A DNA stretch of 64,000 bases from an uncultured Clostridium sp. GTDB lineage: Bacteria > Bacillota_I > Bacilli_A > RF39 > UBA660. Shown here one piece after another: positions 1 through 64,000 of this stretch. The notes below the pieces were generated by a model. That model was not told the DNA's origin, made no database searches, and saw only the letters and a list, made by a program, of their open reading frames with translations. A program made the position numbers and the translations under genes. The DNA lies in assembly GCA_946414595.1 (NCBI GenBank), contig CAMKPE010000005.1, positions 704 through 64,703 on the forward strand, in the 5' to 3' direction. The stretch's first letter is position 1. The number at the start of each line of letters is the position of its first letter.

Positions 1-63
1 GCACAACCAGGAGCAGTAGAGAATAGTGTACCTGTTTCTGATGAGACAAAAGATAATAATTAA
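1..63 (+). CDS. 3' end of an upstream CDS (partial, ...AQPGAVENSVPVSDETKDNN*)
   Basis: The frame is open from the window edge to TAA at 61-63 and is followed directly by a hairpin with a T-run. Function cannot be assigned from 20 codons. Confidence 0.3.
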   Translation, partial: AQPGAVENSVPVSDETKDNN

Positions 64-86
64 AAAGAAGTTGATACTTCTTTTTT
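64..86 (+). terminator. Rho-independent terminator
   Basis: Stem aagaagt(65-71)/acttctt(76-82), 4-nt loop, then a T-run. Confidence 0.6.
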
Positions 87-101
87 AAGTTGAGGTATTA
101 T

Positions 102-1118
102 ATGATGAAAATAGTATATTCTTCTATAGATGAATTTAAAGAAAGTATTAAAGAATTAATAAGTACTTTAAATCTTGATGAATATCAAGAACTTATTTAT
201 TTATTTGAAAAAGAAGTGAAAAGGAAAAAACAAAAGGAGGACTATCTAGCTAATTTCTATAGATTACTGCTTGATAATACTTCTTTAGTTAATAATGCAA
301 AATATGGATTAGATGTTTTAAAATCAATTTGTAACAATGTAGAAAAGATAAAAATCAATAGTTTATTTGAATATAAAGTAATAATAGATGCCTATGTTTT
401 AACAGGCATTATGACATTTCAATTAAAACGATTAGATGAATCGAAGATTTATTTTTACAAAGCGATTAACTTTGGAGAGCAATACAGGAATTATTCTAAA
501 GAAAATTACTATGATGCTCTAAACTGTGCTTATACTTGGTATGCTTATTTCTTCATGATGATGAAAAAATATGATGGAGCGGAAAAAATATATAATAGAG
601 TTTTAACAAATTATAATGAAGTAAAAGATGATCCTAATTATTTTGTAACAGAAAAAGAATCAGTAGAAACTAGTAAGAAAAATTTAATCAAGTTAAGAAG
701 TATTAATAATGGAGGAAATAACATGGAAGAAGTATTAAAATTATTAAAACAGGCTAGAATATATTATTTAGCAACAATAGACAAAGACGAACCAAAGGTA
801 AGACCTTTTGGAACTGCAGAAATATTTGAAGGACATTTGTATATTCAAACAGGAAAGAAAAAGGAAGTATTTAAACAAATAAAGAAAAATAACAAAGTGG
901 AAATATGTGCAACTTTAAGTGATAGTAAGTGGATTAGAATATCAGGTACATTAGTTCTTGATGATAGAGTTGAAGCAAAAAAGTATTTGCTAGATAAAAA
1001 CCCTCATTTAAGAGGAATGTATGATGAAAATGATGACAATACAGCAGTGTTATATTTTGACAAGGCAACTGCAACTATTTCATCATTTACTGAAGCACCA
1101 AGAGTAATTAAGTTTTAA
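102..1118 (+). CDS. Two-part protein: helical/TPR-like N-terminal ~205 aa and a pyridoxamine-5'-phosphate-oxidase-like (FMN-binding split-barrel) C-terminal ~130 aa
   Basis: ORF 90-1118. GAGG at 92-95 favours the ATG at 102. The C-terminal segment (ARIYYLATIDKDEPKVRPFG...VLYFDKATATISSF) resembles PNPOx-like family proteins. The N-terminal assignment is weak. Confidence 0.55.
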   Translation: MMKIVYSSIDEFKESIKELISTLNLDEYQELIYLFEKEVKRKKQKEDYLANFYRLLLDNTSLVNNAKYGLDVLKSICNNVEKIKINSLFEYKVIIDAYVLTGIMTFQLKRLDESKIYFYKAINFGEQYRNYSKENYYDALNCAYTWYAYFFMMMKKYDGAEKIYNRVLTNYNEVKDDPNYFVTEKESVETSKKNLIKLRSINNGGNNMEEVLKLLKQARIYYLATIDKDEPKVRPFGTAEIFEGHLYIQTGKKKEVFKQIKKNNKVEICATLSDSKWIRISGTLVLDDRVEAKKYLLDKNPHLRGMYDENDDNTAVLYFDKATATISSFTEAPRVIKF

Positions 1119-1145
1119 AACAAGCAAATAAAGCTTGTTTTTTTA
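1119..1145 (+). terminator. Rho-independent terminator
   Basis: Stem aacaagc/gcttgtt followed by T8. Confidence 0.7.
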
Positions 1146-1262
1146 TGTTATAATCAAATTGTTAGTTAAATGCCACGTAAAGTAGCACAAAAAAATCAAA
1201 ATGTAATCAAACTTTGCTTGTTTGAATTTATATAAATAGTAAAATTTTTGCCATGAGGAGTG

Positions 1263-2090
1263 ATGAAAATGTTATTTAGTGAAAAATTAAAAATGTTAAG
1301 AAAAGAAAGAGGATATACTCAAGAAGAATTAGCAGAGGAAATTAATGTATCTAGACAAGCAATTACAAAATGGGAAAGTAATGAAGGACTTCCTGATATC
1401 GAAAACTTAAAACAAATAAGCAATTTGTTTAACACAACTATCGATGAGTTAATTAAAGAGGAAAAAGAAATATCTGAAGAAATTGTAAAAGAATTATTAG
1501 TTAAAGAAATGGATATTGATCATTCAAAACATTTTGATATTAAAGTAAGTAGAAATTATGAATTAGATATATTAGCTAATAAAGAAGAAAAGGTAAGAAT
1601 TGAAATTGAATCAAGTAATAAGGATGCTTTTAAAATTAAAGTTGATGACCTATACAATAGAATGGATATTAATATTAAAAATAGTAAAGGATATGAAGAT
1701 TCTTTAATTAAGATATATATTCCTGAAAAGTATATTGATGAGATTGAATTAAATTCTAAATTAAGAACATTAAGAATATCTGATTTAGAAATAGAAAAGA
1801 TTGAATATGATGGATCATTAAAATATTTAATAGTAAATAATTCAAAAGGAAAGATAGTTCTTAATACTTCAAAGTCAGATGTTGAAGCAAGTTATGATAA
1901 TTTTGATGGTGAATTAGAAGTTAACAGTGTTAACTCTACAACAAGAGTAGAATTACCTAAAAATACAAAATACAAAACTGTATTAAAAGGTATCAAAAAT
2001 AGGTTTGTAGATGAGTCTATTAACGAAGATACAGATAACATTGTTGAGTTAAATGGATTTAATAGTAAATTAATTTTTATAGAGAAATAA
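1263..2090 (+). CDS. XRE-family HTH transcriptional regulator fused to a DUF4097-like (beta-helix, putative adhesin) C-terminal domain
   Basis: The N-terminus LKMLRKERGYTQEELAEEINVSRQAITKWESNEGLPDIENLKQIS is a classic Cro/C1 HTH. The C-terminal half has repetitive beta-strand-like segments, as in DUF4097. GAGGAG SD precedes ATG 1263/1269. Confidence 0.7.
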   Translation: MKMLFSEKLKMLRKERGYTQEELAEEINVSRQAITKWESNEGLPDIENLKQISNLFNTTIDELIKEEKEISEEIVKELLVKEMDIDHSKHFDIKVSRNYELDILANKEEKVRIEIESSNKDAFKIKVDDLYNRMDINIKNSKGYEDSLIKIYIPEKYIDEIELNSKLRTLRISDLEIEKIEYDGSLKYLIVNNSKGKIVLNTSKSDVEASYDNFDGELEVNSVNSTTRVELPKNTKYKTVLKGIKNRFVDESINEDTDNIVELNGFNSKLIFIEK

Positions 2091-2187
2091 AATTCTCTTT
2101 TTTTATTGAAAAATTAATGTTAAAAATATGTAAAAACACTTTAAAATAAAGTGCATTTTTGCTATAATTATTCTATAGGTGGTATAT

Positions 2188-3093
2188 ATGAAAATAATGT
2201 GTATAGGACAATCAGCTTACGATATAACATTGCCATTAGATCATTACCCAGTAGAGAATAAAAAGGTAAGAGTTGAAAACAAGGTTGAGTGTGGTGGAGG
2301 AAGTGCTTCAAACTGTGCTTTTCTACTTGCAAAATGGGGACTTGATACTTACTTTGCTGGAGTTGTAGGAAATGATCATTATGGTAACAACATAAAGAAA
2401 GAATATGAAACAGTAGGAGTTAAAACAAAGTATTTACAAACAAGTGATGTATATCCAACTACATCAAGTTACATAATTGCTAATACTTCTATTGGTTCAA
2501 GAACAATTTTAACTAGTAAAGATAGTAATATCCAAATGGAGAATTTTATAGTTGAAGATAGCTTTGATTTTATTCTTCTTGATGGTTATGAAAGAGAATT
2601 TGCAGAGGAAGTAATTAGAAAGAGCCCTAATGCAATTAAGATACTTGATGCTGGAAGTAAGAAAGAAGCAACTGTAGAACTTGCTAAGATAGTAGATTAC
2701 GTTGTTTGCTCTCATGACTTTGCAGAAGATGTATCAGGTGTAAAAATTGATTATAATGATATTGATACGATTATTAGAGCATACAAAAAGTTAAAGGAAG
2801 AATTCAAAGGAAATGTTATTATTACTCTTGAGTCTTATGGATGCTTTACTTGTATAGACGGAATGTATAAAATAGTTCCAAGTATAAAAGTAGAAGCTAT
2901 TGATTCAACAGGAGCAGGAGATATCTTCCATGGTGCGTTTGTTTATTCATTAGCAAATGGCTTTGATTTAAATAAAGCATTGTTGTTTTCAAATATAACT
3001 GGAGCTCTATCAGTTAAAACAATTGGTAGTAGATTATCAATACCTGAATTAGAAAGCGTAGTAGAAAAATATAATGATGTTATTTCGAAATAG
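2188..3093 (+). CDS. PfkB-family carbohydrate kinase (ribokinase-like)
   Basis: An N-terminal GGG(S)ASN-type motif and the C-terminal DSTGAGDIFHGAF signature of ribokinase/PfkB kinases. AGGTGG SD precedes ATG 2188. Confidence 0.8.
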   Translation: MKIMCIGQSAYDITLPLDHYPVENKKVRVENKVECGGGSASNCAFLLAKWGLDTYFAGVVGNDHYGNNIKKEYETVGVKTKYLQTSDVYPTTSSYIIANTSIGSRTILTSKDSNIQMENFIVEDSFDFILLDGYEREFAEEVIRKSPNAIKILDAGSKKEATVELAKIVDYVVCSHDFAEDVSGVKIDYNDIDTIIRAYKKLKEEFKGNVIITLESYGCFTCIDGMYKIVPSIKVEAIDSTGAGDIFHGAFVYSLANGFDLNKALLFSNITGALSVKTIGSRLSIPELESVVEKYNDVISK

Positions 3094-3388
3094 TATGCCT
3101 CAGTTAGATCTTCATGGCGAAGATAGAATTGGTGCAAAGATCAAAGTTAATACATTTATAAATGATAATATTAAGCTTGGAAATCAAGAAATAGCAATTA
3201 TTCATGGAGTAGGAAAAGGCATTTTGAAAAAGGAAGTGTTAAATATGTTGAAAAAAGATAAAAGAGTGGTAGAATATTGTGTTGACTGTTTTAACGAAGG
3301 TTGTACTTTAGCACGTTTATGTAAAAATGTTGACATAATTGAAAAAAAGTGCTATAATATGCGACATAACTTAAGGGGGAGATTGTAA
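3074..3388 (+). CDS. Smr-domain protein (small MutS-related)
   Basis: LDLHGEDRIGAKIKV...IAIIHGVGKGILKKEV matches the Smr domain LDLHG...HG.G.G motifs. The start is uncertain (ATG 3074/3077/3098). Confidence 0.7.
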   Translation: MMLFRNSMPQLDLHGEDRIGAKIKVNTFINDNIKLGNQEIAIIHGVGKGILKKEVLNMLKKDKRVVEYCVDCFNEGCTLARLCKNVDIIEKKCYNMRHNLRGRL

Positions 3389-3390
3389 AT

Positions 3391-5727
3391 ATGTATACAG
3401 ACGACGAACAAAGAACAGGTTTACCTATTAAGACTTTTTTACTAAGTCTTATACTAATAATAATTTTCATATTATTATTAATGTGGCTATTACCTATGCC
3501 TAATTCTAGTAAGAATAATGGTAATGGCAATTCAACTACAGAAATAACTGGACTTGATGCATTGACAAACAGAATATTTAATGCAAATATTCAAGAAATG
3601 AAAAATGCAGGTATTTCTTATTTCACTAAGGATACTTTACCAAGCAAGGAAGGTCAAACTGTAACTCTAACATTACAAGAAATGTTAGACAAAAAATTAT
3701 TACTTCCATTTACTGATAAAAATGGAAACTCATGCGATACAGAAAAATCATATGTATCAATCACTAAGAAAGGTGACTTATATGAGATGAAAGTTAACTT
3801 ATCATGTGACGATCAAGAAGATTACATATTAGTTAACTTAGGATGTTATCCATACTGTACATCTGCTGTTTGTGAAAAGAAAGAAACAAACAACAATACA
3901 CCAACACCTACACCAACACCTACAACTGGATATCCATATTGTACATTATATGTATCTAGTGGAAAGGTTGGAAGCAATGGTTGGTATGTTGGAGATGCAG
4001 TAGTAAGCTTCAAATCTAAAGGTGCTACAGCAAGTGGTGCTTCAATCGTAGCTTACGGAATTGGAACATCTAGTACAGCAAGCTACAACAAATCAAATTC
4101 TTATACAGTTAAGAACGATGGTTCTACAACAGTATATGGATATGTAAAAGATTCAAATGGAAAAACTGCTACATGTAACATTGTAGTTAAGAAAGACACT
4201 AAAGCTCCATCTTGTACTTTAACAGTATTATCTGGATCTAAAGGAGCAAGCGGAGATTATGTTTCAGATGTTGTAGTAGGATTTAGTTCAAAAACTGATG
4301 CTACAAGTGGAATTTCTGCTTATGGATTAACTAATTCAACAAGCACAACTTACAATAGTGCATCAAAATACACTATAACAACAAATGGAACTCATACAAT
4401 ATACGGTTATGTTAAGGATGCAGCTGGGCATACTGCTAAATGTAATATAACAGTAAAACGTAATTATACAGATACTGGTTCTAAACCATCATGTACACTA
4501 AAAATAACTAGTGGAAAAACAGGAAGCAACGGATGGTACATTGGTAATGTAACAATTGGATTTGCTTCTAAATCAAGCACAAATGGTGCAACAATTAAAT
4601 CATATGGAATTGGAACTAAAGAAACATATGCTGGAAATGATTCATATACTTACAGTTCTGATGGATCAGCTACTATCTACGGATATGTAAAAGATTCTAA
4701 AGGAAATACTGCAACATGTAGTATACCTGTAAAGAAAGATGCAACAAAACCATCATGTGAATTAAAAGTAACTAGTGGAACTTATAATCAAGGTGGATAT
4801 TACACTTCTGATATAACAATTGGATTTGCTTCTAAGACTGATTCTACGAGTGGTATTGCAGGATACGGAATTGGAACAAGTACAACATACAGTGGAAATA
4901 CTTCATACAAAGTAACAACTATAGGAACAACTACTGTATATGGTTACGTAAAAGATGCAGCTGGAAATACTGCTACATGTAGTATCAAAGTTGAAAAGAG
5001 AAATAACTTAGAATATCAATATAAGAAAGATATAGCTAATCAATATAGTGATTGGTCTGCATGGACAACTTCAACATATAATCCAAGCAACCCACCATCA
5101 TTTGGAAAATATACATTAATTGAAATAGTTGACTTAGGAAAAACTCAAGAAGTTGATTACTATAAAGAAAGCACTGGACAAGCATTCTATAAATATAAAA
5201 CTGTAAAAGTTGGAACTGCTACACAAAAATATTGTAAAGGATACAACTATTACAGAGATACAAAATCTACAACAACAACTTATGCTATCAAAGTTGGAAC
5301 TGATTGGAAATTTGAAAAGATGGTTACAACAACAGGTTGGCCAACAGATACACTTTCAGTTAAATATGAATTCGTTGGATTCGATTGGAAATGTACTGGA
5401 TGTGAAACTACTCCAAGAAAGATTTGGAACAAGTACACAAGAACAGTTGGAACTGTAACTAAATCTGATACAGTAACAACTTCTGGAATAAGCGTAACTT
5501 GTGCTGAAACAGAAACACGTGAAATCGAAATTTTCGATACAGTTAAGATTTTCGTAGATTACGAAAAGATTAAAACACCAGTTTATAAAGATGTTTACAA
5601 ATATAAACAAAGAACTCGTACTTTAATCAAGAAAGCATATACAGATTACAAGTGGAGTTACTATAACGATCAAACATTAATTAAAGATGGTTATACAATG
5701 ACTGGTAATACAAGAGTAGCTGGATAG
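3391..5727 (+). CDS. Membrane-anchored envelope protein with four Cys-bracketed ~90-aa tandem repeats and a W/Y/T-rich C-terminal domain
   Basis: N-terminal TM helix (FLLSLILIIIFILLLMWLL), a (TP)n linker, four repeats, and a beta-rich tail. I recognise no family. Confidence 0.6.
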   Translation: MYTDDEQRTGLPIKTFLLSLILIIIFILLLMWLLPMPNSSKNNGNGNSTTEITGLDALTNRIFNANIQEMKNAGISYFTKDTLPSKEGQTVTLTLQEMLDKKLLLPFTDKNGNSCDTEKSYVSITKKGDLYEMKVNLSCDDQEDYILVNLGCYPYCTSAVCEKKETNNNTPTPTPTPTTGYPYCTLYVSSGKVGSNGWYVGDAVVSFKSKGATASGASIVAYGIGTSSTASYNKSNSYTVKNDGSTTVYGYVKDSNGKTATCNIVVKKDTKAPSCTLTVLSGSKGASGDYVSDVVVGFSSKTDATSGISAYGLTNSTSTTYNSASKYTITTNGTHTIYGYVKDAAGHTAKCNITVKRNYTDTGSKPSCTLKITSGKTGSNGWYIGNVTIGFASKSSTNGATIKSYGIGTKETYAGNDSYTYSSDGSATIYGYVKDSKGNTATCSIPVKKDATKPSCELKVTSGTYNQGGYYTSDITIGFASKTDSTSGIAGYGIGTSTTYSGNTSYKVTTIGTTTVYGYVKDAAGNTATCSIKVEKRNNLEYQYKKDIANQYSDWSAWTTSTYNPSNPPSFGKYTLIEIVDLGKTQEVDYYKESTGQAFYKYKTVKVGTATQKYCKGYNYYRDTKSTTTTYAIKVGTDWKFEKMVTTTGWPTDTLSVKYEFVGFDWKCTGCETTPRKIWNKYTRTVGTVTKSDTVTTSGISVTCAETETREIEIFDTVKIFVDYEKIKTPVYKDVYKYKQRTRTLIKKAYTDYKWSYYNDQTLIKDGYTMTGNTRVAG
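3940..4995 (+). repeat. Four in-frame tandem coding repeats of 264-279 bp (88-93 aa)
   Basis: The repeat units start at Cys codons 3940, 4213, 4492 and 4756. Each reads C-[TE]-L-x-[VI]-x-SG...GWY/GDY...G[IL][GT]...Y.[VY]...G..T[IV]YGYVKD[SA].G.TA.C.I.V[KE]K. Confidence 0.9.
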
Positions 5728-5743
5728 AAAGAGGGGATAGAAA

Positions 5744-8700
5744 ATGAAAAAGATAACAGTAGTTTATGAAAGAAATGAAGAAACTAATGCAATAGAATTA
5801 AGAACAATAGTAATTTTCGACGACAATAAAGCTCCAGTTGTTACAGATTATGTAAATAAAGAAAGCTTAATCGCAGCAGCTGAGTTTATTACAGCTAACG
5901 GATATGACGTATTAAAAGAAACTAACACTAGAAAAGCTGTAGATGATGGTTTAGTTACATTAGTATCACGTACTAATGCTAAAGCAATGGCTGAGTTAAG
6001 AGCAGAAATCATGCAAGAAGAACTTAAGTATGGTGCTGTTGAAGACAAAGTTGCTAAGGCAATAACTGATGGTGCTAAAGAAGAACCAAAAGAAGAAATT
6101 AAAGAAGAAGTAAAAGATGATTCTAAAGACGAAGAAACTGAAAGATTAGTTGCATCAGTTGAAGGTCATGAATTAGAATTATCACAAGATGATAGACAAT
6201 TCGCTCAATATTTAAAATTATATTTAATTAGAAAGAAGAGAGAATTAACTCGTGAAGAGGAAGGTCAACTATTTGGATTAGTTAGAGAAAACGAAAGAGC
6301 AAGAGTTCTTGAAGATGCTTTAATTAAATTAGAGAATAAAGAAATAACTAAAGAAACTTTCGATGAAATCTATAACAATTACAGAGCACAATTAAGTGGT
6401 GCAATTAAGAACGCTGGAATCAAGTTAATTGAAAAAGCTGCTCCAGTTGCTGTTGAACCAATGAAAGAAGAAGTTGCTCCTGCAGTTGTAGAAGAAGTTA
6501 AGGAAGAAAAAGCTCCTGCAGTTCCTGAAGTAAAAGAAGAAAAAGCAGAGGAACCAAAGGAAGAACCTGCTGTTGAAAAGAATGTATTAAACATTCCAAA
6601 AGAAGACAGGGATTATGCTAATTATTTAAAATTAGTTATGAAAAGAGAAAAAGCTCCATTATCTACAGAAGATGAAGGAAAATTAATGGGACTAGTTAGA
6701 GAAAACGAAAGAGCAAGAGCTCTTGAGGAATCTAATATTAGAAAAACAAATGGTACTATGACTGAAGAAGAATATAATACTATTTATGCACAATACAGAA
6801 AAGAACTTGCTGATTCATTCAAAAAAGCTTCAAAAGAAGCTAAAGTTGAAAGAAGAACAGTTGAAGTTCCAAAAGTAGAGGAAGCTGAAGTTAAATTACC
6901 TGAGGCTCCAGTAGTAACTGAAACTGAAGAACCAGTTAAGACTACAGTTATTCCTGTACCTGTTCCTGTAACTGAAGATGAAAAACCTGAAAAGGAACCA
7001 GCTAAGGAAGAAACTAAGGAAGAAGCTAAAGTTGAAACAGTTGTTCCTGCTCCAGTTCCTGTAACTGAAGAAAAGAAAGATGCAGCTGAACCAACAAAAG
7101 CTGAACCTGTTAAAGAAGAAGTTGTGGTTGAAGAAGCAGCTCCAGTAGTTCCTGTAACTGAAGAAAAGAAAGATGCAGCTGAACCAACAAAAGTTGAACC
7201 AGCTAAAGAAGAGGACAAATCAAAAGTAGTTCCTGTAGTTGTTCCAGTTGCAGTTCCAGCTGCTGAAAAAGCACCTGAAACTAAACCTGCTGAATCTGAA
7301 AAAGCACCTGAAAAGGAACCTGAAGCTAAACCAGCAGACGGAAGTTCAACTGAAGAACCTAAAAAGGATGATACAAAGGCTGAGCCTAAGAAAGAGGGGG
7401 AACCTGAAACTATGGTAGTAAAAACTGCTGATCCTGAAATTAAGGGATTAAAACCTGGAAAAACAGAAGAAAAAGTTGTTCCAGTAGATGGAAAAGACAT
7501 CAAAGTTAAGAAAACAGCTTGGTGGAAGAAATTACTAGCTGCACTAGGAATCATGACAATTGTTGGAGGAATTGGTGCATTAGTAGCTGAATTAACTGGA
7601 AAGAACAAACCTAATAGTAATGGAAGAGAACTTCCAAAAACTACAACTGATCAAGTTACACCTGGACCAACACAAACTGTTGGATTAGGAACAAATTCTG
7701 AAGCTATTTTAATCCCAGGAATTGGTGATTTAAATAATTCTATTCAATTACCTCCAGTTGCAACTGAAGAACCAGAAGAAAAAGCAGAAGTAACTCCTGG
7801 ACCAACAGAGCAACCAATAGTAATTGTTACTGCAAGCCCAGAAGAATTAGCTAACGCTCAAAGAAGAGAAACAATTAATGCTATCGAATCATATTGTACA
7901 AACTTCAGTGTACCTGCTGAAACAAAAGCATTCTTAATGAGAGCAGAAGTATTAGACTTCTTAACTCAATATACTAATGCTGATCAAAGATCTGAAGTAA
8001 TCAGTGCATTATGTTATGGATATGAAGCTAACTTATTAACAACAAAAGAAGGTAACTTTAGATTAGCTGAAGATGGATCTAATTACTTATATTCATTCAC
8101 AAGAGACTTCTTATGTGCTAAGGTTGTTGTTAATGGTTACAGCGCAAGACAAATGAAAACAGTATTTGGTAATCAAGATGTATCTTATGAACAAATCATA
8201 GGAGGATTCAAGAATTTCTGTTATACAGTTACAACTTATGGTATGACTGCTCATGAACCATTACCATTTAGATATTTAACTAATAACAGTAGAGCAAAAA
8301 CTGATGTACTAAATAACTTAATGGAAAAATTAATTGTAGTAAATACTAATAGAGATAATCATACATTAACAAGTCAACATACAGATGACTTTATCTCAGA
8401 AGTATTTGATACATTCGTATTAAACGATGAATCAATTGAATTAGGACAAGGAACAAAAGATGTTGCTGGTGCTATCGTTGAAGCATACGTTGCAATGCAA
8501 AGCCAAATCGCAAATGGTGAACCATTATACTTACATGAAGATCGTGGTTATGCAAGAGCAGGAATCAATCTTCAAGAAGTTGACGGACACTTTGCAATTG
8601 GTTACCCAGATAAAACTACATATGAGTTTACAAGCTTATATGATGTAATGAATCATGGATATGGATCACATGCTGAAAATGCTGAACGTTGTCTTTCTGA

Positions 8701-9838
8701 ACAAGAAGTACTAATGTCTAACATTACAGCTATGAGCTTAATTGATAATCCATCACCAGATGCAGAAAGATTAAGTTTCGCTACATTCTTAGATGACAAT
8801 GGATTACATGAAGATGCTCGTTATGTAAGATCTCACGAAGTAAGTGAATCATATCTTACTAACTTAGCAGCAAATAACCCACATCTAGCTAAATATATCA
8901 ATAGTTATATATATGGTGACAAAGTTGTAGGAAACGGATTAATCGATTTCGATACAACATGTGAAAATGTTGATAGATTAGTAGGAGTAAATGCTACTAA
9001 GAATAACTATGCTGACTTAATCAATAATAGAAGAACTAAGTATAGATTAAATGATGAATATACAGTACTTACTGGTAAGAGATATACATCTACAGGTAAG
9101 ACTTCTGGTAGACCAACAGGTACTACAAAACAAGAAGAAGGACATAAGACTGTAACAGTTGTTGAGACTCATGAACAAATTACTAAAAAAGATATGAATC
9201 CACAAGAACGAGAAGAAGCTGAACGTCGAGAGGAAGAAATCAGACATCAAGAAGAACAAGAACATGCTCAACAACAAGAAGAAATTAGAGAAGGAAAAGA
9301 AGAGTTACGTGATGCTGTTGAAGAAGGTGCTTCTCAAGAAAGACTTGAAGAAATAGCAGAAGAACACGGAATTACACTTGATCCTGATTATAAAGAAAAT
9401 ATGGAAGCTGCATTAGAAGAACAAAGACAAGGTGAAGCTGAACGTATTAGACAAGAACAAGAAATCGAAGAAAGAAATAGACAAGCTGAAGCTGAAGCTG
9501 CAAGAAGAGCTGAAGAAGAAGCTAGAAGACAAGAAGAGGAAAGACGTCAACAAGAAGAATTAATTCGTCAAAGTATGGAAGCTGATGAAGCAGAAGCTCA
9601 TCCAGAAGTACATGAAGAACAACCTGCTGAAGAACAACCAGCAGAAGAACATGGACCAGCTCAAGGTGTAGACCAAACTGATCCAGGAAGAGTTGATGAA
9701 GATGCAGAAGAAGAGGATTACAATCCAGATACTGCTTCTATTAAACAACAACTTAACGCTATGAAAATGGCAGCATTAAATCTTCCAGTTGATGTAGATG
9801 GATTTGGATACGAACCATCTGGACCAAGACTTGGATAA
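5744..9838 (+). CDS. 1364-aa acidic bitopic membrane protein of unknown function
   Basis: No signal peptide. The first ~580 aa are E/K/P/V-rich with internal duplications. A single TM helix (WWKKLLAALGIMTIVGGIGALVAELTG) lies at about nt 7520-7600. A ~600-aa globular region follows, then an E/R/Q-rich tail predicted to be coiled coil. Confidence 0.6.
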   Translation: MKKITVVYERNEETNAIELRTIVIFDDNKAPVVTDYVNKESLIAAAEFITANGYDVLKETNTRKAVDDGLVTLVSRTNAKAMAELRAEIMQEELKYGAVEDKVAKAITDGAKEEPKEEIKEEVKDDSKDEETERLVASVEGHELELSQDDRQFAQYLKLYLIRKKRELTREEEGQLFGLVRENERARVLEDALIKLENKEITKETFDEIYNNYRAQLSGAIKNAGIKLIEKAAPVAVEPMKEEVAPAVVEEVKEEKAPAVPEVKEEKAEEPKEEPAVEKNVLNIPKEDRDYANYLKLVMKREKAPLSTEDEGKLMGLVRENERARALEESNIRKTNGTMTEEEYNTIYAQYRKELADSFKKASKEAKVERRTVEVPKVEEAEVKLPEAPVVTETEEPVKTTVIPVPVPVTEDEKPEKEPAKEETKEEAKVETVVPAPVPVTEEKKDAAEPTKAEPVKEEVVVEEAAPVVPVTEEKKDAAEPTKVEPAKEEDKSKVVPVVVPVAVPAAEKAPETKPAESEKAPEKEPEAKPADGSSTEEPKKDDTKAEPKKEGEPETMVVKTADPEIKGLKPGKTEEKVVPVDGKDIKVKKTAWWKKLLAALGIMTIVGGIGALVAELTGKNKPNSNGRELPKTTTDQVTPGPTQTVGLGTNSEAILIPGIGDLNNSIQLPPVATEEPEEKAEVTPGPTEQPIVIVTASPEELANAQRRETINAIESYCTNFSVPAETKAFLMRAEVLDFLTQYTNADQRSEVISALCYGYEANLLTTKEGNFRLAEDGSNYLYSFTRDFLCAKVVVNGYSARQMKTVFGNQDVSYEQIIGGFKNFCYTVTTYGMTAHEPLPFRYLTNNSRAKTDVLNNLMEKLIVVNTNRDNHTLTSQHTDDFISEVFDTFVLNDESIELGQGTKDVAGAIVEAYVAMQSQIANGEPLYLHEDRGYARAGINLQEVDGHFAIGYPDKTTYEFTSLYDVMNHGYGSHAENAERCLSEQEVLMSNITAMSLIDNPSPDAERLSFATFLDDNGLHEDARYVRSHEVSESYLTNLAANNPHLAKYINSYIYGDKVVGNGLIDFDTTCENVDRLVGVNATKNNYADLINNRRTKYRLNDEYTVLTGKRYTSTGKTSGRPTGTTKQEEGHKTVTVVETHEQITKKDMNPQEREEAERREEEIRHQEEQEHAQQQEEIREGKEELRDAVEEGASQERLEEIAEEHGITLDPDYKENMEAALEEQRQGEAERIRQEQEIEERNRQAEAEAARRAEEEARRQEEERRQQEELIRQSMEADEAEAHPEVHEEQPAEEQPAEEHGPAQGVDQTDPGRVDEDAEEEDYNPDTASIKQQLNAMKMAALNLPVDVDGFGYEPSGPRLG
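7052..7200 (+). repeat. Direct coding repeat with 93-bp period (PVTEEKKDAAEPTK[AV]EP)
   Basis: An identical 43-mer, cctgtaactgaagaaaagaaagatgcagctgaaccaacaaaag, occurs at 7058-7100 and 7151-7193. Confidence 0.9.
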
Positions 9839-9850
9839 TAAAAAAATAAA

Positions 9851-9878
9851 AGAAATATAGAAATATATTTCTTTTTTT
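9851..9878 (+). terminator. Rho-independent terminator
   Basis: Stem agaaatata(9851-9859)/tatatttct(9864-9872) followed by a T-run. Confidence 0.75.
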
Positions 9879-9915
9879 GTGCCTTAATTCATATATTCTT
9901 TATAGGTGATTATAG

Positions 9916-10755
9916 TTGAAGAAAATAGTTAATATAGTAATAACTACAATAATGATATTTGGGAGTTTTATCTATACTAATAATGTTGTTAGAAAATCAA
10001 GGGATAATGATCCAATTATGATAAACATAAAAAATGAAGGACCCTTATATGAACAAAAGGTTATTGAAGCAGTTATAGAAGATGATTTATTAATACCAGG
10101 AATAAGTGGATATAAAATTAATATTGATTCAAGTTACTCTAAAATGAAACAAAATGGCAAGTATGATAAAAGCCTATTAGTATTTGATGAAATAACACCA
10201 AAAGTAGTAGCAGAAGAAAATTATGATAATTACATAATAAGTGGTAATAAAGATAATTATAATGTCAGTTTAGTATTCATTATTAAAGATATAAATAATG
10301 TAGAACAAATAGTAAAAATATTAAATGAAAGAGGAGTTAATGGGACATTTTTTGTAGATAAATCATTATTTGATGATGCTATTGATTTGGTAAAGTTTAT
10401 TGCAAATTCAGGAAATGATGTTGAATTATTATCAAATACATATTCAATATATGAAGTAAATAAATATAACTCTATATTAAGATTAACTACTAAAGATAAA
10501 CTATCTTATTGTATCTTTGATAGTAAAAATGAAGAAAAAAAGAAAAGTTGCAAAGAATCTAAACTAGTATCAATTCTACCAAATATAATTACAAACACTT
10601 ACATATATGGAATTGTAAGAAATGATTTATCTAATGGCTCAATAATTTCTATTAATAACAATTTAACTACAGTAAGAGAATTAAAATCTACGATAAATTA
10701 CATAACTCAAAAAGGTAAGAAAATAATATTATTAAAAAATTTAATAAAGGAATAA
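9916..10755 (+). CDS. NodB/polysaccharide-deacetylase-like protein with degenerate catalytic motifs, N-terminal TM anchor
   Basis: NVSLVFIIKD...ILNERGVNGTFFV...IANSGNDVELLSNTYSIY aligns by eye to the NodB pattern (LTFDDG ... ATFF ... GHE.G.H..SH), but the Asp-Asp and His-His positions are replaced. TTG start with an AGGTGA SD. Confidence 0.45.
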   Translation: MKKIVNIVITTIMIFGSFIYTNNVVRKSRDNDPIMINIKNEGPLYEQKVIEAVIEDDLLIPGISGYKINIDSSYSKMKQNGKYDKSLLVFDEITPKVVAEENYDNYIISGNKDNYNVSLVFIIKDINNVEQIVKILNERGVNGTFFVDKSLFDDAIDLVKFIANSGNDVELLSNTYSIYEVNKYNSILRLTTKDKLSYCIFDSKNEEKKKSCKESKLVSILPNIITNTYIYGIVRNDLSNGSIISINNNLTTVRELKSTINYITQKGKKIILLKNLIKE

Positions 10756-10806
10756 AAATAGACAAAATTCACCATCTATTATTAGTAGACTGATAATGGT
10801 GGTGAT

Positions 10807-11550
10807 ATGTTAATATATGTAGATTTATTATTTATAGTTAATATCTTTATTGATTATCTTCTTTTGATGAGTTTATCACTTATTCTTAAAAAGAATGTAT
10901 CAAATAAAAGACTAATTCTTTCTTCTTTAGTAGGTGGGTTATCAACTTTTTTAGTATTTATTAATAACAAACCACTTTTATTACTATTAAAAATAGTAAC
11001 ATGTTTTGCTATGATCTTAATCTTCGAAAAAAATAAAGGTATAAAAACATTGTTTGAAGATATAGTTTATTTTTATATGTTAAGTATCACTTTAGGTGGT
11101 GCCATATACTTATTTAAAGATAATACTAATTACAAAACAAATATTTTCCTTCTTTTTCTAATGACCCCTGTTATAATGAAAATCTACAGCAATAAGCTAA
11201 AAAAGTTCTACACCTACTATAAAGATAGATATGATGCAGTACTAATATACAAAAATAAAGAATACACGTTTAATGGTTATTTGGATACTGGTAATAACTT
11301 ATATGATCAGTATAAAAAGCGACCTGTAGTATTAGTCTATAACAAGAAAATTAAGTATAAATATGAAGATGTTATTATGGTACCTATGGAGACAGCAAAT
11401 AGTACTACAATACTTAAATGTATTAAACCAGACAAATTATATGTTGATGGTAAAGAAATAAAGAATGTACTAATTGGAATATCTCCAAAAGCATTTAAAA
11501 TACAAGATATTAATATGATATTACACAAAGATATAATAGGAGGCATATGA
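10807..11550 (+). CDS. spoIIGA: Sigma-E processing peptidase SpoIIGA
   Basis: Polytopic N-terminus plus the GYLDTGNNLYD aspartic-protease motif. It lies immediately upstream of, and is coupled to, sigE. Confidence 0.9.
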   Translation: MLIYVDLLFIVNIFIDYLLLMSLSLILKKNVSNKRLILSSLVGGLSTFLVFINNKPLLLLLKIVTCFAMILIFEKNKGIKTLFEDIVYFYMLSITLGGAIYLFKDNTNYKTNIFLLFLMTPVIMKIYSNKLKKFYTYYKDRYDAVLIYKNKEYTFNGYLDTGNNLYDQYKKRPVVLVYNKKIKYKYEDVIMVPMETANSTTILKCIKPDKLYVDGKEIKNVLIGISPKAFKIQDINMILHKDIIGGI

Positions 11551-12236
11551 TAACTTTATTACTATTAATAATTAATTTTGTAAAACTATCTAATGTATTA
11601 TTCTATGTAGGAGCAACAGATAAACTTCCTGAACCATTGTCAAAGGAAGAAGAGGAATTCTACCTTGTAATGGCGACAGATGGCGATATAATGGCTAAAG
11701 ATAAGCTTATTGAACACAATTTAAGGCTTGTTGTATTCTTAGCTAAGAAATATGAAAATACTCAAGTAGATCTAGAAGATTTAGTTAGTATTGGTACGAT
11801 TGGGTTAATTAAAGCAATTAACACTTATAGTATGGACAAACAAATAAAACTTGCGACATATGCATCACGCTGTATAGATAATGAAATACTTATGTATTTA
11901 AGAAAGAATAAGAAAGTAAGAACAGAAATTAGTCTTGAAGAATCATTAAGTTATGATGCAGAAGGAAATGAACTGCATCTTGAAGATATTATTGGAACTG
12001 ATAAAGATGTAGTAACTAAAAATATAGAAGAAGATAATGATAAGAAGATAATGCTTGAAGAAATAGATAAACTAAACAAAAGAGATAAAGAGATTATGAC
12101 AATGCGTTATGGACTGATGGGGCAAGAAGAAAAGACACAAAAAGAAGTGGCAGAAATCCTTGGTATTAGTCAGTCATATATATCTAGAATAGAGAAGAAA
12201 GTAATAAGAAGATTAAGAAATGTTATAAGAGTATAA
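11547..12236 (+). CDS. sigE: Sporulation sigma factor SigE (pro-sigma-E)
   Basis: Similar along its whole length to B. subtilis SigE, as recalled (YVGATDKLPEPLSKEEE, HNLRLVVFLAKKYENT, KLATYASRCIDNEILMYLRK, GISQSYISRIEKK). ATGA overlap with spoIIGA. Confidence 0.92.
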   Translation: MITLLLLIINFVKLSNVLFYVGATDKLPEPLSKEEEEFYLVMATDGDIMAKDKLIEHNLRLVVFLAKKYENTQVDLEDLVSIGTIGLIKAINTYSMDKQIKLATYASRCIDNEILMYLRKNKKVRTEISLEESLSYDAEGNELHLEDIIGTDKDVVTKNIEEDNDKKIMLEEIDKLNKRDKEIMTMRYGLMGQEEKTQKEVAEILGISQSYISRIEKKVIRRLRNVIRV

Positions 12237-12237
12237 T

Positions 12238-12263
12238 AACTATGTATATCATAGTTTTTATTT
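12238..12263 (+). terminator. Rho-independent terminator
   Basis: Stem aactatg/catagtt followed by a T-run. Confidence 0.65.
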
Positions 12264-12340
12264 ACAAATAAAATGTTAATAAAACGCAAAAAAAAATTAA
12301 TAAAAATCTAATTATGGTATAATATTTATTAGAGGTGATA

Positions 12341-13426
12341 ATGATGAAAATCATTGTTAGCGCAGGTGGAACTGGTGGACATATCTATCCAGCATTGGCA
12401 ATTATAAATAAATTAAAAGAACGTAATAAAGATTTAGAAGTATTATATATTGGAACAACTGATAGAATGGAAAAAGATATAGTGCCAGCACAAGGTATCA
12501 ATTTTATTGGTATTCCAATGAAAGGCTTAAACAGAAAGAATATCTTCAAGAATATTGAAGTATTAAAGACATATAGAAAAGCAGAAAAGAAAGCTGAAGA
12601 AATAATTAAAGAATTTAAACCAGATGTAGTCTTAGGAATAGGTGGTTATATAACAGCACCTGTTGTTAAAGCTGCAACAAAATTAGGAATAAAGACATTT
12701 ATCCATGAACAAAACTCTATTCCAGGTTTTACAAATAAAAGATTAAAAAAGAAAGCAACTGCAATAGGAGTTTCTTTAAAAGAAAGCGAAAAGTATTTTA
12801 AAGGTGGAAATGTTATATTTACTGGGAATCCAAGAAGTGAAGAAGCATTTAATGCTAAACCAGTAGATAAAAAGAAATATGGATTACACGAAAATAAAAA
12901 ACTTGTTGTATTTGTTATGGGAAGTTTAGGATCTTTAACAATTACAAATATAATGAAGGGAATAATTCCAGCATTCAAAGGAAAAGATTACGAAGTATTA
13001 TTCGTAACTGGAAACAACTATTATGATTCATATAAAGATGTCAAAGTACCTGAAAATGTTAAAATTGTTCCTATGTTAAAAGATATGTTAGATGTATTAA
13101 AAAAGACAGATATAATAGTAACAAGAGCAGGAGCATCTACAATTGCAGAAATAACTGCTATTGGAGTTCCAGCAATTATGGTACCATCACCATATGTAAC
13201 ACATAATCATCAAGAAAAGAATGCTTATGTATTAGAAGAAAATGGTGGAGCAGTAGTAATCAAAGAAAAAGAATTAACAGAAGAAAAACTAATTAGTACT
13301 ATTGATTCATTGATTTCATCAGAAGAAAAACTAAACAAGATGAAGGAATGCAACAAGAAACTAGGAGTAAAAGACAGTGCTACTAAGATTGCGACAATAA
13401 TAGAAAAGTTAGTTGATGGTGAGTAA
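12341..13426 (+). CDS. murG: UDP-GlcNAc:lipid I N-acetylglucosaminyltransferase MurG
   Basis: SAGGTGGHIYPALAI glycine-rich motif and overall MurG-like length. AGAGG SD. A TGgTATAAT extended -10 lies at 12315-12323. Confidence 0.9.
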   Translation: MMKIIVSAGGTGGHIYPALAIINKLKERNKDLEVLYIGTTDRMEKDIVPAQGINFIGIPMKGLNRKNIFKNIEVLKTYRKAEKKAEEIIKEFKPDVVLGIGGYITAPVVKAATKLGIKTFIHEQNSIPGFTNKRLKKKATAIGVSLKESEKYFKGGNVIFTGNPRSEEAFNAKPVDKKKYGLHENKKLVVFVMGSLGSLTITNIMKGIIPAFKGKDYEVLFVTGNNYYDSYKDVKVPENVKIVPMLKDMLDVLKKTDIIVTRAGASTIAEITAIGVPAIMVPSPYVTHNHQEKNAYVLEENGGAVVIKEKELTEEKLISTIDSLISSEEKLNKMKECNKKLGVKDSATKIATIIEKLVDGE

Positions 13427-14333
13427 AGTGAAAGAAATAGTAGAGTTTATAACAAAAAATAACATTGGAGAATATAAAGAAAACGTAAGTTTAGCAAATA
13501 ACACTACTTATAAAGTTGGTGGTAATGCCAAAGTCTTTGTATATCCAAAGAATACAGATAAATTAATAGTATTACTTAAAGAATTAAAAAGATTAAATAT
13601 AAAACATAAAGTTTTAGGTAATGGTTCAAATACATTATTCAGTGATAAAGAATATGATGGAGTTATTATTAAATTAGATGAATTTAATAAGATTACATTC
13701 TTTACTAATACAGTAAGAGCTGAAGCTGGAGTAAGCTTGATGAAACTTAGTAATCAAGCAGTTAAAAAAGGTTTAGCAGGACTTGAATTTGCAAATGGTA
13801 TCCCTGGGACAGTAGGGGGAGCAATATTCATGAATGCTGGAGCGTATAAAAGTGATATGGGATATATCACTAAATGGGTTAAAGTATTAACTCCAAAATA
13901 CGAAGTAATAAGAATGACTAACAAGGAATTACAATTCCATTACAGATCATCATTCTTACAAAAACATAAGGATTATATATGCTTAGAAGCATCAATCCAA
14001 TTAAGACCAAGTAGTAGAGAACTATTACAAGAAATAGTTGAAGATAGACGTAAAAGAAGAGTAGAAAGCCAACCACTTGAATACCCTTCAGCAGGATCAG
14101 TATTTAGAAATCCTGAAAACTTATTTGCAGGGAAACTAATTGAAGATCTAGGATATAAAGGATATTCAATTGGAGGAGCAAAAGTAAGCGATAAACATGC
14201 CAACTTTATCATTAACTATAACAATGCTAAAGGGCAAGATATAAAAGATTTAATAGAATTAATTAAAGAAAAAGTAAAGAAAGAATATGATGTTGATTTA
14301 AAAGTAGAACAAGAATTTGTTAACTGGGAGTAA
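13416..14333 (+). CDS. murB: UDP-N-acetylenolpyruvoylglucosamine reductase MurB
   Basis: TYKVGG, GNGSN, GIPGTVGGA and PSAGSVFRNP motifs typical of MurB. Confidence 0.9.
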   Translation: MVSKVKEIVEFITKNNIGEYKENVSLANNTTYKVGGNAKVFVYPKNTDKLIVLLKELKRLNIKHKVLGNGSNTLFSDKEYDGVIIKLDEFNKITFFTNTVRAEAGVSLMKLSNQAVKKGLAGLEFANGIPGTVGGAIFMNAGAYKSDMGYITKWVKVLTPKYEVIRMTNKELQFHYRSSFLQKHKDYICLEASIQLRPSSRELLQEIVEDRRKRRVESQPLEYPSAGSVFRNPENLFAGKLIEDLGYKGYSIGGAKVSDKHANFIINYNNAKGQDIKDLIELIKEKVKKEYDVDLKVEQEFVNWE

Positions 14334-14339
14334 CATAAA

Positions 14340-15137
14340 ATGAATAAGAAAGTGGAAAAGAAACCTACTGAGAAAAAATCTGACAAAAAGCCTAAGAAAA
14401 AGGTGCCAACAGAATTAAAGCCAATAGAAAATGATACTACAGATGCTATACCAGTAGAGAAGAAAACAAAAGTTAAAAGAAAAATTAAAATGATTCCAAT
14501 ATTGATACTTTTCGTAGCAATTGTTTTAGTATACTTTCTTGTAAAACTTGTATTTGGTATTAAAATACAAAATATTTATGTTAAAGGAAACAACAGTTTA
14601 AGTGATGAATATATCATTGAAAAAGCTGGATTAAAGGATTATCCAAGTTATTTTAAAAACTTATCTTTCATTGTAGAAAAAAGATTAAAGAATGATATCT
14701 TTATAAAAGATGTTAAAGTTAAAAGGCAATTCTTTGCAGTAATTAATATAGAAGTAGAAGAAAATAGGGTTCTATTCTATAAAGTAAGTGATGGATTATA
14801 TGTTTTAGAAAATGGCGAAGAAACAAATGAAATTCCATTTAAAACAAATCCAGTAACAGTTGTTAACTATGTTCCTGATACTGTATATGATAAATTTGTT
14901 AAGAAAATGTCACAGTTATCAGAAGACGTTAGAACAAAGATATCTGAGATTAAATATGATCCTAGTGATTATGATCAAGGAAGATTTTTGTTATATATGA
15001 TTGATGGAAACTATGTTTATGTTACTATAACTAAGTTTGAATCATTAAATTATTATAATGAAATATATCCAACTCTAGAAGGTAAAAAAGGAATACTTTA
15101 TCTAGATTCTGGAAACCATTTCCAAGAAATAAAATAA
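14340..15137 (+). CDS. divIB: Cell-division protein DivIB/FtsQ (POTRA domain)
   Basis: Basic N-terminus, a single TM helix, then IQNIYVKGNNSLSDEYIIEKAGL (POTRA). It sits downstream of murB, as in dcw clusters. Confidence 0.8.
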   Translation: MNKKVEKKPTEKKSDKKPKKKVPTELKPIENDTTDAIPVEKKTKVKRKIKMIPILILFVAIVLVYFLVKLVFGIKIQNIYVKGNNSLSDEYIIEKAGLKDYPSYFKNLSFIVEKRLKNDIFIKDVKVKRQFFAVINIEVEENRVLFYKVSDGLYVLENGEETNEIPFKTNPVTVVNYVPDTVYDKFVKKMSQLSEDVRTKISEIKYDPSDYDQGRFLLYMIDGNYVYVTITKFESLNYYNEIYPTLEGKKGILYLDSGNHFQEIK

Positions 15138-15162
15138 GACACTTATATAAGTGTCTTTTTTT
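15137..15162. terminator. Bidirectional terminator between convergent genes
   Basis: Palindrome agacact-tatata-agtgtct, flanked by an A-run and a T-run. Confidence 0.75.
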
Positions 15163-15328
15163 AATAATAACGATTATATGGATAATAAGGATATGGATAA
15201 TAGTAAACTGGATATGGAACATATCTATTGTTATTATTAGCCCATAAACTACCAACAACTCCTCCTAGTACGAAAGGTACAATTGGGAAAGAATTACCTC
15301 CATTAAAATGATTAAATCTAGGATTCAT
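15161..15328 (-). CDS. 55-aa Tyr/Pro-rich small protein (absent from the ORF track)
   Basis: My own translation: MNPRFNHFNGGNSFPIVPFVLGGVVGSLWANNNNRYVPYPVYYYPYPYYPYNRYY*. ATG at 15328-15326 is preceded by AGGAGG (plus-strand cctcct 15334-15339) with a 5-nt spacer. TAA is at 15163-15161 and abuts the terminator. Confidence 0.65.
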   Translation of the reverse strand: MNPRFNHFNGGNSFPIVPFVLGGVVGSLWANNNNRYVPYPVYYYPYPYYPYNRYY

Positions 15329-15361
15329 AAATACCTCCTAAAGTATTTTATGAATCATTTT

Positions 15362-16249
15362 TTATTTTGTTCTTAATCTATAGAAATTAATGCTTGGATG
15401 ATTCAATAATCTAAATGGATAATATGAATTACCTAAACCGCCAGAAATATATAAATCTATACCATCTATTATATAGTGAGATGAAACGTATTTCTTAGCT
15501 CCTTCTTTTTTAATAACAGGTCCAATTAAAGGTAATATTATTTGACCGTTATGTGAGTGACCTGCAATGATTAAGCCTGGTTCATAATCTTCAACAATAT
15601 TATCAGCTAAATCAGGTTTGTGAATTACTGCAATAGAGTAGTTAGCATCACTAAGAGCAACTTCTTCTTTTACATAAGTTTCGTCAACTGCAATTAAGTT
15701 TATTGTTGAATTACCAATATATAACTTTTCTACTTTATTATCTAATATAGTGAAATTAGAATTATCGAAGATATCTTTAAAGTCATCAAAATCTTCTTCC
15801 CCTCTAATAGCATATTTACCAATAGTACTATTAATTCTATTAAATTCACTCATAATACTTTCTTTATCTTCGTTATCGATAATATAATCTTTATCTATTA
15901 AATCACCTGTAAATATTACAATGTCAGGGTTAGTTTCATTAATTAAATTAACTAGCTTTGTAATATCACTAATAGAAGTATATTGATTATAGTGAATATC
16001 AGAGAATTGAATAACTTTAATACCATTTAATTCTTCATTAATATTTTCACTATAAATAGGATATTCTCTTACTACAATACCAATGTTTCCAATATATCTT
16101 AAACATGAATAAGATATTGTGAAAATAAGAAATAAAGGAATAAATATCCATAGAAGTATTTTAAATACTTTTTTACTTTTTTGTTTTCTTTCTTCTTCTA
16201 ATATCTCTTCGGCAATTTCAGAGTTTTTTTCAGTTCTTGACTCAGTCAT
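15362..16249 (-). CDS. Membrane-anchored calcineurin-like metallophosphoesterase (YkuE/YaeI type)
   Basis: QFSDIHYN, FTGDLID, GEEDF and GHSHNGQ metallophosphatase motifs, with an N-terminal TM helix. Confidence 0.8.
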   Translation of the reverse strand: MTESRTEKNSEIAEEILEEERKQKSKKVFKILLWIFIPLFLIFTISYSCLRYIGNIGIVVREYPIYSENINEELNGIKVIQFSDIHYNQYTSISDITKLVNLINETNPDIVIFTGDLIDKDYIIDNEDKESIMSEFNRINSTIGKYAIRGEEDFDDFKDIFDNSNFTILDNKVEKLYIGNSTINLIAVDETYVKEEVALSDANYSIAVIHKPDLADNIVEDYEPGLIIAGHSHNGQIILPLIGPVIKKEGAKKYVSSHYIIDGIDLYISGGLGNSYYPFRLLNHPSINFYRLRTK

Positions 16250-16975
16250 TTAAATCAATCCTTTCGATAAAATATAAAGTAAAACTAAAGCACCATTGTG
16301 TATCATATGTATAAATATAGTTGAGAAGATGTTATCAGTTTTATAATAAATTATTCCAAAACATATTCCTAAACTGCAATATGGAATTAAATATAATAGG
16401 CCAAGTAAAGATGTACTTAAAGTTGATATAACATGTATAGCACCAAATACAATACCTGAAGTTAAAATGAAAGGCCATTTGCTTGGCATCGCATCTTTAA
16501 AAGATTTTCTAAATACCAACTCTTCAATAAAAGGTGCACAAAACGTTGTTATTATTAAGGCTAAAATTGGTGAACTAGTGATTATATTATTAACACTTTC
16601 TTGGTTAGTTGCCATCTCTAGTGAAGTAAACTTTGCAATTAAAATATTACTTGTTGCCATAATAGCAAGACCAATAACCCAATACTTAATTGCAATATCA
16701 GATATTTCTCCAAATTTATGAATAAATTCTTTAAAGTCTTTAGCAATTGTTTTTCTATAGAAGATAATTAACATAGCCCCGAATGTAATGTCTGCTAAAA
16801 GTTTTAAAAATAAAGATAAATCATCACTTATGTTTAAAATAATTTCTTCGTTTTTATAAATAATATCTATACCAATCATCTTTGCATACAAAAGTTGCAA
16901 TAATGGATATATATAGAAAAGAAGGAAGATTATTCCTAAAATTATAATATTTTTGTATTTTCTTTTGATGTCCAT
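16250..16975 (-). CDS. CPBP-family intramembrane glutamic endopeptidase (CAAX protease-like)
   Basis: Polytopic, with the EELVFRK and FGAIH ... HMIHN motifs characteristic of CPBP/Abi proteins. Confidence 0.8.
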   Translation of the reverse strand: MDIKRKYKNIIILGIIFLLFYIYPLLQLLYAKMIGIDIIYKNEEIILNISDDLSLFLKLLADITFGAMLIIFYRKTIAKDFKEFIHKFGEISDIAIKYWVIGLAIMATSNILIAKFTSLEMATNQESVNNIITSSPILALIITTFCAPFIEELVFRKSFKDAMPSKWPFILTSGIVFGAIHVISTLSTSLLGLLYLIPYCSLGICFGIIYYKTDNIFSTIFIHMIHNGALVLLYILSKGLI

Positions 16976-17102
16976 AACTCCTCCTTAATATACAATTTAA
17001 TTTTAAATGTTTAAAAATTATGTGTCAACCAATTTCATATTAATGTATTATTAGATATAAAAATAATGTATAATAGAATATATAAGAGGATGGTGTATAA
17101 GA

Positions 17103-18413
17103 ATGAAATACTACTGTTTAGGAATTAAAGGAGCTGGAATGGCTACCTTAGCAAATATATTATACGATTTAGGAAATGAAGTTGTTGGATACGATGATGT
17201 ATTAGATCATAAATTTACTGAAGAAGGATTAGATAAAAGAGGTATAAAAATATATCACGATAATACGCATCCTTTAGATAAAGATATGATACTTACACAT
17301 TCTGTAGCACTTAAAGAAGATCATAAAGAAATAGTAAGAGCAAAAAAAGCAGGATTACAAGTTAAGAAATATAATGAAATTCTTGGTGATATTACAAATA
17401 TGTTTGAATCTATTTGTATATCAGGTACTCATGGTAAGACAACAACATCAACAATGATTACTCAAATACTAGATGCAATATATAAAGTTAATTACTTCAT
17501 TGGTGATGGAACTGGATATGCTAATAAAGATAATAAATACTTTGTTATTGAGTCCGATGAATTCAATAGACATTTCTTGGCATATCATCCTTCATATACA
17601 GTAATTACTAATATAGAACTTGAGCATACAGAAATATATAGAGATATTGAAGATATTAGGGAAACATTCGAGAAGTTTGCTAACAAGACTAAAAATGTTG
17701 TAGTAGCATGCGGAGATAATGAAAATATAAGAATGTTAAAACTAAATCCTAAAACAATCTATTATGGATTTAACGAAGATAATGATGTATGTGCTAAAAA
17801 TGTTACTCTAAGTGAAGCAGGATCAGAATTTGATTTATATGTAGATAAGGAATTAAAAGGACATTTCCATTTACCATTATTTGGAAAACATATGGTATTA
17901 AATGCATTAGCAGCAATTACAATATGTCATTTAAATGGAGTAAGTTACGAGAAGATAAATGAATTACTAGGAAACTTTCATAATGCTAAGAGAAGATTTG
18001 CTATTGAAAATGTTAAAGATAATGTAATAATTGATGATTATGCACATCATCCAACAGAAATCAAAGTAACACTTGAAGCAGCAAGACAAAAATATCCTAA
18101 TAAAGAATTAGTAGCAGTATTTAAGCCAAATACATATTCAAGAACAGAAAAGTTCTATAAAGAATTTGCAGATGCTTTGAATATTGCAGATAAAGTATAT
18201 TTAACTGAGATTGATTGTAATAGAGAAAAACCTGAAGACTATGGCAATGTTACATCAAAGAAGATATTTGATTTATTAAATAATGGAAGTATGATTAGTG
18301 ATGCTGAAGCAGATAAATTATTAAATCATAATAATGCAGCAATATGCTTTATGAGTTGTGCATCAATCGCACATTTAAAAGATGATTATATAAATAAATT
18401 AAAAAATAGTTAA
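17103..18413 (+). CDS. murC: UDP-N-acetylmuramate--L-alanine ligase MurC
   Basis: GIKGAGM N-terminus, the GTHGKTTTS P-loop and DDYAHHPTEI. Confidence 0.9.
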   Translation: MKYYCLGIKGAGMATLANILYDLGNEVVGYDDVLDHKFTEEGLDKRGIKIYHDNTHPLDKDMILTHSVALKEDHKEIVRAKKAGLQVKKYNEILGDITNMFESICISGTHGKTTTSTMITQILDAIYKVNYFIGDGTGYANKDNKYFVIESDEFNRHFLAYHPSYTVITNIELEHTEIYRDIEDIRETFEKFANKTKNVVVACGDNENIRMLKLNPKTIYYGFNEDNDVCAKNVTLSEAGSEFDLYVDKELKGHFHLPLFGKHMVLNALAAITICHLNGVSYEKINELLGNFHNAKRRFAIENVKDNVIIDDYAHHPTEIKVTLEAARQKYPNKELVAVFKPNTYSRTEKFYKEFADALNIADKVYLTEIDCNREKPEDYGNVTSKKIFDLLNNGSMISDAEADKLLNHNNAAICFMSCASIAHLKDDYINKLKNS

Positions 18414-18453
18414 TAAAATGATATAATATTAATATACAAAGTAGGTGAGAAGT

Positions 18454-18747
18454 ATGGATATGGATTTTGGAATAAGTAACAAAATAGAGTTATACAAAAG
18501 ACTAACTCCTGCTTTAAACTGCAAAGTAAGAGAATTAAAAAGAGAAAAAATAAATTATATCAAGAATGAAGATATATGGAATTTTCTTCTTAAAACAAGA
18601 TGGGAAAACGTTAAAGGGTTAGATCTTTCATCAATGGTTGATGATATCTTGAACTTAAACAATGATGAATTAGAGAAATACGTAAGTAATAAACTTACAA
18701 ATTTTGATAGTGATAATATAGTCAAAGATGAAATAGAACTTTTATAA
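18454..18747 (+). CDS. Post-transcriptional regulator, ComN/YrzD-like
   Basis: LTPALNCKVRELK...EDIWNFLLKTRWENVKGLDLSSMVDDILNL resembles the ComN family as I recall it. It sits upstream of relA. AGGTGAG SD precedes ATG 18454. Confidence 0.55.
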   Translation: MDMDFGISNKIELYKRLTPALNCKVRELKREKINYIKNEDIWNFLLKTRWENVKGLDLSSMVDDILNLNNDELEKYVSNKLTNFDSDNIVKDEIELL

Positions 18748-18761
18748 AAGGAGGTGATATC

Positions 18762-20906
18762 ATGACAAAAGATTATACCAGTTATACAATTGATAACCTC
18801 ATTGAGAAAGCAAGTGTATATATACCAAGCAAAGAAAATTTAAACAAAATAAGAAAAGCATATGAATATGCTAAAGAAAAACATCAAGGGCAATATAGAG
18901 TAAGTGGAGAAGATTACATATACCATCCACTATGTACAGCAATAATACTAACTACTGTGTATGCTGATACAGATACAATTTGTGCAGGACTTTTGCATGA
19001 TGTCATCGAAGATTGCGATGTTACAAGAGGAGAACTTGAAGAAGTTTTTGGAAGTGACATAGCAAGATTAGTTGATGGAGTATCAAAGATCAGCAAGATG
19101 CACTTTTCAACTGAAAATGAAGCATTAATTGAATATTATAAAAAGATAATTGTTGGAATGAGTGAAGATGTTAGAGTAATAATAATCAAACTAGCCGATA
19201 GACTTCATAATATGAGAACTCTATGGGCTCTTCCAAAAGAAAAACAAAAAACAAAGGCTAAAGAAGTATTGGAAATTCTTGCTCCTATAGCACATCACTT
19301 AGGTATTCATAAAATAAAAAGTGAACTTGAAGATTTATCACTTAGATACCTAAAACCAGATGTATTCTATGATATAGCAGAAAAACTTAATACAACAAAA
19401 CTAGAGCGTGATAACGCCGTTAGTGAAATGATTGATGAAGTTAGTACAATACTTAAAGAGCACAATATAAAATTCGATATTAAAGGTCGTAGTAAGAGTA
19501 TTTATAGTATTTATAAGAAAATGGAGAAAGGAAAGAAATTCAGTGAATTGTATGACCTTTTAGCCATAAGAATATTAGTTGATACAGAACAAGAATGTTA
19601 TTCTGCTTTGGGATTAATTCATGCTAAATTTAAACCAATACCAAAAAGATTTAAAGATTATATAGCAATGCCTAAAGTTAATGGATATCAATCTTTACAT
19701 ACAACAATATTTGGAATAGATGGACAAATATTCGAAGTTCAAATAAGAACTCATAGTATGGATGAAATAGCAGAAAATGGAGTAGCAGCACACTGGGCCT
19801 ATAAAGAAAAGAAAAACTTAAATGAAAAGTCACAAAATTCTACTGAAGCTAAATTACAATTCTTCAAATCAATAATGGAACTTGATGTAGAAAAGATGAG
19901 TAGTGAAGAGTTTGTTAATAGTGTTAAAGATGAAATATTAAATGATAATATTTATGTATTTACTCCAAAAGGAGATATCTTTGAATTACCAAAAGGATCA
20001 ACTCCAATAGATTTTGCTTATAAGATACATACACAAGTTGGAGATACAATGGTTGGAGCAATCGTCAATAACAACATTGTGACACTTGATTATGAATTAA
20101 AGAATAATGATATAGTAAAAATAATTACAAATAGAAATTCTTCACCATCAAAAGAATGGTTATCAATTGTTAAAACAACACAAGCAAGAAATAAGATAAA
20201 GAATTATTTTACTAAGTCAGAAAAAGATATTTATATTGAAAGAGGAAAAGAACAATTAGAGAAAGAATTAAGAAAGAAAAAGATTCCTTTCCAAGAATTC
20301 TTTACTGATGAAAATATAGATATAATAATTAAAGATACAAAATGTGTTGATTTAGATGAAGTTTATTTATCTATTGGTAATACAAAAATAAGTGCATCAT
20401 ACGTTATCAACTTAATAACTAAACAAGATGCACCACAAGAAATTAAACAAATAGCAACGCCAAAATCTAAAGATACTGATATAATAGTAGATGGAATAGA
20501 TAAGATTAAAGTAAATATTTCTAATTGCTGTAATCCACTTCCAGGAGATGATATAATTGGTTATATCAGTAAGAATAATGGTATTACTGTTCATAGAATA
20601 TCATGTCCTAACTTGGATAGATTAGAAGATCGTATGATAAATGTTAAATGGAATGATAATCCTAAATCTAAATACTTATCATCGATCTTAATAACAGCTA
20701 AGAAGAATGATAAAGCAATGCTTGAAATAATGCAAAGAGCAAGTACTGGTAATATTTCAATAGATAATATTAAGACATTAAGTAGAACTGATAATGTTAT
20801 CTATGAAGTGGATTTATGGGTTAATAGCTTAGAGCGATTAAATATATTCATAAGAGACTTAAATGCTTTAGATTATATAGATAATGTCGAGAGGATAATG
20901 CGATGA
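18762..20906 (+). CDS. relA: Bifunctional (p)ppGpp synthetase/hydrolase Rel
   Basis: HD hydrolase (HPLCTA...LLHDVIEDC), synthetase (RSKSIYSIYKKM, GYQSLHTTI, EVQIRT) and TGS/ACT-type C-terminal regions. Confidence 0.93.
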   Translation: MTKDYTSYTIDNLIEKASVYIPSKENLNKIRKAYEYAKEKHQGQYRVSGEDYIYHPLCTAIILTTVYADTDTICAGLLHDVIEDCDVTRGELEEVFGSDIARLVDGVSKISKMHFSTENEALIEYYKKIIVGMSEDVRVIIIKLADRLHNMRTLWALPKEKQKTKAKEVLEILAPIAHHLGIHKIKSELEDLSLRYLKPDVFYDIAEKLNTTKLERDNAVSEMIDEVSTILKEHNIKFDIKGRSKSIYSIYKKMEKGKKFSELYDLLAIRILVDTEQECYSALGLIHAKFKPIPKRFKDYIAMPKVNGYQSLHTTIFGIDGQIFEVQIRTHSMDEIAENGVAAHWAYKEKKNLNEKSQNSTEAKLQFFKSIMELDVEKMSSEEFVNSVKDEILNDNIYVFTPKGDIFELPKGSTPIDFAYKIHTQVGDTMVGAIVNNNIVTLDYELKNNDIVKIITNRNSSPSKEWLSIVKTTQARNKIKNYFTKSEKDIYIERGKEQLEKELRKKKIPFQEFFTDENIDIIIKDTKCVDLDEVYLSIGNTKISASYVINLITKQDAPQEIKQIATPKSKDTDIIVDGIDKIKVNISNCCNPLPGDDIIGYISKNNGITVHRISCPNLDRLEDRMINVKWNDNPKSKYLSSILITAKKNDKAMLEIMQRASTGNISIDNIKTLSRTDNVIYEVDLWVNSLERLNIFIRDLNALDYIDNVERIMR

Positions 20907-21337
20907 AAATAGTAGCACAAAGAGTAAAAGAAGCAAATGTAAAAGTAGATAATAAAGTAATTGGTGAAATAAAAGATGGATTAATGCTTTTAGTATCTTT
21001 TACACATACTGATACAGAAAAAGAAATAGATTATATGGTAAATAAAGTTCTTGCACTTAGAATATTCGATGATGAAAATGGTGTAATGAATAGAAGTGTT
21101 TTAGATGTTAATGGTAGTATCTTATCTATATCGCAATTCACATTATATGCTGATACAAAGAAAGGTAATCGACCTAGCTATATAAATGCATTAGGCGGAG
21201 ATCAAGCAGTTAAGCTTTATGATATGTTTAATGAGAAACTAAGAAATCATATTAAGGTAGAAACAGGTAAGTTTGGTGCTGATATGAAAGTATCATTACT
21301 AAATGATGGACCTGTAACTATAATATTAGAAAAATAA
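20903..21337 (+). CDS. dtd: D-aminoacyl-tRNA deacylase
   Basis: SQFTLYADTKKGNRPS and NDGPVT motifs. ATGA overlap with relA. Confidence 0.9.
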   Translation: MKIVAQRVKEANVKVDNKVIGEIKDGLMLLVSFTHTDTEKEIDYMVNKVLALRIFDDENGVMNRSVLDVNGSILSISQFTLYADTKKGNRPSYINALGGDQAVKLYDMFNEKLRNHIKVETGKFGADMKVSLLNDGPVTIILEK

Positions 21338-21346
21338 GGAGGAAAC

Positions 21347-22444
21347 ATGTTTAAAGACAGAATCAATTTCAAACTACTAAATATATTAATACTAGTAGTA
21401 ATTGTATATTTTGGATTAATCACATTTGATTATTGGGGATGGATTATTACTAAAACTTTAGCAATAATTACACCATTCTTAATAGCTTTTGCAATAGCAT
21501 ATGCATTTTACCCAATAGTTAAAAAACTCAAGAAGAAAGGACTAAGTAATACACTTGCTGTTGCAATAGTATCTGGAACGGTATTATTAGTACTACTTGC
21601 ACTGATATTAATAACAGTACCACTTGTATATGATCAGTTAGTATTACTATCTCAATCAATTGGAGAAGTAATGAACGACTTATCTAGAAAGTTTGAAGTT
21701 AACTTAGGTGACTTCCAAACTACTATTAATACAATAATGGATAATATAGTTCAATCAGCAGGTAAGTATGTTTCTGATGGTACATTTAACTTTGTTGGAA
21801 GAGCAGTAGACTTTGTATCTAACTCAATAATAATCTTAATTTTATCAATCTATTTCTTAGTAGATATGGAGAAGATTAGGGGAGAAGTACGTAAGATATT
21901 AACTAGAAATACTAATAGAAAGAAAACTTTTGAATATGTCAAAGTACTTGATAAAGAATTAGGTCAATACTTAAATGGTCTTGCAATATTTATTGGTATT
22001 CAATTTGTTGAATATACACTATTATTTAAAATAATAGGACACCCAAACTGGTTATTGTTAGGAATACTTGCTGCACTTACTACAGTAATTCCTTACTTTG
22101 GAGGATTAATTACTAACATTGTAGCAGTAATACTTGCATCAGTTGTATCTACACCATTGTTTATTGCAACATTAGTTATCTGTTTGGTATTCCCAAATAT
22201 CGATGGATATATCATTTCACCAAAAGTATATGGTAAGACAAACAACATTAATGCAATGTGGACAATATTCGCAGTAGTAGCAGGTGGAACGTTATTTGGA
22301 ATACCTGGAATCATGTTATCGCTTCCTGTATATATAGCAATTAATTGTACATTTAACTTCTTTAAAGAAGATATATATGATAAAGTAGCTCGTATTCAAT
22401 CAAAAGAAAAAGAAAAAAAGAGCATAGTAAAAGAGGATAAGTAA
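21347..22444 (+). CDS. AI-2E family transporter (PerM/YtvI-like permease)
   Basis: Roughly eight TM segments and the family-typical IPYFG and DGYIISPKVYG motifs. Confidence 0.75.
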   Translation: MFKDRINFKLLNILILVVIVYFGLITFDYWGWIITKTLAIITPFLIAFAIAYAFYPIVKKLKKKGLSNTLAVAIVSGTVLLVLLALILITVPLVYDQLVLLSQSIGEVMNDLSRKFEVNLGDFQTTINTIMDNIVQSAGKYVSDGTFNFVGRAVDFVSNSIIILILSIYFLVDMEKIRGEVRKILTRNTNRKKTFEYVKVLDKELGQYLNGLAIFIGIQFVEYTLLFKIIGHPNWLLLGILAALTTVIPYFGGLITNIVAVILASVVSTPLFIATLVICLVFPNIDGYIISPKVYGKTNNINAMWTIFAVVAGGTLFGIPGIMLSLPVYIAINCTFNFFKEDIYDKVARIQSKEKEKKSIVKEDK

Positions 22445-22457
22445 ATCCTCTTTTTTT
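22431..22457. terminator. Bidirectional terminator
   Basis: Stem aagaggat/atcctctt followed by T7, between convergent genes. Confidence 0.7.
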
Positions 22458-23364
22458 ATTTTACAAATTCTGTGTATACTGTTTCATCAAAGTGGTGTTG
22501 ATCATCATTTTGTTTTCTTAATTCTTCTGTTGTTATTAGGAAGTATGTATCATCTACAATATCTTCACCAGTTGATACAATTGGGTCATCCCATGTAAGA
22601 TCTAAGTGATACCATTTACCATCTAGATATACGGCATTCCATACGTGATTTTCACTTGATATTTTATAATTTGGTATATCGAAGTAATTTAAGAATATTG
22701 CCATTGCATCAGCATAACCACTACATATACCATAGCCTTGGAATAATACTCCATAAGCTGTATTAGATAAATAATTTATTTTATTATTATCAGTTCTTTC
22801 TTTATCATACTTTGTATGAGAAATTATATAGTCATGTATTATTTTAATTATCTTTCTTTGATCTTTTGTATCTTTAACTTCAGATTCAACTATTTCATTT
22901 ACTTTTTCATTTAATAATTCAATTTCACGATCCGTATAAGTTTTCGTAATTACTAAGTTAACTCTCCCTAATGAATCATAAATTGTTTCTACTGTATCAA
23001 AACTATTATATGGATGAACATATCCATTAACTGTAGATAATAGAGTAGGATTATTAGCAAGTTCCTTTACATCTTCAATACAGTAATCATAACTATCAGG
23101 ACAATAGAAATCGAATGTTTCGTTTCCACTATTAATTATCGTATAGTAAAGATTAAGTAAGTCTTGTTTATTATTTATATCAAAATCATTAACATTTTGT
23201 ACATAATCAAAGTCATATTTAACGTAGTAGCTATTGGCATACTCTAAAGATACTGTCTGCATCTTTACTACATTACTTATTATGAATTTGGCTATTACTG
23301 TTTTATTTAGGTATACTCCAACGAGTATTGATAATAAAAAAATTAAACCAATGATCTTTTTCAT
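22456..23364 (-). CDS. Transglutaminase-like cysteine-protease-fold protein, N-terminally anchored
   Basis: The core GICSGYADAMAIF ... HVWNAVYLDGKWYHLDLTWDD (Cys-His-Asp) is typical of transglutaminase-like domains. Confidence 0.75.
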   Translation of the reverse strand: MKKIIGLIFLLSILVGVYLNKTVIAKFIISNVVKMQTVSLEYANSYYVKYDFDYVQNVNDFDINNKQDLLNLYYTIINSGNETFDFYCPDSYDYCIEDVKELANNPTLLSTVNGYVHPYNSFDTVETIYDSLGRVNLVITKTYTDREIELLNEKVNEIVESEVKDTKDQRKIIKIIHDYIISHTKYDKERTDNNKINYLSNTAYGVLFQGYGICSGYADAMAIFLNYFDIPNYKISSENHVWNAVYLDGKWYHLDLTWDDPIVSTGEDIVDDTYFLITTEELRKQNDDQHHFDETVYTEFVK

Positions 23365-23407
23365 ACCATCACCAATATAATTGTATCATAAGTCAAAAAA
23401 AAAGAAA

Positions 23408-23680
23408 CTATTTTGTTTCTTCAATTTTATTATTCATCTTCATTAGTCTAGATTTTTGTCTAGCAGCTTTGTTTTTATGTATTAATCCAGAACTTGCAGC
23501 TTTATCGATATTCTTAATTGCGATATCTAATTTTTCTTTAGCTGATTCTTTGTTTCCAGTTTCAACTTCTTTAACGAATTTCTTGATTGATGTTTTAGTT
23601 CTAGTTTCTACAACGTTATTGTTTTCTTTCTTCTTAGCACTTGTTAAAACTCTCTTTTTAGCACTTTTTATATTTGGCAT
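23408..23680 (-). CDS. rpsT: 30S ribosomal protein S20
   Basis: MPNIKSAKKRV... start and a basic 90-aa protein. Confidence 0.92.
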   Translation of the reverse strand: MPNIKSAKKRVLTSAKKKENNNVVETRTKTSIKKFVKEVETGNKESAKEKLDIAIKNIDKAASSGLIHKNKAARQKSRLMKMNNKIEETK

Positions 23681-23781
23681 AGTATCACCTCTCTTTTTTT
23701 GACTACATATATATTAACAAAAAAATAGATAAAATGCAAATAAAACTTAAAAATATAGAGAAAATAATAATGGTGATACAC

Positions 23782-24594
23782 ATGCATAAGATTAATATTG
23801 AAAAGTTTAACACTAGATGTGACTTAATAAAAGACTCAAGTAAAGATATAAAAGAGCTTAATTGTAAGAAAATTAGGAAAGATAATATAGTTATTGAAAG
23901 GATAGAAATAGATAACAAATTATCAAGAATAGTAAATAAAAGAAAAGGTAATTATGTATCTATTTTATTTGATGATATAACTGATTATGATAATAGAAGA
24001 AAGGTTATAGATATTACTACTAATGAGTTAAGAAGAATGTTAAAGATAAATAACGTATTAAACAAAAAAGTATTAGTAGTAGGTCTAGGTAATTGCTTAT
24101 CAACTCCTGATTCACTAGGCCCTAAAACAATTGACAATGTAATAGTAACAAGGCACTTATTTGAAATATCAAAAGTAGATAATAAATATAATGTAGTAGC
24201 AAAATTATCTCCAGGAGTATATGCAAGTACTGGTATTGAAACATTTGATATTATTAAAGGAATAATTAATAGAATAGATATTGATTACTTAATTGTAGTT
24301 GATTCATTATTATCAACCTCTAAAACTCATATAAATAAATTAATTCAGATTACTGATTCTGGAATAGATCCTGGAAGTGGAGTAGAAAACCAAAGAAAAG
24401 AATTAACTAAAAAGACTTTAAATAAACCCGTTATAGCAATAGGAATACCTACTGTTATAGATATTAAAACATTTACAAATAATAAAGATGATAATTTAAT
24501 TGTTACTCCTAAAGAAATAGATTTTGTAATTGATAAGTTGTCTATAATACTTTCTAAATCAATTAATAATTCAGTACACAATCTGACAAATTAA
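23782..24594 (+). CDS. gpr: Spore germination protease GPR
   Basis: VGLGNCLSTPDSLGP and DSGIDPGSGVENQR motifs. The N-terminus MHKINIEKFNTRCDL parallels the GPR ...RTDLA start. The rpsT/gpr/spoIIP order matches Bacillus. Confidence 0.85.
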   Translation: MHKINIEKFNTRCDLIKDSSKDIKELNCKKIRKDNIVIERIEIDNKLSRIVNKRKGNYVSILFDDITDYDNRRKVIDITTNELRRMLKINNVLNKKVLVVGLGNCLSTPDSLGPKTIDNVIVTRHLFEISKVDNKYNVVAKLSPGVYASTGIETFDIIKGIINRIDIDYLIVVDSLLSTSKTHINKLIQITDSGIDPGSGVENQRKELTKKTLNKPVIAIGIPTVIDIKTFTNNKDDNLIVTPKEIDFVIDKLSIILSKSINNSVHNLTN

Positions 24595-24630
24595 GACATA
24601 TAGAGTTACTATAATTATCTTGGTGATTAA

Positions 24631-25518
24631 ATGAAAAAGAGAATCATTAAGATAATTATTTTTTTAATTGTAATAATACTTTCTTTTGTAATAACGCTTA
24701 AATATTTAAGTTCTATAAATATAGTATTAGATGAAGAATTAATAGATATATTACTTGAAGAAAGTGAAAATACTAACTTTGAAAATAGACTAGTTAATAA
24801 CTTAGTTAAACAAATAACTTCTTCTAAATATATTAATCCAGTGGGATACGTTTTAAATACTTATGATGTAGATAATACTACTCCTGTAGTACTTGAAACC
24901 AAAGAAATAAAACCAACTGTATATATTTATAATACTCATGAAAATGAGAAGTATAGTTCAACTAAAGAGATTAATATAAATTATTCTGTTAAAGATGCAA
25001 GTAGATATTTGAAAGAAAAACTTAAGACTTATAACATTTATTCAATTGTAGAAGAAGGAAGCATTACTGATGTTTTAAATACCAACAATTGGAATTATGC
25101 AAGTTCATATAAAGTCTCGAGAATGTACTTAGATAAAGCACAAAAGAATAATAAAGATCTAGTCTTTTATGTAGATATACATAGGGATTCAGTCAGTAAA
25201 AGTATAAGTACTATAAAAATAGATGAAAAAAAATATGCTAGAACTATGTTCCTTTTAGGATTAGAAAACCCTAATTATAAAGAAAATCAAGTAGTTATGG
25301 AATCTCTTGAGACATGGTTAAACATAAATTACAAAGGATTAAGTAGAGGAATATATAAAAAACAAGGTAAAGGAGTCAATGGAGTATATAATCAAGACTT
25401 TTCACCTAACTGTATCTTAATCGAAGTAGGAGGTGAAGAAAATACTTATGATGAAGTAGTGAATACAATGGATGTAATTGCAGAAATGCTTTATGAATAT
25501 ATGAAAGAGGACTTATGA
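24631..25518 (+). CDS. spoIIP: Stage II sporulation protein P
   Basis: N-terminal TM helix with the IYNTHENEKY and DIHRDS motifs, positioned after gpr. Confidence 0.85.
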   Translation: MKKRIIKIIIFLIVIILSFVITLKYLSSINIVLDEELIDILLEESENTNFENRLVNNLVKQITSSKYINPVGYVLNTYDVDNTTPVVLETKEIKPTVYIYNTHENEKYSSTKEININYSVKDASRYLKEKLKTYNIYSIVEEGSITDVLNTNNWNYASSYKVSRMYLDKAQKNNKDLVFYVDIHRDSVSKSISTIKIDEKKYARTMFLLGLENPNYKENQVVMESLETWLNINYKGLSRGIYKKQGKGVNGVYNQDFSPNCILIEVGGEENTYDEVVNTMDVIAEMLYEYMKEDL

Positions 25519-25817
25519 AAAATAAAATAATTAAATATGTATTATTATCAGTAGTATTCATCTTTTTAATACTTTATTTCTTTGGAGGAAGAATATATGA
25601 TTATAAGTTAACAGAGAAGAAAGTATTAACAGAAGAACAAATAAAGAAGTTTGAAGAAGATGTTAAAAATGGTATAGAAATAGATATAAATGACTACATA
25701 ATAAAAGACAAAGACTATAGCAATAGCATAACTAAGATTAATGGAGAAATATCAAATATAATTGAACTGGGATTTAAAAAAGTATTTGAACAGATTCTTA
25801 ATAATATTAATGTTTGA
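25515..25817 (+). CDS. Small N-terminally anchored protein (possibly YqxA-like, by position only)
   Basis: ATGA overlap with spoIIP and one TM helix. The YqxA suggestion rests only on its position after spoIIP. Confidence 0.4.
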   Translation: MKNKIIKYVLLSVVFIFLILYFFGGRIYDYKLTEKKVLTEEQIKKFEEDVKNGIEIDINDYIIKDKDYSNSITKINGEISNIIELGFKKVFEQILNNINV

Positions 25818-25858
25818 AAATAATTAAGACAATGATATAATTATCTATGAGGTAGTTT

Positions 25859-26197
25859 ATGGATAGTTATAGTTTAGATGAAGTAAAAATGCTTATAGAA
25901 AAAAACTTGCTAACTGGTGAAATATTAAAGAATATTTTAACTAGTTGTACAAGAAGAATAGAGCTATATGATAATAGTGAATCACTAGATATATTAAAGT
26001 ATCTTAAAGATGCTTCTTGTGTTCCTGATGAAACTAAAGAAGAACTATCTAAATTCTTATCTGAGTATGATAACTCCAAGATGGAAGAAGATTCCTCACA
26101 AAAAATTAAAGAAGAAATAAGTAATTGGAAGATTATACTACTTTATGGATTAGTTATTACTCTTATAGTAGTAGGTCTAGCATTCTACTTTTTATAG
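25859..26197 (+). CDS. Tail-anchored small membrane protein, unknown function
   Basis: GAGGT SD, an acidic soluble part and a C-terminal TM helix (IILLYGLVITLIVVGLAFYFL). Confidence 0.5.
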   Translation: MDSYSLDEVKMLIEKNLLTGEILKNILTSCTRRIELYDNSESLDILKYLKDASCVPDETKEELSKFLSEYDNSKMEEDSSQKIKEEISNWKIILLYGLVITLIVVGLAFYFL

Positions 26198-26206
26198 GTG
26201 AATAAT

Positions 26207-26473
26207 ATGAGCGTAAGAATTTCAAATGATGAGAATATAGCAAACTTAAAGAAAAGAAAAATACTAAGATACTTTATGATATTTTTTGATGCTTTAACAC
26301 TTGTTTTAGCAGTTTTATGTTTAGTATTTGGTATAAGTTTTATTTTCCCATTAATTACATACATAATTGCAGTTATACTAGCTAATATTAGGAAAAAGAC
26401 AATTATCAATAAACCTAATGATATTTATGAAGTAGAAGTTGAACTTGAAAAAGCAAAGAAACGTAAAAAATAG
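26207..26473 (+). CDS. Small two-TM membrane protein, unknown function
   Basis: AGGTG SD precedes ATG 26207. Two hydrophobic helices and a K-rich tail. Confidence 0.5.
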   Translation: MSVRISNDENIANLKKRKILRYFMIFFDALTLVLAVLCLVFGISFIFPLITYIIAVILANIRKKTIINKPNDIYEVEVELEKAKKRKK

Positions 26474-26475
26474 TC

Positions 26476-26504
26476 TTTTAAAGGCTGTTTTTTTTTGTTA
26501 TAAT
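26476..26504 (+). promoter_or_regulatory. Putative sigma-A promoter (extended -10) of the WXG/effector operon
   Basis: TGtTATAAT at 26496-26504. The -35 is poor (ttttaa). Confidence 0.35.
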
Positions 26505-26539
26505 AAAATGTAGTATATAAATAAGATAGGAGTGAAAGT

Positions 26540-27454
26540 ATGGCTCTAGAAATTACTTATAATTCAGATGAAATACATGAACTAGAAACCACTTTAGAGA
26601 ATCAAGAAAAGATTTTAGGCGACAATATGAAACAATCTCTAGCAAGTAATTTTGACTCTTTAACAGCAATTGGATTTGGAGGAATTAATAAACTTCAAAG
26701 TCAAACTGATTCGTTAATAACTAGTCATAGTTCATTTATAAAAGAATTAAAAGAACATGATGAAAATAAAATTGAGTTGGAAAATGCTATTAACACTGCT
26801 ATAAAAGCAAAACTTGATAATAACGAATATGAAGAAGCAAATGATGCTTCACAAACTCATGAATTAAATGATGTAGTTTTACAAGAAGTAAATGAAGGAC
26901 AAGAAATAAATACAGAAATGTTAACAGAAGCAGTAAAAGAGTTCTCATATACTGCTAAAGCTGCAATGTTACAAAATATATTAAATCTAGATGTTGGATC
27001 TTTGACATCTCTTTTAACAGATACAAATAAATCAAATATCTTAGTATACGAAATAAGACAAATGTTAAATGATGAAACAACTGACTTATCAAGAGCAGCT
27101 ACTAAAGGTGAAAAAGAAGTTCAAAAAGAATTCATTAGATCTTTAGCAAAAGAAACAAGTAATATCTTTAAAGAAGTTGATGAGAATACTTTCTTAAGAG
27201 GAATACCTTATTACAAAAAAATTTCAGAATTAAATGGAATAAATATAGAAGATTTATTATTAGATGATAAAAACAAGAAATTATTAACTGACTGCGTTAA
27301 ATTCGTATGTGAACATAATGCTGTTAATGGTATTGATGATAGTGATATTGCTGCAGTAAAAGCATACGTTAATGAAGTAGCAAACAAACATAAATTATCA
27401 ACAAGAGAATTATTAACAAGTTCTAACGCACAACTATTGAAAGAGGGTGTGTAA
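26540..27454 (+). CDS. Module 1 lead protein (304 aa, soluble, helical), paralogue of 29460-30368
   Basis: AGGAGTG SD. The N-terminal stretch NFDSLTAIGFGGINKLQSQTDSLITS parallels NFEALSKAGLYTNGLSKIKQQIEYVSS in the paralogue. Confidence 0.6.
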   Translation: MALEITYNSDEIHELETTLENQEKILGDNMKQSLASNFDSLTAIGFGGINKLQSQTDSLITSHSSFIKELKEHDENKIELENAINTAIKAKLDNNEYEEANDASQTHELNDVVLQEVNEGQEINTEMLTEAVKEFSYTAKAAMLQNILNLDVGSLTSLLTDTNKSNILVYEIRQMLNDETTDLSRAATKGEKEVQKEFIRSLAKETSNIFKEVDENTFLRGIPYYKKISELNGINIEDLLLDDKNKKLLTDCVKFVCEHNAVNGIDDSDIAAVKAYVNEVANKHKLSTRELLTSSNAQLLKEGV

Positions 27455-27455
27455 G

Positions 27456-27755
27456 ATGAAACTACAAGCTAAATATGATGATATAGATAAATTAGGTATA
27501 GAGATAAATAATAAAAAAGAAGAGATAGATAATATCTTAAAGAATATTGAAAAAATGCTTGATGAAGTAGAAACAGCATGGACTGGAACAGATAGTGATA
27601 CATATGTTAAAGGTACTAAAGAAATAATAGATGCAGAAAAAGCAAGAGCAGAAAAGATTAGATTAATAAGTGATGCATTAAGATACTCTGCAGCGAAGTA
27701 TAAAAATAATGATGAAGAAGGATCTTCAACTTTCAAAAATGAGGAGATTAACTAA
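27456..27755 (+). CDS. WXG100-family (EsxA-like) small helical protein, module 1
   Basis: 99 aa with a central W-x-G (VETAWTGTDSDTY) between two predicted helices. GAGGGTG SD. Confidence 0.7.
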   Translation: MKLQAKYDDIDKLGIEINNKKEEIDNILKNIEKMLDEVETAWTGTDSDTYVKGTKEIIDAEKARAEKIRLISDALRYSAAKYKNNDEEGSSTFKNEEIN

Positions 27756-28081
27756 TGAATAACTTACAGTTTGATCAAGCAAAACTACAAGATATTCTTA
27801 ATAATTTAGAAAAGAATATAGAAGATTTAAAAAGTACCTATAATGAAATAGCAAAAGAAATGACTGTTATAGATGGGACAAACGATATATGGAAAAGCGA
27901 TACCCAAAAAACAGTACATGAATATTATAAAGAAGTAGAAAAAGACTTCGAAGAAAGCGTACAAAACTTAAATAATTGTAAAGAATTTTTAAAAGCAACT
28001 ATAGATAACTATAGTAATAGTATTGCATCTAATCAAAAGAATGCAGAAGATAGTGGAGATAGCTTAGAAATAAATAATTAA
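27755..28081 (+). CDS. Second small helical WXG100-like/Lap-like partner protein, module 1
   Basis: 108 aa with central DIWKSDTQK. TAATG coupling to the previous gene. Confidence 0.6.
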   Translation: MNNLQFDQAKLQDILNNLEKNIEDLKSTYNEIAKEMTVIDGTNDIWKSDTQKTVHEYYKEVEKDFEESVQNLNNCKEFLKATIDNYSNSIASNQKNAEDSGDSLEINN

Positions 28082-28095
28082 GGAGGTGTGTTATT

Positions 28096-29448
28096 ATGTC
28101 ACAACATTATAAAGAATCATATAAAACTTATTATGAAAAATTAACTGCACACTCTCCAGATACAGACACTATTGAAGAAAAAGTACTAGAACTAGATGAG
28201 AATGCTAAGAAACTTGAAAGTGAAATAAGTGGATTTACTTGGAAAGAATTAGCAAGAGATGAAGTTAAAAATAGTATTATTCCTAGATTAAATAGTAGAG
28301 TATCAGTTTATTTAGAAAATATAAATAATCATTTATTGCCAGCAGCTTACAAAGCAAATAATGAATTATATCCACTTCTTAAAGACATTAAAACTAAGAG
28401 TGAAGAATATGATGCATTATTTAATGAAATAGAAGCAAATAGTGAAAATGATGTTGATACATCTAGTCTTAAAGAAAAGTTAACTACTTTAGATCAAGAG
28501 ATGAATCAAATATCAACTGATATTGATAAAGTAGTTAATGAAATTAAATCACTTGGAGACTTAAAAGAATTAGAAGGAAGTAGTGTAGTTGAAAACATAA
28601 CAAAAAATGAAGTACCAACTACACCAGCACAAGAGAATAATAGTTATATAGAAACATTTAACTATGATAATAGAGACTTCCCTAATATAGAAACAAATAG
28701 TGTTTATGTAGCAGATGAACCTTTATCAGATGAAGCTGCAGCTGAAACAAAGAAAAAGATTAGAACTAGAAAGAAATGTATTATTGGAACAGATATAGTA
28801 GAAGAGTTCTTAAAGATAAAAAGAAGACTTGATAAAGAAAGACAAAGTGAAGAATTACCTGCTGTTCCAATTAAGTCATCTTCTACATTTGATTTTTCAA
28901 ATAATAATAATGTTAAGAAATGGTCTGGTTTTAATAAGGATTGGGTTGTTGTTGATACAACATTTGCAATTGACAAGTATCAATCTTATGCTTACAGTAA
29001 AGGAATAAGACAAGATAGTAATGCTGGAAGATATGGAGATTTATGTTTGGCGTTTAGTTATGTTCATGCATCAAACTTAAAAAGCGGATCAACTGGTGAT
29101 ACTGCAGAATCAGCATTTAACTGGGATCATGCAGGAGAATTTAAAGATTATTTTTCCAATAGTAAAGGTGATACATTATCAACTATCTATAATGAAGTAA
29201 CAAAAGGAAATCCAGTAATATTACAAGTTAATGGTAATAAAGAAGGAACACATAGACATTTTGTTACTGTAGTAGGATTTAAAAATACAGTAACAGATGC
29301 TAGTAAATTAAAAGAATCTGACTTATTAATATTAGATAGTTGGGATGGACAACTTGAAACAATGGATAGTAGTAGCTCTAGATTTATGACAACTGGAGCA
29401 CAAACAAATAAGAGTTACAGTGGGTATTATTTAAGAATATGTAAATAG
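28096..29448 (+). CDS. Putative polymorphic effector: helical LXG/WXG-like N-terminus plus C-terminal papain-fold Cys-His-Asp domain, module 1
   Basis: AAGGAGGTG SD. The N-terminus has YKTYYEKL...FTWKELARDEV...LLP. The C-terminus has GDLCLAFS (Cys317, nt 29044-29046), RHFVTVVGF and LILDSWDG. Confidence 0.65.
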   Translation: MSQHYKESYKTYYEKLTAHSPDTDTIEEKVLELDENAKKLESEISGFTWKELARDEVKNSIIPRLNSRVSVYLENINNHLLPAAYKANNELYPLLKDIKTKSEEYDALFNEIEANSENDVDTSSLKEKLTTLDQEMNQISTDIDKVVNEIKSLGDLKELEGSSVVENITKNEVPTTPAQENNSYIETFNYDNRDFPNIETNSVYVADEPLSDEAAAETKKKIRTRKKCIIGTDIVEEFLKIKRRLDKERQSEELPAVPIKSSSTFDFSNNNNVKKWSGFNKDWVVVDTTFAIDKYQSYAYSKGIRQDSNAGRYGDLCLAFSYVHASNLKSGSTGDTAESAFNWDHAGEFKDYFSNSKGDTLSTIYNEVTKGNPVILQVNGNKEGTHRHFVTVVGFKNTVTDASKLKESDLLILDSWDGQLETMDSSSSRFMTTGAQTNKSYSGYYLRICK

Positions 29449-29459
29449 TGGAGGAAAAC

Positions 29460-30368
29460 ATGGCTATAAGAAAAAACACAGTTTCAATTGATAGTGATAC
29501 GTTAAATAGTGTTGTTAGTAATTTGAATAGTTCAGCAAGCACTCTAGAAAGTGATGTAGGATCAAAATTACCAGGTAATTTTGAAGCATTATCTAAAGCA
29601 GGGCTATACACAAATGGACTATCAAAAATTAAACAACAAATTGAATACGTTTCATCAATGGAAAAAGAATTAGCTAGTGATGTATCTAAGCATCTTGACG
29701 AATCTGTAGATACAGAAGAAGAACTTACAAATAAATTTAAAACCCACGGAAAATATGATGCCGATAATGGGCATAATGGTGGTAACAACCATGATTCAGG
29801 AGATAATTCTGATAACCAAGTTGACGATGGAAAGAAAGTTAATAGCACAAAACTAATGGATAACATTAAAGCAATTGATGCTACTAATGTAGAAAAACTA
29901 GTTAACTTTATTAATGTATACAAAGAAAAAGATTCACTTGTATCACTAATCTTTAACCATGAAAAATCTCAAAAGCTAGGTAATATAATTTTGAAAGCAT
30001 TTGGATATGAAGAATTCTCAAGTATTACCGAAAGCGAATATAAAGAAATACAAAAGACTTTAATAGATAAATTATTTGAACAAGAAACAATACCAACAAA
30101 ATTACAATATAATACGATACTTTCTGCAAAAGAATATTTAGTACAAGTAGCACAAAAGAATAATATTAAGGTAAGTGAACTTCTTGTTGAAGATAAACAT
30201 GAGAATATATTAAGAGAATCATTAAAGAATTTATATGCTGGTAATGTAAAAGACTATAATGTATCTGAACAAACAGTAAGTAGCTTTAGAACATATATAG
30301 ATGGAATTGCTAGTGATAATAATATTACTTATGATAAAGTGTTTGATAATTTAAAACTATTGTTTTAG
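29460..30368 (+). CDS. Module 2 lead protein (302 aa), paralogue of 26540-27454
   Basis: GGAGGA SD precedes ATG 29460. Same size and N-terminal pattern as 26540-27454. Confidence 0.6.
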   Translation: MAIRKNTVSIDSDTLNSVVSNLNSSASTLESDVGSKLPGNFEALSKAGLYTNGLSKIKQQIEYVSSMEKELASDVSKHLDESVDTEEELTNKFKTHGKYDADNGHNGGNNHDSGDNSDNQVDDGKKVNSTKLMDNIKAIDATNVEKLVNFINVYKEKDSLVSLIFNHEKSQKLGNIILKAFGYEEFSSITESEYKEIQKTLIDKLFEQETIPTKLQYNTILSAKEYLVQVAQKNNIKVSELLVEDKHENILRESLKNLYAGNVKDYNVSEQTVSSFRTYIDGIASDNNITYDKVFDNLKLLF

Positions 30369-30377
30369 GAGGCATCT

Positions 30378-30707
30378 ATGATATTTAAAGTTGATTATGA
30401 TTATGTAGATGAAACAGGTAAAAATGTTTTAACAGAAGTAAATAAACTTGAAACAAATAGACAGAACTTATTAACATACCTAGATGAACTTGGTGAGTCT
30501 TGGTCTGGCTCTGACTATGATGAGTTTAAAGAAAATGCTAAAACATATATTGATAATTTAAAAATAAAATTTGAAGAATTAGAATACATGTCTGGTTTTA
30601 TGAGATATGCTTCTAAAAGGTATTCAAATAATGATGATAAATGGGCTGATAAACTTAAAGAATATAGAAATAAGGATGAAGAAAAATGGCTATTGGAAAC
30701 CAAATAA
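30378..30707 (+). CDS. WXG100-family small helical protein, module 2
   Basis: 109 aa with GESWSGSDYDEF centrally placed. TAGGAGG SD. Confidence 0.7.
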   Translation: MIFKVDYDYVDETGKNVLTEVNKLETNRQNLLTYLDELGESWSGSDYDEFKENAKTYIDNLKIKFEELEYMSGFMRYASKRYSNNDDKWADKLKEYRNKDEEKWLLETK

Positions 30708-31012
30708 AAGCAACTGAATTCGAAGAAACAAAAAATAAGTTTATCAAAGCCACACAAGAAATTGAATCATCTTTAAAAAGAATAGAAGAATTAATGAAGC
30801 CTATAGATGGAAATAATGAAAATTGGTCTGGTAAGACAGCTAAAGCAGTAGTAGAGAAGTATGCTGAGTTTAGAGATAATTTTGATGAAATAAACTCTAA
30901 GTTAGCAGATTACGGAAGTTATCTAAATAAAACATTAGAAAATTATACAAATGCTATGGCAAAGAGTGAAGCTACAATAGCAATAACAGAAGATAATTTT
31001 AACGTAAGTTAG
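30686..31012 (+). CDS. Second small helical WXG100-like/Lap-like partner protein, module 2
   Basis: 108 aa with NENWSGKTAKAV. 22-nt overlap with the preceding gene. Confidence 0.6.
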   Translation: MAIGNQIKATEFEETKNKFIKATQEIESSLKRIEELMKPIDGNNENWSGKTAKAVVEKYAEFRDNFDEINSKLADYGSYLNKTLENYTNAMAKSEATIAITEDNFNVS

Positions 31013-31031
31013 AATAAGTTGGGAGGAGCAT

Positions 31032-32219
31032 ATGGCAACATATTTTATAGATCCATATACAAAATATTATGATGCTTTAAAAGGTGCACAAATAATCGCT
31101 TCAGAAAGTGAAGCAATGGCATCTAAAGTATCTGATAGCATGAGTTCAGTTGATCGATTATCCTCAATCGTATCAACATCTGATTGGAAAGAAAAAGGTG
31201 CAACAGAATTAACAAGCACAACTATTTCTAATCTAAAAGGATGTATACAAACAATTGAGAATAATATAACTAATTCTTTAAAAGCAGCATGTGATATTGC
31301 CATAAATAGTCTGCTTCCAGAATTAGAAGGTTTAAAAACTGAAGATGAAACATATGACGCTGTTACTACTGAATTAAATAATTTAGTTGTACCAATGCAA
31401 TATGATGATGAAGGGTATATAACAAGCGCATATCTAGAATATAAAGATACAAAGAGTAGATTAACAAGTGAACAAAATAGAGCAAAGACAAAGTGCATTG
31501 AACATCAAACTAATGCTAGAACATACGCTGATCAAGTAAAAGCAAAAGATGGGGCTCTAGAAGAAATTAAGCAAAAAGTTTCAACAGGAGGCGGAGGTAC
31601 TGGTACTCTTACAGTTCTTGATTATGATGCAAATAGTAATTTAATTAAAGTATCATACAATGGACAAGAGTTCTATGTAGTAAATACTAAGACTTCTGTT
31701 ATAGAATATGAAGAATATGTTCAAAAGAATAAATGTACTCAAAATGGTGGTATTCTAGGTGGAGAATGTATGCTTTTATCACAATATTATGCAGTAGACT
31801 TATTAAGAGGAACATTTACATCAAGAGATGATATGGCACAAGCAAAAGGTTCTCCAGCAACACGAATTAACGATTATGTTAGTTCACCTGATGAGGATGA
31901 TGTTTTAGAGTATATATATACTGAGGCATTAGCAGGAAGACCAACTGTATTACAAGTTACTCAAGTTAGATCTGACGAAGGTTTAAGACACTTAGTTACA
32001 GTAGTAGGTTTTGATTCAAGTGTAAAAAGTTATAAAGACCTAACACCAGATAATATATTGGTTTTAGACTGTGTTGATGGTAAGATTCAAACATTAGGAC
32101 AAGCAAGAGCTGAAGGTGGTCATGCTAGAAGTCTATTTGCACAAGGTGGTAAATACTTTGCAAGAGGTGCAACAGATGGCTTCTTAAGCAAAGAGGTATA
32201 TACTACAAAGAACGCATAA
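31032..32219 (+). CDS. Putative polymorphic effector, module 2 (helical N-terminus plus papain-fold C-terminal domain)
   Basis: GGGAGGAG SD. YTKYYDAL...SDWKEKGATEL...LLP at the N-terminus. GGECMLLS (Cys246, nt 31767-31769), RHLVTVVGF and LVLDCVDG are colinear with the 28096-29448 product. Confidence 0.65.
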   Translation: MATYFIDPYTKYYDALKGAQIIASESEAMASKVSDSMSSVDRLSSIVSTSDWKEKGATELTSTTISNLKGCIQTIENNITNSLKAACDIAINSLLPELEGLKTEDETYDAVTTELNNLVVPMQYDDEGYITSAYLEYKDTKSRLTSEQNRAKTKCIEHQTNARTYADQVKAKDGALEEIKQKVSTGGGGTGTLTVLDYDANSNLIKVSYNGQEFYVVNTKTSVIEYEEYVQKNKCTQNGGILGGECMLLSQYYAVDLLRGTFTSRDDMAQAKGSPATRINDYVSSPDEDDVLEYIYTEALAGRPTVLQVTQVRSDEGLRHLVTVVGFDSSVKSYKDLTPDNILVLDCVDGKIQTLGQARAEGGHARSLFAQGGKYFARGATDGFLSKEVYTTKNA

Positions 32220-32233
32220 ATATAAATAAATTG

Positions 32234-32262
32234 TTGACTTTTAGAATAAATTATTATATAAT
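32234..32262 (+). promoter_or_regulatory. Sigma-A-type promoter of the infC operon
   Basis: TTGACT(32234-32239)-17 nt-TATAAT(32257-32262). Confidence 0.6.
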
Positions 32263-32268
32263 CAAAAA

Positions 32269-32400
32269 CGTAATAAAAAAGGAAAGAGATGTATCCACAT
32301 CCACCTGATTGCGAAAAGCTTTGGGTAAAATGCCAAGAAGAAACAATAATTACAACGTTTTTATGGTATTAAAAGTGGATATATTATGTCCACTTTTTTA
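32269..32400 (+). promoter_or_regulatory. Ribosomal protein L20-type leader with intrinsic terminator (infC-rpmI-rplT attenuator)
   Basis: A ~130-nt untranslated leader lies between the promoter and infC. It ends in the hairpin aaaagtgga/tccactttt (32371-32397) plus a T-run, just before the infC SD. In Firmicutes this operon is regulated by an L20-binding leader. Confidence 0.55.
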
Positions 32401-32422
32401 TATTTTATTGGAGGTGTTTTAT

Positions 32423-32953
32423 ATAGCAAACTCAAAAAATGATTTGTTAATAAATGAACAAATCAAAGTTCCACAAGTTTTAGTAATTGGTCCCAATGGG
32501 GAACAAACAGGTGTTAAGTCAATTAATGACGCATTAACACTAGCAAATTATGCAAGTTTGGATTTAGTATTAATAGGTCCAAATGGTAATCCACCAGTAT
32601 GTAAGCTAATGGATTACAAAAAGTATAAGTATGAAAAGAATAAAAGGGAGAAAGACGCTCTTAAGAAACAAAGAGCATCTATGCAAGAGGTTAAAGAATT
32701 TAGATTGTCTCCATCTATTGATGTAGGTGATTTTGAAACCAAAGTAAAACAAGTTACTAAGTACCTTGAAAAAGGTGACAAGATAAAAGTAACTATTCGT
32801 TTTAAAGGAAGACAAATGGCTCATACAGAATTAGGGAGCGATGTTTTAGTGCGCTTTGCAGAAAGACTAAAAGACATCTCTGAAATCGAATCTCAACCAA
32901 AACTTGATGGAAGAAATATGATTATGTTATTAATGCCAAAGAAAACAAAGTAG
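32423..32953 (+). CDS. infC: Translation initiation factor IF-3
   Basis: INEQIKVPQVLVIGPNGEQTGV...LDLVLI...PPVCKLMDYKKYKYE are IF-3 hallmarks. GGAGGTG (32410-32416) is followed by an in-frame ATA at 32423, and IF-3 genes classically use AUU/AUA starts. The ORF-track extension back to 32309 is leader RNA. Confidence 0.85.
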   Translation: MANSKNDLLINEQIKVPQVLVIGPNGEQTGVKSINDALTLANYASLDLVLIGPNGNPPVCKLMDYKKYKYEKNKREKDALKKQRASMQEVKEFRLSPSIDVGDFETKVKQVTKYLEKGDKIKVTIRFKGRQMAHTELGSDVLVRFAERLKDISEIESQPKLDGRNMIMLLMPKKTK

Positions 32954-32965
32954 GAGGAATATACG

Positions 32966-33154
32966 ATGGGTAAAGTAAAAAAACATAAAGGATTAAGTAA
33001 AGTTCTTAAAGTTAGAAAATCTGGAACTATTACATTACGTCCAACTGGATTAAATCATAAAACAGGAAAGAAAAGTGGAGCTGTAAATAGAGCTAAGAGA
33101 AAGAATGCTCAATTAAGTAAGGCAGACTTCAAGAGATTAAAGAAAGTTATCTAA
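32966..33154 (+). CDS. rpmI: 50S ribosomal protein L35
   Basis: Basic 62-aa protein (MGKVKKHKGLSKVLKV...DFKRLKKVI). Confidence 0.9.
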   Translation: MGKVKKHKGLSKVLKVRKSGTITLRPTGLNHKTGKKSGAVNRAKRKNAQLSKADFKRLKKVI

Positions 33155-33169
33155 TAAGGAGGAGTTAAA

Positions 33170-33778
33170 ATGGCAAGAGTAAAGAATAGTGTAACAACAA
33201 GAGCACGTCATAAAAAAGTTCTTAAAGCTGCTAAAGGATACTTTGGAAGCAAACATAGATTATATAAGACTGCTAAAGAACAATTAATGCATTCTGGACA
33301 ATATGCATTTAGAGACAGACGTCAAAAGAAAAGAGATTTTAGAAAATTATGGATTACAAGAATTAACGCTGCATGTCGTGAAAACGAAATCAGTTATTCT
33401 AGATTCATTGAAGGATTAAACAAAGCTGGAGTTGAAGTTAACAGAAAGATGTTATCTGAAATAGCTATCGCTGATCCAAAAGCATTTGCAGAATTAGTTA
33501 AAACTGCTAAGAATGGATTAGAAGGAAAAGTTAAAGCAGCTAAAGTTGAAAGCAAAAAAGAAGTTGAAGTTGTAAAAGCAACTAAGGCTAAAGCAGAAAA
33601 GAAAGAAACTGCTAAAGAAGAAAAAGAGGAAAAACCAGTTAAAAAAGCAGCAGCACCTAAGAAGGCAGCAGCTACTAAAAAAGAAGAAAAAATAGAAGAA
33701 AAAGCACCTGCTAAAAAAGCACCTGCAAAGAAAACTACAACAGCTAAGAAAACAACTACAAAAAAAGAAACTAAATAA
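33170..33778 (+). CDS. rplT: 50S ribosomal protein L20 with an ~84-aa K/A/E/T-rich C-terminal extension
   Basis: The first ~118 aa form a canonical L20 core ([19 protein letters not shown]...RINAACRE...). The protein then continues to 202 aa with AKK/KKE/TTKK low-complexity sequence. Confidence 0.9.
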
Positions 33779-33865
33779 GCATATTAATGGATTTAATTAC
33801 CTAGTGCCAGTTTGGTGGTATTATTAGAAATTAATAGAAGATAAAAACGAAAAGGAGAAAGTATT

Positions 33866-34927
33866 ATGACAGTAGTGTCAATGAATTATTTATTAGAAGC
33901 AGGAGTTCACTTCGGACATCAAAAGAGAAGATGGAACCCAAAAATGAAGGAGTATATTTATACTTCAAGAGATGATATTTATATTATCGACTTACAAAAA
34001 ACTCAAAAGAAGATTGAAGAAGCTTATGAAGCAATGAAAGAGATTGCAGCAAATGAAGGAAAAATCTTATTTGTTGGAACTAAGAAACAAGCTCAAGAAG
34101 CTGCAGAAGAAAGTGCTACAAGAACTAACATGTATTTCGTAAATGAAAGATGGTTAGGTGGAACACTTACTAACTTCAAGACAATTAGATCAAGAATCAA
34201 AAGATTAGATGAAATCGAAAAGATGGAAGCTGACGGAACTTTTGATAAATATGAAAAGAAAGAAGTTATTAAATTCAAGAAGGAATACGAAAAGTTAAAT
34301 AAGAACTTAAGAGGAATCAGAGAAATGAAGAAACTTCCTGATGCTCTAGTAATCGTAGATCCAAGAAAAGAAGAAATAGCTATTAAAGAAGCAAGAAAGT
34401 TAAACATTCCAGTATTTGGAGTTGTAGATACTAACTGTGACCCAGATATGGTTGATTATGTTATTCCAGGAAATGACGATGCTGTAAGAAGTGTTAAATT
34501 AATGATTGGAGCACTTACTAACGCTATCGCTGAAGTAAATGGAAACGAAATAATCGATTATGTTACTGAAGAAGATAAAAACAAGGCAGCAGGAAAAGGA
34601 AAGAAAGATGACGTTAATGAATTCGTTGAATCTCTAGAAAGAGAAATCAAAGTTGAAAAAGACGACATTGATTCTGAAGAAAAAATAGAAAAGTCTAAGA
34701 AACCTGCAAAGAAAGCTAAAGTAGAAGAAAAAGAAGAAGTTAAGGAAGAACCTAAGAAAGAAAAGAAACCAGCTAAAGAAAAAGCTGTAAAAGAAGAAAA
34801 AGTTGAAGAAAAGAAAGATTATTCAGCTATGACTTTAACTGAATTAAAGGAAGCAGCTAAAGAACAAGGAATCAAAGGTTATTCTAAAATGAAAAAAGAA
34901 GAACTTGTTAAAGAATTAAGTAAATAA
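33866..34927 (+). CDS. rpsB: 30S ribosomal protein S2 with a ~120-aa charged C-terminal extension ending in a Rho_N/HeH-like motif
   Basis: The [27 protein letters not shown] core is S2. The protein is 353 aa, against ~235-260 aa typically. The tail ends [32 protein letters not shown]. Confidence 0.9.
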
Positions 34928-34944
34928 TTGGATTTGAAAGGGAA

Positions 34945-35826
34945 ATGTTTATGTTTAGTGCAGCAGATGTAAAAGAATTAAGAGAAAAAACAGGGGCAGG
35001 TATGCTTGATTGCAAAAAGGCTTTAGAAGCTTCAGAAGGAGATATGACTAAAGCTATAGATTGGTTGAGAGAAAAAGGAATTGCTAAAGCTAGCAAAAAA
35101 GAATCACGTATTGCAGCAGAAGGATTAAGTGAAATTTTTACTGAAGGAAACAAAGCTGTAATATTAGAAGTAAACTCAGAAACTGATTTCGTTGCTAAGA
35201 ATGAAGCATTTACTGATTTTATTAAAACAATTGGAAATGCAATATTAAATAGTGGAGCTACTACTATGGAAGATGCATTAAATATTAAATTAAAAGATGG
35301 ACAAACTATTAGTGAAACTCTAGTTGCATTAATTGCAAAAATTGGAGAAAAAATTAGTTTTAGAAGATTTGAATTAGTTGAAAAAACTAAGAAAGAAGTA
35401 TTTGGTGTTTATTCTCACTTAGGAGGAAAAATATCAGTATTAACTGTACTTGAAGGAGCAAACGCTGAAGTTGCAAAAGATGTTGCTATGCATGCAGCAG
35501 CTATGAGACCTTTATACATGACAAGAGATGAAGTTCCAGAAGAAGTACTTAACCATGAAAGAGAAATCATTAAAGAACAAGCTATTAATGAAGGAAAACT
35601 TGCAGATATAGCTGAAAAGATGGTTAATGGAAGAATTAACAAATACTACAAAGAAGTTTGTTTATTAGAACAAGAATTCATTAAAGATAGTGACAAGAGT
35701 GTTGAACAATATGTTAAAGACAACAAAGGAACTATCAAGAAAATGGTTCGTTACGAAGTAGGAGAAGGAATCGAAAAGAGAAACGATGACTTTGCTGAAG
35801 AAGTAATGAAACAAATCAATGGATAA
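34945..35826 (+). CDS. tsf: Elongation factor Ts
   Basis: VKELREKTGAGMLDCKKALEASEGDMTKAIDWLREKG (UBA-like N-terminus) and the rpsB-tsf order. The start is ATG 34945 or 34951. Confidence 0.92.
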   Translation: MFMFSAADVKELREKTGAGMLDCKKALEASEGDMTKAIDWLREKGIAKASKKESRIAAEGLSEIFTEGNKAVILEVNSETDFVAKNEAFTDFIKTIGNAILNSGATTMEDALNIKLKDGQTISETLVALIAKIGEKISFRRFELVEKTKKEVFGVYSHLGGKISVLTVLEGANAEVAKDVAMHAAAMRPLYMTRDEVPEEVLNHEREIIKEQAINEGKLADIAEKMVNGRINKYYKEVCLLEQEFIKDSDKSVEQYVKDNKGTIKKMVRYEVGEGIEKRNDDFAEEVMKQING

Positions 35827-35827
35827 A

Positions 35828-35856
35828 AAGAATAGATTAAATCTATTCTTTTTTTT
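35828..35856 (+). terminator. Rho-independent terminator
   Basis: 10-bp stem aagaatagat/atctattctt followed by T8. Confidence 0.85.
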
Positions 35857-35950
35857 ACACTTTTTTTCTATTATTGTGTTAAGTAAGGTAAATATCTATT
35901 TATAATTAACTATTTATAAACTATAATTAAGTTAAGATAAAGGAGGATAT

Positions 35951-37090
35951 ATGAAAGCATTAAAACATACAGATAAAGTATTATTAATTGTCAGTATCTT
36001 ACTTTTTTCTATTGGTTTAATTATGATATTTTCAGCATCTAATATAGCTGCATTTATGAGATATCATAAGACACCATATAACTTTTTATTAAGGCAGGGT
36101 GGAAGTTTATTAGTAGGACTAATATTTGTATTTTTACCTATAATACATTTAAATACTAAAACTATTAGTGCACTCTCGTGGTTTGCTTTAGTAATTAGTT
36201 TTATTTTATTGTTATTTGTATATTTCTTTGGGCCAATTATAAATGATGCCCGAAGTTGGATAAGTATAGGGCCAGTATCATTTCAACCAAGTGAGCTTGT
36301 TAAAGTTGTTATGATTGTGTGGTATGCGGCGTATTTTGAGCTGCGAAGGAAAAAACTGAATGACTTGAAAACAAGTTTATTCCCGTTAATTATTTCACTC
36401 GTTTTTGCAGCTGCAATAGTATTACAACCAGACTTTGGAACAGCAGGAATAATAGTATTAATATCATTTATGCTATATTTCTTAATGCCAGTTAATACAA
36501 TGCAAAAACTAAAAGTAATTGGTGGGTTTGGAGCAGTATTATTAATTGTAATAATGGGTTATTACATATTTAATACATCATCATTACAAAGACAAATATC
36601 AAGATTTGACTATAGATATCCATGTAGTGAAGAAAAGTTTTATACTACAGGAAACCAAGTATGTAACTCCTATATAGCATTCAATAATGGAGGAATGTTT
36701 GGAAAAGGACTAGGTAATAGTACTCAAAAGTATTTGTATTTACCTGAATCACATACTGACTTTATATTTGCAATAGTAGTAGAAGAATTAGGATTCTTAC
36801 AATCTGCTGGAATAATTCTATTATTTGGAATATTATTGTGGCGCATTATAAAGATTGGAAAAGAAAGTACAAGTAGTAGGGGATCTATAATGTGTTATGG
36901 AGTAGCCATATACATATTCTTACATACTGTAATTAACTTGTTAGGTATAATGGGTGTCTTACCACTTACTGGAGTACCACTTCCATTCTTATCTTATGGT
37001 GGTACATTTACTCTATGTATTATTGGAGCACTTTCAGTTGTACAAAGAGTAGCAATAGAAACTAAAGAAAAAAAGTTAGGAAATTCCTAA
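35951..37090 (+). CDS. SEDS-family peptidoglycan glycosyltransferase (FtsW/RodA/SpoVE)
   Basis: Ten-TM topology with the SWISIGPVSFQPSELVK, PDFGTA, PESHTDFIFA and LPLTGVPLPFLSYGG motifs. Confidence 0.85.
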   Translation: MKALKHTDKVLLIVSILLFSIGLIMIFSASNIAAFMRYHKTPYNFLLRQGGSLLVGLIFVFLPIIHLNTKTISALSWFALVISFILLLFVYFFGPIINDARSWISIGPVSFQPSELVKVVMIVWYAAYFELRRKKLNDLKTSLFPLIISLVFAAAIVLQPDFGTAGIIVLISFMLYFLMPVNTMQKLKVIGGFGAVLLIVIMGYYIFNTSSLQRQISRFDYRYPCSEEKFYTTGNQVCNSYIAFNNGGMFGKGLGNSTQKYLYLPESHTDFIFAIVVEELGFLQSAGIILLFGILLWRIIKIGKESTSSRGSIMCYGVAIYIFLHTVINLLGIMGVLPLTGVPLPFLSYGGTFTLCIIGALSVVQRVAIETKEKKLGNS

Positions 37091-37125
37091 CGAATGAGTA
37101 ATAATCTCCTTAGGGAGGTTTTTTT

Positions 37126-37710
37126 ATGAAAAAATATTTAGATATAATCTACTTTAATAGAAAGGAAATAATAATAGTAATAATTATGTTATTTGGATTT
37201 TTCTCTTTCAATTATTTTAATAAGAATGATTCATATATAGTAGAAAGTGAAATAGAAGAAAAGAAAGATATTAAAGAATCAATTGTTATTGATATTAAAG
37301 GAGAAGTTAATAATCCGGGAAGTTATGAAATAGAAAGCGATAAAAGAATTAAAGATGCTATTACTAAAGCTGGTGGACTAACTAATGATGCTGACACTGA
37401 AAGTATAAATTTAAGTGAAAAATTACAAGATGAAATGTTAATAGTAATTCCTAAAAAAGAAGAAATAAAAGAAAATAATACTAATACTGAAATAAAAACA
37501 ACAGCAGAAGTTAAAGATAACAAAATATCTATTAATACAGCAACTAAACAAGAATTAATGAAAATAAGTGGTATAGGAGAATCAAAAGCTCAAAGTATTA
37601 TTGACTATAGAAATCAAAATGGTAGATTTAACAAATTAGAAGAATTAACAAATGTATCAGGAATAGGTAAGAAAACATTTGAGAAAATTAAAAATTCTAT
37701 TAAACTCTAA
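37126..37710 (+). CDS. comEA: Competence protein ComEA (SLBB plus helix-hairpin-helix DNA receptor)
   Basis: N-terminal TM helix, IDIKGEVNNPGSYEI (SLBB), and C-terminal INTATKQELMKISGIGESKAQSIIDYR...LTNVSGIGKKTFEKIK (HhH x2). Confidence 0.85.
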   Translation: MKKYLDIIYFNRKEIIIVIIMLFGFFSFNYFNKNDSYIVESEIEEKKDIKESIVIDIKGEVNNPGSYEIESDKRIKDAITKAGGLTNDADTESINLSEKLQDEMLIVIPKKEEIKENNTNTEIKTTAEVKDNKISINTATKQELMKISGIGESKAQSIIDYRNQNGRFNKLEELTNVSGIGKKTFEKIKNSIKL

Positions 37711-39667
37711 TATATTTCTTGTCTTTCTTCTTTTTCTATCATTATTTAGAATTACTTTTATTAAAACCAAAAGCGATATAAAAGAGTCTAATCAATATAC
37801 ATGTGTTATAACCTCAATAAATGCCTCTAAAATGCTTTTAAATTGTAGTGAATATATTGAATCAAATATTATAGAAAAAGTCGAAATAGGGGATGTATTA
37901 TCGCTTTATGGAGAGTTAGAAGAATATACACCAAATACTAACTTTAATTTGTTTAATTACAGAGCTTATCAAAATATAAGAGGAATATTTTATAAGATAA
38001 ATATAAAAGAATATAAATTAATAAATAAAAGTAATAATATTGTTTTAAATATTAAGAAATTTATAAAGAATAGAATATCAAATCTTAAAAGTAGAGATTA
38101 TTTAGAATCATTTATTCTAGGAGATAAGTCATATATATCAAAAGATATTAAAAATACTTATACTTATCTAGGTATAATACATATCTTTTCTATATCAGGA
38201 ATGCACATATCTATTCTTGTAGAATTAATAAATAAAATTAATAAAAAAAATAATATAAGAAAAAGTATATGTACATATTTATTACTATTCTTATATTATT
38301 TATTAATTGAAAGCATATCATTATTAAGAACAATTGTATTTATTATCGTTAAAGATATAAATAAATATTTTAATTTGAATATATCAAAGTATCGAATAAT
38401 ATCTATATCTATTTTATTAATACTTATATTAAGACCATATACTATATATGAGATAGGATTTTATTATTCATCGATAATAAGTATAGGAATATATTTAAGT
38501 ACCAAAAGATTAAACAAGATAAATAATAAAGTATTAAAAACAATATACATATCATTTATTGCATTCCTTCTATCTCTTCCATTAAACATATATTCTTATT
38601 ATGAAATAAATCTCTTAGCAGTCTTATATAACATTATTCTAGTTCCTATAATTTCTTTATTAATATTTCCTTTATCATTAATAACTTTTATCTTTCCTAT
38701 ATTTGATGATATCTTATTATTTTTATTAAATTTATTTAATAATATTGCAGATATCTTTTCAATGATAGACACAAGTATTATATTGAAAAAACCAAGCATA
38801 CTTATAATAATTATTTACTACATAATCATCATAATTGTATTAACAAAACCAAAAACATTTTATTTATTAATAATTACTTTATTAATACACAAAAATATTA
38901 ATTATATTATCCCAAGTACATATGTAATATTTTTAGATGTAGGACAGGGGGATTCTATCTTAATACATGATAGAGACTATAATATATTAATAGATACTGG
39001 AGGAAAAGTTAATAGTGAATATGAAATAACAAGTAATATTACAACAAAAGTATTAAAGTCATTTGGAATTGAAAAGTTAGATTATCTAATCCTAACTCAT
39101 GGAGACTACGATCATATGGGAGAAGCAGTTAATCTAGTTAATGAATATAAAGTAGATAAAGTAATACTTAACTGCGGAGAATTAAATGAATTAGAAGAAG
39201 AATTAATTAAAACACTTAATGAAAAGCAAATAACTTATTACTCGTGTATTAAAGAACTTAAAATAAATAATAATTTATTACACTTTTTAAATACAAGAGA
39301 ATACGATAATGAAAATGATAATAGCAGTGTTATCTATACAAATCTTTATGGAGTTAAATTGTTGTTTATGGCAGATGCAGAAAAAGAAAAGGAATTAGAT
39401 ATAATAGAAAAATACAACATAAATGATGTAGATATTTTAAAAGTAGGACATCATGGGTCTAAAACAAGTAGTAACAAAGAGTTTATAGATGAAATAAAAC
39501 CAAAGTATTCAATTATAAGTGTAGGAAAGAATAATAGATATGGACATCCAAATAAAGAAGTACTAGATAACTTGAAAGAATCAATAATATATAGAACAGA
39601 TCAAGATGGAAGTATTATGCTTAATATAAAAAATAACAAGTTAATTATTGATGTATGTTATAATTGA
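37679..39667 (+). CDS. comEC: DNA internalization competence protein ComEC/Rec2
   Basis: Polytopic competence domain (GIIHIFSISGMHISIL) plus a C-terminal metallo-beta-lactamase domain (FLDVGQGDSILI, LTHGDYDHMG, VGHHGS, NRYGHP). The exact start is uncertain. Confidence 0.85.
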   Translation: MRKLKILLNSNIFLVFLLFLSLFRITFIKTKSDIKESNQYTCVITSINASKMLLNCSEYIESNIIEKVEIGDVLSLYGELEEYTPNTNFNLFNYRAYQNIRGIFYKINIKEYKLINKSNNIVLNIKKFIKNRISNLKSRDYLESFILGDKSYISKDIKNTYTYLGIIHIFSISGMHISILVELINKINKKNNIRKSICTYLLLFLYYLLIESISLLRTIVFIIVKDINKYFNLNISKYRIISISILLILILRPYTIYEIGFYYSSIISIGIYLSTKRLNKINNKVLKTIYISFIAFLLSLPLNIYSYYEINLLAVLYNIILVPIISLLIFPLSLITFIFPIFDDILLFLLNLFNNIADIFSMIDTSIILKKPSILIIIIYYIIIIIVLTKPKTFYLLIITLLIHKNINYIIPSTYVIFLDVGQGDSILIHDRDYNILIDTGGKVNSEYEITSNITTKVLKSFGIEKLDYLILTHGDYDHMGEAVNLVNEYKVDKVILNCGELNELEEELIKTLNEKQITYYSCIKELKINNNLLHFLNTREYDNENDNSSVIYTNLYGVKLLFMADAEKEKELDIIEKYNINDVDILKVGHHGSKTSSNKEFIDEIKPKYSIISVGKNNRYGHPNKEVLDNLKESIIYRTDQDGSIMLNIKNNKLIIDVCYN

Positions 39668-39695
39668 TATATACGATATAAGAGGTGAAATATTG

Positions 39696-40238
39696 ATGGA
39701 AATAATAAATATAGATCTACAAGAAAAAAGTTTAGAAGAATGCGCAAGTGTTGTAAGCAAGTGTAAGGAAATATTATTTGAAAACTTAGAGGTTAATGGT
39801 GGTACTTTAAAGCAAGCTGATATATTTGAAGAAGGATTAAGATGGACTAATTTAATTATTGCAGTTGATGGTGATAAAATAGTTGGTTTTATGCTTGTAA
39901 GAGATAGCACTAATACACACGATTTAGGTGGCAATACTGAACGCTATTATTACATTTCTGAAATTGCTGTATCATCTAAGTGTAAAAGGCAAGGAGTAGG
40001 TACTTCCTTACTTGAAAACGCAGTAGCATCCAAAGGAGAATTACCTCTTGTAGCAAGTGTCTTAAGCGACAACGCTCCATCAATCGGACTTCTATCAAAA
40101 TTTATGACTCGTTATAGTTCAAGTAGAACTGGAAAATATCAAAGATTTGTAGATAAAGAATCTTATAAAAAGATATACGGAGAAAAAGAAGAAACTCAAG
40201 ATAAAGATAGTGATGGATATCCATCAATGGGATTCTAA
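39696..40238 (+). CDS. GNAT-family N-acetyltransferase
   Basis: Motif A YISEIAVSSKCKRQGVGTSLLENAV. AGAGGTG SD precedes ATG 39696. Confidence 0.75.
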   Translation: MEIINIDLQEKSLEECASVVSKCKEILFENLEVNGGTLKQADIFEEGLRWTNLIIAVDGDKIVGFMLVRDSTNTHDLGGNTERYYYISEIAVSSKCKRQGVGTSLLENAVASKGELPLVASVLSDNAPSIGLLSKFMTRYSSSRTGKYQRFVDKESYKKIYGEKEETQDKDSDGYPSMGF

Positions 40239-40258
40239 AAAGAAAAGTGGTGTTATAA

Positions 40259-41293
40259 ATGATTAAGTATGAAAAAGAAGAAACAGAATACTCATATGAT
40301 AAAAGTAAAGTAGATAAAATTATTGAAATGTTAAATGAAGGAAACTTTCGTCAATTTGAAGATTGTACTCAAGAAAAAGTTTCAAGTCTATTGGACACAA
40401 TAAATGATTTTATATCAAGCTTTATTCCCCAAAAAAGAGTAGTGGAAGATGAACGACATGAAACAGAAGATGAAGCAAGAGCATACTTTGGAGAAGAATT
40501 TATCAAAAAGTTTGATGCTCTTCTAACAATGCTAGATAGACAAAAATCTATCCTAGCAATTCATGGAACATTCCCGTTTCACTTGCAATCTATTTGTGAT
40601 AATGGATTGCAATATAAATTTCCTTCGCTTTCAGCAACAGCAGTTCAACAAAGAATGAACTATGGTGATGGTGATATGCATTATGAACACTATGAAGGAT
40701 TATTAAACTGGCAACATCACCAACATAAAGGACTTGTTTTAATAGATATACCATATGAATGCTTTTATAAAGAAGGATTATGGGAACATTATCAAGAAAC
40801 AAACAGTGGTTATGGACAAGACTATAGAATTAATCCTGATTTCATAGTAGGGTATATAGACGTTGAAAAGAAGGAAATAGTATTAAATCCTAAATATAAA
40901 AGAGATCATGATTATTCTAATTTAGAACATGACAGTGAAATATATCATCCAGAAGAAGATATGGATAATGAAAAACTTCAAAGATTAATGGCTGAAGATA
41001 GAAAAAAGGAAGATGATCTAGAACTGCCAAAACAAGCAAAATCACAATATGTTCCTGACCCAAAGATGATTCCATACATTCTAGAACACTTCTTGGGATA
41101 CTTTGCAACACTTAAGAATAATCAAACAGATACATTAGATGAAGAAAGATATAAATGGTTCTTAGAACAGTTACATAATATTATTGATGATATCAAGACA
41201 GTTCTTCCATCTTTGTTAACAGATGAACAAGTAAAAGAAAAACAAGCATCTTTCGTATCAGTATTTGATAATCCAAGTGGACCAACTTTTTAA
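40259..41293 (+). CDS. Hypothetical 344-aa soluble protein (His/Tyr/Glu-rich, contains an HGTF motif)
   Basis: A long ORF 20 nt after the GNAT gene. I recognise no family. Confidence 0.5.
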   Translation: MIKYEKEETEYSYDKSKVDKIIEMLNEGNFRQFEDCTQEKVSSLLDTINDFISSFIPQKRVVEDERHETEDEARAYFGEEFIKKFDALLTMLDRQKSILAIHGTFPFHLQSICDNGLQYKFPSLSATAVQQRMNYGDGDMHYEHYEGLLNWQHHQHKGLVLIDIPYECFYKEGLWEHYQETNSGYGQDYRINPDFIVGYIDVEKKEIVLNPKYKRDHDYSNLEHDSEIYHPEEDMDNEKLQRLMAEDRKKEDDLELPKQAKSQYVPDPKMIPYILEHFLGYFATLKNNQTDTLDEERYKWFLEQLHNIIDDIKTVLPSLLTDEQVKEKQASFVSVFDNPSGPTF

Positions 41294-41364
41294 AAAATGT
41301 AACATATTTAAAATAATAGACATAATATATAATAGGCATTCTGTAAAGGATGTTTACATAGATT

Positions 41365-41386
41365 AAGAGTGGGCCCACTCTTTTTA
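41365..41386 (+). terminator. Rho-independent terminator
   Basis: aagagtg-ggcc-cactctt followed by a T-run. Confidence 0.8.
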
Positions 41387-41448
41387 TTTTACTTTTATAA
41401 GGAATAATGCTATAATCAATGTAATGCAAAAGAAGGTGTTATACGAAA

Positions 41449-41964
41449 GTGTTTTATGATTTTACAATAGATAATGATAGAGAATACAAGAAAATTGTTG
41501 AAGATATATTAGACCATGAGGAATTCCAAAAGACAAAAGACATTAACCATCATGGTTTGAATAGATATGATCACTCAATTAGAGTTTCATACTGTTCATA
41601 CAAAATAGCTAAATTTTTACATATAGGATATGAAGAAACAGCAAGAGCAGGACTATTACATGACTTCTTCTTAGTAAATAACAAAGAGATGTCAGCAAAA
41701 GAAAAGATGACTACATTAGTAACTCATCCTAAGTATGCTAAAGCATATTCTGAAAAATATTTTGACTTAACTGAAAAAGAAAAAGATATTATAGTATCTC
41801 ATATGTTTCCACTTGCTCCAACTAGAGTGCCAAAATATGCTGAAAGTTGGATAGTTAATCTAGTTGATGATTACATCACAATTAGAGAACAATTACATGT
41901 TAAAAGAAAACAAATATATAGATTTGCCAACTTTGTATTCGCATTAATACTATCAATTGATTAA
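41449..41964 (+). CDS. HD-domain phosphohydrolase
   Basis: HHGLNRYDHSIRVS ... AGLLHDFF (H...HD...D pattern). GTG start after AAGGTG. Confidence 0.75.
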   Translation: MFYDFTIDNDREYKKIVEDILDHEEFQKTKDINHHGLNRYDHSIRVSYCSYKIAKFLHIGYEETARAGLLHDFFLVNNKEMSAKEKMTTLVTHPKYAKAYSEKYFDLTEKEKDIIVSHMFPLAPTRVPKYAESWIVNLVDDYITIREQLHVKRKQIYRFANFVFALILSID

Positions 41965-41971
41965 AAAAAAG

Positions 41972-41997
41972 AAAACTGGTTATAAAACCAGTTTTTT
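41972..41997. terminator. Bidirectional terminator (HD gene and convergent tRNA)
   Basis: Stem aaaactggt/accagtttt, flanked by A8 and T6. Confidence 0.85.
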
Positions 41998-42003
41998 ATT
42001 TAG

Positions 42004-42079
42004 TGGTGTCCCCGGTAGGACTCGAACCCACATCTATCCCTTAGGAGGGGATTGCTCTATCCTGCTGAGCTACGAGAAC
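42004..42079 (-). tRNA. tRNA-Arg (anticodon CCU), CCA encoded
   Basis: The minus-strand sequence GTTCTCGTAGCTCAGCAGGATAGAGCAATCCCCTCCTAAGGGATAGATGTGGGTTCGAGTCCTACCGGGGACACCA folds as a cloverleaf. The acceptor stem is GTTCTCG/CGGGGAC, the anticodon stem ATCCC/GGGAT with loop CT-CCT-AA, and the T loop TTCGAGT. Confidence 0.9.
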
Positions 42080-42088
42080 AACAAAGAT

Positions 42089-42117
42089 ATTATAACATAA
42101 ATATTTACTTTAATTAA
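42089..42117 (-). promoter_or_regulatory. Putative promoter of tRNA-Arg
   Basis: The minus strand reads TGtTATAAT (-10 = plus-strand 42089-42094), 9 nt upstream of the mature 5' end. The -35 is weak (ttaatt). Confidence 0.4.
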
Positions 42118-42154
42118 ATAATTTGGTATATTTTTCTAGTAAAAGAGGTAGTCT

Positions 42155-43309
42155 ATGAAAGTATATGCAGTACCAATAAAAGTTGGGTTAGTAATATTCC
42201 CAATTATAGCACTTTTATTAACAATTCCTTATATGATAAGGCAATATCACAAGTATGGATCAATACCATTACTTAGAAGTGTTATAGTATATTCATTCGT
42301 ATTATATCTTTTAATTGCTTGGTTTATGGTAATACTTCCATTACCAAGTATTGAAGAAGTATCGAAGATGACAGGCCCTTGGGCCAATCTGGTGCCTTTT
42401 AGTTTCATAAAAGATATAATTGATGGAGTACATATAAGTTTATTTGATATTAAATCATGGCTAGCAGCATTTAAATCACCAGCAGTGTACACAGTCTTAT
42501 TTAACTTTGTACTAACGCTTCCTTTTGGAGTTTATCTAAGATATTACTTCAATAGAAAATGGTGGGAAGTTTTAACAATGTCATTCATGTTAAGTTTATT
42601 CTTCGAAGTAACACAGTTAAGTTGTTTATTTGGAATATATCCAAGACCATATAGATTATTTGATGTTGATGATTTAATTGTTAATACAACTGGTGGAATG
42701 CTAGGATACTTAATGACACCATTATTTAGTAAAGTATTACCAACAAGAGAAGAGTTAGATGCGAAAGCTTATACAAAGGGCGAGAGTGTATCAATGCCAA
42801 GAAGATTAATTGCAGACTTAATTGACTTTGTAATTGTATCAGTTCTTACATTCTTCTCAGTACTTTCTAAAGATTCACTTGATTTTTCAATACTAACATT
42901 AATCTATATAATGTACTTTATAATACTTACATCAATATTTGGAAAAACAATAGGTAAGTTTATTGTGGGAATTAAAGTAGTTAGCGAAGATGGTAAAAGA
43001 GCAATGCCTCATCAAATATTATTAAGATATGTAATAAAATATATATTATATTTTGAAATATTCTATGTAGTATTTGTAATGGATAACTTATCAAGTTTAG
43101 GAGACTTAGGGGACTTTATATCAATAATGCTTTTAGTAACATTAGCATTCATCTATATAAAAACAATAATAAATGCATTTAATAAGAAATCACCATTAGT
43201 ATACGAACAATTCAGTAAAACAAAACACATAAGCACAATAAAAAATAAATATAAAGAAAAACTTGAAGAAAAGAAAAAGGATAAAGAAAAAGAAAAGAAG
43301 GAAGAATAA
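42155..43309 (+). CDS. VanZ-like / RDD-domain fusion membrane protein
   Basis: The N-terminal half resembles VanZ (NLVPFSF...LTLPFGVYL...DVDDLIVNTTGGMLGY). The C-terminal half resembles RDD (RRLIADLIDFVIV...GKTIGKFIVGIKVV). Confidence 0.7.
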   Translation: MKVYAVPIKVGLVIFPIIALLLTIPYMIRQYHKYGSIPLLRSVIVYSFVLYLLIAWFMVILPLPSIEEVSKMTGPWANLVPFSFIKDIIDGVHISLFDIKSWLAAFKSPAVYTVLFNFVLTLPFGVYLRYYFNRKWWEVLTMSFMLSLFFEVTQLSCLFGIYPRPYRLFDVDDLIVNTTGGMLGYLMTPLFSKVLPTREELDAKAYTKGESVSMPRRLIADLIDFVIVSVLTFFSVLSKDSLDFSILTLIYIMYFIILTSIFGKTIGKFIVGIKVVSEDGKRAMPHQILLRYVIKYILYFEIFYVVFVMDNLSSLGDLGDFISIMLLVTLAFIYIKTIINAFNKKSPLVYEQFSKTKHISTIKNKYKEKLEEKKKDKEKEKKEE

Positions 43310-43321
43310 TCCTTCTTTTTT
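43297..43321 (+). terminator. Rho-independent terminator
   Basis: gaagga/tccttc stem with a 7-nt loop, followed by T6. Confidence 0.7.
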
Positions 43322-43391
43322 AGTGTAAACAAAAGACTAATTTATAGACTTATTATTATATTTTTGATACTATTTATAATAGAGGGAAGAT

Positions 43392-44357
43392 ATGAAAAAG
43401 AAAAATAGAAAATTATTAACTTTTTTATTTGTTGCCTTATTTTTATTAGGTTCTTTTTTTGTTGATAGAAGTATCTTCTTATCTTTAAAAGATACTTTAG
43501 TTAAACAAGGAGAAAAAGTATTAAAAAAGATAGATAAGGAATTAAATAAAGATAAAAAGAAGATAGAAAAAGTAAGCAATATTGAAATTAAAAATGGTTT
43601 AATGGTCTTTTTTATAGATGTTGGTCAAGCAGATGCCATATTAATTAAGTCACAAGATGAATACATGATAATTGATGCTGGTAATAATGCTGATGGTAAA
43701 AAGCTAGTTGAGTTCTATCAATCTTTAGGGATAAAAGAATTTAAATATGTTATTGGAACACATGCCCATGAAGATCATATAGGTGGAATGGACAATATAA
43801 TTAGAAACTTTAAAGTAAAGAATTTCTATATGCCAGATGAAACGACAACCACAACGACATTCTTATCGATACTTTATGAACTAGAAAAGAAAAATATTAA
43901 GTTCCAAACTCCAAAAGAAGGAACTAAATTGAAACTAGGAGATGCCAATGTAGATATATTATACGTTGGAGAAAGTAAAGAAGATTTAAATGATACTTCA
44001 ATAATAGTTAAAGTAACATATAAGAATACATCATTCTTGTTTACTGGAGATGCTACTCAAAATGAAGAAAGATTAATACTTGATAAAGACTTAAAAAGTA
44101 CAGTATTAAAGGTAGCCCATCATGGTTCTAGTTTTAGTACAAGTGCCAGCTTTTTAGCAAAAGTAAAGCCAGAATATGCAGTTATTTCTGTTGGAGCAAA
44201 TAACGATTATAGTCATCCACATGATGTTATCTTAAACAAATTAAAAAAGATTAATGCCAAAATATATAGAACAGATAAACTTGGCACAATCATCGCTTAT
44301 TCAAATGGAAAAGAAGTAACGTTTAAAAATATAAAAACGGATACTAATGGAGAGTAA
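43392..44357 (+). CDS. Secreted/anchored MBL-fold hydrolase (ComEC C-terminal-domain-like)
   Basis: Signal-anchor sequence, FFIDVGQADAILI, GTHAHEDHIGG, VAHHGS and NDYSHPH. Confidence 0.8.
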   Translation: MKKKNRKLLTFLFVALFLLGSFFVDRSIFLSLKDTLVKQGEKVLKKIDKELNKDKKKIEKVSNIEIKNGLMVFFIDVGQADAILIKSQDEYMIIDAGNNADGKKLVEFYQSLGIKEFKYVIGTHAHEDHIGGMDNIIRNFKVKNFYMPDETTTTTTFLSILYELEKKNIKFQTPKEGTKLKLGDANVDILYVGESKEDLNDTSIIVKVTYKNTSFLFTGDATQNEERLILDKDLKSTVLKVAHHGSSFSTSASFLAKVKPEYAVISVGANNDYSHPHDVILNKLKKINAKIYRTDKLGTIIAYSNGKEVTFKNIKTDTNGE

Positions 44358-44358
44358 T

Positions 44359-44592
44359 ATGGAAGAAAAATTAGAAAAATATGCAGTTGATAGAATAGAA
44401 GGACAGTTCGCAGTACTTGAAAACATTGAAACAAGAGAAATAAAACTTGTTGAATTATTACTTCTTCCTGTTGTTAAAGAAAAAGATATTTTAGTATATA
44501 AAGATGACTTATATATGATTGATGATGAAGAAAGAAGAAAAAGATTAAAAATAATCGAAGAAAAGTTAGCCAAATTAAAAAACTTGGAGTAA
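44359..44592 (+). CDS. DUF3006-like small protein
   Basis: YAVDRIEGQFAVLE opening and an acidic C-terminus. As I recall, this family typically follows MBL genes of this type. Confidence 0.6.
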   Translation: MEEKLEKYAVDRIEGQFAVLENIETREIKLVELLLLPVVKEKDILVYKDDLYMIDDEERRKRLKIIEEKLAKLKNLE

Positions 44593-44620
44593 AATAATAT
44601 AAGAATTAGAAGGTGTTTAT

Positions 44621-46936
44621 ATGAAAAGACTTGATCCAAAAGCAGAATATGGATTATCAAGTGAAGAAGTAGAAGAACGTTTACGAGAAGGACTTAACTA
44701 TACCGATGTATCCGTTCCTACAAAAACAATTAAAAGAATTGTTAGCGATAACTTCTTTACTTTGTTTAACTTCTTAAACTTTGGTATAGCAGCAGCCATC
44801 TTTATGGTTGGAGCATATGAAAATATGCTTTTTATAGGTACTGTAATATTCAATATCATAATCAGTACAGTACAAGAAATAAGAGCTAAGAAAATAGTAG
44901 ATAAATTATCTTTAATTAGCCAATCCAAAGTAGTAGTTGTTCGAAATGGTAAATTAAAAGAAATAAATAGAGAAGAAATGGTTCTTGATGATATCGTCGA
45001 ATTAAGTGTAGGAATGCAAGTCGTTGCAGATTCAATAGTGCAAACAGGAACATGCTTAGTTAATGAATCATTTATCACTGGTGAACAAACACCTATAGAG
45101 AAAAAAGAAGGAGACATGGTCTTGTCTGGAAGCTTTATAACTGGTGGTAAAGTAAGAGCTAAAGTAGAGCACGTTAAAGATGATAACTATACATCAATAA
45201 TCAGTAAAGATGCTAAGTACGTTAAGAAATTAAATTCAGTATTAATGAACTCTTTGAATAAGATTATTAAATATATCTCATTTACAATAGTTCCAGTTGG
45301 GATAATGTTATTTATTAACCAATACTACATTGCTGGAAATGGTTATAGTGAAGCAGTTTTATATACTACTGCTGCCTTAATAGGAATGATACCTGATGGA
45401 TTAATTCTATTAACAAGTACAGTTTTAGCAGTATCAATTATTAGACTTAGTGAGTATAAAGTATTGGTACAAGAATTATATTGTATAGAAACTCTTGCAA
45501 GAGTAGATGTATTATGTCTTGATAAGACAGGTACTATTACTGAAGGAGTTATGGAAGTAGTTGACTTCATACCAAATATCAAATACTCACAAGAAGAAGC
45601 TGAACGTATTCTTGATGGATTATGCCATACACTTGAAGACGTATCACCAACAATGAATGCTGTAAGAAATAGATTTGAAACAAAGAAAGGTAAAGCACTT
45701 GATTGTATCAAGATAGATCCTTTCTCATCAGATAAAAAATATTCTAAGGTATACTTAGAAGGAATTAATTATTATTTAGGAGCTCCTGAATTTATCATTA
45801 AAGATAGTGATTATAGTAATTATTCTAAAGATTATAGAACACTTCTTTTAGCAGGAGAAAAAGATGATAAGAAATTCCCAATTGCACTTATTCTTATCCA
45901 AGATAAGATAAGAAAAGAAGCTAAAGAAACACTTGAATACTTTAAACAACAAGGTGTAGAAATTAAGATTATTTCTGGAGATAATCCAATTACTATTTCT
46001 CAAATTGCCAAAAGAGTAGGAATAGAAGATTATGATAAATATGTTGATTTAAGTACTATTAAAACTAAGAAAGAATTAAAAGAAGCATATTTAAATAACA
46101 CTATCTTTGGAAGAGTTAAACCAGATCAAAAGAAAGAATTAATATTATTAATTAAGAGTCTTGGTCATACAGTTGCTATGACAGGAGATGGAGTTAATGA
46201 TGTTCTAGCATTAAAAGAAGCAGATTGTTCTATTGCTATGGCAAGTGGAAGTGATGCAGCAAGAAATGTAAGCCAATTAGTGCTTATGGAATCAAACTTC
46301 GATGCAATGCCTAAGGTAGTTGAAGAAGGAAGAAGATGTATCAATAACATTGGAAGAAGTGCATCACTATTCTTAACAAAGACAATATACACAGTATTAC
46401 TTGTATTAATGACTTTGTTTACTGCCTTCCATTATCCATACTTACCAATACACTTAAGTTTAATGAACTTAATTACAATAGGAGCACCTTCATTAATTCT
46501 TGCACTTGAACCAAATAAAGAAAGAGTTAAAGGTAACTTCCTAGTTAAGATAATTGCTAATGCAGCACCAGCAGCATTAACAGTATTCTCAACATTATTT
46601 ATATTCTTATTTATAACAAGAAACTCATCATTAACAACAACAGAAAGTTCAACTGTATGTGTTATCATGACAACAATTATTATGCTTATTTATCAATACA
46701 AATTATGTAAGCCATTTAACTTAATAAGAAGATTATTAATGATTACGATGGTTACTATATTCTCAGTAGAATTATTATTCTTTAGAGATTTCTTCTCACT
46801 TGCTGATCTTGATTCAGGAATGTTTATTTTAATAGGATTGTTAATTCTATTAGCAGTAGTATTATGGAAGCTATATAATAAGTTGTTCTATTATTTACAA
46901 CATAGTAACAAGAGATTCAAAAAAATGATGCAATAA
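44621..46936 (+). CDS. Cation-translocating P-type ATPase (HAD-IC)
   Basis: CLDKTGTITEG phosphorylation site, the TGE-type actuator (ITGEQ) and MTGDGVNDVLALKEAD. About ten TM segments. Confidence 0.9.
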   Translation: MKRLDPKAEYGLSSEEVEERLREGLNYTDVSVPTKTIKRIVSDNFFTLFNFLNFGIAAAIFMVGAYENMLFIGTVIFNIIISTVQEIRAKKIVDKLSLISQSKVVVVRNGKLKEINREEMVLDDIVELSVGMQVVADSIVQTGTCLVNESFITGEQTPIEKKEGDMVLSGSFITGGKVRAKVEHVKDDNYTSIISKDAKYVKKLNSVLMNSLNKIIKYISFTIVPVGIMLFINQYYIAGNGYSEAVLYTTAALIGMIPDGLILLTSTVLAVSIIRLSEYKVLVQELYCIETLARVDVLCLDKTGTITEGVMEVVDFIPNIKYSQEEAERILDGLCHTLEDVSPTMNAVRNRFETKKGKALDCIKIDPFSSDKKYSKVYLEGINYYLGAPEFIIKDSDYSNYSKDYRTLLLAGEKDDKKFPIALILIQDKIRKEAKETLEYFKQQGVEIKIISGDNPITISQIAKRVGIEDYDKYVDLSTIKTKKELKEAYLNNTIFGRVKPDQKKELILLIKSLGHTVAMTGDGVNDVLALKEADCSIAMASGSDAARNVSQLVLMESNFDAMPKVVEEGRRCINNIGRSASLFLTKTIYTVLLVLMTLFTAFHYPYLPIHLSLMNLITIGAPSLILALEPNKERVKGNFLVKIIANAAPAALTVFSTLFIFLFITRNSSLTTTESSTVCVIMTTIIMLIYQYKLCKPFNLIRRLLMITMVTIFSVELLFFRDFFSLADLDSGMFILIGLLILLAVVLWKLYNKLFYYLQHSNKRFKKMMQ

Positions 46937-46964
46937 AAAACTATAGTATAAAACTATAGTTTTT
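46937..46964. terminator. Bidirectional terminator
   Basis: 11-bp stem aaaactatagt/actatagtttt between convergent genes. Confidence 0.8.
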
Positions 46965-49026
46965 ATTTTTTTTCTAGTCTTTGTCCTGGAGTACCAAATA
47001 CTTCAGAAATGATCTTTAATCTACTATCATCTAAAACACTACCATAAATCATAGCATTAAATATTTTCTGTTCTCTAGATAATTCATCACATTCACTATT
47101 ATTTTGTAATATAGCAAAGTTTCTTAATACTTTTTGTTTAGATATTATAATTCCATTTATGTTGTATTCTAGATCACTAATAGAGTACTTTTCTAATTCT
47201 TCAATAATAAATGATTCTTTTGGTATTCCTTTGCTTTCAGCAATTGCTTTATAGCAACTATCATCCATAAATCTATAAACAGCATTAGGAACATATCCAT
47301 CTATATCTTCATCACTAATAATATTCTTACCAACTCTAAAAGCTTGATCAGTTATCTTTGGTGATAGTTTATTATCAATTACTAAAGGAAGACCAAGTTC
47401 TCTACATAATTCCATACGTTTTAAATATGTATAAGATTCTTGCCCAATATATTTAGGATTATTTCTAATAAACTTAGAAAGACCTAATTCAATAAATCTA
47501 TCTATTATTTCAACAAGATTTGTATTTTCAAAAAATTCATAATTATTAGAAGTTGAATATCTAAGACTATAAGTATTGATTAATCTTAATACATTTTCAA
47601 GTTGTTCTCTATCTTGTAAAAGAGTAGCACTATTTCTTGATTTAGATATTGCAAAAGCATCTATCTTGTTATCTCTTAATAAATTAACGTTATTAACGAT
47701 TCTATCGAATGCAGCTTCTTTTATAGTTGTTTCTTGCATTATTTCTTCATTAATATCTTTTACAAATATTTCTGGATTTCTTTTAACAAATTCTTGACTA
47801 ATTACACTACTTGTAATCATTTTATTTACTGTTGATACTATTGCAGGTGTAGATAAAAGTAAAATATCACAAATAGGGTAGGAATCATTATAAATCTTAA
47901 TTCCTGACTCAGTTAATAATGTCATTATCTTTTCTATGTTTTCAATGTTACCATATCTAGTTAATTTAGATAGGTTTTCCATTAAATATTCATGAGTACA
48001 ACAACTCTTCTTAAATATTTTTTCTAATCTAGTCATTGTTTCTTCTTCTTTTAATCTATTAATTGTTTCATTATGGAATTGTAAGTTATGTTTTAATACA
48101 GTTCTTAATACTAAATATTTAATTCTTTCATCAGTAATACTATCTAAAGTACCTTTTGATAGATCTATTGGTCTATTTAAATTGAAAGATTTAATTATAT
48201 TGATAACTTTATCTCTTTTTCTTATGATTGAATTATTTTCTTTTTCTCTTAATCTAGGTAAGTTTTTAATTTCTGTTGCACGCTCTCTTATTGAATCTAA
48301 ACAGTCTAGTGCTTTTGTAACTCTTAATGTAATATCATAGTTTATTTCTTTTTCTCTTATTTCATCTTGTGCAATTTGCATGTAACGTGTTTGAACTATT
48401 GCGCGATAACCAGCGTTAGAAGCTAATGTAAAATTACTTATATCTTTTCCATTATCTGCTACAAAATCTTTTGCTTGCGCTGTAAATTTTAAACCATTAA
48501 CTGCTCCAGCTACTACTAAAGCATTAATTAATGGGACACCAAAATCTTCAATTAATCTAAAATACATAATCCTAGATTTATCTGTTGGGCACATAGTTCT
48601 AATTATTTTTTGAGCTTTCTCAGCAAGATCTAATAAACCTGCTTCTTTAAGCTTTAATGCGTCTTCATCGAATTCTAAATGTTCATATGGAAGAAATACA
48701 AATTCTTCTAATAAACCTTTGTCATTAAATTCTTTTACATAGTCATTAAAAATGAAACAGTAATCATAATCAGGTATTTTCTCTACATTTAATAAACTAA
48801 CTTTATCTCTTATTTCTTTATAAGTAAGTTCTGACTCACTTCCACAAAGAATTGCTATTACTAAATCTTTAACATTTATTTTTAATATAGAATCTTTTCC
48901 ATTTATATCCATTGTTTTACATATACTTTCAAGAAACTCTAATTCTTCTTTTTCATCTTCTGATAGTTCAGTACTTTTAAGTCTTTCTTTATAATAATTA
49001 TTTATATAATGTATCAATCTATCCAT
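46963..49026 (-). CDS. Hypothetical 687-aa soluble, predominantly helical protein
   Basis: Long ORF with an 8-nt overlap with the upstream 329-aa gene. No recognisable motif, TM helix or signal peptide. Confidence 0.55.
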   Translation of the reverse strand: MDRLIHYINNYYKERLKSTELSEDEKEELEFLESICKTMDINGKDSILKINVKDLVIAILCGSESELTYKEIRDKVSLLNVEKIPDYDYCFIFNDYVKEFNDKGLLEEFVFLPYEHLEFDEDALKLKEAGLLDLAEKAQKIIRTMCPTDKSRIMYFRLIEDFGVPLINALVVAGAVNGLKFTAQAKDFVADNGKDISNFTLASNAGYRAIVQTRYMQIAQDEIREKEINYDITLRVTKALDCLDSIRERATEIKNLPRLREKENNSIIRKRDKVINIIKSFNLNRPIDLSKGTLDSITDERIKYLVLRTVLKHNLQFHNETINRLKEEETMTRLEKIFKKSCCTHEYLMENLSKLTRYGNIENIEKIMTLLTESGIKIYNDSYPICDILLLSTPAIVSTVNKMITSSVISQEFVKRNPEIFVKDINEEIMQETTIKEAAFDRIVNNVNLLRDNKIDAFAISKSRNSATLLQDREQLENVLRLINTYSLRYSTSNNYEFFENTNLVEIIDRFIELGLSKFIRNNPKYIGQESYTYLKRMELCRELGLPLVIDNKLSPKITDQAFRVGKNIISDEDIDGYVPNAVYRFMDDSCYKAIAESKGIPKESFIIEELEKYSISDLEYNINGIIISKQKVLRNFAILQNNSECDELSREQKIFNAMIYGSVLDDSRLKIISEVFGTPGQRLEKK

Positions 49027-50008
49027 TTAAATCATCTCTTTTTCTTTCTTTTTTCTTACCAGTTAAAGTGAGTTTAATTCTTCTTAGGATTTCTTGATGC
49101 TCTTCTATGAAACTATCATTTGATAAAGCTTCTTTTAACATTTCTCTTTGCAATCTAAATTCTTTAGCTCTTGCTTCTAGCATTTCACGATAAGGTGCTG
49201 TATTTTGGAATCTTTTAACAAGTATTCCAAGTATAACAATTACATCATTATCAAGTCTTGTAAAGATTATTCTTGAGTCTCTTCTTCTTATTGCAGATAT
49301 TCCTTTTAATGGATTATAGTTATAGAATCTTTTTTCTCTTGTCATTTTATTCTTTTCTATATCTTCAATAATAGGTATCATATCTTCTTCATCGTTAATC
49401 TCATCTATATCTGAATCAACATAAAGTGATCCATTAGATTTTCTTAAGAATATAATTTTATTTTTATGTTCATCAAAAGTTTCTTCTATAGTTTCTTCTT
49501 GAAGATTATATGCTTTAATTATTTCAATTAATCTTCTATTATTATTAATTAAATCAATTAAATATTCTTCATCTTCTTCATTCATCATTTCATGAGCAAT
49601 TTGTATTTCACGTAATAAATATAAAAGAATAGATGAGATAATTGTGTCATAGTTAGTATCATAACTTGATGGAAGAAGTTCAGTTAAGAAGTCTTCATCA
49701 TCACAATCTTTTAAAGATAAAACGTATGGAAGCACATCAGTTAAGTTTGATTTAACTGTTGGTTTAACTTCAACGCTTTCTTCTTCCACATTATTTTTCT
49801 TTTGAACTTTTTCTTTTCTTCTTGTATGTTCAAATGACTTTTTATGCTCACTATCAACACTTAGGTTATGTTTTAAAACATCTATTAAGATTTTATTTAT
49901 ATCTTCAGAAGAAGTCTCTTCTTCACGCAAAAAAGTAACTAAACTTCTAATGTCAGTTACATAACCATATTCACCCGTAAATTTCTTAATTATTTCATTA
50001 GTTGTCAT
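49019..50008 (-). CDS. 329-aa protein with a RelE/HigB (Gp49-like) toxin-fold C-terminal domain
   Basis: The C-terminal KIIFLRKSNG...YNPLKGISAIRRRDSRIIFTRLDNDVIVILGILVKRFQNTAPYREMLEARAKEF matches the pattern of RelE/ParE/HigB toxins (L.G....R.R.g.yRiiy...d...vvil.i..K..q.tP..ei..A). AAGGGG SD. Confidence 0.55.
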   Translation of the reverse strand: MTTNEIIKKFTGEYGYVTDIRSLVTFLREEETSSEDINKILIDVLKHNLSVDSEHKKSFEHTRRKEKVQKKNNVEEESVEVKPTVKSNLTDVLPYVLSLKDCDDEDFLTELLPSSYDTNYDTIISSILLYLLREIQIAHEMMNEEDEEYLIDLINNNRRLIEIIKAYNLQEETIEETFDEHKNKIIFLRKSNGSLYVDSDIDEINDEEDMIPIIEDIEKNKMTREKRFYNYNPLKGISAIRRRDSRIIFTRLDNDVIVILGILVKRFQNTAPYREMLEARAKEFRLQREMLKEALSNDSFIEEHQEILRRIKLTLTGKKKERKRDDLNG

Positions 50009-50038
50009 ATAGCTAAAACCCCTTTAAAATCACGGCAT

Positions 50039-50067
50039 ATTATATCATATTATCTTTTCTTTGTCAA
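50039..50067 (-). promoter_or_regulatory. Consensus sigma-A promoter for the 329/687-aa operon
   Basis: The minus strand reads TTGACA (plus 50062-50067)-17 nt-TATAAT (plus 50039-50044). Confidence 0.65.
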
Positions 50068-50089
50068 TTTATGATTAATATGTTATAAT
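50061..50089 (+). promoter_or_regulatory. Sigma-A promoter for pssA-psd
   Basis: TTGTCA(50061-50066)-17 nt-TATAAT(50084-50089) with a TG extension at 50081-50082. Confidence 0.6.
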
Positions 50090-50121
50090 TATTCTATAAT
50101 GTAAAGAAAGAGGAATTATAT

Positions 50122-50754
50122 ATGTTAATAGGAAAGTATAACAAATCATTAATAATTAGTTATGTAGGAGTAATTGCAGCAGTTTTAGGATTGTACTTTT
50201 TGATACAAGACCCAACAGATTTAAAACCAACAATGATCTGTTACTTAATCGCTGGTGTTTGTGACATGCTTGATGGTATGGTTGCTAGAATGATGAAAAG
50301 AGATAAAGATGAAGAATTATTTGGTATTCAACTTGATTCACTAGCAGACACAATAGATTTCGTAGTATTTCCAATAGTAGTTGGACTTACTTTAGGTTTC
50401 TCAGAATGGTTTCAAGTAATTGGATACATTCTTCTTGCTATGGCAGGAGTACAAAGACTTTGTCATTTTAACGTATTAGTTATAAACAAGAAAGATAAAG
50501 GACCTGTTAAATACTATAGTGGATTACCAGTAACATCAACATCAATAACATATCCTATAATATATTTGATTAGTAAAATATTATTTAATATAAATAATGA
50601 TATTAATGTTTTTGAAGTATTATTTACTTTATTAACTTTTGCATCTGCAATATTATTTGTATTAAATATTAAAGTTCCAAAACCAAGAGGAAAAGCATAT
50701 CCAATAATGGGAGCTCTTGCAGTTGTTGGAGTAATTCTAATTTGCGTACTATAA
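50122..50754 (+). CDS. pssA: CDP-diacylglycerol--serine O-phosphatidyltransferase
   Basis: CDP-alcohol phosphatidyltransferase motif DMLDGMVAR(x8)G(x3)D(x3)D, within a polytopic protein. Confidence 0.85.
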   Translation: MLIGKYNKSLIISYVGVIAAVLGLYFLIQDPTDLKPTMICYLIAGVCDMLDGMVARMMKRDKDEELFGIQLDSLADTIDFVVFPIVVGLTLGFSEWFQVIGYILLAMAGVQRLCHFNVLVINKKDKGPVKYYSGLPVTSTSITYPIIYLISKILFNINNDINVFEVLFTLLTFASAILFVLNIKVPKPRGKAYPIMGALAVVGVILICVL

Positions 50755-51614
50755 TGACAAAAGTAGTAATTAGAAAGACAAATGAAATAATAGAAGAAAA
50801 AAGTCCTAAAGGGGCTAATTTTCTTTATAAAAACCTTTTTGGAAGAGTAATATTATCTCTTGCTACAAAAAGATTTGTATCATCAATTGCAGGGTGGTAT
50901 CTAAATAGAAAAAAATCAACTAAATATATAAAAGGTTTTATTGAAAGTAACAATATTGATATGAGCGACTATGTAGAAAGAGACTATAAATCATTCAATG
51001 ATTTCTTCTCAAGAGAAATAAAACCTAATAAGAGAATTTTTTCAAAAGATAAAAAAGATTTTTGTGCACCAAGTGATTCTAAACTAATAGTTTATAAAAT
51101 TACTAAAGATCAAGAATTTACTATTAAGGAAAAGAAATATACTATTAAACGTATTCTAAGAGATGAAGAGTTGGCCAAAGAATATGAAAATGGATATTTC
51201 ATGGTATTTAGATTATCAGTTGATGATTATCATAGATATGCCTATATAGATAATGGAAGAGTATTAAGTAACAAAAAGATTAAAGGTAAATATCATACAG
51301 TAGGGCCAATTGCGTTTGAACGTCATAAAGTTTATGAAGAAAATCATAGAGAATATGATGTTTTAGAAACAGAAAACTTTGGTAAAATTGTTCAAATGGA
51401 AGTTGGAGCAATGATGGTAGGTAAGATAGTTAATCATGATAAAAAGACTTTCAAAAGAGCAGAAGAAAGAGGATACTTCTTATTTGGAGGATCTACAATA
51501 GTTATCATGGTTAAAGACAATGTAATCAAAATAGATAAAGATATATTAGATAACTCTAAAAAGAACATAGAAACAAAAATCAAACAAGGAGAAAAAGTAG
51601 CAAAGGGGTTGTAA
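50754..51614 (+). CDS. psd: Phosphatidylserine decarboxylase proenzyme
   Basis: DYHRYAY and the C-terminal FLFGGST self-cleavage motif. TAATG coupling to pssA. Confidence 0.85.
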   Translation: MTKVVIRKTNEIIEEKSPKGANFLYKNLFGRVILSLATKRFVSSIAGWYLNRKKSTKYIKGFIESNNIDMSDYVERDYKSFNDFFSREIKPNKRIFSKDKKDFCAPSDSKLIVYKITKDQEFTIKEKKYTIKRILRDEELAKEYENGYFMVFRLSVDDYHRYAYIDNGRVLSNKKIKGKYHTVGPIAFERHKVYEENHREYDVLETENFGKIVQMEVGAMMVGKIVNHDKKTFKRAEERGYFLFGGSTIVIMVKDNVIKIDKDILDNSKKNIETKIKQGEKVAKGL

Positions 51615-51616
51615 TT

Positions 51617-52342
51617 ATGTGTAGTAGAAGAGCAGTATTAATAATTCATGGTTTAGCAGGTGGTACTTATGATGAAGAGCCACTTGCAAATTTTCTAGAA
51701 AAACATAGGAAGTTAGATGTTTTTTCATTCACGCTTCCAGGGCATGATGTAAAAGATAAAAGAAAAGCAACAAAGGAAGAATGGATGAAAGAATCAGAAA
51801 GACAATTAAATGACTTAATTAATTCAGGATACAAAAAGATTTATCTTGTTGGTCATAGCATGGGTGGTGTTATAGCAGCACATTTAGCAAGCAAGTATAA
51901 GCAAGTTAAAAAGCTTGTTTTAGTCGCACCAGCATTTACATCAATCGCAGCAAAAGAAGAAGGAGGACTATTAAGTGCTATTGTTAAAATACCTGAATTA
52001 ATAAAAGCTTATAGTTATAACGAATTAATGACTAGACTTAATAAACTACCAATATCAGCAGAAAAAGAATTCTTTGATCTTGTTGATACATATAAAAAAG
52101 ATATATATAAAGTAGAAGTACCAACACTATTCGTGCATGGCACAATTGACCAGGTTGTTCCTGTTAAATCTACAATAGATATATTTAATAAATATGAAAA
52201 CCATAAGAAAGTATTATTACTTGTAAAAGACTATTATCATGATGTTTTTAAAGGTAAAAAAGTATTAGAAATAAATAAAGAAATACAAACTTTCTTATTA
52301 AAAAGAAATTATAAAATAAAAGAAGAAAAATTAGAGATATAA
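51617..52342 (+). CDS. Alpha/beta hydrolase (carboxylesterase/lysophospholipase-like)
   Basis: HGLAGG oxyanion region, the GHSMGG nucleophile elbow, and C-terminal D...H. Confidence 0.75.
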   Translation: MCSRRAVLIIHGLAGGTYDEEPLANFLEKHRKLDVFSFTLPGHDVKDKRKATKEEWMKESERQLNDLINSGYKKIYLVGHSMGGVIAAHLASKYKQVKKLVLVAPAFTSIAAKEEGGLLSAIVKIPELIKAYSYNELMTRLNKLPISAEKEFFDLVDTYKKDIYKVEVPTLFVHGTIDQVVPVKSTIDIFNKYENHKKVLLLVKDYYHDVFKGKKVLEINKEIQTFLLKRNYKIKEEKLEI

Positions 52343-52397
52343 TTATTTACAAAAATAAAATATATAGTAAAATTGTATTAAGGAGACGATAAAACTT

Positions 52398-52943
52398 ATG
52401 GATGAAAACTTTATTGAAGAAGCAGAAGTAAAAATGTTAAATACTCTTGATAACTTAGAGAAAAGATTTGCAACAGTAAGAGCAGGAAGAGCAAATCCAA
52501 GTGCTCTTGATGGTGTTATGGTATCTTACTATGGTGTTGATACACCACTTAAACAACTTGCAACTATTTCAGTTCCTGAAGCAAGACAATTATTAATTAA
52601 ACCTTTTGATAGATCTTGCTTACATGCTATTGAAAAAGGAATCTTTGAAGCTGACTTAGGATTTACTCCTAATAATGACGGTGAAACAGTAAGAATTGTT
52701 ATTCCACCACTAACAGAAGACAGAAGAAAAGAACTTGCAAAACAAGTTAAAGCAATGGCAGAAGATGCTAAGGTATCTATTAGAAACACAAGAAGAGAAA
52801 CAATGGAAGATATTGAAAAAGCTGATCTTCCAGAAGATATCGAAAAAGCAAAAGATAAAGAAGTTCAAGATTTAGTAAACGAATATAATAAAAAAGTTGA
52901 AGATATGTTAAAAGTAAAAGAAGAAGAACTAATGAGCGTATAG
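52398..52943 (+). CDS. frr: Ribosome recycling factor
   Basis: RAGRANPSALDGVMVSYYG, PPLTEDRRKEL and IRNTRRE. Confidence 0.92.
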   Translation: MDENFIEEAEVKMLNTLDNLEKRFATVRAGRANPSALDGVMVSYYGVDTPLKQLATISVPEARQLLIKPFDRSCLHAIEKGIFEADLGFTPNNDGETVRIVIPPLTEDRRKELAKQVKAMAEDAKVSIRNTRRETMEDIEKADLPEDIEKAKDKEVQDLVNEYNKKVEDMLKVKEEELMSV

Positions 52944-52953
52944 TTCTTTTTTT
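52924..52953 (+). terminator. Probable terminator after frr
   Basis: aagaact/agttctt stem with an 11-nt loop, then a T-run. Confidence 0.5.
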
Positions 52954-52954
52954 A

Positions 52955-52983
52955 TTGTAAAAAAATAACAATTATGTTATAAT
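52955..52983 (+). promoter_or_regulatory. Sigma-A promoter of the first paralogue pair
   Basis: TTGTAA(52955-52960)-17 nt-TATAAT(52978-52983) with a TG extension. Confidence 0.6.
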
Positions 52984-53008
52984 ATAGAACATTTATGGGG
53001 GTATTGCT

Positions 53009-53830
53009 ATGGTGTGTTATAAAGATGAAATAGAATCTTTTAAATGGCAAGTAGAAGCAGATAAAGAAATCTTTATGCCAAGAAAAGAAGATGAATTTGC
53101 TATTTGTAGACAATTAATAAGAATGAGTTTTAATAAAATTGAACACTTGAATGTTGACCATAGAAACTTTAAAAAATTGTTTCTAAGATCTATTGACCCT
53201 CTAGGAGCAAAAACAAAAGATTATTATGTAGAAGCTACAAGCAAGATAGGACTTGAAAGAACTTCAAAAATAAGAAATGGTGACTCTATAATAGTAGGTA
53301 ATTCTAAAGATCAAACAGCATACATAACAAATAGAAAAACAAGAGAAGATGATTTCTTTGCGTTCTCACATGAAATGGGCCATTATAAAGTAATAGTAGA
53401 TTCAAGTCATGGTGATTATTTTGAATATGGTGAAGTATTGCCAATATTCTTTGAGTATCTAGCATGTAAGACAATAGATGAAAAGAATGCTTTTGAAATG
53501 TTTTTAAGAAATAGATTACAAGCAGTTAAAGGTGATGCCCAAGATTACTTCAAATTAAGAAGTGACTTAAGAGGTAATAAATCAGCAAAAGATGAATACA
53601 CAAGATTAGAAATAAAACATAGAATGCGTTACTTTATTTCAGTTGATTATGTATTACAACTAATCGAAAGATTCAAAAAGGATAGAAGTGAAGTAAGTAG
53701 AGCAATAGATGAATATCTAATAGATCATAATACATTTAAAAATCTAGAATCAAGATTAGATATTGATACAACAGGATGTAAAACTCTTCTTAGAAGAGCA
53801 AACTATTATGTAAGGGGTCCAAAATTATGA
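53009..53830 (+). CDS. HExxH zincin-like protein, array member A1 (273 aa)
   Basis: FSHEMGHY (HEMGH = nt 53369-53383), with the conserved Glu of EVLPIFFEY 17 residues after the second His. Shares the C-terminal LDIDTTGCKTLLRR box with all array members. Confidence 0.6.
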   Translation: MVCYKDEIESFKWQVEADKEIFMPRKEDEFAICRQLIRMSFNKIEHLNVDHRNFKKLFLRSIDPLGAKTKDYYVEATSKIGLERTSKIRNGDSIIVGNSKDQTAYITNRKTREDDFFAFSHEMGHYKVIVDSSHGDYFEYGEVLPIFFEYLACKTIDEKNAFEMFLRNRLQAVKGDAQDYFKLRSDLRGNKSAKDEYTRLEIKHRMRYFISVDYVLQLIERFKKDRSEVSRAIDEYLIDHNTFKNLESRLDIDTTGCKTLLRRANYYVRGPKL

Positions 53831-54648
53831 GTGAAGAATTAGATTACCAAGAAAGACTTTTTATGTTTAATTCTCAAATTGCATATGCAAATAAAACTTT
53901 TTGTGAAGATACAACTGACTATGAAGAAGTATGTGAAGCACTAGCAAATACAGAAAAAAAACAAATAGAAAGTAAAAGTGCAAGTATCAGAAAAGTTAAA
54001 AATGTTTTTTTAAGATCAATAGAAAACTTAGGTGAAGATACTATTTCTTTCTATAAAGGTGAGTTACCTAACGTAAGAATTAAAAAGAAAAAATATTTTC
54101 CAGGGCGAGTAGAGATCTCAAATGGTTCTGCAGGAATATTTGATCTTAATGGAAAGTATATATTATTCACTCATAAAAAGGATCATAACGAACAAGATAT
54201 TGCCGCAATTTATCACGAATTTGGACATATACCAGTAATAAGAGATGGTGCACACGGAGATTATTATGAATTTGATGAAGTGCTTCCAATATATTTTGAG
54301 TATATAGCATACAAGAATCTTCATCCTGAAAATCCAATGGAATTGTTTTTACAAGATAGAATAAATATTTCTATAGATCAAGCAAGATTACTTTTAAGAT
54401 ATGCAAAAGATTATTACTGCAGTGATAGCGATAAATCAAGATTCATTAGTTGTCAAATGAGAAGTAGCTTTAAATACATTAAATCTTTTGAATATGCTCT
54501 ACAATTAATTGAAAGAGAACATGAAGATAAGTTAATGACTAATTATGCTATCGATAAAGTTTTAAATGGTGAAAGTACATTTAAAGATTTAGAAGGTCTA
54601 TTGGATATAGATACACATGGATGTAAGAAAATTTTACAAAGATTATAA
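53827..54648 (+). CDS. HExxH zincin-like protein, array member A2 (273 aa)
   Basis: IYHEFGHI...DEVLPIYFEY...LDIDTHGCKKILQRL. ATGA overlap with A1. Confidence 0.6.
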   Translation: MSEELDYQERLFMFNSQIAYANKTFCEDTTDYEEVCEALANTEKKQIESKSASIRKVKNVFLRSIENLGEDTISFYKGELPNVRIKKKKYFPGRVEISNGSAGIFDLNGKYILFTHKKDHNEQDIAAIYHEFGHIPVIRDGAHGDYYEFDEVLPIYFEYIAYKNLHPENPMELFLQDRINISIDQARLLLRYAKDYYCSDSDKSRFISCQMRSSFKYIKSFEYALQLIEREHEDKLMTNYAIDKVLNGESTFKDLEGLLDIDTHGCKKILQRL

Positions 54649-54672
54649 AAACTCACAAATAGTGAGTTTTTT
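54647..54672 (+). terminator. Rho-independent terminator inside the paralogue array
   Basis: aaaactcac/gtgagtttt stem followed by a T-run. Confidence 0.85.
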
Positions 54673-54674
54673 CA

Positions 54675-54703
54675 TTGATTTATAAGGATAAAATCATTAT
54701 AAT
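54675..54703 (+). promoter_or_regulatory. Sigma-A promoter of the second (four-gene) part of the array
   Basis: TTGATT(54675-54680)-17 nt-TATAAT(54698-54703). Confidence 0.55.
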
Positions 54704-54732
54704 AGATAACTAATAAAGTTTGAGGGGATACT

Positions 54733-55608
54733 ATGGGGAATATTTTCGGTGATGAAAGAATTGATTATGAACTAGCAATACTAAAATATCGTGAAGATAT
54801 GGAATCTCTTGGTATGAGATATAAGTATTCTTATGATTCAGAAATGCTTCAATCAATTAATTTATTAGCAAGAAAACTAGTCAAACTTAAAAGAAAAGCT
54901 AATGAAAACGCACAAGGTATAGTTGACGAGGACATGATTAAGTTTTTCTTTATTGAATCCCTAAGAGTTTTAGAAAATAAAGGAATAATAGATTATTACA
55001 AAAGTATACTTAAAAGAACTGAAATAAGAAGAGATTCATCACTAGACTTTAACGATGGAAGAATAGTTAATTATGAAGATCTAGATGGTTTAACTTATTT
55101 TGATGTTAAATTACCAACAGGCAAGTTAACTCTTGAAGATGAATTTATATTTTCACATGAAATGGGACATGTTCCAGAAATAGATGTTCCAAGAAAAACT
55201 TTTTTAGAATATCAAGAAGTTTTACCTATACTTATGGAATACTTATTGTTTTTAAAAAGATATGGAAAGACTTTTGCTAAAGAATGTTTTATAGAAGAAA
55301 GAATTCCTATGGATGTAGAACATTCTGAAGAGATTAAAAGATTTCATAAAGCATGCGATAAAAATTCTAAAATACAACAGTTGTATGCTAAATTAAGACT
55401 TGCTGATTCATTTAAATATCTTGAATCAACTGAGTTTGTACTGCAACTCATCGATATATTTGAAAAAGATAAAACTAAAGTATCAAAAGAAATAGAAAAA
55501 GTAATCGAAGGTAAATCAATGATTGATGTTGCAAAAGATCTGTCTATTGATACTGCTGGTTGCAAGAGATTACTTAAAGAATATCAAAGCTACAGAAAGA
55601 GGGATTAA
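54733..55608 (+). CDS. HExxH zincin-like protein, array member A3 (291 aa)
   Basis: FSHEMGHV...QEVLPILMEY...LSIDTAGCKRLLKEY. GAGGGG SD. Confidence 0.6.
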   Translation: MGNIFGDERIDYELAILKYREDMESLGMRYKYSYDSEMLQSINLLARKLVKLKRKANENAQGIVDEDMIKFFFIESLRVLENKGIIDYYKSILKRTEIRRDSSLDFNDGRIVNYEDLDGLTYFDVKLPTGKLTLEDEFIFSHEMGHVPEIDVPRKTFLEYQEVLPILMEYLLFLKRYGKTFAKECFIEERIPMDVEHSEEIKRFHKACDKNSKIQQLYAKLRLADSFKYLESTEFVLQLIDIFEKDKTKVSKEIEKVIEGKSMIDVAKDLSIDTAGCKRLLKEYQSYRKRD

Positions 55609-55609
55609 G

Positions 55610-56389
55610 ATGGGAAGAATTATGGGAAGAAGTATGGAAACATACGATTTATCAAAAGAATTTATGAATGCAAAATTTCCAAAATATAAAAAAAATAAAA
55701 GAGTAATAACTCTCGAAGAATTAGAGAAGTGCCCTGACGCGATTAAATCTTATTTACCAGAAAGTGCAATTGAATTTATAAAAACTCATCAAATAAATAT
55801 TGTAAGGAACTTTTTTGTTCCAGGAATAATAACAATCTTTCCTGATAATATTAGAACACAAGAACCTTTTATGATTGTTCATAATAAAACTTATGAAGAA
55901 CATAAAAGAGATTTAATTTATTTTATTGGTGGACTTTTAAATAGATTAGAGGATGATCATATGGACTTGAATGCTTTAAATATCCCATGTCAGTTTGCCT
56001 CTGTCTTACCAATTCTTTTTGATTCTATATATATGAAAGAAACGGGAAGAATGGATGAAGCAAGTCTAAAATTTTTGCACGAATTAAGAGGCAATGCTAG
56101 AAGATATATAAGAACGTATGAAAAATATAATAGAAACCCTGATAACGAAGATATGAGACAATTTATTATAAATACATTAATATTCTTAATACCATTCTCA
56201 TCAATGGATGCCTCACTTCAAATAATGGAAAAATACGGTGAAGATAAAGAAGGAATGAAGAAGTTAATAGATGAATTCATAGTAAACGAAAATGGAAATC
56301 AAAGAGAACAAATCCTTCTTGATAGAGGAATAGAAACAACTGGTTTCAAATCATTAAGAAAAGAAATAGAAAGGAATAAAGTAAGATGA
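55610..56389 (+). CDS. Array member B1 (259 aa): same family, HExxH lost
   Basis: ATG 55610 lies 1 nt after the A3 stop and gives the MGRIMGRS N-terminus, which is homologous to B2 and B3. The HExxH position reads YFIGGLLNRL. It retains SVLPILFDS, SSMDASLQIM and GIETTGFKSLRKEI. Confidence 0.55.
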   Translation: MGRIMGRSMETYDLSKEFMNAKFPKYKKNKRVITLEELEKCPDAIKSYLPESAIEFIKTHQINIVRNFFVPGIITIFPDNIRTQEPFMIVHNKTYEEHKRDLIYFIGGLLNRLEDDHMDLNALNIPCQFASVLPILFDSIYMKETGRMDEASLKFLHELRGNARRYIRTYEKYNRNPDNEDMRQFIINTLIFLIPFSSMDASLQIMEKYGEDKEGMKKLIDEFIVNENGNQREQILLDRGIETTGFKSLRKEIERNKVR

Positions 56390-57228
56390 GTAGATTATTA
56401 GCAAAAAGTATAGATGTTTATAAAGCATGTAATGAAATAAATGCAATTAATATACCTAGACATAAACAAAATAGAACAAAGATAAAATGGGAAGATATTG
56501 AAACAGGAGTATATTTCATCGAATGTTATTTAAGTAAAGAAGCAGTTGATTTATTAACAAGTCATAAAATAGAAATACTAAAAGATCCTTTCTCAATGCA
56601 CGCAAGAAGTTCAGAAGTTCTAGATGATGAAACAACTAAAGTAAGTTTCCCATCATACTTTAGTGCTAAAGAAGAATATAAAAGAGATTTTGTATTCCTT
56701 TTAGGAACAATATTAAGTCTTCATAATCTTGATAAAGATAAAGGAGAATTTTCATACGAAATAACTGATGAATATAGAGAAGTCCTTCCTTTATTACTTG
56801 AATATTTATATATGAAAGATTCTTGTCAAGAAGATGCTTTTGCACTTAAAAGAATTGAAGAGTTAAAGACTAGAACAAAAGATTATACTAAAAAAGCTGA
56901 TAAATATAAAGCACAAATTGAAGAGTGCGAAAACATAGTAAAAAATCCATTCTTAACTGCAGGTATATTTGAAGAAACACTTGATTATAAACAAAAATGT
57001 ATTGATGGATTAAAAGACTTAACACATCAAACAATTATTCCTATGTCATCAATGGATGCAACATTACAGTTAATTGATAAGAATTTATCAGTAGATGAAC
57101 TATGTAGAGTAATAGCAAAACTATTTAGAAATGAATATCAAGATAGATCAAGAATAATGGAACAATATGGAGTAGAATCTAACGGATATAAAAGATTAAT
57201 AAAAGAATACGAGCAACACAAGAGGTAA
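56386..57228 (+). CDS. Array member B2 (280 aa): HExxH lost
   Basis: MSRLLAKS N-terminus. FLLGTILSLH replaces HExxH. It retains EVLPLLLEY, SSMDATLQLI and GVESNGYKRLIKEY. ATGA overlap. Confidence 0.55.
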   Translation: MSRLLAKSIDVYKACNEINAINIPRHKQNRTKIKWEDIETGVYFIECYLSKEAVDLLTSHKIEILKDPFSMHARSSEVLDDETTKVSFPSYFSAKEEYKRDFVFLLGTILSLHNLDKDKGEFSYEITDEYREVLPLLLEYLYMKDSCQEDAFALKRIEELKTRTKDYTKKADKYKAQIEECENIVKNPFLTAGIFEETLDYKQKCIDGLKDLTHQTIIPMSSMDATLQLIDKNLSVDELCRVIAKLFRNEYQDRSRIMEQYGVESNGYKRLIKEYEQHKR

Positions 57229-57230
57229 TT

Positions 57231-58076
57231 ATGAGTAGAATATTAGGGAGAAGTTATGATGTATATCTAGCATCCAAAGAATTGAAAGATGCACATATAA
57301 GAAAATACAAAGACGATCACACTAAAACATCTTGGAAAAGTATTGATGAATCTCCAGAGAAATATCAAATGTATTTACCAGATAGTGCAATAGAATATCT
57401 TACAGATAAAAAAATAAAAATATGTAAGGATCCATTCTTGTTATATACAGAAATGCAAATACCATGTAATGAGGAAGAAGATAGATACATTAAATTCCCA
57501 TCAATGATTCCAATTGAAAAATTCAAAACAGAACTTGCATACTTTATAGGAATGCTTCTTGCTGATTATCATGTAGATAATGAAGAAACATTATATTCAT
57601 TTCCAAAAGAATATAGTGATTTACTTCCATTATTAATCGTATATCTTAGATTAAAAGTTGATGGAAAAGAAGAAGAATTTAGAAAGAAGTATTTATCAAT
57701 ACTTAGTAACTATGTAGGAACATATATAACAGATTATGAAGCTTATAAAGATTTTGAAGATTTTTATGGAAGTGCAATAATATCAGAAATGACTAGAGAA
57801 CAATATGATAAACTGGTTGAACTAAGTAAAGAAAACGAAGAGAAAATGACAAGTGCAGTTGGAGAAACAATAATACAGTTATCTGCAATGGATGGAGCAC
57901 TTCAAATAATTGATAGATGTAAAAGTGAAGAAGATTTTAAAAATGTAATAGAAGCCTTATTCTTAAATAAAGATGGAGATAGATCTAGTTTACTAAGAGA
58001 ACAGGGTATAGAAAGTTATGGTTATAAAAGATTAAGAAAAGAAATTGAAGCAATAAAAAACAATTGCAAAAAATAA
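57231..58076 (+). CDS. Array member B3 (281 aa): HExxH lost
   Basis: MSRILGRS N-terminus. YFIGMLLADY replaces HExxH. It retains DLLPLLIVY, SAMDGALQII and GIESYGYKRLRKEI. Confidence 0.55.
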   Translation: MSRILGRSYDVYLASKELKDAHIRKYKDDHTKTSWKSIDESPEKYQMYLPDSAIEYLTDKKIKICKDPFLLYTEMQIPCNEEEDRYIKFPSMIPIEKFKTELAYFIGMLLADYHVDNEETLYSFPKEYSDLLPLLIVYLRLKVDGKEEEFRKKYLSILSNYVGTYITDYEAYKDFEDFYGSAIISEMTREQYDKLVELSKENEEKMTSAVGETIIQLSAMDGALQIIDRCKSEEDFKNVIEALFLNKDGDRSSLLREQGIESYGYKRLRKEIEAIKNNCKK

Positions 58077-58099
58077 TAATATGTTTTATAATCTAAAAT

Positions 58100-58322
58100 G
58101 AATATTTGATTGCGATAATTAGGAAGTAGTAGTAAAAGTACTATCTAATAGAGAGCTAGTGTTAGGTGGAAGACTAGTAAGAAAAGTATTTATGAATTCG
58201 TCCTATAGGCATTTATTAATAATAAACGGCTGCACCGTTATAGCAATGAGAGTATTTAAAAATACTAAATTAAGGTGGTACCACGAGTAAAATCGTCCTT
58301 AGGTGCTGCCTTTTTTATTTGT
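58100..58322 (+). promoter_or_regulatory. T-box riboswitch leader, Phe (UUC) specifier, upstream of pheST
   Basis: Stem-I elements (AGAGAG at ~58151, GGTGGAAG). GAA-UUC-G in the specifier position (UUC = 58197-58199). The T-box sequence AAATTAAGGTGGTACCACGAG lies at 58267-58287. The terminator 3' arm CGTCCTTAGGTGCTGCC plus T6 lies at 58293-58316. TATAAT at 58087-58092. Confidence 0.85.
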
Positions 58323-58334
58323 ATGGAGGTTATT

Positions 58335-59381
58335 ATGAAAGAAAAAGTTGAAAGCATTAAAACTGAATTAGCAAAAGATTTAAAAGATGTTAAAACAACA
58401 CAAGAAGTAGGTAATCTTAAAGTAAAATATTTAGGTAAAAAAGGTCTTGTAACAGAACTTACAAGTAATATGAAGGATTTATCTATTGAAGAGAAAAAAG
58501 AAGTAGGTCGCCTTTCTAATGAAGTTAAAAACTATGTTACAGAAGAGATTACTAAACTAGAAGAAGAAATCAACAACAAAGAACTTGAAAAGAAGTTAGC
58601 AAGCGAAAAGATTGATATTACTTTACCTAGTACAAAAGTAAATGTTGGGGGAGCAAATATCCTTGAAAAATTAATTGAAGAAGTAGAAGAGTTAGCAATA
58701 TCTATGGGTTATGATGTAGTAGAAGGGCCAGAAGTAGAAAAAGATTTATATAATTTCGAACTATTAAATCTTCCAAAAGGACATCCAGCAAGAGATGCTC
58801 AAGATACATTCTATACTGAAGGAGATACATGGCTATTAAGAAGTCAAACTTCACCAGTTCAAATTAGAACTATGTTAGCTAACGAAGAAAAAACTCCTAT
58901 TAGAATCATCTGCCCAGGTAAGACTTATAGAAGAGATGACGATGATGCTACTCACTCACATCAATTTACTCAAATTGAAGGATTATTAGTAGACAAAGAT
59001 ATTTCACTTGCAAACTTAAAAGCTACTTTCGATATTATTGCTAAGAAATTGTTTGGTAATGATAGAGAAACAAGATTTAGACCTAGCTTCTATCCATTTA
59101 CTGAACCATCAGTTGAGATGGACATATCTTGCTTTAACTGTGGTGGTAAAGGATGTAACATTTGCAAAGGTACTGGATGGATCACTGTAGGTGGTGCTGG
59201 TATCGTTCATCACAATGTATTAGATAATTGTGGTTATGATTCAAACAAATGGACAGGATTTGCCTTCGGTTTTGGAGCAGAACGTTTAGCAATGCTTAAA
59301 TATGGTATTACTGATATTAGAACATTCTATACAAATGATTTAAGAATTAAAGACACATTTGATAGAAAGGAGGCTGAATAA
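58335..59381 (+). CDS. pheS: Phenylalanine--tRNA ligase alpha subunit
   Basis: GHPARD, TSPVQIR, FRPSFYPFTEPS and GFAFGFGAERLAM. GGAGG SD precedes ATG 58335. The ORF-track extension to 58275 overlaps the T-box terminator. Confidence 0.93.
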   Translation: MKEKVESIKTELAKDLKDVKTTQEVGNLKVKYLGKKGLVTELTSNMKDLSIEEKKEVGRLSNEVKNYVTEEITKLEEEINNKELEKKLASEKIDITLPSTKVNVGGANILEKLIEEVEELAISMGYDVVEGPEVEKDLYNFELLNLPKGHPARDAQDTFYTEGDTWLLRSQTSPVQIRTMLANEEKTPIRIICPGKTYRRDDDDATHSHQFTQIEGLLVDKDISLANLKATFDIIAKKLFGNDRETRFRPSFYPFTEPSVEMDISCFNCGGKGCNICKGTGWITVGGAGIVHHNVLDNCGYDSNKWTGFAFGFGAERLAMLKYGITDIRTFYTNDLRIKDTFDRKEAE

Positions 59382-59382
59382 T

Positions 59383-61758
59383 ATGGCAATAAGCATGAAT
59401 TGGGTTAAAGAATATGTTAACCTTGATGATGTAGATTTAAAAGATTTAGCTAAGAAAATAACAGACTCCGGAGTAAATGTTGAACATGTTACTTCAAATG
59501 AATTAAATAATTTAGTAGTAGGGGAAGTATTAGAATGTGAAGATATTCCTGATACTCACTTACATAAATGTGTAGTAGATACAGGACTTGATAAAAGACA
59601 AATAGTATGTGGTGCTAATAACTGTAGAAAAGGTATTAAAGTAATAGTATCTTTACCAGGAGCAATTTTACCAGGAGGATTTGAGATTAAACCATCTGTA
59701 ATAAGAGGTGTTGAATCAAATGGTATGTTATGTGCTTTATCAGAATTAGGGCTTGAAGAAGATACACCAGAAAATCATGCTAAAGGTATCTATGAGTTAC
59801 CAGCTGATGCACCAGTTGGTGAAGATGTAGTTAAATACATGGCACTTGATGATACAATTTATGAACTTGATTTAAATCCAAATAGAAATATTGACTGTAC
59901 TAATCATATTGGATTTGCTTATGAAGTAGCATCAGTTTTAGGAAGAAAAGTAACTCTTCCAGACTTATCTACAAGTCCAATAAAAGATTCAGTTAAGAAA
60001 CATTTCTCATTAGAAATTGATACACCAAACTGTATGATGTATAATGCTAAAATGGTAACTGGAGTAAAGATTAAAGAGTCACCAGACTTCATCAAACATA
60101 GATTAATTGCAGCAGGTATGAGACCAATTAATAACGTTGTAGATATCTCTAACTACGTAATGCTTGAATTTGGTCAACCTCTACACTTCTTCGATAAAGA
60201 TAAACTAGGAGATAAGATCAAAGTAAGAATGGCTGGAGCTAATGAAACTATTATTACTTTAGACAAAAAAGAAAGAACATTAACAGAAGAAGATATAGTT
60301 ATTACTGATGGTAAGAAACCTGTATGTATCGCTGGAGTTATGGGTGGAGAAAACACTGAAGTTGATGAAAATACAAAAGATATCTTAATCGAAAGTGCAA
60401 TATTTAATTCATATAATGTAAGATATACTTCTTTAAGACTTGATTTAAGAAGTGAAGCTTCATTAAGATATGAACGTGGTCTTAACTACGAATATTGTAA
60501 TATGGCAATTGAAAGAGCATGTCATTTACTTGAAAAGTATGCTGATGGTAAAGTATTAAGCGATACTATTACACATGATGCTATAGAAAAGAAAGTAAAA
60601 GTAGCAGATGTTACACTTGATGACGTTAACAAGACTTTAGGACTTTCAATGACTAATGCTGATGTTAAGAAAAGCCTTGATAATTTAGGTTTTGAATATA
60701 AAGAAAACAAAGGAACTTATACAGTAACTATTCCTAATAGAAGATTAGATGTTGAACCTCATAGACAAGATTTAATTGAAGAAATTGGAAGACTTTATGG
60801 TTACGATAAGATTGAATCTAAACTTCCTGTTGTAGAAACAAAAGAAGGAAATTATATTGGAAGTGTTAAATATAGAAAACTTATTACAAAAAGATTAAGA
60901 GCACTTGGACTTAATGAATGCAAAACATACACTTTAATTAGTGATGAAGAAAATGAATTATTCAAATACAATAGAAAAGAATCAATCGAATTATTAAGAC
61001 CAATGAGTAATGATAAGAAAGTAATTAGACAATCATTAATCTCATCACTTTTAAAGACTTATGAATATAATAAAGCAAGAAATGTTAAAGATGTAATGAT
61101 CTATGAAATTGCAAATACTTACTATAATAAAACAGAAGAAGATACAAAGATTGCAATCTTAATGAAAGGTAACTATATTAATTCATCATGGAATCCAAAT
61201 GGAATTAAAGTAGATTTCTACTTATTAAAAGGAATCCTAGAGGACTTACTTGATTACTTAGGACTTAAAAATAGATATCAATTACAAGCAAGTGTTATTG
61301 ATGGAATACATCCAGGAATAAGCGCCGAAATAACTCTTGATAAAGAACCAATTGGATTCTTAGGAAGAGTACATCCAAATATAGCTAAAGATGAAATATA
61401 TGTACTTGAAATGTCTTTAACTAAATTAGTAGATAAGAAGATTAAACCAATTAAGTTTAAAGAATTATCTAAATATCCATCAATTGTTAAAGACTTAGCA
61501 TTCATAATCAAAAAAGATGTAACTAGTGGAGAACTTGAAGAAACAATTAAGAGAAGTGGTGGTAAACTACTTACTAACATTGATGTATTTGATGTATATA
61601 CTGGAGAAAATGTTAAAGATGATGAGAAATCAATCGCTTACTCATTAACATTCAGTGATCCTACTAAAACATTAAGTGATGAAGAAGTAATGCAAGTATT
61701 TAATAAGATAATAGAAGATGTATCTAAAAAACATAATGCAGTACTAAGAGATAAATAA
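59383..61758 (+). CDS. pheT: Phenylalanine--tRNA ligase beta subunit
   Basis: MAISMNWVKEYV start with tRNA-binding, B3/4, B5 and FDX-ACB-type regions (FDVYTGENV...KSIAYSLTF). AGGAGG SD. Confidence 0.93.
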   Translation: MAISMNWVKEYVNLDDVDLKDLAKKITDSGVNVEHVTSNELNNLVVGEVLECEDIPDTHLHKCVVDTGLDKRQIVCGANNCRKGIKVIVSLPGAILPGGFEIKPSVIRGVESNGMLCALSELGLEEDTPENHAKGIYELPADAPVGEDVVKYMALDDTIYELDLNPNRNIDCTNHIGFAYEVASVLGRKVTLPDLSTSPIKDSVKKHFSLEIDTPNCMMYNAKMVTGVKIKESPDFIKHRLIAAGMRPINNVVDISNYVMLEFGQPLHFFDKDKLGDKIKVRMAGANETIITLDKKERTLTEEDIVITDGKKPVCIAGVMGGENTEVDENTKDILIESAIFNSYNVRYTSLRLDLRSEASLRYERGLNYEYCNMAIERACHLLEKYADGKVLSDTITHDAIEKKVKVADVTLDDVNKTLGLSMTNADVKKSLDNLGFEYKENKGTYTVTIPNRRLDVEPHRQDLIEEIGRLYGYDKIESKLPVVETKEGNYIGSVKYRKLITKRLRALGLNECKTYTLISDEENELFKYNRKESIELLRPMSNDKKVIRQSLISSLLKTYEYNKARNVKDVMIYEIANTYYNKTEEDTKIAILMKGNYINSSWNPNGIKVDFYLLKGILEDLLDYLGLKNRYQLQASVIDGIHPGISAEITLDKEPIGFLGRVHPNIAKDEIYVLEMSLTKLVDKKIKPIKFKELSKYPSIVKDLAFIIKKDVTSGELEETIKRSGGKLLTNIDVFDVYTGENVKDDEKSIAYSLTFSDPTKTLSDEEVMQVFNKIIEDVSKKHNAVLRDK

Positions 61759-61762
61759 TTTA

Positions 61763-61788
61763 AAAACTACACATTTGTGTAGTTTTTT
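61763..61788 (+). terminator. Rho-independent terminator
   Basis: aaactacac/gtgtagttt stem followed by T6. Confidence 0.85.
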
Positions 61789-61813
61789 GTTATTATTAAA
61801 ATAGGTGAGAGTA

Positions 61814-63325
61814 ATGAGTTTTAAAGAAAGCTTTAAAGAAAACAAAATTACATATATCATTTTTGGCCTAATGCTATTATGGTGCATTTTATCTATTGTT
61901 CATGATATAGTTGAAAATAATAAAACAATTGAAGAACATGATTATGTTTTTTCGTATTGGAATGAAGATGATCAAGAAATATTACATGTATCAAACTTTA
62001 CTAAGAGATATGGAGTAGTTAAAGTAAGTATTCCTGATAAATGGCTTGATCATGAAACATGTAGAGTAGTAATGAACAAAGATATGTTTATTGAATATGA
62101 AGGATCATATTATTACAATAAGATAATTAAATATTATGATAGTATAGAAGATATTATATATTCAATTTCATGTGATGATGAAAAAATAGATACTTTTGAA
62201 TATCGTTACGAATTTGATTTAGATTATTCAGATGATGTAAAGGTTGAAGTGATTGAAACAAATCAAATCAAGAATTTATTTGATATCATTGATAAACCGA
62301 TAGAGACAGCTCTTTATAATGGTAATTCTATTAATGAAGAAATAAAGGAGTTAGTTCAAAAATATGGTATGGATGAAGATGAAAGTTTAATTCCTAAGGT
62401 AAAAATAATCGAAATAACTAATGAAAAACCAAGAATAAAATGCGACAGTAATATCGCAGATGATTACATACCTGTATATATGTGTTTTGATAGTGATATA
62501 GATACATTATATTTTTACACTGAAGCAAATAAAATATATGTAAACGAATATAGTAACTCAATGTTTGCTGACCTAAATAATTTAGAAGAAATTAAAGGAT
62601 TTGAAAAACTTGATTTTTCTAATGTTTCGTATATGTCATATATGTTTTCAAAAACAAATTTAAAATCTTTAGATTTTTCATCAATAAATTTGGAGAATGT
62701 TAAGAATATTTCTGGTTTATTTTATAAATCAAATATAGATAACTTGTTTTTTGCAAACATAAAAATTCCACATGTAGATTCATTATCATATGTTTATGCT
62801 GGACTTACAACACATGAAATTGATTTATGTAGCAATTTAATAGATACTAAACATATAAATGATATGTCTCATATGTTTAGTGATTCTGAAATAGATACAG
62901 TTAAATTATGCTTTGATACTTCAAACGTTAATAATACGTCTTTTATGTTTTATTATTCTAAAATAAATAATCTTGAATTATCAGATTTTAATTTATCTAA
63001 TTTGACTAAAGCATCGTATATGTTTAAAGGAAGCAGTATAGAAACACTTGATTTAAGTAAATTTGTTTTTCCAAATTTAGTTGGAAAAGATTTTGATTCT
63101 ATGTTTTCTGGTATGAGAAATCTAAAAACATTAGATATATCAAGTATTGATTACGATGATTTTGTAGATATAAAAACAAGTGAACCAGATAGAGAAACAG
63201 TAGAAAACTTCTTCAAAGGTATAGAAAAAGAAGTTAAAATAATTGTTAAAGATGAAAAAGTTAAAACTTTGATAAAGGTATACTGTCCAGATTTAAAAGA
63301 TAATAATATAGAAATCAAAAAGTAA
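61814..63325 (+). CDS. BspA-type leucine-rich-repeat surface protein (26-residue-repeat/DUF285-like), N-terminal anchor
   Basis: One TM helix, then ~25-aa repeats of the form F..L..LDLS.F..SNV.NMSYMF (for example LDFSNVSYMSYMFSKTNLKSLDFSSINLENVKNISGLFYKS). Confidence 0.65.
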   Translation: MSFKESFKENKITYIIFGLMLLWCILSIVHDIVENNKTIEEHDYVFSYWNEDDQEILHVSNFTKRYGVVKVSIPDKWLDHETCRVVMNKDMFIEYEGSYYYNKIIKYYDSIEDIIYSISCDDEKIDTFEYRYEFDLDYSDDVKVEVIETNQIKNLFDIIDKPIETALYNGNSINEEIKELVQKYGMDEDESLIPKVKIIEITNEKPRIKCDSNIADDYIPVYMCFDSDIDTLYFYTEANKIYVNEYSNSMFADLNNLEEIKGFEKLDFSNVSYMSYMFSKTNLKSLDFSSINLENVKNISGLFYKSNIDNLFFANIKIPHVDSLSYVYAGLTTHEIDLCSNLIDTKHINDMSHMFSDSEIDTVKLCFDTSNVNNTSFMFYYSKINNLELSDFNLSNLTKASYMFKGSSIETLDLSKFVFPNLVGKDFDSMFSGMRNLKTLDISSIDYDDFVDIKTSEPDRETVENFFKGIEKEVKIIVKDEKVKTLIKVYCPDLKDNNIEIKK

Positions 63326-63399
63326 TAATTATTTATTACTTTTTCTTATTAATAAATATTTGTTAAATATGTTATAATTAAAGAGAGTTGGTGATAAAT

Positions 63400-64000
63400 A
63401 TGGATAATGAAAAACCCAATAAAAAACCATTTTTTATAATGCTTGCTATTTCAATTATGGTAATCGGATCCATCTTAATATTTGAGAAAGGATCAAGTGT
63501 TCTAAATCAATCTAAATATAGTGATTTAAATAAGATTGTAATTGATGCAGAATACTCTAACATTAAGATAAATTTCTTAGATACAGATACAGTAAGTGTT
63601 TTAATATATGGTAAGAAAGCTGATGAGTTATCTGTAAAAGAAGAAGATAAAGTACTAACTATCAAAAAAACAAGTACCAAAGGAGTATGTATATTAAACT
63701 GTGATGATAAAATAATTCTTTATTTACCAAAGAACTTTGAACGTCTTGATATTACAACAGAGATGGGAGATATAAATGCCAAAGGTACAACAATAAATGA
63801 TGTGTATATAAAAAGCAAAATTGGAAATGTTAACTTAGGAACAGTAAAAGTAGCAGATATAGAAACTGAAATTGGAAATGTAACAATAGAAGAATTGGAT
63901 GGTGAGTTTGATTCTATTATTAAAACAGATACAGGAAATGTTACTATTAAGAAAACAAATAACCTAAATATAGAAGCATCTTCTAACTCAGGAAGAATAA
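63400..64000 (+). CDS. DUF4097-like (putative adhesin beta-helix) membrane-anchored protein, 3'-truncated by the window edge
   Basis: ATG 63400 after GAGAG/GGTG. I checked that the frame stays open to position 64000. It has a TM helix (FFIMLAISIMVIGSILIF) and repetitive G[ND][IV]...I segments like the C-terminal domain of the 1263-2090 product. Confidence 0.6.
   Translation, partial: MDNEKPNKKPFFIMLAISIMVIGSILIFEKGSSVLNQSKYSDLNKIVIDAEYSNIKINFLDTDTVSVLIYGKKADELSVKEEDKVLTIKKTSTKGVCILNCDDKIILYLPKNFERLDITTEMGDINAKGTTINDVYIKSKIGNVNLGTVKVADIETEIGNVTIEELDGEFDSIIKTDTGNVTIKKTNNLNIEASSNSGRI

Follow-up and report, generated by a model that had tools for sequence, protein, structure and literature searches.

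The eight co-directional genes at positions 26540-32219 on the + strand of the window (the whole 64-kb stretch of DNA that was analyzed) probably constitute two paralogous substrate modules of a type VIIb secretion system (T7SSb), which would export a hydrolase directed at the cell wall or envelope by means of an EssC encoded elsewhere. Each module comprises four genes, designated H, Wa, Wb, and E, in which Wa and Wb are small partner proteins and H and E are larger carriers. The features of the locus and its borders are as follows.

25859..26197, + strand: up2, a tail-anchored small membrane protein of 112 aa, possibly accessory, conserved ahead of the module in loci of the window type and in locus L009
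26198..26473, + strand: up3, a membrane protein of 91 aa forming a two-TM hairpin, candidate immunity or accessory gene (family alignment)
26477..26504, + strand: promoter-like site ahead of the eight-gene block, TTTAAA-16-TATAAT with TG; 10/12 in a consensus scan, a consensus match only
26540..27454, + strand: H1, carrier 1 of module 1, 304 aa (alignment)
27447..27755, + strand: Wa1, WXG100 protein with a WTG turn and YKNND (YxxxD) as putative export motif; PF06013, 31.5 bits
27755..28081, + strand: Wb1, WXG100 protein with a W-K-S turn and a conserved acidic C-terminal tail (..DSLEINN); PF06013, 27.5 bits
28096..29448, + strand: E1, carrier 2 with cargo, 450 aa (AF2 models, alignment, Pfam)
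29460..30368, + strand: H2, carrier 1 of module 2, 302 aa from ATG, with GTG at 29448 as an alternative start (H1 homology, HMM census)
30378..30707, + strand: Wa2, WXG100-like homologue of Wa1 with a WSG turn and YSNND (YxxxD); PF06013, 25.1 bits, just under the gathering score
30686..31012, + strand: Wb2, WXG100 protein whose turn is WSG and whose C-terminal tail is acidic (..EDNFNVS); PF06013, 43.4 bits
31032..32219, + strand: E2, carrier 2 with cargo of module 2, 395 aa (BLASTP to E1, HMM census)
32234..32262, + strand: infC promoter-like site at the downstream border of the block, TTGACT-17-TATAAT, 11/12 (consensus scan)

An initial annotation had described the block as two copies of one four-gene unit lying between spoIIP and infC. 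All of its coordinates were confirmed, and three small membrane-protein genes were found to intervene. The duplication was borne out by the identities of all four paralogous pairs: 22% over the full length for H1 and H2 (E 3e-13), 28% for Wa1 and Wa2 (E 1e-14), 29% for Wb1 and Wb2 (E 9e-13), and 27-29% for E1 and E2 compared by BLASTP (E 1e-19 for the N-terminal and 6e-11 for the C-terminal part). At 22-29% identity between the pairs, the duplication is old rather than recent. The genes of both units are translationally coupled; the TAATG stop/start overlap at 27753-27757 and the 22-nt overlap at 30686-30707 were both correctly described, and a GGAGG-type Shine-Dalgarno sequence precedes each of the eight genes. 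No terminator-like site was found on the + strand inside 26540-32219. A leader hairpin (32371-32397) follows the infC promoter-like site. In an HMM census, the H, Wa, Wb, and E families occurred together in 19 of about 23 non-redundant modules.

The small proteins link the modules to type VII secretion. The initial annotation had assigned only the first of each pair, the W-x-G protein, to WXG100. That assignment stands, and the second protein belongs to the same family: all four match PF06013, three of them at or above its gathering score (GA, 27.3 bits), and all four score below the cutoff of the NCBIfam WXG100 model TIGR03930. The proteins are 102-109 aa long, and the tryptophan is invariant in both families. 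An alignment of 18 Wa homologues showed WxG/S and YxxxD/E in every sequence, and in the Wb family the acidic C-terminal tail is conserved. The two families match each other with an hhalign probability of 97%, and the Wb profile matches solved EsxA/EsxB structures (E 2e-5 to 8e-3). The combination of WxG, YxxxD/E on one partner after helix 2, and a C-terminal tail represents the accepted T7SS targeting signals (PMC10765036). DUF3130 and DUF3958, which had been put forward as the partner families, were absent among the Pfam matches listed for the four proteins at E<=1 (for Wb1, the best 25 of 61); the small proteins are WXG100 proper. Other matches were weak, including a YwqH-like Pfam family (E 3.5e-4 to 6e-4, below GA), LapA4 for the Wb profile (8gmh_C, E 0.39 only), and LXG (PF04740) for Wb2 only (E 0.007).

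The large proteins represent two carrier families. H1 begins with a helical hairpin with a GLF..GL.KIK-type turn, which is followed by a Gly/Asn-rich linker, a conserved middle domain (aa ~110-212), and a C-terminal Hc domain (aa 213-304). Pfam and NCBIfam searches assigned H1 to no known family. The peptidase domain that forms the cargo of E in the window sits on the N-terminal domain of E (En) at some loci and on that of H (Hn) at others, being fused to the first ~212 aa of H in L013-L019 and to full-length H in L034. The ~300-aa gene does head each unit, as first described; it is not an extra gene, bearing the peptidase in related loci as it does. As far as sequence can tell, H is an integral second carrier able to bear cargo itself.

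E1 consists of the helical En domain (aa 1-160, nt 28096-28575) with a W-K-E-x-[G/A] turn, a disordered linker (aa ~160-262), and a C-terminal enzyme domain. In E2, En covers aa 1-~150, and the HMM census gave En[1-167]+C39L[197-390]. The initial LXG-style label was not borne out by profile: neither carrier matches PF04740, for which none of 50 E proteins and none of 19 H proteins gave a match at E<=0.1. En is N-terminal in nearly all of 171 clusters, where it is attached to varied cargo including C39_2, C70, M90, Glucosaminidase, PIG-L, GDSL, and many domains without a family name; no nuclease, deaminase, or NADase family is among the En cargo families listed. By its domain layout, En with its varied C-terminal cargo resembles LXG toxins in architecture, not in sequence. 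The En model gave weak fold matches to PPE41 (2g38_B, 4kxr_B; TM 0.52-0.54). H, Wa, Wb, and E are all cytoplasmic-type helical proteins without a signal peptide.

The cargo of both modules is a papain-like hydrolase of the Peptidase_C39_2 type that probably cleaves the cell wall. In E1, the domain spans aa 265-450 (nt 28888-29448), with a triad of Cys317 (29044-29046), His388 (29257-29259), and Asp414 (29335-29337); these residues and Asp417 are invariant in an alignment of 50 homologues. E2 carries a second subtype (aa ~197-390), about 30% identical to the E1 domain, and was included in the alignment with the invariant Cys/His/Asp columns. The match of E1 to Peptidase_C39_2 (PF13529) is borderline (26.2 bits, GA 24) and a Pfam search of E2 gave no direct PF13529 match; across the family, 47 of 50 members match at E<=0.1. 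The AF2 model of the domain (pLDDT 95) has a helix starting at Cys317 and places His388 in the strand 387-396. Foldseek matches were exclusively papain-like, yet distant (TM 0.3-0.45, E >= 1.5e-3), and a PDB sequence search returned no relative of the domain. Weak matches to Amidase_6 and phage lysins were also obtained, and the literature counts Peptidase_C39_2 among the catalytic domains of lysins of phages that infect Gram-positive bacteria (PMC8223927). Outside the Bacilli modules, homologues have a Sec signal peptide or a membrane anchor and are joined to Peptidase_M23 or SH3b; such relatives suggest action on peptidoglycan outside the cell, and peptidoglycan is the predicted substrate.

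Whose wall would be cut is a separate question. The enzymes could be autolysins for the producer's own wall, exported by T7SSb for cell separation, for passage of the secretion system through the wall, or for sporulation or germination; being no weapon, they would call for no immunity gene. We consider this reading rather unlikely. It is consistent with the position of the module, which is constant in the rpsT-infC core-genome interval across deep divergence, with gpr and spoIIP as neighbours in the lineage of the window, and with the lack of an adjacent soluble immunity gene. Furthermore, the peptidase domain is 65-68% identical where SpoIIP is 59-62% and the helical parts are 24-41% identical, and is, judged by these values, under strong purifying selection; S. 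aureus T7SSb, moreover, needs a dedicated wall hydrolase, EssH (PMC10765036; PMC13059805). However, the interval holds one to three copies with further modules elsewhere in the same MAGs, cargo is shuffled between the carriers and En bears varied cargo, the peptidase domain is spread across phyla including epibiotic Saccharibacteria, and the module is retained in lineages without gpr or spoIIP at the site. We lean slightly toward rival bacteria as the target. Conservation resembling that of core proteins and a fixed core-genome site are both unusual for antibacterial polymorphic toxins and count against such a role.

The absence of an immunity gene was another feature noted initially. Directly downstream of the effectors there is no candidate, as E1 runs into the carrier H2 and E2 into the infC promoter. 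The observation holds for soluble proteins next to the effectors; the conserved two-TM protein up3 is a candidate beside the array. It flanks the array on either side in many loci, lying directly before the first unit here and directly 3' of the last effector in L034, L044, L063, L068, and L071. Such an arrangement could fit classic polymorphic toxins, that is, proteases that, like CDI or LXG toxins, would act inside the cytoplasm of the target cell, with immunity provided by up3 or a remote gene. The Foldseek matches to cytoplasm-acting toxins, namely the papain-like CdiA-CT toxin 8ssm and the papain-like cysteine protease toxin/immunity pair 9l5u, point the same way. This explanation is nevertheless improbable. 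The Sec-secreted homologues with SH3b or M23 wall modules argue that the domain acts on the outer side of the membrane and needs no delivery device. In addition, the up3 hairpin has almost no exposed loop, is present in one copy regardless of the number of effectors, and is missing from L013-type and L072 modules, and H is ruled out as the immunity protein by its fusion to the peptidase in L034 and L013-L019. For the preferred reading of an exported envelope hydrolase, the immunity gene is plausibly missing because the cargo acts on the cell wall outside the membrane.

The reported lack of a secretion core in the 64 kb was also substantiated. No FtsK/EssC was found in the window by Pfam and NCBIfam searches (large and unassigned ORFs) or by an FtsK probe (all ORFs), and EssC, EssB, and EsaA were absent both from the window and from the 10 kb around about 40 other module loci. 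The sole exception is a sub-threshold EssA-like match of up2 (TIGR03927, E 0.0013, 18.6 bits, cutoff 32.45), a weak lead that lies mainly over the TM segment. This lack had been taken as a misfit with the textbook. It is no anomaly, since genes for T7SSb substrates frequently lie apart from the ess locus (PMC10765036), and essC adjoins a module in only one of about 40 loci examined. At that locus (L072, on a related metagenomic contig), H-Wa-Wb-E occurs twice, with EssC directly downstream (FHA and FtsK domains; TIGR03928, 1041 bits, cutoff 778) and then more WXG100 genes. Its modules are only 20-37% identical to those of the window, and both of its Wa proteins also carry YxxxD/E. The view that the genome has no T7SS and that the proteins leave by another route (e.g., up2/up3 acting as a holin) or work intracellularly would agree with the missing core genes and with the holin-like up3 (two TM, charged C-terminus) accompanying the array, but it is very improbable given the direct linkage to EssC in L072, the remote position common for T7SSb substrates, and the retention of YxxxD/E and the Wb tail across paralogues otherwise only 25-35% identical, which implies a shared receptor.

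Collectively, the WXG100 profiles, the Wa motifs, the EsxA/EsxB matches, and the essC linkage in L072 support the original proposal of two paralogous T7SS-type effector modules. We infer that the helical parts of Wa, Wb, H, and E would join into a pre-secretion complex, whose composite WxG/YxxxD signal and C-terminal tail would be read by a predicted EssC ATPase encoded elsewhere in the genome. Upon export, the hydrolase would cut peptidoglycan or another envelope substrate beyond the membrane. With an extracellular substrate, a cytoplasmic immunity protein would be unnecessary. More tentatively, the modules might represent a class of T7SSb substrates distinct from LXG, in which two WXG100 proteins and two interchangeable cargo carriers form a four-protein export unit. 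An entire lineage of uncultured Bacilli from gut and rumen would have kept this unit at one core-genome site as an export route for wall hydrolases without signal peptides, possibly for its own wall and without an immunity protein; this broader idea is possible rather than likely.

The biology of T7SSb effectors has, to our knowledge, been established almost entirely on the LXG toxins of staphylococci, streptococci, and Bacillus, whose targets are cytoplasmic. The locus adds two carrier families overlooked by the LXG profile, a four-component module in which cargo is possible on either of two carriers, and a repertoire of cargo centred on envelope hydrolases without an adjacent immunity gene. 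It also places such modules in uncultured, small-genome, low-GC Bacilli, a host lineage common in ruminant and other animal guts. If the proposal is true, it would provide wider rules for recognizing T7SS substrates in genomes and a testable example of type VII export of peptidoglycan-directed enzymes.

Compared to known systems, the modules combine familiar and distinct features. First, as in LXG toxins with Lap1/Lap2 (Streptococcus intermedius TelC/TelD; PMC10801868, bioRxiv 10.1101/2022.07.06.499029), two small helical partners are encoded directly upstream of a large protein whose N-terminal targeting domain is helical and whose C-terminal domain is an enzyme, one partner has a YxxxD/FxxxD-type motif, and the module genes often lie far from the ess locus; TelC, too, works on the outer side of the membrane, where it acts on lipid II. 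In contrast to that system, the window carriers give no LXG profile match, WXG100 proteins proper stand in place of DUF3130/DUF3958 as partners, H is a fourth component and a large carrier able to bear cargo, no TipC-type immunity gene is adjacent, and the cargo is a papain-like hydrolase. Second, S. aureus EsaD with EsxB/EsxC/EsxD and the seven-protein TelE assembly (PMC10653861; bioRxiv 10.64898/2026.03.12.711312) likewise form multi-partner pre-secretion complexes, in which export of one large T7SSb effector requires several small helical proteins. In those systems the effector is a nuclease or pore-forming toxin and is accompanied by a chaperone and a cytoplasmic immunity protein, whereas the window has two WXG100 proteins and a ~300-aa carrier, no recognizable chaperone or immunity protein, and predicted wall-directed cargo. 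Third, mycobacterial EsxA/EsxB and PE/PPE pairs (T7SSa) share a WXG100 heterodimer-type pair with YxxxD/E on one member and two larger co-occurring helical carrier families, either of which may bear a C-terminal enzyme domain. The likeness is an analogy only: there is no sequence relation, and a Firmicute host and a linked ATPase of the T7SSb EssC type (TIGR03928) set the modules apart. Finally, Peptidase_C39_2 phage lysins and secreted wall hydrolases share the papain-like Cys-His-Asp domain, and the window family has M23 and SH3b fusions in other phyla. The window domain differs from them in its borderline Pfam score (none for E2) and distant fold matches, and it sits on a T7-type carrier and has no signal peptide.

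The eight co-directional open reading frames that the initial annotation placed at 26540-32219 on the forward strand are present exactly as stated, and pairwise BLASTP confirmed that they form two colinear copies of one four-gene unit, each composed of a head gene of about 300 codons (H), two genes for small WXG100 proteins (Wa and Wb) and a gene for a large protein with a helical carrier and a papain-like cargo (E). The pairs aligned were H1/H2 (22% identity, E 3e-13), Wa1/Wa2 (28%, E 1e-14), Wb1/Wb2 (29%, E 9e-13) and E1/E2 (27-29%, E 1e-19 for the C-terminal part and 6e-11 for the N-terminal part). With paralogues only 22-29% identical, the duplication is old. The translational coupling proposed for the block (a TAATG overlap at 27753-27757 and a 22-nt overlap at 30686-30707) and the Shine-Dalgarno sequence ahead of each of the eight genes were also found, and no terminator-like site was detected on the forward strand inside the block. 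The GC content of the window is about 27%. The block is flanked by the following features.

25859-26197, up2, small membrane-protein gene with a sub-threshold EssA match
26198-26473, up3, small membrane-protein gene encoding a two-transmembrane hairpin
26477-26504, promoter-like site with an extended -10
32234-32262, promoter-like site of infC, 3' of the block

The WXG100 profile PF06013 (gathering score 27.3) matched each of the small proteins, with 31.5 bits for Wa1, 27.5 for Wb1, 25.1 for Wa2 and 43.4 for Wb2. The homology of Wa with Wb was established by hhalign (97%), and the Wb profile matched solved EsxA/EsxB-type structures, including 4lws, 3ogi, Bacillus anthracis EsxB and Staphylococcus aureus EsxA (E 2e-5 to 8e-3). 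The 18 Wa homologues share, without exception, a W-x-G/S turn and, C-terminal to helix 2, a Y-x-x-x-[D/E] motif; WxG together with YxxxD/E is accepted as the two-part signal that targets proteins to the T7SS (PMC10765036). Among Wb homologues, all 16 have the turn tryptophan, and in 15 it is part of W-x-[G/S]; the 15 that come from Bacilli modules all end in an acidic tail, ..[D/E]N[L/F][D/N][V/I]. These results supported the earlier reading of the block as T7SS-type effector modules, and the modules are very probably T7-type substrates.

AlphaFold models of the large protein E1 show two domains predicted with confidence, one helical (aa 1-152) and one alpha/beta (aa 270-450), with a linker between them that is disordered (aa ~160-262). 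As E1 consists of two domains, a whole-chain Foldseek search was uninformative; the peptidase domain was also modelled alone (pLDDT 95.4, pTM 0.92). Cys317, His388, Asp414 and Asp417 are invariant across 50 homologues, E2 among them, and in the model the Cys lies where a helix begins and the His within a strand, the arrangement of papain. Peptidase_C39_2 matched E1 with 26.2 bits (gathering score 24) and 47 of the 50 family members. Foldseek returned papain-like folds only (staphopain, the PCAT1 C39 domain, IdeS, a CdiA-CT toxin, mycobacteriophage Lysin A and a cyanophage lysozyme), all of them distant (TM 0.3-0.45, E at least 1.5e-3); single-sequence and profile searches of the PDB gave no significant sequence relatives of the domain, and a phage tblastn search gave a single match, weak and partial. 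The N-terminal carrier domain of E (En) has its own conserved W-K-E-x-G turn and belongs to a small family, 171 clusters among 1.84 billion representatives, in nearly all of which it is N-terminal. No relation was found by hhalign between En or the N-terminal carrier domain of H (Hn) and Wa/Wb, or between En and Hn. The alignments of Wb and of En proved too divergent to be back-translated into patterns for scanning metagenomes.

H begins with a hairpin whose GLF..GL.KIK turn is conserved; a linker rich in Gly and Asn leads to a conserved middle domain, and a tail of about 90 aa (Hc) ends the protein. No family in Pfam or NCBIfam matched H, nor did any PDB entry match its profile, and a homologue search with this profile was saturated by low-complexity words and yielded 6 matches only. 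In the loci L013-L019 the gene order is Wa, Wb, a fusion of H aa 1-212 to the peptidase, and a fusion of En (aa 1-110/150) to an unrelated tail; in L034 the peptidase is fused to full H (Hn and Hc). These fusions rule out H as an immunity protein. Together with a profile-HMM census in which 19 of the roughly 23 non-redundant modules contain all four families, they identify H and E as partner carriers, either of which can bear the cargo.

Other arrangements of carrier and cargo were also observed. In L003, L011, L012 and L021 (e.g., L021:7257-11537) the peptidase is preceded by a third carrier type, a short hairpin at the N-terminus (MS.F.LDT.SVS...) joined to a linker rich in Gly; four WXG-like genes lie around it in L021, and a membrane protein comes after it in L003 and L011. 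En-type carriers at L018:13158-17025, at L015:4169-6397 and in P0264 (1400 aa) bear very large cargo of 740-1400 aa, which matched no Pfam family and represents uncharacterised effector domains.

No secretion core was found in the 64-kb window with Pfam and NCBIfam profiles and an FtsK probe. The probe, an FtsK motor sequence, was run on every open reading frame in the window and in 111 loci (1.26 Mb) and matched one only, L072:12332-16936 (contig JAEEGL014831363.1). This is an EssC, with 1041 bits to TIGR03928 (cutoff 778), an FHA domain and two FtsK_SpoIIIE domains. L072 reads ileS, H-Wa-Wb-E, H-Wa-Wb-E, essC, an 87-aa gene (EsaB/YukD-like by eye), a 508-aa gene and two WXG100 genes; its modules share 20-37% identity with those of the window and keep the YxxxD motif. 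The module family is thus physically tied to a T7SSb motor, which does not in itself prove an essC in the window's own genome. No essB, esaA or essA lies 5' of essC in L072, where the two substrate modules and ileS are found instead, and L072:6830-19327 is possibly a reduced T7SSb locus or one with an unusual gene arrangement; its contig runs about 3 kb past the stretch covered here. The 508-aa protein downstream of essC contains repeated Hc-like motifs.

Several other candidates for core components were rejected. The 1364-aa window protein at 5744-9838 lacks a Walker A motif and matched nothing in Pfam or NCBIfam, the 1396-aa protein of L009 is PolC, and none of the P-loop regex matches in the loci scored against the FtsK probe; we take their Walker A motifs to be of PriA, RecG and GspE type, not EssC. 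The EssA match of up2 is sub-threshold and chiefly across the transmembrane segment, and is a lead only.

Several observations pointed to the cell wall, outside the membrane, as the place where the papain-like enzyme would attack. First, outside these modules the same peptidase domain is Sec-exported, with an N-terminal anchor in L020, L022, L023 and L026. Second, it is joined to two SH3b domains behind a cleavable signal peptide in L024, L027 and L028 (Riflebacteria and other bins) and to Peptidase_M23 in membrane-anchored proteins of 1000-1300 aa in L029 (Saccharibacteria). Third, further En-borne cargo includes Glucosaminidase (E 1e-31), PIG-L, GDSL, M90 and C70, with no nuclease, deaminase or NADase in the best 25 of 29 families. 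Fourth, Peptidase_C39_2 is among the catalytic domains listed for the lysins of phages that infect Gram-positive bacteria (PMC8223927). Peptidoglycan is, by a slight balance, the favoured substrate, and action on the wall would account for the lack of a cytoplasmic immunity protein. In many loci the hairpin protein up3 borders the module array, on one side or the other; it lies directly 3' of the final effector gene in L034, L044, L063, L068 and L071, and occurs in the same syntenic interval throughout, save in L009; it is an unproven candidate for an immunity or accessory protein.

Giant membrane-anchored proteins of 900-1300 aa are encoded in tandem in MAGs of Saccharibacteria (Nanosyncoccaceae; L029:2666-6592 and 7367-10495; L031:1685-5620 and 7721-10483); they unite Peptidase_M23 and the same papain-like domain in one protein and may be an epibiont's tools against its host's wall.

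The source lineage is one of uncultured rumen or gut Bacilli, with MAGs from sheep, deer, yak and rabbit; RGIG6726 (JAFXTH01) and GCA_016648615.1 are among the relatives. The rpsT...infC interval holds one module copy in L007, L008 and GCA_016648615.1, one copy with extra peptidase genes in L034, two in the window, L001 and L006, and three in L036 and L041. Identities are 54-62% for Gpr and SpoIIP, about 90% for InfC, 24-41% for the helical parts and 65-68% for the peptidase domain. Copy-number change and cargo shuffling are weapon-like; the fixed core-genome site and the strongly conserved enzyme are housekeeping-like. We lean slightly toward rivals, rather than self, as the target.

Elsewhere in the window, the following were noted.

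3391-5727 and 5744-9838 (+), adjacent large open reading frames (778 aa, with a weak HYR-domain match only, and 1364 aa), 5' of a polysaccharide deacetylase gene, spoIIGA and sigE
33170-33778 and 33866-34927, rplT (L20) and rpsB (S2), with long Lys/Glu/Ala-rich C-terminal extensions; the S2 tail is annotated in relatives as a Rho_N-like domain (L036)
42004-42079 (-), lone tRNA-Arg(CCT)
46963-49026 and 49019-50008 (-), overlapping open reading frames (687 and 329 aa), no Pfam or NCBIfam family
58106-58303 (+), T-box leader (112.5 bits), 5' of pheS/pheT
61805-63325 (+), 506-aa protein with DUF285 repeats ("Mycoplasma protein of unknown function")

The DUF285 protein fits a Mollicutes-related Bacilli lineage that retains the sporulation genes spoIIGA, sigE, gpr and spoIIP.

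Collectively, the four features that had seemed anomalous in the initial annotation (the extra gene, the missing immunity gene, the missing core and the core-genome site) are largely explained, and export of the modules by T7SSb is the probable overall mechanism. These T7SSb substrate modules form a distinct variant that has no adjacent immunity gene and a papain-like cargo, predicted to be wall-directed, together with non-LXG carriers, four components and an interchangeable position of the cargo.

Follow-up and report, generated by a model that had tools for sequence, protein, structure and literature searches.

Two adjacent gene cassettes in a 64-kb stretch of DNA (hereafter the window) from an uncultured gut or rumen Bacilli bacterium each end in one effector gene, and the last ~185 residues of both encoded proteins are identified by residue conservation and structure prediction as a papain-fold cysteine hydrolase of clan CA, with a putative Gln oxyanion residue and a predicted Cys-His-Asp triad. 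By a small balance of probability each effector is a modular secreted hydrolase, which would cut peptidoglycan after type VII-like export and would need no cytoplasmic immunity protein.

The two cassettes and their effectors

In both cassettes the effector gene is preceded by two WXG100-like genes and by a gene for a ~305-aa helical protein, A1 or A2 (Table 1), a layout resembling that of LXG/Lap systems. The sigma-A-like promoter site in front of cassette 1 is a pattern match only and may function as a promoter. The proteins A1 and A2 are paralogues (E=3e-13), the A2 start overlaps the stop of effector 1 by one base and the A2 orthologue in locus L003 is 70% identical. No Pfam or NCBIfam family matched A1. 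Over the first ~185 aa A1 shows homology with the N-terminal region of proteins that in other genomes directly carry the C39-like domain, as found with the 465-aa fusion protein of L007 (E=2e-11). The next elements after effector 2 are the putative promoter and the leader of infC, and the hairpin with its T-run in that leader could terminate transcription of the cassette or attenuate infC. No Rfam families were found in the region 25000-34000.

Table 1. Positions of genes, domains, putative catalytic residues and signals in the window
Feature	Position	Strand	Description and basis
Promoter-like site 5' of cassette 1	26477..26504	+	TTTAAA, 16 nt, TG-extended TATAAT; consensus scan and reading
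Ribosome-binding site AGGAG	7 nt before ATG at 26540	+	Direct reading
A1, cassette 1 gene 1	26540..27454	+	304-aa acidic helical protein; paralogue of A2
W1a	27447..27755	+	WXG100 family, 102 aa; PF06013 E=2.2e-7, 31.5 bits (cut-off 27.3); TIGR03930 E=1.9e-9
W1b	27755..28081	+	WXG100-like / YwqH-like small helical protein, 108 aa; PF06013 27.5 bits (cut-off 27.3); YwqH-like E=5.9e-4
Effector 1	28096..29448	+	450 aa; ORF
Papain-fold C39_2-like domain of effector 1, aa 264-450	28885..29445	+	Invariant columns; AF2; PF13529 E=8.4e-6
Putative catalytic residues of effector 1	Gln306 29011-29013; Cys317 29044-29046 (codon TGT); His388 29257-29259; Asp414 29335-29337	+	
Second conserved Asp of effector 1, Asp417	29344-29346	+	
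A2, cassette 2 gene 1	29448..30368	+	306 aa, paralogue of A1; ORF, homology
W2a	30378..30707	+	WXG100-like, 109 aa; PF06013 E=2.1e-5, 25.1 bits, under cut-off 27.3
W2b	30686..31012	+	WXG100 family, also YwqH-like, 108 aa; PF06013 E=4.2e-11, 43.4 bits
Effector 2	31032..32219	+	395 aa; ORF, AF2 full-length model (pLDDT 86.5), alignments
Papain-fold C39_2-like domain of effector 2, aa ~203-390	31638..32201	+	Alignment; AF2 model
Putative catalytic residues of effector 2	Gln237 31740-31742; Cys246 31767-31769 (codon TGT); His320 31989-31991; Asp346 32067-32069	+	
Asp349 of effector 2, nearly invariant	32076-32078	+	
infC promoter-like site	32234-32262	+	Pattern scan
Hairpin and T-run in infC leader	32371..32397	+	~150 nt past the effector 2 stop, downstream of 32234-32262

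An earlier note on this DNA had aligned the C-termini of the two effectors colinearly and proposed that they share a domain. All six motifs quoted there are present in ORFs on the + strand and both Cys coordinates are exact; in effector 1 the motifs are GDLCLAFSYVHA (aa 314-325), NPVILQVNGNKEGTHRHFVTVVGF (aa 372-395) and DLLILDSWDGQ (aa 409-419), and in effector 2 GGECMLLSQYYA (aa 243-254), RPTVLQVTQVRSDEGLRHLVTVVGF (aa 303-327) and NILVLDCVDGK (aa 341-351). The similarity is far beyond chance, as judged by full-length BLASTP (E=1e-19, with the C-termini aligned colinearly), by comparison of the C-terminal domains alone (33% identity over 164 aa, E=8e-22) and by a Smith-Waterman score of 186 for these domains against 31.9 +/- 5.0 in 500 shuffles (z=31). 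The homology thus stands, but the span given for the domain was too short, a conserved beta-hairpin and an invariant Gln being located 5' of the Cys; the domain starts at ~aa 264-273 in effector 1 (nt ~28885) and at ~aa 203 in effector 2 (nt ~31638). Since the N-terminal ~115 aa are homologous as well (E=6e-11), the effectors are paralogous as whole proteins and not in their C-termini alone.

Aligned with effector 2 and with both sets of orthologues, effector 1 divides into a helical domain at the N-terminus (aa 1-~170), a linker that is variable and carries a basic patch (aa ~171-263) and the C39_2-like domain at the C-terminus. The AF2 model of effector 2 has long N-terminal helices at aa 21-48, 55-116 and 132-174, the loop at aa 52-56 carrying a conserved W-x-E-x-G motif, followed by a disordered linker (aa 182-200) and the papain-fold domain.

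The catalytic domain and its family

Across 99 homologues the Gln, the Cys, an Arg-His pair and two Asp (Asp..Asp) are invariant, likewise in 28 domain-only sequences. For the effector 2 domain 128 homologues were found, and in its alignment Q237, C246, H320 and D346 are invariant while D349 is present in at least 90% of the sequences. The structure prediction and fold search proposed in the earlier note were run, and the AF2 model of the effector 1 domain (pLDDT 95.7, pTM 0.92) places Cys54 in domain numbering (C317 in effector 1, C246 in effector 2) as the first residue of a helix (54-67), with the invariant Gln43, missed in the first reading, 11 residues before it. His125 opens the strand 124-133, Asp151 ends the next strand (147-151), both being invariant, and the turn thereafter holds Asp154, invariant or nearly so; the order of secondary structure elements is the same in the models of both domains. 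With the Cys, His and two Asp invariant in the 99 homologues and at canonical positions in the model, the earlier reading of a Cys-His-Asp papain fold is supported.

Nearly all top Foldseek matches in the PDB are papain-like, as are all the informative ones (BpJOS, staphopain, CdiA-CT 8ssm, CtaG, the protease toxin 9l5u, IdeS, phytochelatin synthase and CcbD), and all are weak, the best having E=1.9e-3, probability 0.87 and a TM of ~0.3. These neighbours include proteases of protein substrates, and no known peptidoglycan hydrolases are among them. Sequence and profile searches of the PDB gave no papain-like relative, only coiled-coil noise and spurious 3C-protease matches.

Among the candidate groups named in the earlier note, C39-like, NlpC/P60 and CHAP, only the first held, in the form of Peptidase_C39_2 (PF13529); for NlpC/P60 (PF00877) and CHAP (PF05257) there was no match at E<=1 with either effector. 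Effector 1 scores 26.2 bits against PF13529 in full length and 26.8 as domain only (gathering cut-off 24 bits), the match being confined to the His/Asp half of the profile (positions ~56-133 of 143). At E<=0.1 the profile matched 24 of 28 family members, with 3.4e-7 as the best value, and effector 2 alone had no match at E<=1, yet is homologous to effector 1 as described above. Weak matches were also seen to BtrH_N, in two of the 28 members and in protein P0008, to Amidase_6 (two of the 28, E=0.016) and, in the viral fold search, to CHAP (E=0.36). The classical C39 family PF03412 gave no match at E<=1 with either effector.

The family PF13529, which includes the C39-like peptidase of B. anthracis and is related to BtrH_N, shares with the effectors the papain fold and the order of the Gln, Cys, His and Asp, but effector 2 remains under its threshold, and the domain studied here is C-terminal on WXG/LXG-like, membrane-anchored or multi-hydrolase proteins. 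Members of C39_2 have been described as single-domain peptidases (PMC10318531), and PF13529 is in use as a lysin-associated domain (PMC10541714). Judged by these profile matches the domain is a divergent branch of the known Peptidase_C39_2 family, on the C39_2 / BtrH-like side of clan CA, and as such an uncharacterised enzyme family and not a new kind of system. The word "undescribed", used of the domain in the earlier note, is too strong because the existing Pfam model reaches it and C39-like toxin and lysin domains have already been described. One of these, Tox-PL-C39 of polymorphic toxins, was described in association with Imm-SuFu immunity proteins, and the phylum named for that toxin-immunity association is Bacteroidetes (Zhang et al. 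2012, PMC3482391). Compared by description only, it is similar in being a C39-related papain-like peptidase that forms the C-terminal head of multi-domain secreted proteins and dissimilar in its immunity gene, which is absent here. Another is the N5 domain of mycobacteriophage LysA endolysins, a C39-like peptidase by HHpred (Payne and Hatfull 2012, PMC3314691), which likewise occurs within a modular peptidoglycan hydrolase beside glycosidase or amidase domains, but is phage-encoded and N-terminal. No relative of the effector subfamily was found in the IMG/VR viral contigs, and the subfamily is therefore not a common phage lysin. The sole partial match in the phage collection was to an unverified 5.5-kb scaffold, which is probably bacterial because its 246-aa and 466-aa ORFs resemble, by eye, truA and an aminopeptidase.

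Export, domain partners and the question of immunity

The PF06013 cut-off is passed by W1a, W1b and W2b, with W2a just under it, and W2b shows further matches to YwqH-like proteins (E=3.5e-4) and weakly to LXG (E=0.007). The order of two WXG100-like genes and an effector gene is also found in L003, L004, L007, L008 and L019. In the model the effector N-terminus is an elongated three-helix bundle, signal-less and with no hydrophobic segment. The LXG family PF04740 did not match either effector at E<=1, and a fold search with full-length effector 2 gave BAR-type or generic helical bundles only (PPE41, E=0.16), which is uninformative on LXG membership. Neither the window nor the scanned neighbours in the fetched loci contain EssC, an FtsK/SpoIIIE-type gene or any other type VII core gene. 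By analogy with the LXG-Lap complexes of type VIIb systems, export may be type VII-like and would use the WXG/LXG-like N-terminus together with the two upstream WXG100-like proteins.

Known LXG toxins with Lap helpers of type VIIb systems are TelA-D of S. intermedius, YwqJ with YwqH-I of B. subtilis and EsaD with EsxB/C/D. The effectors share with these the signal-less elongated helical N-terminus, the enzymatic C-terminal head and the two ~100-aa WXG100-like genes immediately upstream, together with the weak YwqH-like matches of their small partner proteins. Unlike these systems the present cassettes show no Pfam LXG match, downstream immunity gene, DUF4176 chaperone or nearby T7SS core genes, each is headed by the extra ~305-aa helical gene, and the locus is vertically conserved amid housekeeping and sporulation genes.

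The family of the catalytic domain comprises 655 representative clusters at E<=1e-3, and the domain is nearly always C-terminal. Members in the fetched genomes belong to uncultured gut or rumen Bacilli, Mollicutes-like bacteria and Saccharibacteria, the source samples being gut or rumen throughout. Within the same polypeptide the domain is fused to Peptidase_M23 (L015, P0223 and P0229), to an SLT domain (P0236, a protein also with esterase-type matches), to Glucosaminidase (P0258) and to Big_2/LRR or surface Ig-like domains (P0260, P0203 and P0225), and an N-terminal signal peptide or membrane anchor is present in 36 of 122 representatives. The cluster of the Saccharibacteria member holds PrgI, a VirB4-like ATPase, another M23 protein and a lysozyme.

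In L001 an N-terminal domain of ~120 aa is common to six genes (54-58% identity) and carries alternative heads, namely C39-like, Phage_lysozyme2 (E=2e-35), Glucosaminidase (6e-14), NAGPA (3e-11), esterase-like and an unknown one. The N-terminus of effector 2 is likewise found on a 321-aa protein with a different head (E=9e-11), and a word-indexed search with the N-terminal profile added one further protein only. L001 thus displays the polymorphic-toxin trait of one delivery domain with alternative C-terminal heads, and not that of a paired immunity gene.

Two candidate associations were dropped. A type IV secretion pilin fusion in the forms anchored by two transmembrane segments (L009-L014) was a weak PF18895 match (E=0.0017) under the cut-off. 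The one context examined for a link to pilin or conjugation, L011, contains priA and a PdaC-like deacetylase and is without T4SS genes. A DPBB/3D-like lytic transglycosylase upstream of the domain in P0004, P0006, P0008 and the 379-aa protein of L001 was a guess by eye, without Pfam support.

The earlier note had remarked on the lack of a cytoplasmic immunity gene, and none is encoded at the locus; the genes of the cassettes adjoin or overlap one another with no room for a further one, effector 2 is succeeded by the putative infC promoter, and the antisense ORFs are not conserved in L003. Three ORFs for small membrane proteins (o100, o112 and o91; 25515-26473) are present with spoIIP in the four syntenic loci, and are unsupported as immunity genes because they are absent near effectors elsewhere. 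When the position of the cassettes was compared, they were found between spoIIP and infC, directly after gpr-spoIIP, in four related MAGs. Against the L003 orthologue the dN/dS of effector 1 is 0.20 in the N-terminal domain, 0.49 in the linker and 0.15 in the C-terminal domain, with ~0.20 for the C-terminal domain of effector 2 and 0.14 for spoIIP; the effectors are real, constrained genes under purifying selection. The label "toxin", which the earlier note had considered, is not established, as a vertically conserved locus under purifying selection could equally encode the cell's own wall hydrolases.

Proposed function and alternatives

The fusions to M23, SLT and glucosaminidase domains, the forms with signal peptides or anchors and the head-swapping with lysozyme and glucosaminidase, taken together with the gene and paralogue context, point to a role as extracellular peptidoglycan peptidase or amidase, and lend support to an extracellular cell-wall target, which the earlier note had raised conditionally. 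The catalytic domain would act outside the cytoplasm and cleave an amide or peptide bond of either the stem peptide or the cross-bridge, as the peptidase counterpart to the lysozyme and glucosaminidase heads on similar carriers, and with its substrate outside the membrane a cytoplasmic immunity protein would be unnecessary.

Papain-fold peptidoglycan hydrolases of the CHAP and NlpC/P60 groups include autolysins, endolysins, the Tae amidases of T6SS, EssH of the S. aureus T7SS and PrgK/CwlT of conjugation. The effectors would resemble these in the proposed Cys-His chemistry on a wall amide bond, in the combinations with M23, SLT and glucosaminidase domains, in having no cytoplasmic immunity and in the association with a secretion machine, here the T4SS-like cluster in Saccharibacteria. 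They differ in the lack of PF05257 and PF00877 matches and in their nearest structures, which belong to the papain/staphopain/C39 group and not to NlpC/P60; EssH, moreover, is Sec-exported and not itself of WXG/LXG type.

Staphopain A/C, IdeS/Mac-1/IdeC and the ubiquitin clippase BpJOS among the best structural neighbours suggest a different substrate, the effectors then being secreted proteases that cut proteins and not the wall, for example host or dietary proteins, immunoglobulins, mucins or bacterial surface proteins in the manner of staphopain or IdeS. Such proteases would need no immunity gene either, the gut or rumen origin of all samples suits them, and the Big_2, LRR and surface Ig-like domains of some members are typical of host-facing surface proteins. 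The structural scores are however weak and do not discriminate between substrates, and the repeated fusions and head swaps described above are hallmarks of wall hydrolases; we regard this reading as unlikely.

The LXG/Lap-like gene layout, the Foldseek matches to CdiA-CT in complex with CdiI (8ssm) and to the papain-like cysteine protease of a toxin/immunity pair (9l5u), and the occurrence of Tox-PL-C39, a predicted C39-like toxin domain, in polymorphic toxins (PMC3482391) would also fit classical interbacterial type VII toxins, with a cysteine protease acting in the cytoplasm of the target and an immunity gene located elsewhere or being that of the ~305-aa A protein, given that A2 begins at the effector 1 stop codon. 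Against this, no gene lies between effector 2 and the infC promoter. The A1 and A2 proteins are disfavoured as immunity proteins, being homologous to the N-terminal carrier part of direct fusions and lacking detectable homologues around the effectors of L001, L021 and L023. A quarter to a third of the members are exported by Sec or anchored in the membrane, in keeping with an extracytoplasmic substrate, and the locus retains its synteny in four MAGs and shows purifying selection, leaving this explanation improbable.

The enzymes BtrH, CtaG and CcbD employ the same Cys-His-Asp chemistry, and the Foldseek matches to CtaG and CcbD with the weak BtrH_N matches would be compatible with a bond-forming enzyme (acyltransferase, amide synthase or transglutaminase-like) modifying the envelope or a secreted metabolite; with no carrier-protein, NRPS/PKS or biosynthetic genes nearby, and with a domain that is associated with hydrolases and presumably extracellular, where thioester donors are lacking, this has a smaller chance still of being correct. 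A classical C39 leader peptidase trimming double-glycine leaders of bacteriocins or of neighbouring small proteins is hardly credible, for although the nearest Pfam family is C39-related and small helical proteins are encoded beside the effectors, PF03412 is not matched, the cassettes have no ABC transporter as fusion or neighbour and no double-glycine peptide genes, and the domain is C-terminal in a secreted protein and not N-terminal in a transporter.

Returning to the peptidoglycan hydrolase reading, the enzymes may remodel the producer's own wall or lyse neighbours, and the conserved genomic position and the purifying selection tip the balance slightly towards a stable physiological role. 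Peptidoglycan-targeting weapons of other systems are usually accompanied by immunity or wall-modification genes, none of which was seen at this locus. A wider and rather doubtful proposal is that Bacilli of this gut and rumen clade, whose genomes are small, routinely use WXG/LXG-like helical domains with a type VII-like exporter to send out cell-wall hydrolases (lysozyme, glucosaminidase, NAGPA, esterase and C39_2-like) that act without immunity proteins, perhaps in turnover of the producer's own wall or in sporulation, given that the cassette directly follows gpr-spoIIP in four genomes, the C39_2-like head then being an unrecognised class of peptidoglycan endopeptidase or amidase that Saccharibacteria would also have recruited, beside a type IV secretion-like cluster.

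A 2026 review of Lactobacillales lists characterised LXG toxins in a table, and no cysteine peptidase is among them (PMC13492133); an effector of the proposed kind was found neither in that table nor in literature searches. If the proposal is true, the effectors would be, as far as found, the first type VII-style substrates with a papain-fold cell-wall peptidase head, and a function would be assigned to the uncharacterised family of 655 representative clusters. It would bear on the question of how type VII substrates pass through the thick Gram-positive wall, and on whether WXG/LXG-type export serves housekeeping enzymes besides toxins, and new peptidoglycan hydrolase specificities would be candidates for enzybiotics.

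The C-terminal domain common to both effectors

The colinearity of the C-termini of effectors 1 and 2, proposed in an earlier note from the sequence alone, was confirmed by whole-protein BLASTP (E=1e-19), which also revealed a second, N-terminal segment common to the two proteins (E=6e-11). All motifs quoted there were found at their residues, Cys317 being encoded by TGT at exactly 29044-29046 and Cys246 by TGT at exactly 31767-31769. The C-terminal domains alone share 33% identity over 164 aa (E=8e-22), and 500 shuffles put the z-score of their Smith-Waterman alignment at 31. The domain is present where it had been placed (28990-29448 and ~31700-32219) but is somewhat larger, extending from near nt 28885 and nt 31638.

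A Pfam search assigned effector 1 to PF13529 (Peptidase_C39_2) at 26.2-26.8 bits, just over the gathering score of 24, and the same family was matched at E<=0.1 by 24 of 28 diverse family members, together with stray matches to BtrH_N and Amidase_6. NlpC/P60 and CHAP, first suggested as example groups, gave no Pfam match and neither did classical C39, and this pattern of profile matches makes the domain a diverged subfamily within the C39_2/BtrH-like branch of clan CA. Close homologues number 16 for the effector 1 domain and 128 for that of effector 2, while an exhaustive profile search gave 655 representative clusters at E<=1e-3 (141 at E<=1e-30), in which the C39-like domain is almost always C-terminal.

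An alignment of 99 sequences revealed as invariant (domain numbering) Tyr32, Gln43, Cys54, Gly108, Arg124, His125, Val127, Thr128, Gly131, Asp151 and Asp154, the equivalents being Q306, C317, H388, D414 and D417 in effector 1 and Q237, C246, H320, D346 and D349 in effector 2. In an alignment of 16 full-length sequences made for effector 2, D346 never varies and D349 falls just short of invariance, which makes D414/D346, rather than D417/D349, the likelier third member of the triad. The AlphaFold2 model built from the 99-sequence alignment is very confident (pLDDT 95.7, pTM 0.92), with Cys54 as the first residue of helix 54-67, His125 opening strand 124-133 and Asp151 ending the next strand, 147-151. 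By its secondary structure the suggested papain-like order of Cys, His and Asp follows the canonical arrangement of papain, with the preceding Gln predicted at the place expected of the oxyanion-hole residue. Sequence and profile searches gave no relatives in the PDB, and Foldseek with the domain model gave only weak matches there (best E=1.9e-3, TM about 0.3), mostly to papain-like enzymes: the Josephin-like clippase BpJOS, staphopains, a CdiA-CT toxin and the amide synthase CtaG, and further a 'papain-like cysteine protease toxin', IdeS/Mac-1, phytochelatin synthase, CcbD and bleomycin hydrolase.

Two tandem cassettes and their surroundings

In the AT-rich window (G+C about 27%) the effectors belong to two tandem four-gene cassettes, each opened by a helical protein (A1 or A2) and two small WXG100-like proteins (W1a to W2b). 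The sporulation genes gpr and spoIIP (23734-25518) flank the pair on one side, infC-rpmI-rplT (from about 32300) on the other.

Genes of the two cassettes (window positions)
Gene	Cassette	Position	Strand	Product
A1	1	26540-27454	+	304 aa, acidic, helical
W1a	1	27447-27755	+	
W1b	1	27755-28081	+	
Effector 1	1	28096-29448	+	450 aa
A2	2	29448-30368	+	306 aa, acidic, helical
W2a	2	30378-30707	+	
W2b	2	30686-31012	+	
Effector 2	2	31032-32219	+	395 aa

A1 is preceded by a good ribosome-binding site and by a promoter-like site of the sigma-A type with an extended -10, and an infC promoter-like site with a leader hairpin lies directly 3' of effector 2. When called mechanically infC starts at TTG 32309, but since its similarity to other infC begins only at residue 30, and a hairpin with T-run (32371-32397) and then GGAGG follow within 32309-32420, the true start is probably downstream and the hairpin part of the leader; Rfam gave no L20-leader match at 32309-32420.

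W1a, W1b and W2b score over the WXG100 Pfam cut-off and W2a just below it; W1b and W2b are similar, too, to the small protein YwqH, whose gene lies beside that of the LXG toxin YwqJ in B. subtilis. The cassettes follow the layout of LXG toxins and their pair of Lap helpers (PMC10801868; PMC13492133), differing from them in that the Pfam LXG model matches neither effector. No hydrophobic N-terminus was found in either effector, and the full-length model of effector 2 (pLDDT 86.5) consists of three long helices (21-48, 55-116, 132-174) and a W-x-E-x-G loop that is conserved, followed by a disordered linker (182-200) and then the papain-fold domain. Since there is no LXG match, a fold search with this model was uninformative on LXG membership, and no EssC-type ATPase was found in the 64-kb window or in the scanned neighbour genes of the fetched loci, export by a type VII route is our inference. 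Two adjacent large ORFs, 3391-5727 (778 aa, a weak HYR match only) and 5744-9838 (1364 aa, no Pfam match at all), do not qualify as EssC-type ATPases.

The paralogues A1 and A2, about 22% identical, gave no family assignment. Over their first ~185 aa they resemble the carrier portion of proteins joined directly to a C39-like head in other genomes (loci L005-L008), and they may be head-less substrates or adaptors, not immunity proteins. The effector 1 linker (aa ~171-263, 28606-28884) holds a conserved basic patch and then an amphipathic motif (KKKIRTRKKCIIGTDIVEEFLKIKRRLDKE), which is also present in the orthologue of the closest relative, MAG RGIG6726, and in the homologue P0003, with a weaker version in another syntenic locus (L004); the linker as a whole is the fastest-evolving segment (dN/dS about 0.49).

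Between spoIIP and cassette 1 (25515-26473) lie three short proteins (100, 112 and 91 aa) predicted to be membrane-bound, without Pfam families, kept in all four syntenic MAGs, the first of which overlaps the spoIIP stop and is thus probably co-transcribed with it. Just upstream of gpr a 302-aa protein (22456-23364, - strand) carries a transglutaminase core, another papain-like fold, with no detected kinship to the effector domains. The ribosomal proteins L20 (202 aa, 33170-33778) and S2 (353 aa, 33866-34927) have long Lys/Glu/Ala-rich C-terminal extensions, the usual bacterial forms being much shorter; they are conserved in RGIG6726 (96% and 89% identity). Two - strand ORFs of 687 and 329 aa without Pfam family occupy 46963-50008, where GC skew and AT skew are inverted relative to the rest of the window. 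A 506-aa protein (61805-63325) contains DUF285, a Mycoplasma-type repeat protein domain, in keeping with a Mollicutes-related Bacilli lineage.

Carriers and partners of the head

The most informative evidence on function is what the head is attached to, and at least four kinds of N-terminal part carry it. The first is the signal-less helical WXG/LXG-like domain of the window effectors and their relatives; that of effector 2 is also found on a 321-aa protein with a different head (E=9e-11). The second is the A1/A2-like module joined directly to the head in L005-L008 (A1 against the L007 fusion, E=2e-11), where in L007 and L008 two ~105-aa genes again precede the fusion gene. The third, in 36 of 122 representatives, is a signal peptide or membrane anchor, with Big_2, LRR or surface Ig-like domains after it in some. 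The fourth is a wall-hydrolase partner: Peptidase_M23 (L015, P0223, P0229), an SLT domain with esterase-type matches (P0236) or Glucosaminidase (P0258).

One N-terminal domain of ~120 aa (54-58% identity, 43 invariant columns) is common to six genes of locus L001 (5061-14310, contig NODE_1_length_498879, sample ERZ12302816), each with a different head: C39-like (P0022), Phage_lysozyme2 (E=2e-35), Glucosaminidase (6e-14), the phosphodiester glycosidase NAGPA (3e-11), an esterase/S9-like alpha/beta hydrolase (3e-8) and one unknown domain. WXG100 genes lie scattered among them, without evident immunity-like genes in this region, and the set may be a battery of cell-envelope hydrolases exported in type VII style. 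L015 (162-18189, contig JBMNHQ010000001.1 of a Candidatus Nanosyncoccaceae MAG, Saccharibacteria) encodes three giant wall-hydrolase proteins (M23; M23 with C39-like; Phage_lysozyme2) adjoining a PrgI-family protein and a VirB4-like ATPase. The locus is thus type IV secretion-like and brings its own set of hydrolases, much as Gram-positive type IV secretion has wall hydrolases associated with it. As the head swaps and fuses with known peptidoglycan glycosidases and endopeptidases, and often lies outside the membrane, it is most simply read, from domain architecture, as a putative peptidoglycan peptidase or amidase.

Toxin or housekeeping enzyme

The chemistry and fold are already known (clan CA, PF13529), the delivery architecture is similar to LXG/Lap, and C39-like heads have already been predicted in toxins (Tox-PL-C39, PMC3482391) and lysins (the LysA N5 domain, PMC3314691; PF13529 listed among lysin domains, PMC10541714). 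A wall-directed, WXG/LXG-carried cysteine peptidase without an immunity gene was not found described in the literature searched, and a 2026 review table of characterised Lactobacillales LXG toxins holds no such effector (PMC13492133); the effector heads are uncharacterised family members.

The cassettes lack an immunity gene, as had been noted: there is no room for one, since the genes abut or overlap and the infC signals follow at once, and no antisense ORF is conserved in RGIG6726. The locus is syntenic in that genome (sheep rumen), with identities of 51-77% for the cassette proteins, 72-80% for the sporulation genes and three adjacent small ORFs and 87-97% for housekeeping genes. Two more distant MAGs keep the order gpr-spoIIP-three small genes-A-W-W-effector-infC with a single cassette each: one has the effector 1 type, the other the effector 2 type. 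By this synteny the position is old and vertically inherited, and the tandem pair goes back to an ancient duplication, in line with the low identity of A1 and A2. Against RGIG6726 orthologues the effector 1 domain has a dN/dS of about 0.15, that of effector 2 about 0.20, spoIIP 0.14 and the effector 1 linker 0.49, figures that are approximate since dS is near saturation. Although the multi-head battery of L001 looks like an arsenal, synteny, dN/dS and the promoter and ribosome-binding site speak against an arms-race toxin under fast evolution and are consistent with a stable role in physiology.

Follow-up and report, generated by a model that had tools for sequence, protein, structure and literature searches.

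A two-gene operon in the window, the 64,000-nucleotide stretch of DNA analysed here, encodes a 329-aa protein with a HigB-type domain and a 687-aa partner, and we give roughly even weight to the view that this pair is an atypical module of higBA-like type, fixed in the chromosome. As a rule, RelE/HigB toxins are small and mobile, with small HTH antitoxins as partners. Here, the HigB-type domain lies within a 329-aa multidomain protein that is coupled to a protein of a 600–700-aa type outside the curated libraries. It is the combination of this domain with such a partner in a conserved operon that leads us to read the locus as an unusual toxin–antitoxin (TA) module fixed in the chromosome. In this rumen and gut lineage of Bacilli the pair has kept one chromosomal position, yet it has evolved several times faster than its neighbours.

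We tentatively propose, as a possibility rather than an expectation, that the pair is an undescribed two-protein system, found widely among uncultured gut and rumen Bacillota of low G+C content, in which a HigB-type RNase, still catalytically competent, has been recruited to a core task under a giant partner from a family with a new fold. If this is true, the system would represent a domesticated regulator with a RelE fold or, alternatively, a TA class of a new kind whose antitoxin resembles an enzyme or a sensor. An active RNase would make the pair a tractable case of how a TA module becomes fixed and is controlled through a large partner, and would provide a first way into the function of a sizeable protein family that has no annotation; a non-toxic one would make it a rare case of RelE-fold domestication.

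The operon lies on the minus strand between a P-type ATPase gene and pssA, whose orthologues carry the Pfam domains E1-E2_ATPase and CDP-OH_P_transf, respectively. Its main features are as follows.

49019-50008, minus strand: gene 1, 329 aa (ORF list)
46963-49026, minus strand: gene 2, 687 aa (ORF list)
50039-50067, minus strand: sigma-A-type promoter, TTGACA, 17-nt spacer, extended TG, TATAAT (12 of 12 consensus matches)
50061-50089, plus strand: divergent pssA promoter, TTGTCA-17-TATAAT, overlapping the operon promoter
50019-50025, minus strand: Shine-Dalgarno AAAGGGG, 10 nt 5' of the gene 1 ATG (read directly)
46932-46967, either strand: A/U-rich hairpin with T-runs on both sides, common to the convergent ATPase gene and gene 2

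Direct reading of the sequence shows that the last 8 nt of gene 1 are also the first 8 nt of gene 2 (ATGGATAG), and the arrangement of the two reading frames between the ATPase gene and pssA is as an earlier note on this DNA had described it. The perfect TTGACA-17-TATAAT promoter given there was likewise found, with the extended TG in addition. An alignment of seven orthologous loci shows no variation in the -35 hexamer, in the extended TG, at four of the six -10 positions (TANAAT) or in the core (A, GGG) of the Shine-Dalgarno; by eye, no operator-like palindrome is evident in the promoter alignment of these loci. The hairpin, proposed earlier to be a bidirectional terminator, probably is one: its folding energy (dG -11.2 kcal/mol, z -3.9, matched by none of 200 shuffles) and flanking T-runs agree with this, but it was not called by the terminator scan, whose G+C criterion it fails.

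The HigB-like domain and its surroundings in protein 1

The product of gene 1 can be divided into three regions.

Gene 1 aa 1-172 (49493-50008, minus strand): helical region, linker and acidic helical domain (model, family alignment, pI)
Gene 1 aa 183-269 (49202-49462, minus strand): predicted RelE/HigB (Gp49-type) fold (Foldseek, secondary structure, HMM alignment, invariant residues)
Gene 1 aa 270-329 (49022-49201, minus strand): two long basic C-terminal helices, pI 9.5 (model, alignment)

The earlier note had assigned a RelE/HigB (Gp49-type) fold to the C-terminal half of protein 1, and had suggested profile searches and structure predictions as checks. The predicted fold is supported by the AlphaFold (AF2) model of the protein, which has a pLDDT of 80.8 overall and about 77-92 over aa 181-270. 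The modelled topology is beta1-alpha1-alpha2-beta2-beta3-beta4-beta5, as in the RelE-type fold, which has a short strand at the N terminus, two helices and a four-stranded antiparallel sheet; the strands lie at aa 184-187, 225-227, 237-242, 245-253 and 256-264, and the helices at aa 196-202 and 210-218. When the model was compared with the PDB by Foldseek, the top nine matches were all HigB, RelE or HigB2 toxins, headed by Streptococcus pneumoniae HigB (6af4; E 2.5e-3, probability 1.00, TM 0.63 on the target); nothing similar was found in the viral structure library. ParE was considered as the closest relative and rejected, as ParE2 (7r5a) ranks 22nd in the Foldseek search, with 33 columns and an E of 1.7.

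The sequence evidence for HigB membership agrees with the model and, taken alone, is marginal. A profile of the domain searched against 177,635 PDB sequences returned S. pneumoniae HigB (6af3) as the top match, at E 0.11. Protein 1 itself matched nothing at an E of 1 or less among the Pfam, NCBIfam, PADLOC and PHROG profiles, and for the two window proteins together these libraries held nothing at E below 0.01; among relatives of protein 1, however, Pfam Gp49 (PF05973) was the sole family to recur, in 2 of 18 (E 0.026) and 2 of 16 (E 2.8e-4). Comparisons by hhalign with single RelE and HigB2 sequences gave P values of 0.017-0.087, which are not significant alone.

In S. pneumoniae HigB, the residues R68, R73, F90 and K92 were validated through mutagenesis, and the substitution F90A weakens the toxin (PMC7984235). 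In the HMM and family alignments, R68 aligns to R241 (either R or K in every relative), R73 to the invariant R246 and K92 to the invariant K265; three of the four tested residues have identical counterparts in protein 1. The fourth, F90, aligns to L263 in the window protein and is F in all seven distant members. Columns of this site are invariant across relatives that are 22-27 % identical to the window protein, and we regard K226, R241, R246, L263 and K265, on the basis of these alignments, as the putative active site.

S. pneumoniae HigBA (6AF3/6AF4), with its Gp49-type HigB, is the best match to protein 1 in both structure and PDB profile. The HigB segments E-L-R-x-x-R-D-R-I-L-F and F-M-K-R-T-Q-K-T-P correspond to A-I-R-R-R-D-S-R-I-I-F and L-V-K-R-F-Q-N-T-A-P in protein 1, a helix follows beta5 in both, and in both operons the toxin or toxin-like gene comes first. 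HigB consists of one domain of about 120 aa, whereas in protein 1 the domain is extended by about 180 residues on the N-terminal side and about 60 on the C-terminal side; protein 1 also has L in place of F90 and reaches the threshold of no curated profile; HigA is a small HTH protein, whereas the partner in the window has 687 aa and no detectable HTH. That both partners exceed canonical higBA proteins several-fold in size, with no HTH detected, was correctly observed in the earlier note, as was the C-terminal sequence that it quoted from the 329-aa product.

Homologues of protein 1 form 28 clusters of 326-344 aa. The N-terminal helical region (aa 1-60) is absent or shorter in distant relatives, and a disordered linker (aa 61-92) connects it to an acidic helical domain (aa 93-172; pI about 4.05, computed over aa 93-182) that bears the conserved motif Y95..C-D-x-D-F-x-T-E-x-L-P113..Y-D-x-N119. 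The linker had been described as very acidic; it is in fact basic (pI 9.3), and the acidity resides in aa 93-182 and in helices alpha1-alpha2 of the toxin-like domain. The basic C-terminal helices are kept in all relatives, including a short form of 232 aa. No fused HTH, PIN-like or transmembrane domain was detected in protein 1, and a search for a domain common to proteins 1 and 2 found none.

The 687-aa partner and its family

Protein 2 is all-helical. It had been called an orphan, a term that applies solely in relation to curated libraries: a word-indexed search found 6 homologues, and an exhaustive HMM profile search raised the count to at least 315 representative clusters at 50 % identity, nearly all of 560-707 aa and none of them annotated. 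Two regions stand out.

Gene 2 aa 1-185 (48472-49026, minus strand): acidic helical N-terminal domain, pLDDT about 88, pI 4.7
Gene 2 aa 500-687 (46966-47529, minus strand): most conserved region (alignment, 135 diverse members)

The N-terminal domain is modelled with confidence, and varies more within the family than the rest of the protein. The AF2 model as a whole was built on 6 sequences, has a pLDDT of 63.9 and is poor beyond aa 325; Foldseek returned nothing for it (best E 0.96). By eye, aa 330-560 look like mTERF-type helical repeats. We do not claim an mTERF identity, as the internal repeats are weak (hhalign P 2e-4 and 7e-4) and no mTERF match appeared among the Pfam matches listed or in the PDB searches.

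Across 135 diverse members, D509, E513, G515, R537, Y621, S629 and R635 are near-invariant, and aa 500-687 contain the motifs D-x-F-I-E-L-G and Y-x-I-x-G-I-x-I-S-x-x-K-V-L-R-N. The polar residues among them (D509, E513, R537, Y621, S629 and R635) might make up a site for catalysis or for nucleic-acid binding. No family recurs when 68 relatives of protein 2 are compared with the curated libraries, and PDB profile searches with the full-length family and with its conserved C-terminal third gave nothing beyond noise from helical or low-complexity proteins (SlmA, E 0.047). The Pfam, NCBIfam and PDB profile searches showed no HTH or known antitoxin domain in protein 2, and by no search is it an ATPase or a nuclease.

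Synteny, evolutionary rate and genomic contexts

Throughout the lineage to which the window belongs, the pair keeps its place next to pssA in strict synteny, even where protein 1 has fallen to 36-37 % identity, and its place beside pssA-psd-frr spans a deep divergence (72-75 % identity for frr, 57 % for pssA). Because of this synteny, the pair looks like a vertically inherited locus rather than a patchy mobile module. The earlier note had named clade-wide conservation as a housekeeping operon as an outcome that would speak against its reading, and the synteny goes part of the way towards it. Read depth over the pair is even with the flanks in four metagenomes, and a comparison of metagenome contigs with the locus for presence/absence polymorphism gave no clean deletion form, only spurious 21-nt low-complexity joints.

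Both genes evolve fast under purifying selection. In the nearest species-level relative, proteins 1 and 2 are 66 % and 52 % identical to those of the window, whereas the four phospholipid/translation neighbours and the ATPase are 88-98 % identical. The dN/dS ratios are 0.33 for gene 1 and 0.31 for gene 2; those of the ATPase, pssA and hydrolase genes do not exceed 0.09, and that of psd is 0.39, from few changes.

The two genes travel together. A homologue of protein 1 lies directly upstream of every protein 2 homologue examined (seven independent contexts), and the gene order, with overlap or close abutment, is the same in all related loci inspected. In six lineages other than the window's the pair is located elsewhere, with housekeeping contexts that include rplU-rpmA-obg, uvrC, a gyrB-like gene and cls, and one contig carries a tandem duplicate whose copies are 37 % and 25.5 % identical. 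Of the points that the earlier note proposed to survey, co-occurrence is seen in 7 of 7 contexts, and the position is fixed in the window's lineage. AbiEii is near the pair in one of the seven contexts, together with the short form; the other six are not defence islands. Relatives were not found in pattern scans of IMG/VR, nor by tblastn among INPHARED phages or PLSDB plasmids. In PADLOC-DB 2.0, the window proteins have no match below E 0.07, and no family recurs in 68 relatives of protein 2.

Possible function and relation to known systems

By analogy with HigB, aa 183-269 of protein 1 would act as a ribosome-dependent mRNA endonuclease, flanked by the acidic helical domain and the basic helical tail. 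Translation of gene 2 would be coupled to that of gene 1, under the same strong constitutive promoter, and protein 2 would most probably bind and control protein 1; it could be a giant antitoxin, or a sensor that frees the RNase on a specific stimulus. What the analysis shows is the modelled fold, the conserved residues, the constant pairing, the fast evolution under purifying selection and vertical descent in this lineage; that protein 1 is an active and toxic RNase, that protein 2 neutralises it and that a trigger exists are parts of the mechanism that we infer. The earlier note had suggested an atypical TA-derived or defence-type module. A TA-derived origin is still the best reading, because in the wider family the pair relocates, occurs once as a tandem duplicate and once has AbiEii nearby; no known defence model was matched, and any selfish or defence behaviour of the present-day pair is hypothetical.

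Several observations weigh against the higBA-like reading: neither protein reaches the threshold of a curated profile; protein 2 has no detectable HTH or known antitoxin domain, and its model is poor beyond aa 325; L263 stands where F90A weakens HigB; no operator-like palindrome is evident by eye in the promoter alignment; and strict synteny, the lack of phage or plasmid relatives and a defence-island context in one case of seven are unusual for a selfish TA or defence module. A domesticated RelE-fold factor is a rather unlikely but serious alternative, in which the pair has left TA function behind and forms a core cellular complex, for example a ribosome- or RNA-associated regulator or quality-control nuclease, with protein 2 as its scaffold or adaptor, not its inhibitor. 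Synteny by pssA-psd-frr through deep divergence, the consensus promoter invariant across the lineage, the even depth in four metagenomes with no clean deletion form, the housekeeping contexts elsewhere and the absence of the pair from the searched phage, plasmid and viral collections all favour domestication. However, the pair evolves far faster than its housekeeping neighbours, keeps the catalytic-type residues of the toxin, and varies in location by lineage, with one tandem duplicate and a short form near AbiEii; we also know of no housekeeping RelE-fold protein.

Two further functions seem improbable to us. The ParE toxins share the RelE fold, and a DNA repair or topology gene directly adjoins the pair in 4 of 7 independent contexts (addB-addA; a UvrD-like helicase with uvrC; a GyrB/ParE-type subunit; a DinG-like helicase C-terminus, this last recognised by eye), which would suit ParE-like action on gyrase or topoisomerase, or work with DNA repair helicases, instead of mRNA cleavage. 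But this pattern was spotted post hoc on seven contexts, and the window's own has no DNA gene; structure and sequence matches favour HigB/RelE over ParE2, and the conserved basic residues fit the HigB RNase site. A strictly anti-phage abortive infection system, with protein 2 sensing a phage component and freeing the RNase, has a similarly small probability in our judgement: HigB/Gp49-type toxins do serve in TAC abortive-infection defence (PMC11980606), both proteins evolve rapidly, paralogous tandem pairs exist and one context is by AbiEii, but no PADLOC model fits the window proteins or recurs in 68 family members, six of seven contexts are not defence islands, and the locus has long been stable in the window's lineage. 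Finally, the absence of library matches to the window protein at an E of 1 or less and the hhalign values against single sequences might suggest that the likeness to RelE/HigB has arisen by chance in a protein that is A+T-rich and of low complexity. We consider this very improbable, as the fold search, the PDB profile search and Pfam on relatives are three independent lines leading to one family, the same columns are invariant in relatives 22-27 % identical, and the order of secondary structure agrees with HigB.

Among multidomain toxins of the BECR fold, a 2025 survey by Gerdes lists gp49-HTH fusions, PtuZ of ptuXYZ and ToxM, and omitted multidomain families without an identifiable antitoxin (PMC11980606), a category that describes the window family. 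Like protein 1, the listed toxins carry a RelE/HigB-type domain within a larger protein and have non-canonical operon partners; unlike them, protein 1 has no fused HTH, PIN-like or transmembrane domain, and protein 2 is neither an ATPase nor a nuclease. Vibrio cholerae HigB2/HigA2 and Mycobacterium tuberculosis RelE1 have a fold in common with the protein 1 model (Foldseek probability 0.63-0.99), and their S-R-I-I-Y/F strand and the basic residue ending the last strand align with it, but in size and partner they differ from the window pair. As for position, mazEF (ndoAI-ndoA) upstream of the sigB operon in Bacillales is a type II pair that is fixed in place and vertically inherited across the order. 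It offers a precedent for a TA pair fixed at one chromosomal position, although its toxin has the MazF/CcdB-like fold and both of its proteins are small and canonical.

Layout of the gene pair and its signals

The two genes studied here lie on the minus strand between a convergent P-type ATPase gene, downstream, and the divergent pssA, upstream, which is followed by psd, a hydrolase gene and frr (encoding RRF). The features of the pair, in window positions, are as follows.

49019-50008 (-): gene 1, ORF of 329 aa (protein 1)
46963-49026 (-): gene 2, ORF of 687 aa (protein 2)
50067-50039 (-): sigma-70-type promoter, TTGACA-17-TATAAT with extended TG, 12/12 consensus matches
upstream of gene 1 (-): ribosome-binding site AAAGGGG, by direct reading
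46932-46967: A/U-rich hairpin with T-runs on both sides, common to gene 2 and the convergent ATPase gene (dG -11.2 kcal/mol, z -3.9)

Direct reading of the sequence places the stop of gene 1 and the start of gene 2 on 8 shared nucleotides, ATGGATAG, and both the overlapping ORFs and the perfect promoter described in the earlier note are confirmed. The promoter elements are kept across the lineage, with the -35 element, the extended TG and 4/6 of the -10 positions invariant among 7 orthologous loci. The pair promoter (-) and the TTGTCA-17-TATAAT promoter of pssA (+) are near-consensus and stand back to back in overlapping sequence (50039-50089), an arrangement that suggests possible interference or co-regulation. 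The hairpin does not pass the G+C criterion applied in the terminator scan; the G+C content of the window is 28 %, and that of all loci with the pair is 23-29 %. GC skew is inverted across the pair because the pair is on the strand opposite to its neighbours.

Fold and putative active site of protein 1

Protein 1 is not recognized by the curated libraries Pfam, NCBIfam, PADLOC and PHROGs. Its homologues in a word-indexed search form 28 clusters, all of 326-344 aa and 37-95 % identical, from metagenome-assembled 'Bacilli bacterium' genomes of rumen, gut and rabbit. The AlphaFold2 model based on the alignment of these clusters has a mean pLDDT of 80.8 (about 77-92 over aa 181-270), and the modelled domain runs beta-alpha-alpha-beta-beta-beta-beta, followed by a long helix. 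The nine best PDB matches of the model by Foldseek are all RelE-superfamily toxins, namely Streptococcus pneumoniae HigB (6af4/6af3), Mycobacterium tuberculosis RelE1 and Vibrio cholerae HigB2; the best S. pneumoniae HigB match has an E-value of 2.5e-3, a probability of 1.00 and a TM-score of 0.63 on the target. The same HigB is also top (E 0.11) among 177,635 PDB sequences searched with a domain profile built from 15 diverse relatives, and Gp49 (PF05973) is the sole Pfam family that recurs in the relatives (E 0.026 and 2.8e-4). Alignment by hhalign to the verified V. cholerae HigB2 sequence and to an approximate Escherichia coli RelE sequence matched the expected strands at P of only 0.017-0.087. 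None of these sequence tests is significant alone; since they agree with the fold search, a chance resemblance is unlikely, and the RelE/HigB fold proposed in the earlier note is borne out by Foldseek, the PDB profile and the Gp49 matches. The "very acidic linker" of that note needs correction: the disordered linker spanning aa 61-92 is basic, and acidic stretches are found at aa 93-182 and in both helices of the toxin-like domain (aa 183-269).

In S. pneumoniae HigB, mutagenesis has shown that R68, R73, F90 and K92 matter for RNase activity and toxicity (PMC7984235). One offset of 20 fits five published residues (E66, R68, R73, F90 and K92) in the PDB chain, so the numbering is secure. The counterparts in protein 1, from the HMM/family alignment, are listed below.

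HigB R68: R241 in protein 1; R or K in every relative
HigB R73: R246; invariant
HigB F90: L263; F in all seven distant relatives and one close relative, and L, V or M within the window's subgroup
HigB K92: K265; invariant

A third invariant basic residue of the domain is K226. Because these positions are conserved, the HigB-like domain looks catalytically competent as predicted from its sequence, although the window protein has an aliphatic residue where HigB has an aromatic one.

Protein 2 and the conserved pairing

Protein 2, which the earlier note had called an orphan, belongs to a sizeable family: only six clusters emerged from the word-indexed search, and searching 1.84 billion representatives exhaustively with an HMM raised the number to 315 at E <=1e-3 and 156 at <=1e-10, nearly all of the best 150 of the 315 being full-length (560-707 aa). 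Ten clusters were looked up and all are unnamed, no Pfam, NCBIfam, PADLOC or PHROG family recurs among the relatives, and PDB profile searches returned no related sequence. Conservation across 135 aligned members is strongest in the C-terminal third, and N446, Y486, D509, E513, G515, R537, Y621, S629 and R635 are near-invariant. No transmembrane segment is evident. AlphaFold2 modelling from 6 sequences gave confident structure at aa 1-185 and 240-325 only, with no Foldseek match.

Seven independent genomic contexts of the pair were recovered.

Context 1: the window's own lineage
Context 2: addB-addA-LMWPc / rplU-prp-rpmA-obg
Context 3: UvrD-like helicase / uvrC
Context 4: DAO-Rieske gene / GyrB-type subunit
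Context 5: DUF8173 / cardiolipin synthase
Context 6: DinG-like helicase, then two tandem pairs
Context 7: AbiEii-DUF4932 / NUDIX

Directly upstream of the protein 2 homologue there is a gene for 232-348 aa in 7/7 contexts. In the three contexts compared by hhalign its product is homologous to protein 1 (probability 99.4 %, 99.6 % and 95.6 %), and the other four products align with protein 1 and have the same invariant residues. The pair is thus a conserved unit. The 232-aa short form has no N-terminal regions and consists of the HigB-like domain and the C-terminal helices; it is paired with a 704-aa protein 2 homologue (contig L019, 4847-7656), and the same contig has AbiEii and DUF4932. Contig L022 has two copies of the pair in a row (1302-7013), the first encoding 330 aa + 622 aa and the second 321 aa + 639 aa; the ORF immediately upstream of them has a C-terminal end that, judged by eye, resembles a DinG/Rad3-type helicase. 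With just 37 % and 25.5 % identity between the tandem copies, this is an old duplication in which neither cognate pair was lost.

The superfamily to which the catalytic domain of protein 1 belongs is known; no description of the architecture, of the partner family or of the conserved pairing is found in Pfam, NCBIfam, PADLOC and PHROGs, nor in a 2025 survey of multidomain RelE/ParE toxins that by its own account excluded families without identifiable antitoxin (PMC11980606).

Inheritance, interpretation and other features of the window

The order RRF-hydrolase-psd-pssA with the divergent pair is the same in every window-lineage contig long enough, down to 36-37 % identity of protein 1, so the clade-wide conservation that the earlier note had set against its own reading is present in part. 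The far flank holds DUF3006 and a metallo-beta-lactamase gene wherever the contig reaches, except in the rabbit-gut genome L009, where neither was detected. A 219-aa gene without Pfam match stands in place of the ATPase gene in two deep branches (L004, 10886-11545; L018, 9025-9684), and in both the pair and its other neighbours are unmoved. The pair proteins diverge much faster than their neighbours: identity to the nearest species-level relative is 66 % for protein 1 and 52 % for protein 2, compared with 88-98 % for pssA, psd, hydrolase, frr and ATPase. Comparison with a strain of 95 % identity gives dN/dS values of 0.33 (gene 1) and 0.31 (gene 2); those of pssA and of the ATPase, hydrolase and metallo-beta-lactamase genes are <=0.09 (psd, 0.39 on few changes). 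This indicates purifying selection on both genes of the pair, relaxed or diversifying relative to core genes. Contigs from four bovine gut metagenomes span the pair contiguously at the depth of its flanks.

Toxin-first order, translational coupling, intact RNase-type residues, obligate cognate pairing, paralogous duplication and rapid evolution make an atypical TA-derived module the best explanation. We give about even odds to a higBA-like module that has become fixed in the chromosome and whose large partner neutralizes or gates the RNase. Protein 2 would then act on the putative RNase of protein 1; the acidic N-terminal domain of protein 2, and the acidic domain at aa 93-172 within protein 1 itself, are candidates for the surfaces that inhibit the basic sheet face. 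A pair fully domesticated as a housekeeping complex would accord with the strict synteny and less readily with the rapid evolution, and we consider this rather unlikely. A DNA-directed role is less probable still; DNA repair or topology genes directly adjoin the pair in 4/7 contexts (addAB; UvrD-like helicase and uvrC; GyrB-type subunit; DinG-like helicase, in L015, L017, L020 and L022), an adjacency that was noticed post hoc and may be chance. A dedicated abortive-infection system likewise carries smaller weight. The TA-derived part of the earlier proposal stands as the best explanation; as there is no defence-model match and no mobile-element link (no relatives were found in the viral contigs, phage genomes and plasmids searched), present-day selfish or defence behaviour is unproven.

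Elsewhere in the window, frr is followed by a row of six ORFs (53009-58076, +; 273-291 aa each), and at least the first three of them are paralogues of one another (31-33 % identity). They have no significant Pfam match. Their position is kept in related genomes although their evolution is fast, with a dN/dS of about 0.2 and 44-45 % identity versus 88-98 % for neighbours. A T-box leader (58106-58303, +; 112.5 bits) precedes the ORF that starts at 58275, and a tRNA gene lies at 42007-42079 (-). Two coding regions of metallo-beta-lactamase fold (ComEC-like), 38924-39619 and 43392-44357, are paralogous (32.5 % identical), with a DUF3006 gene after the second.
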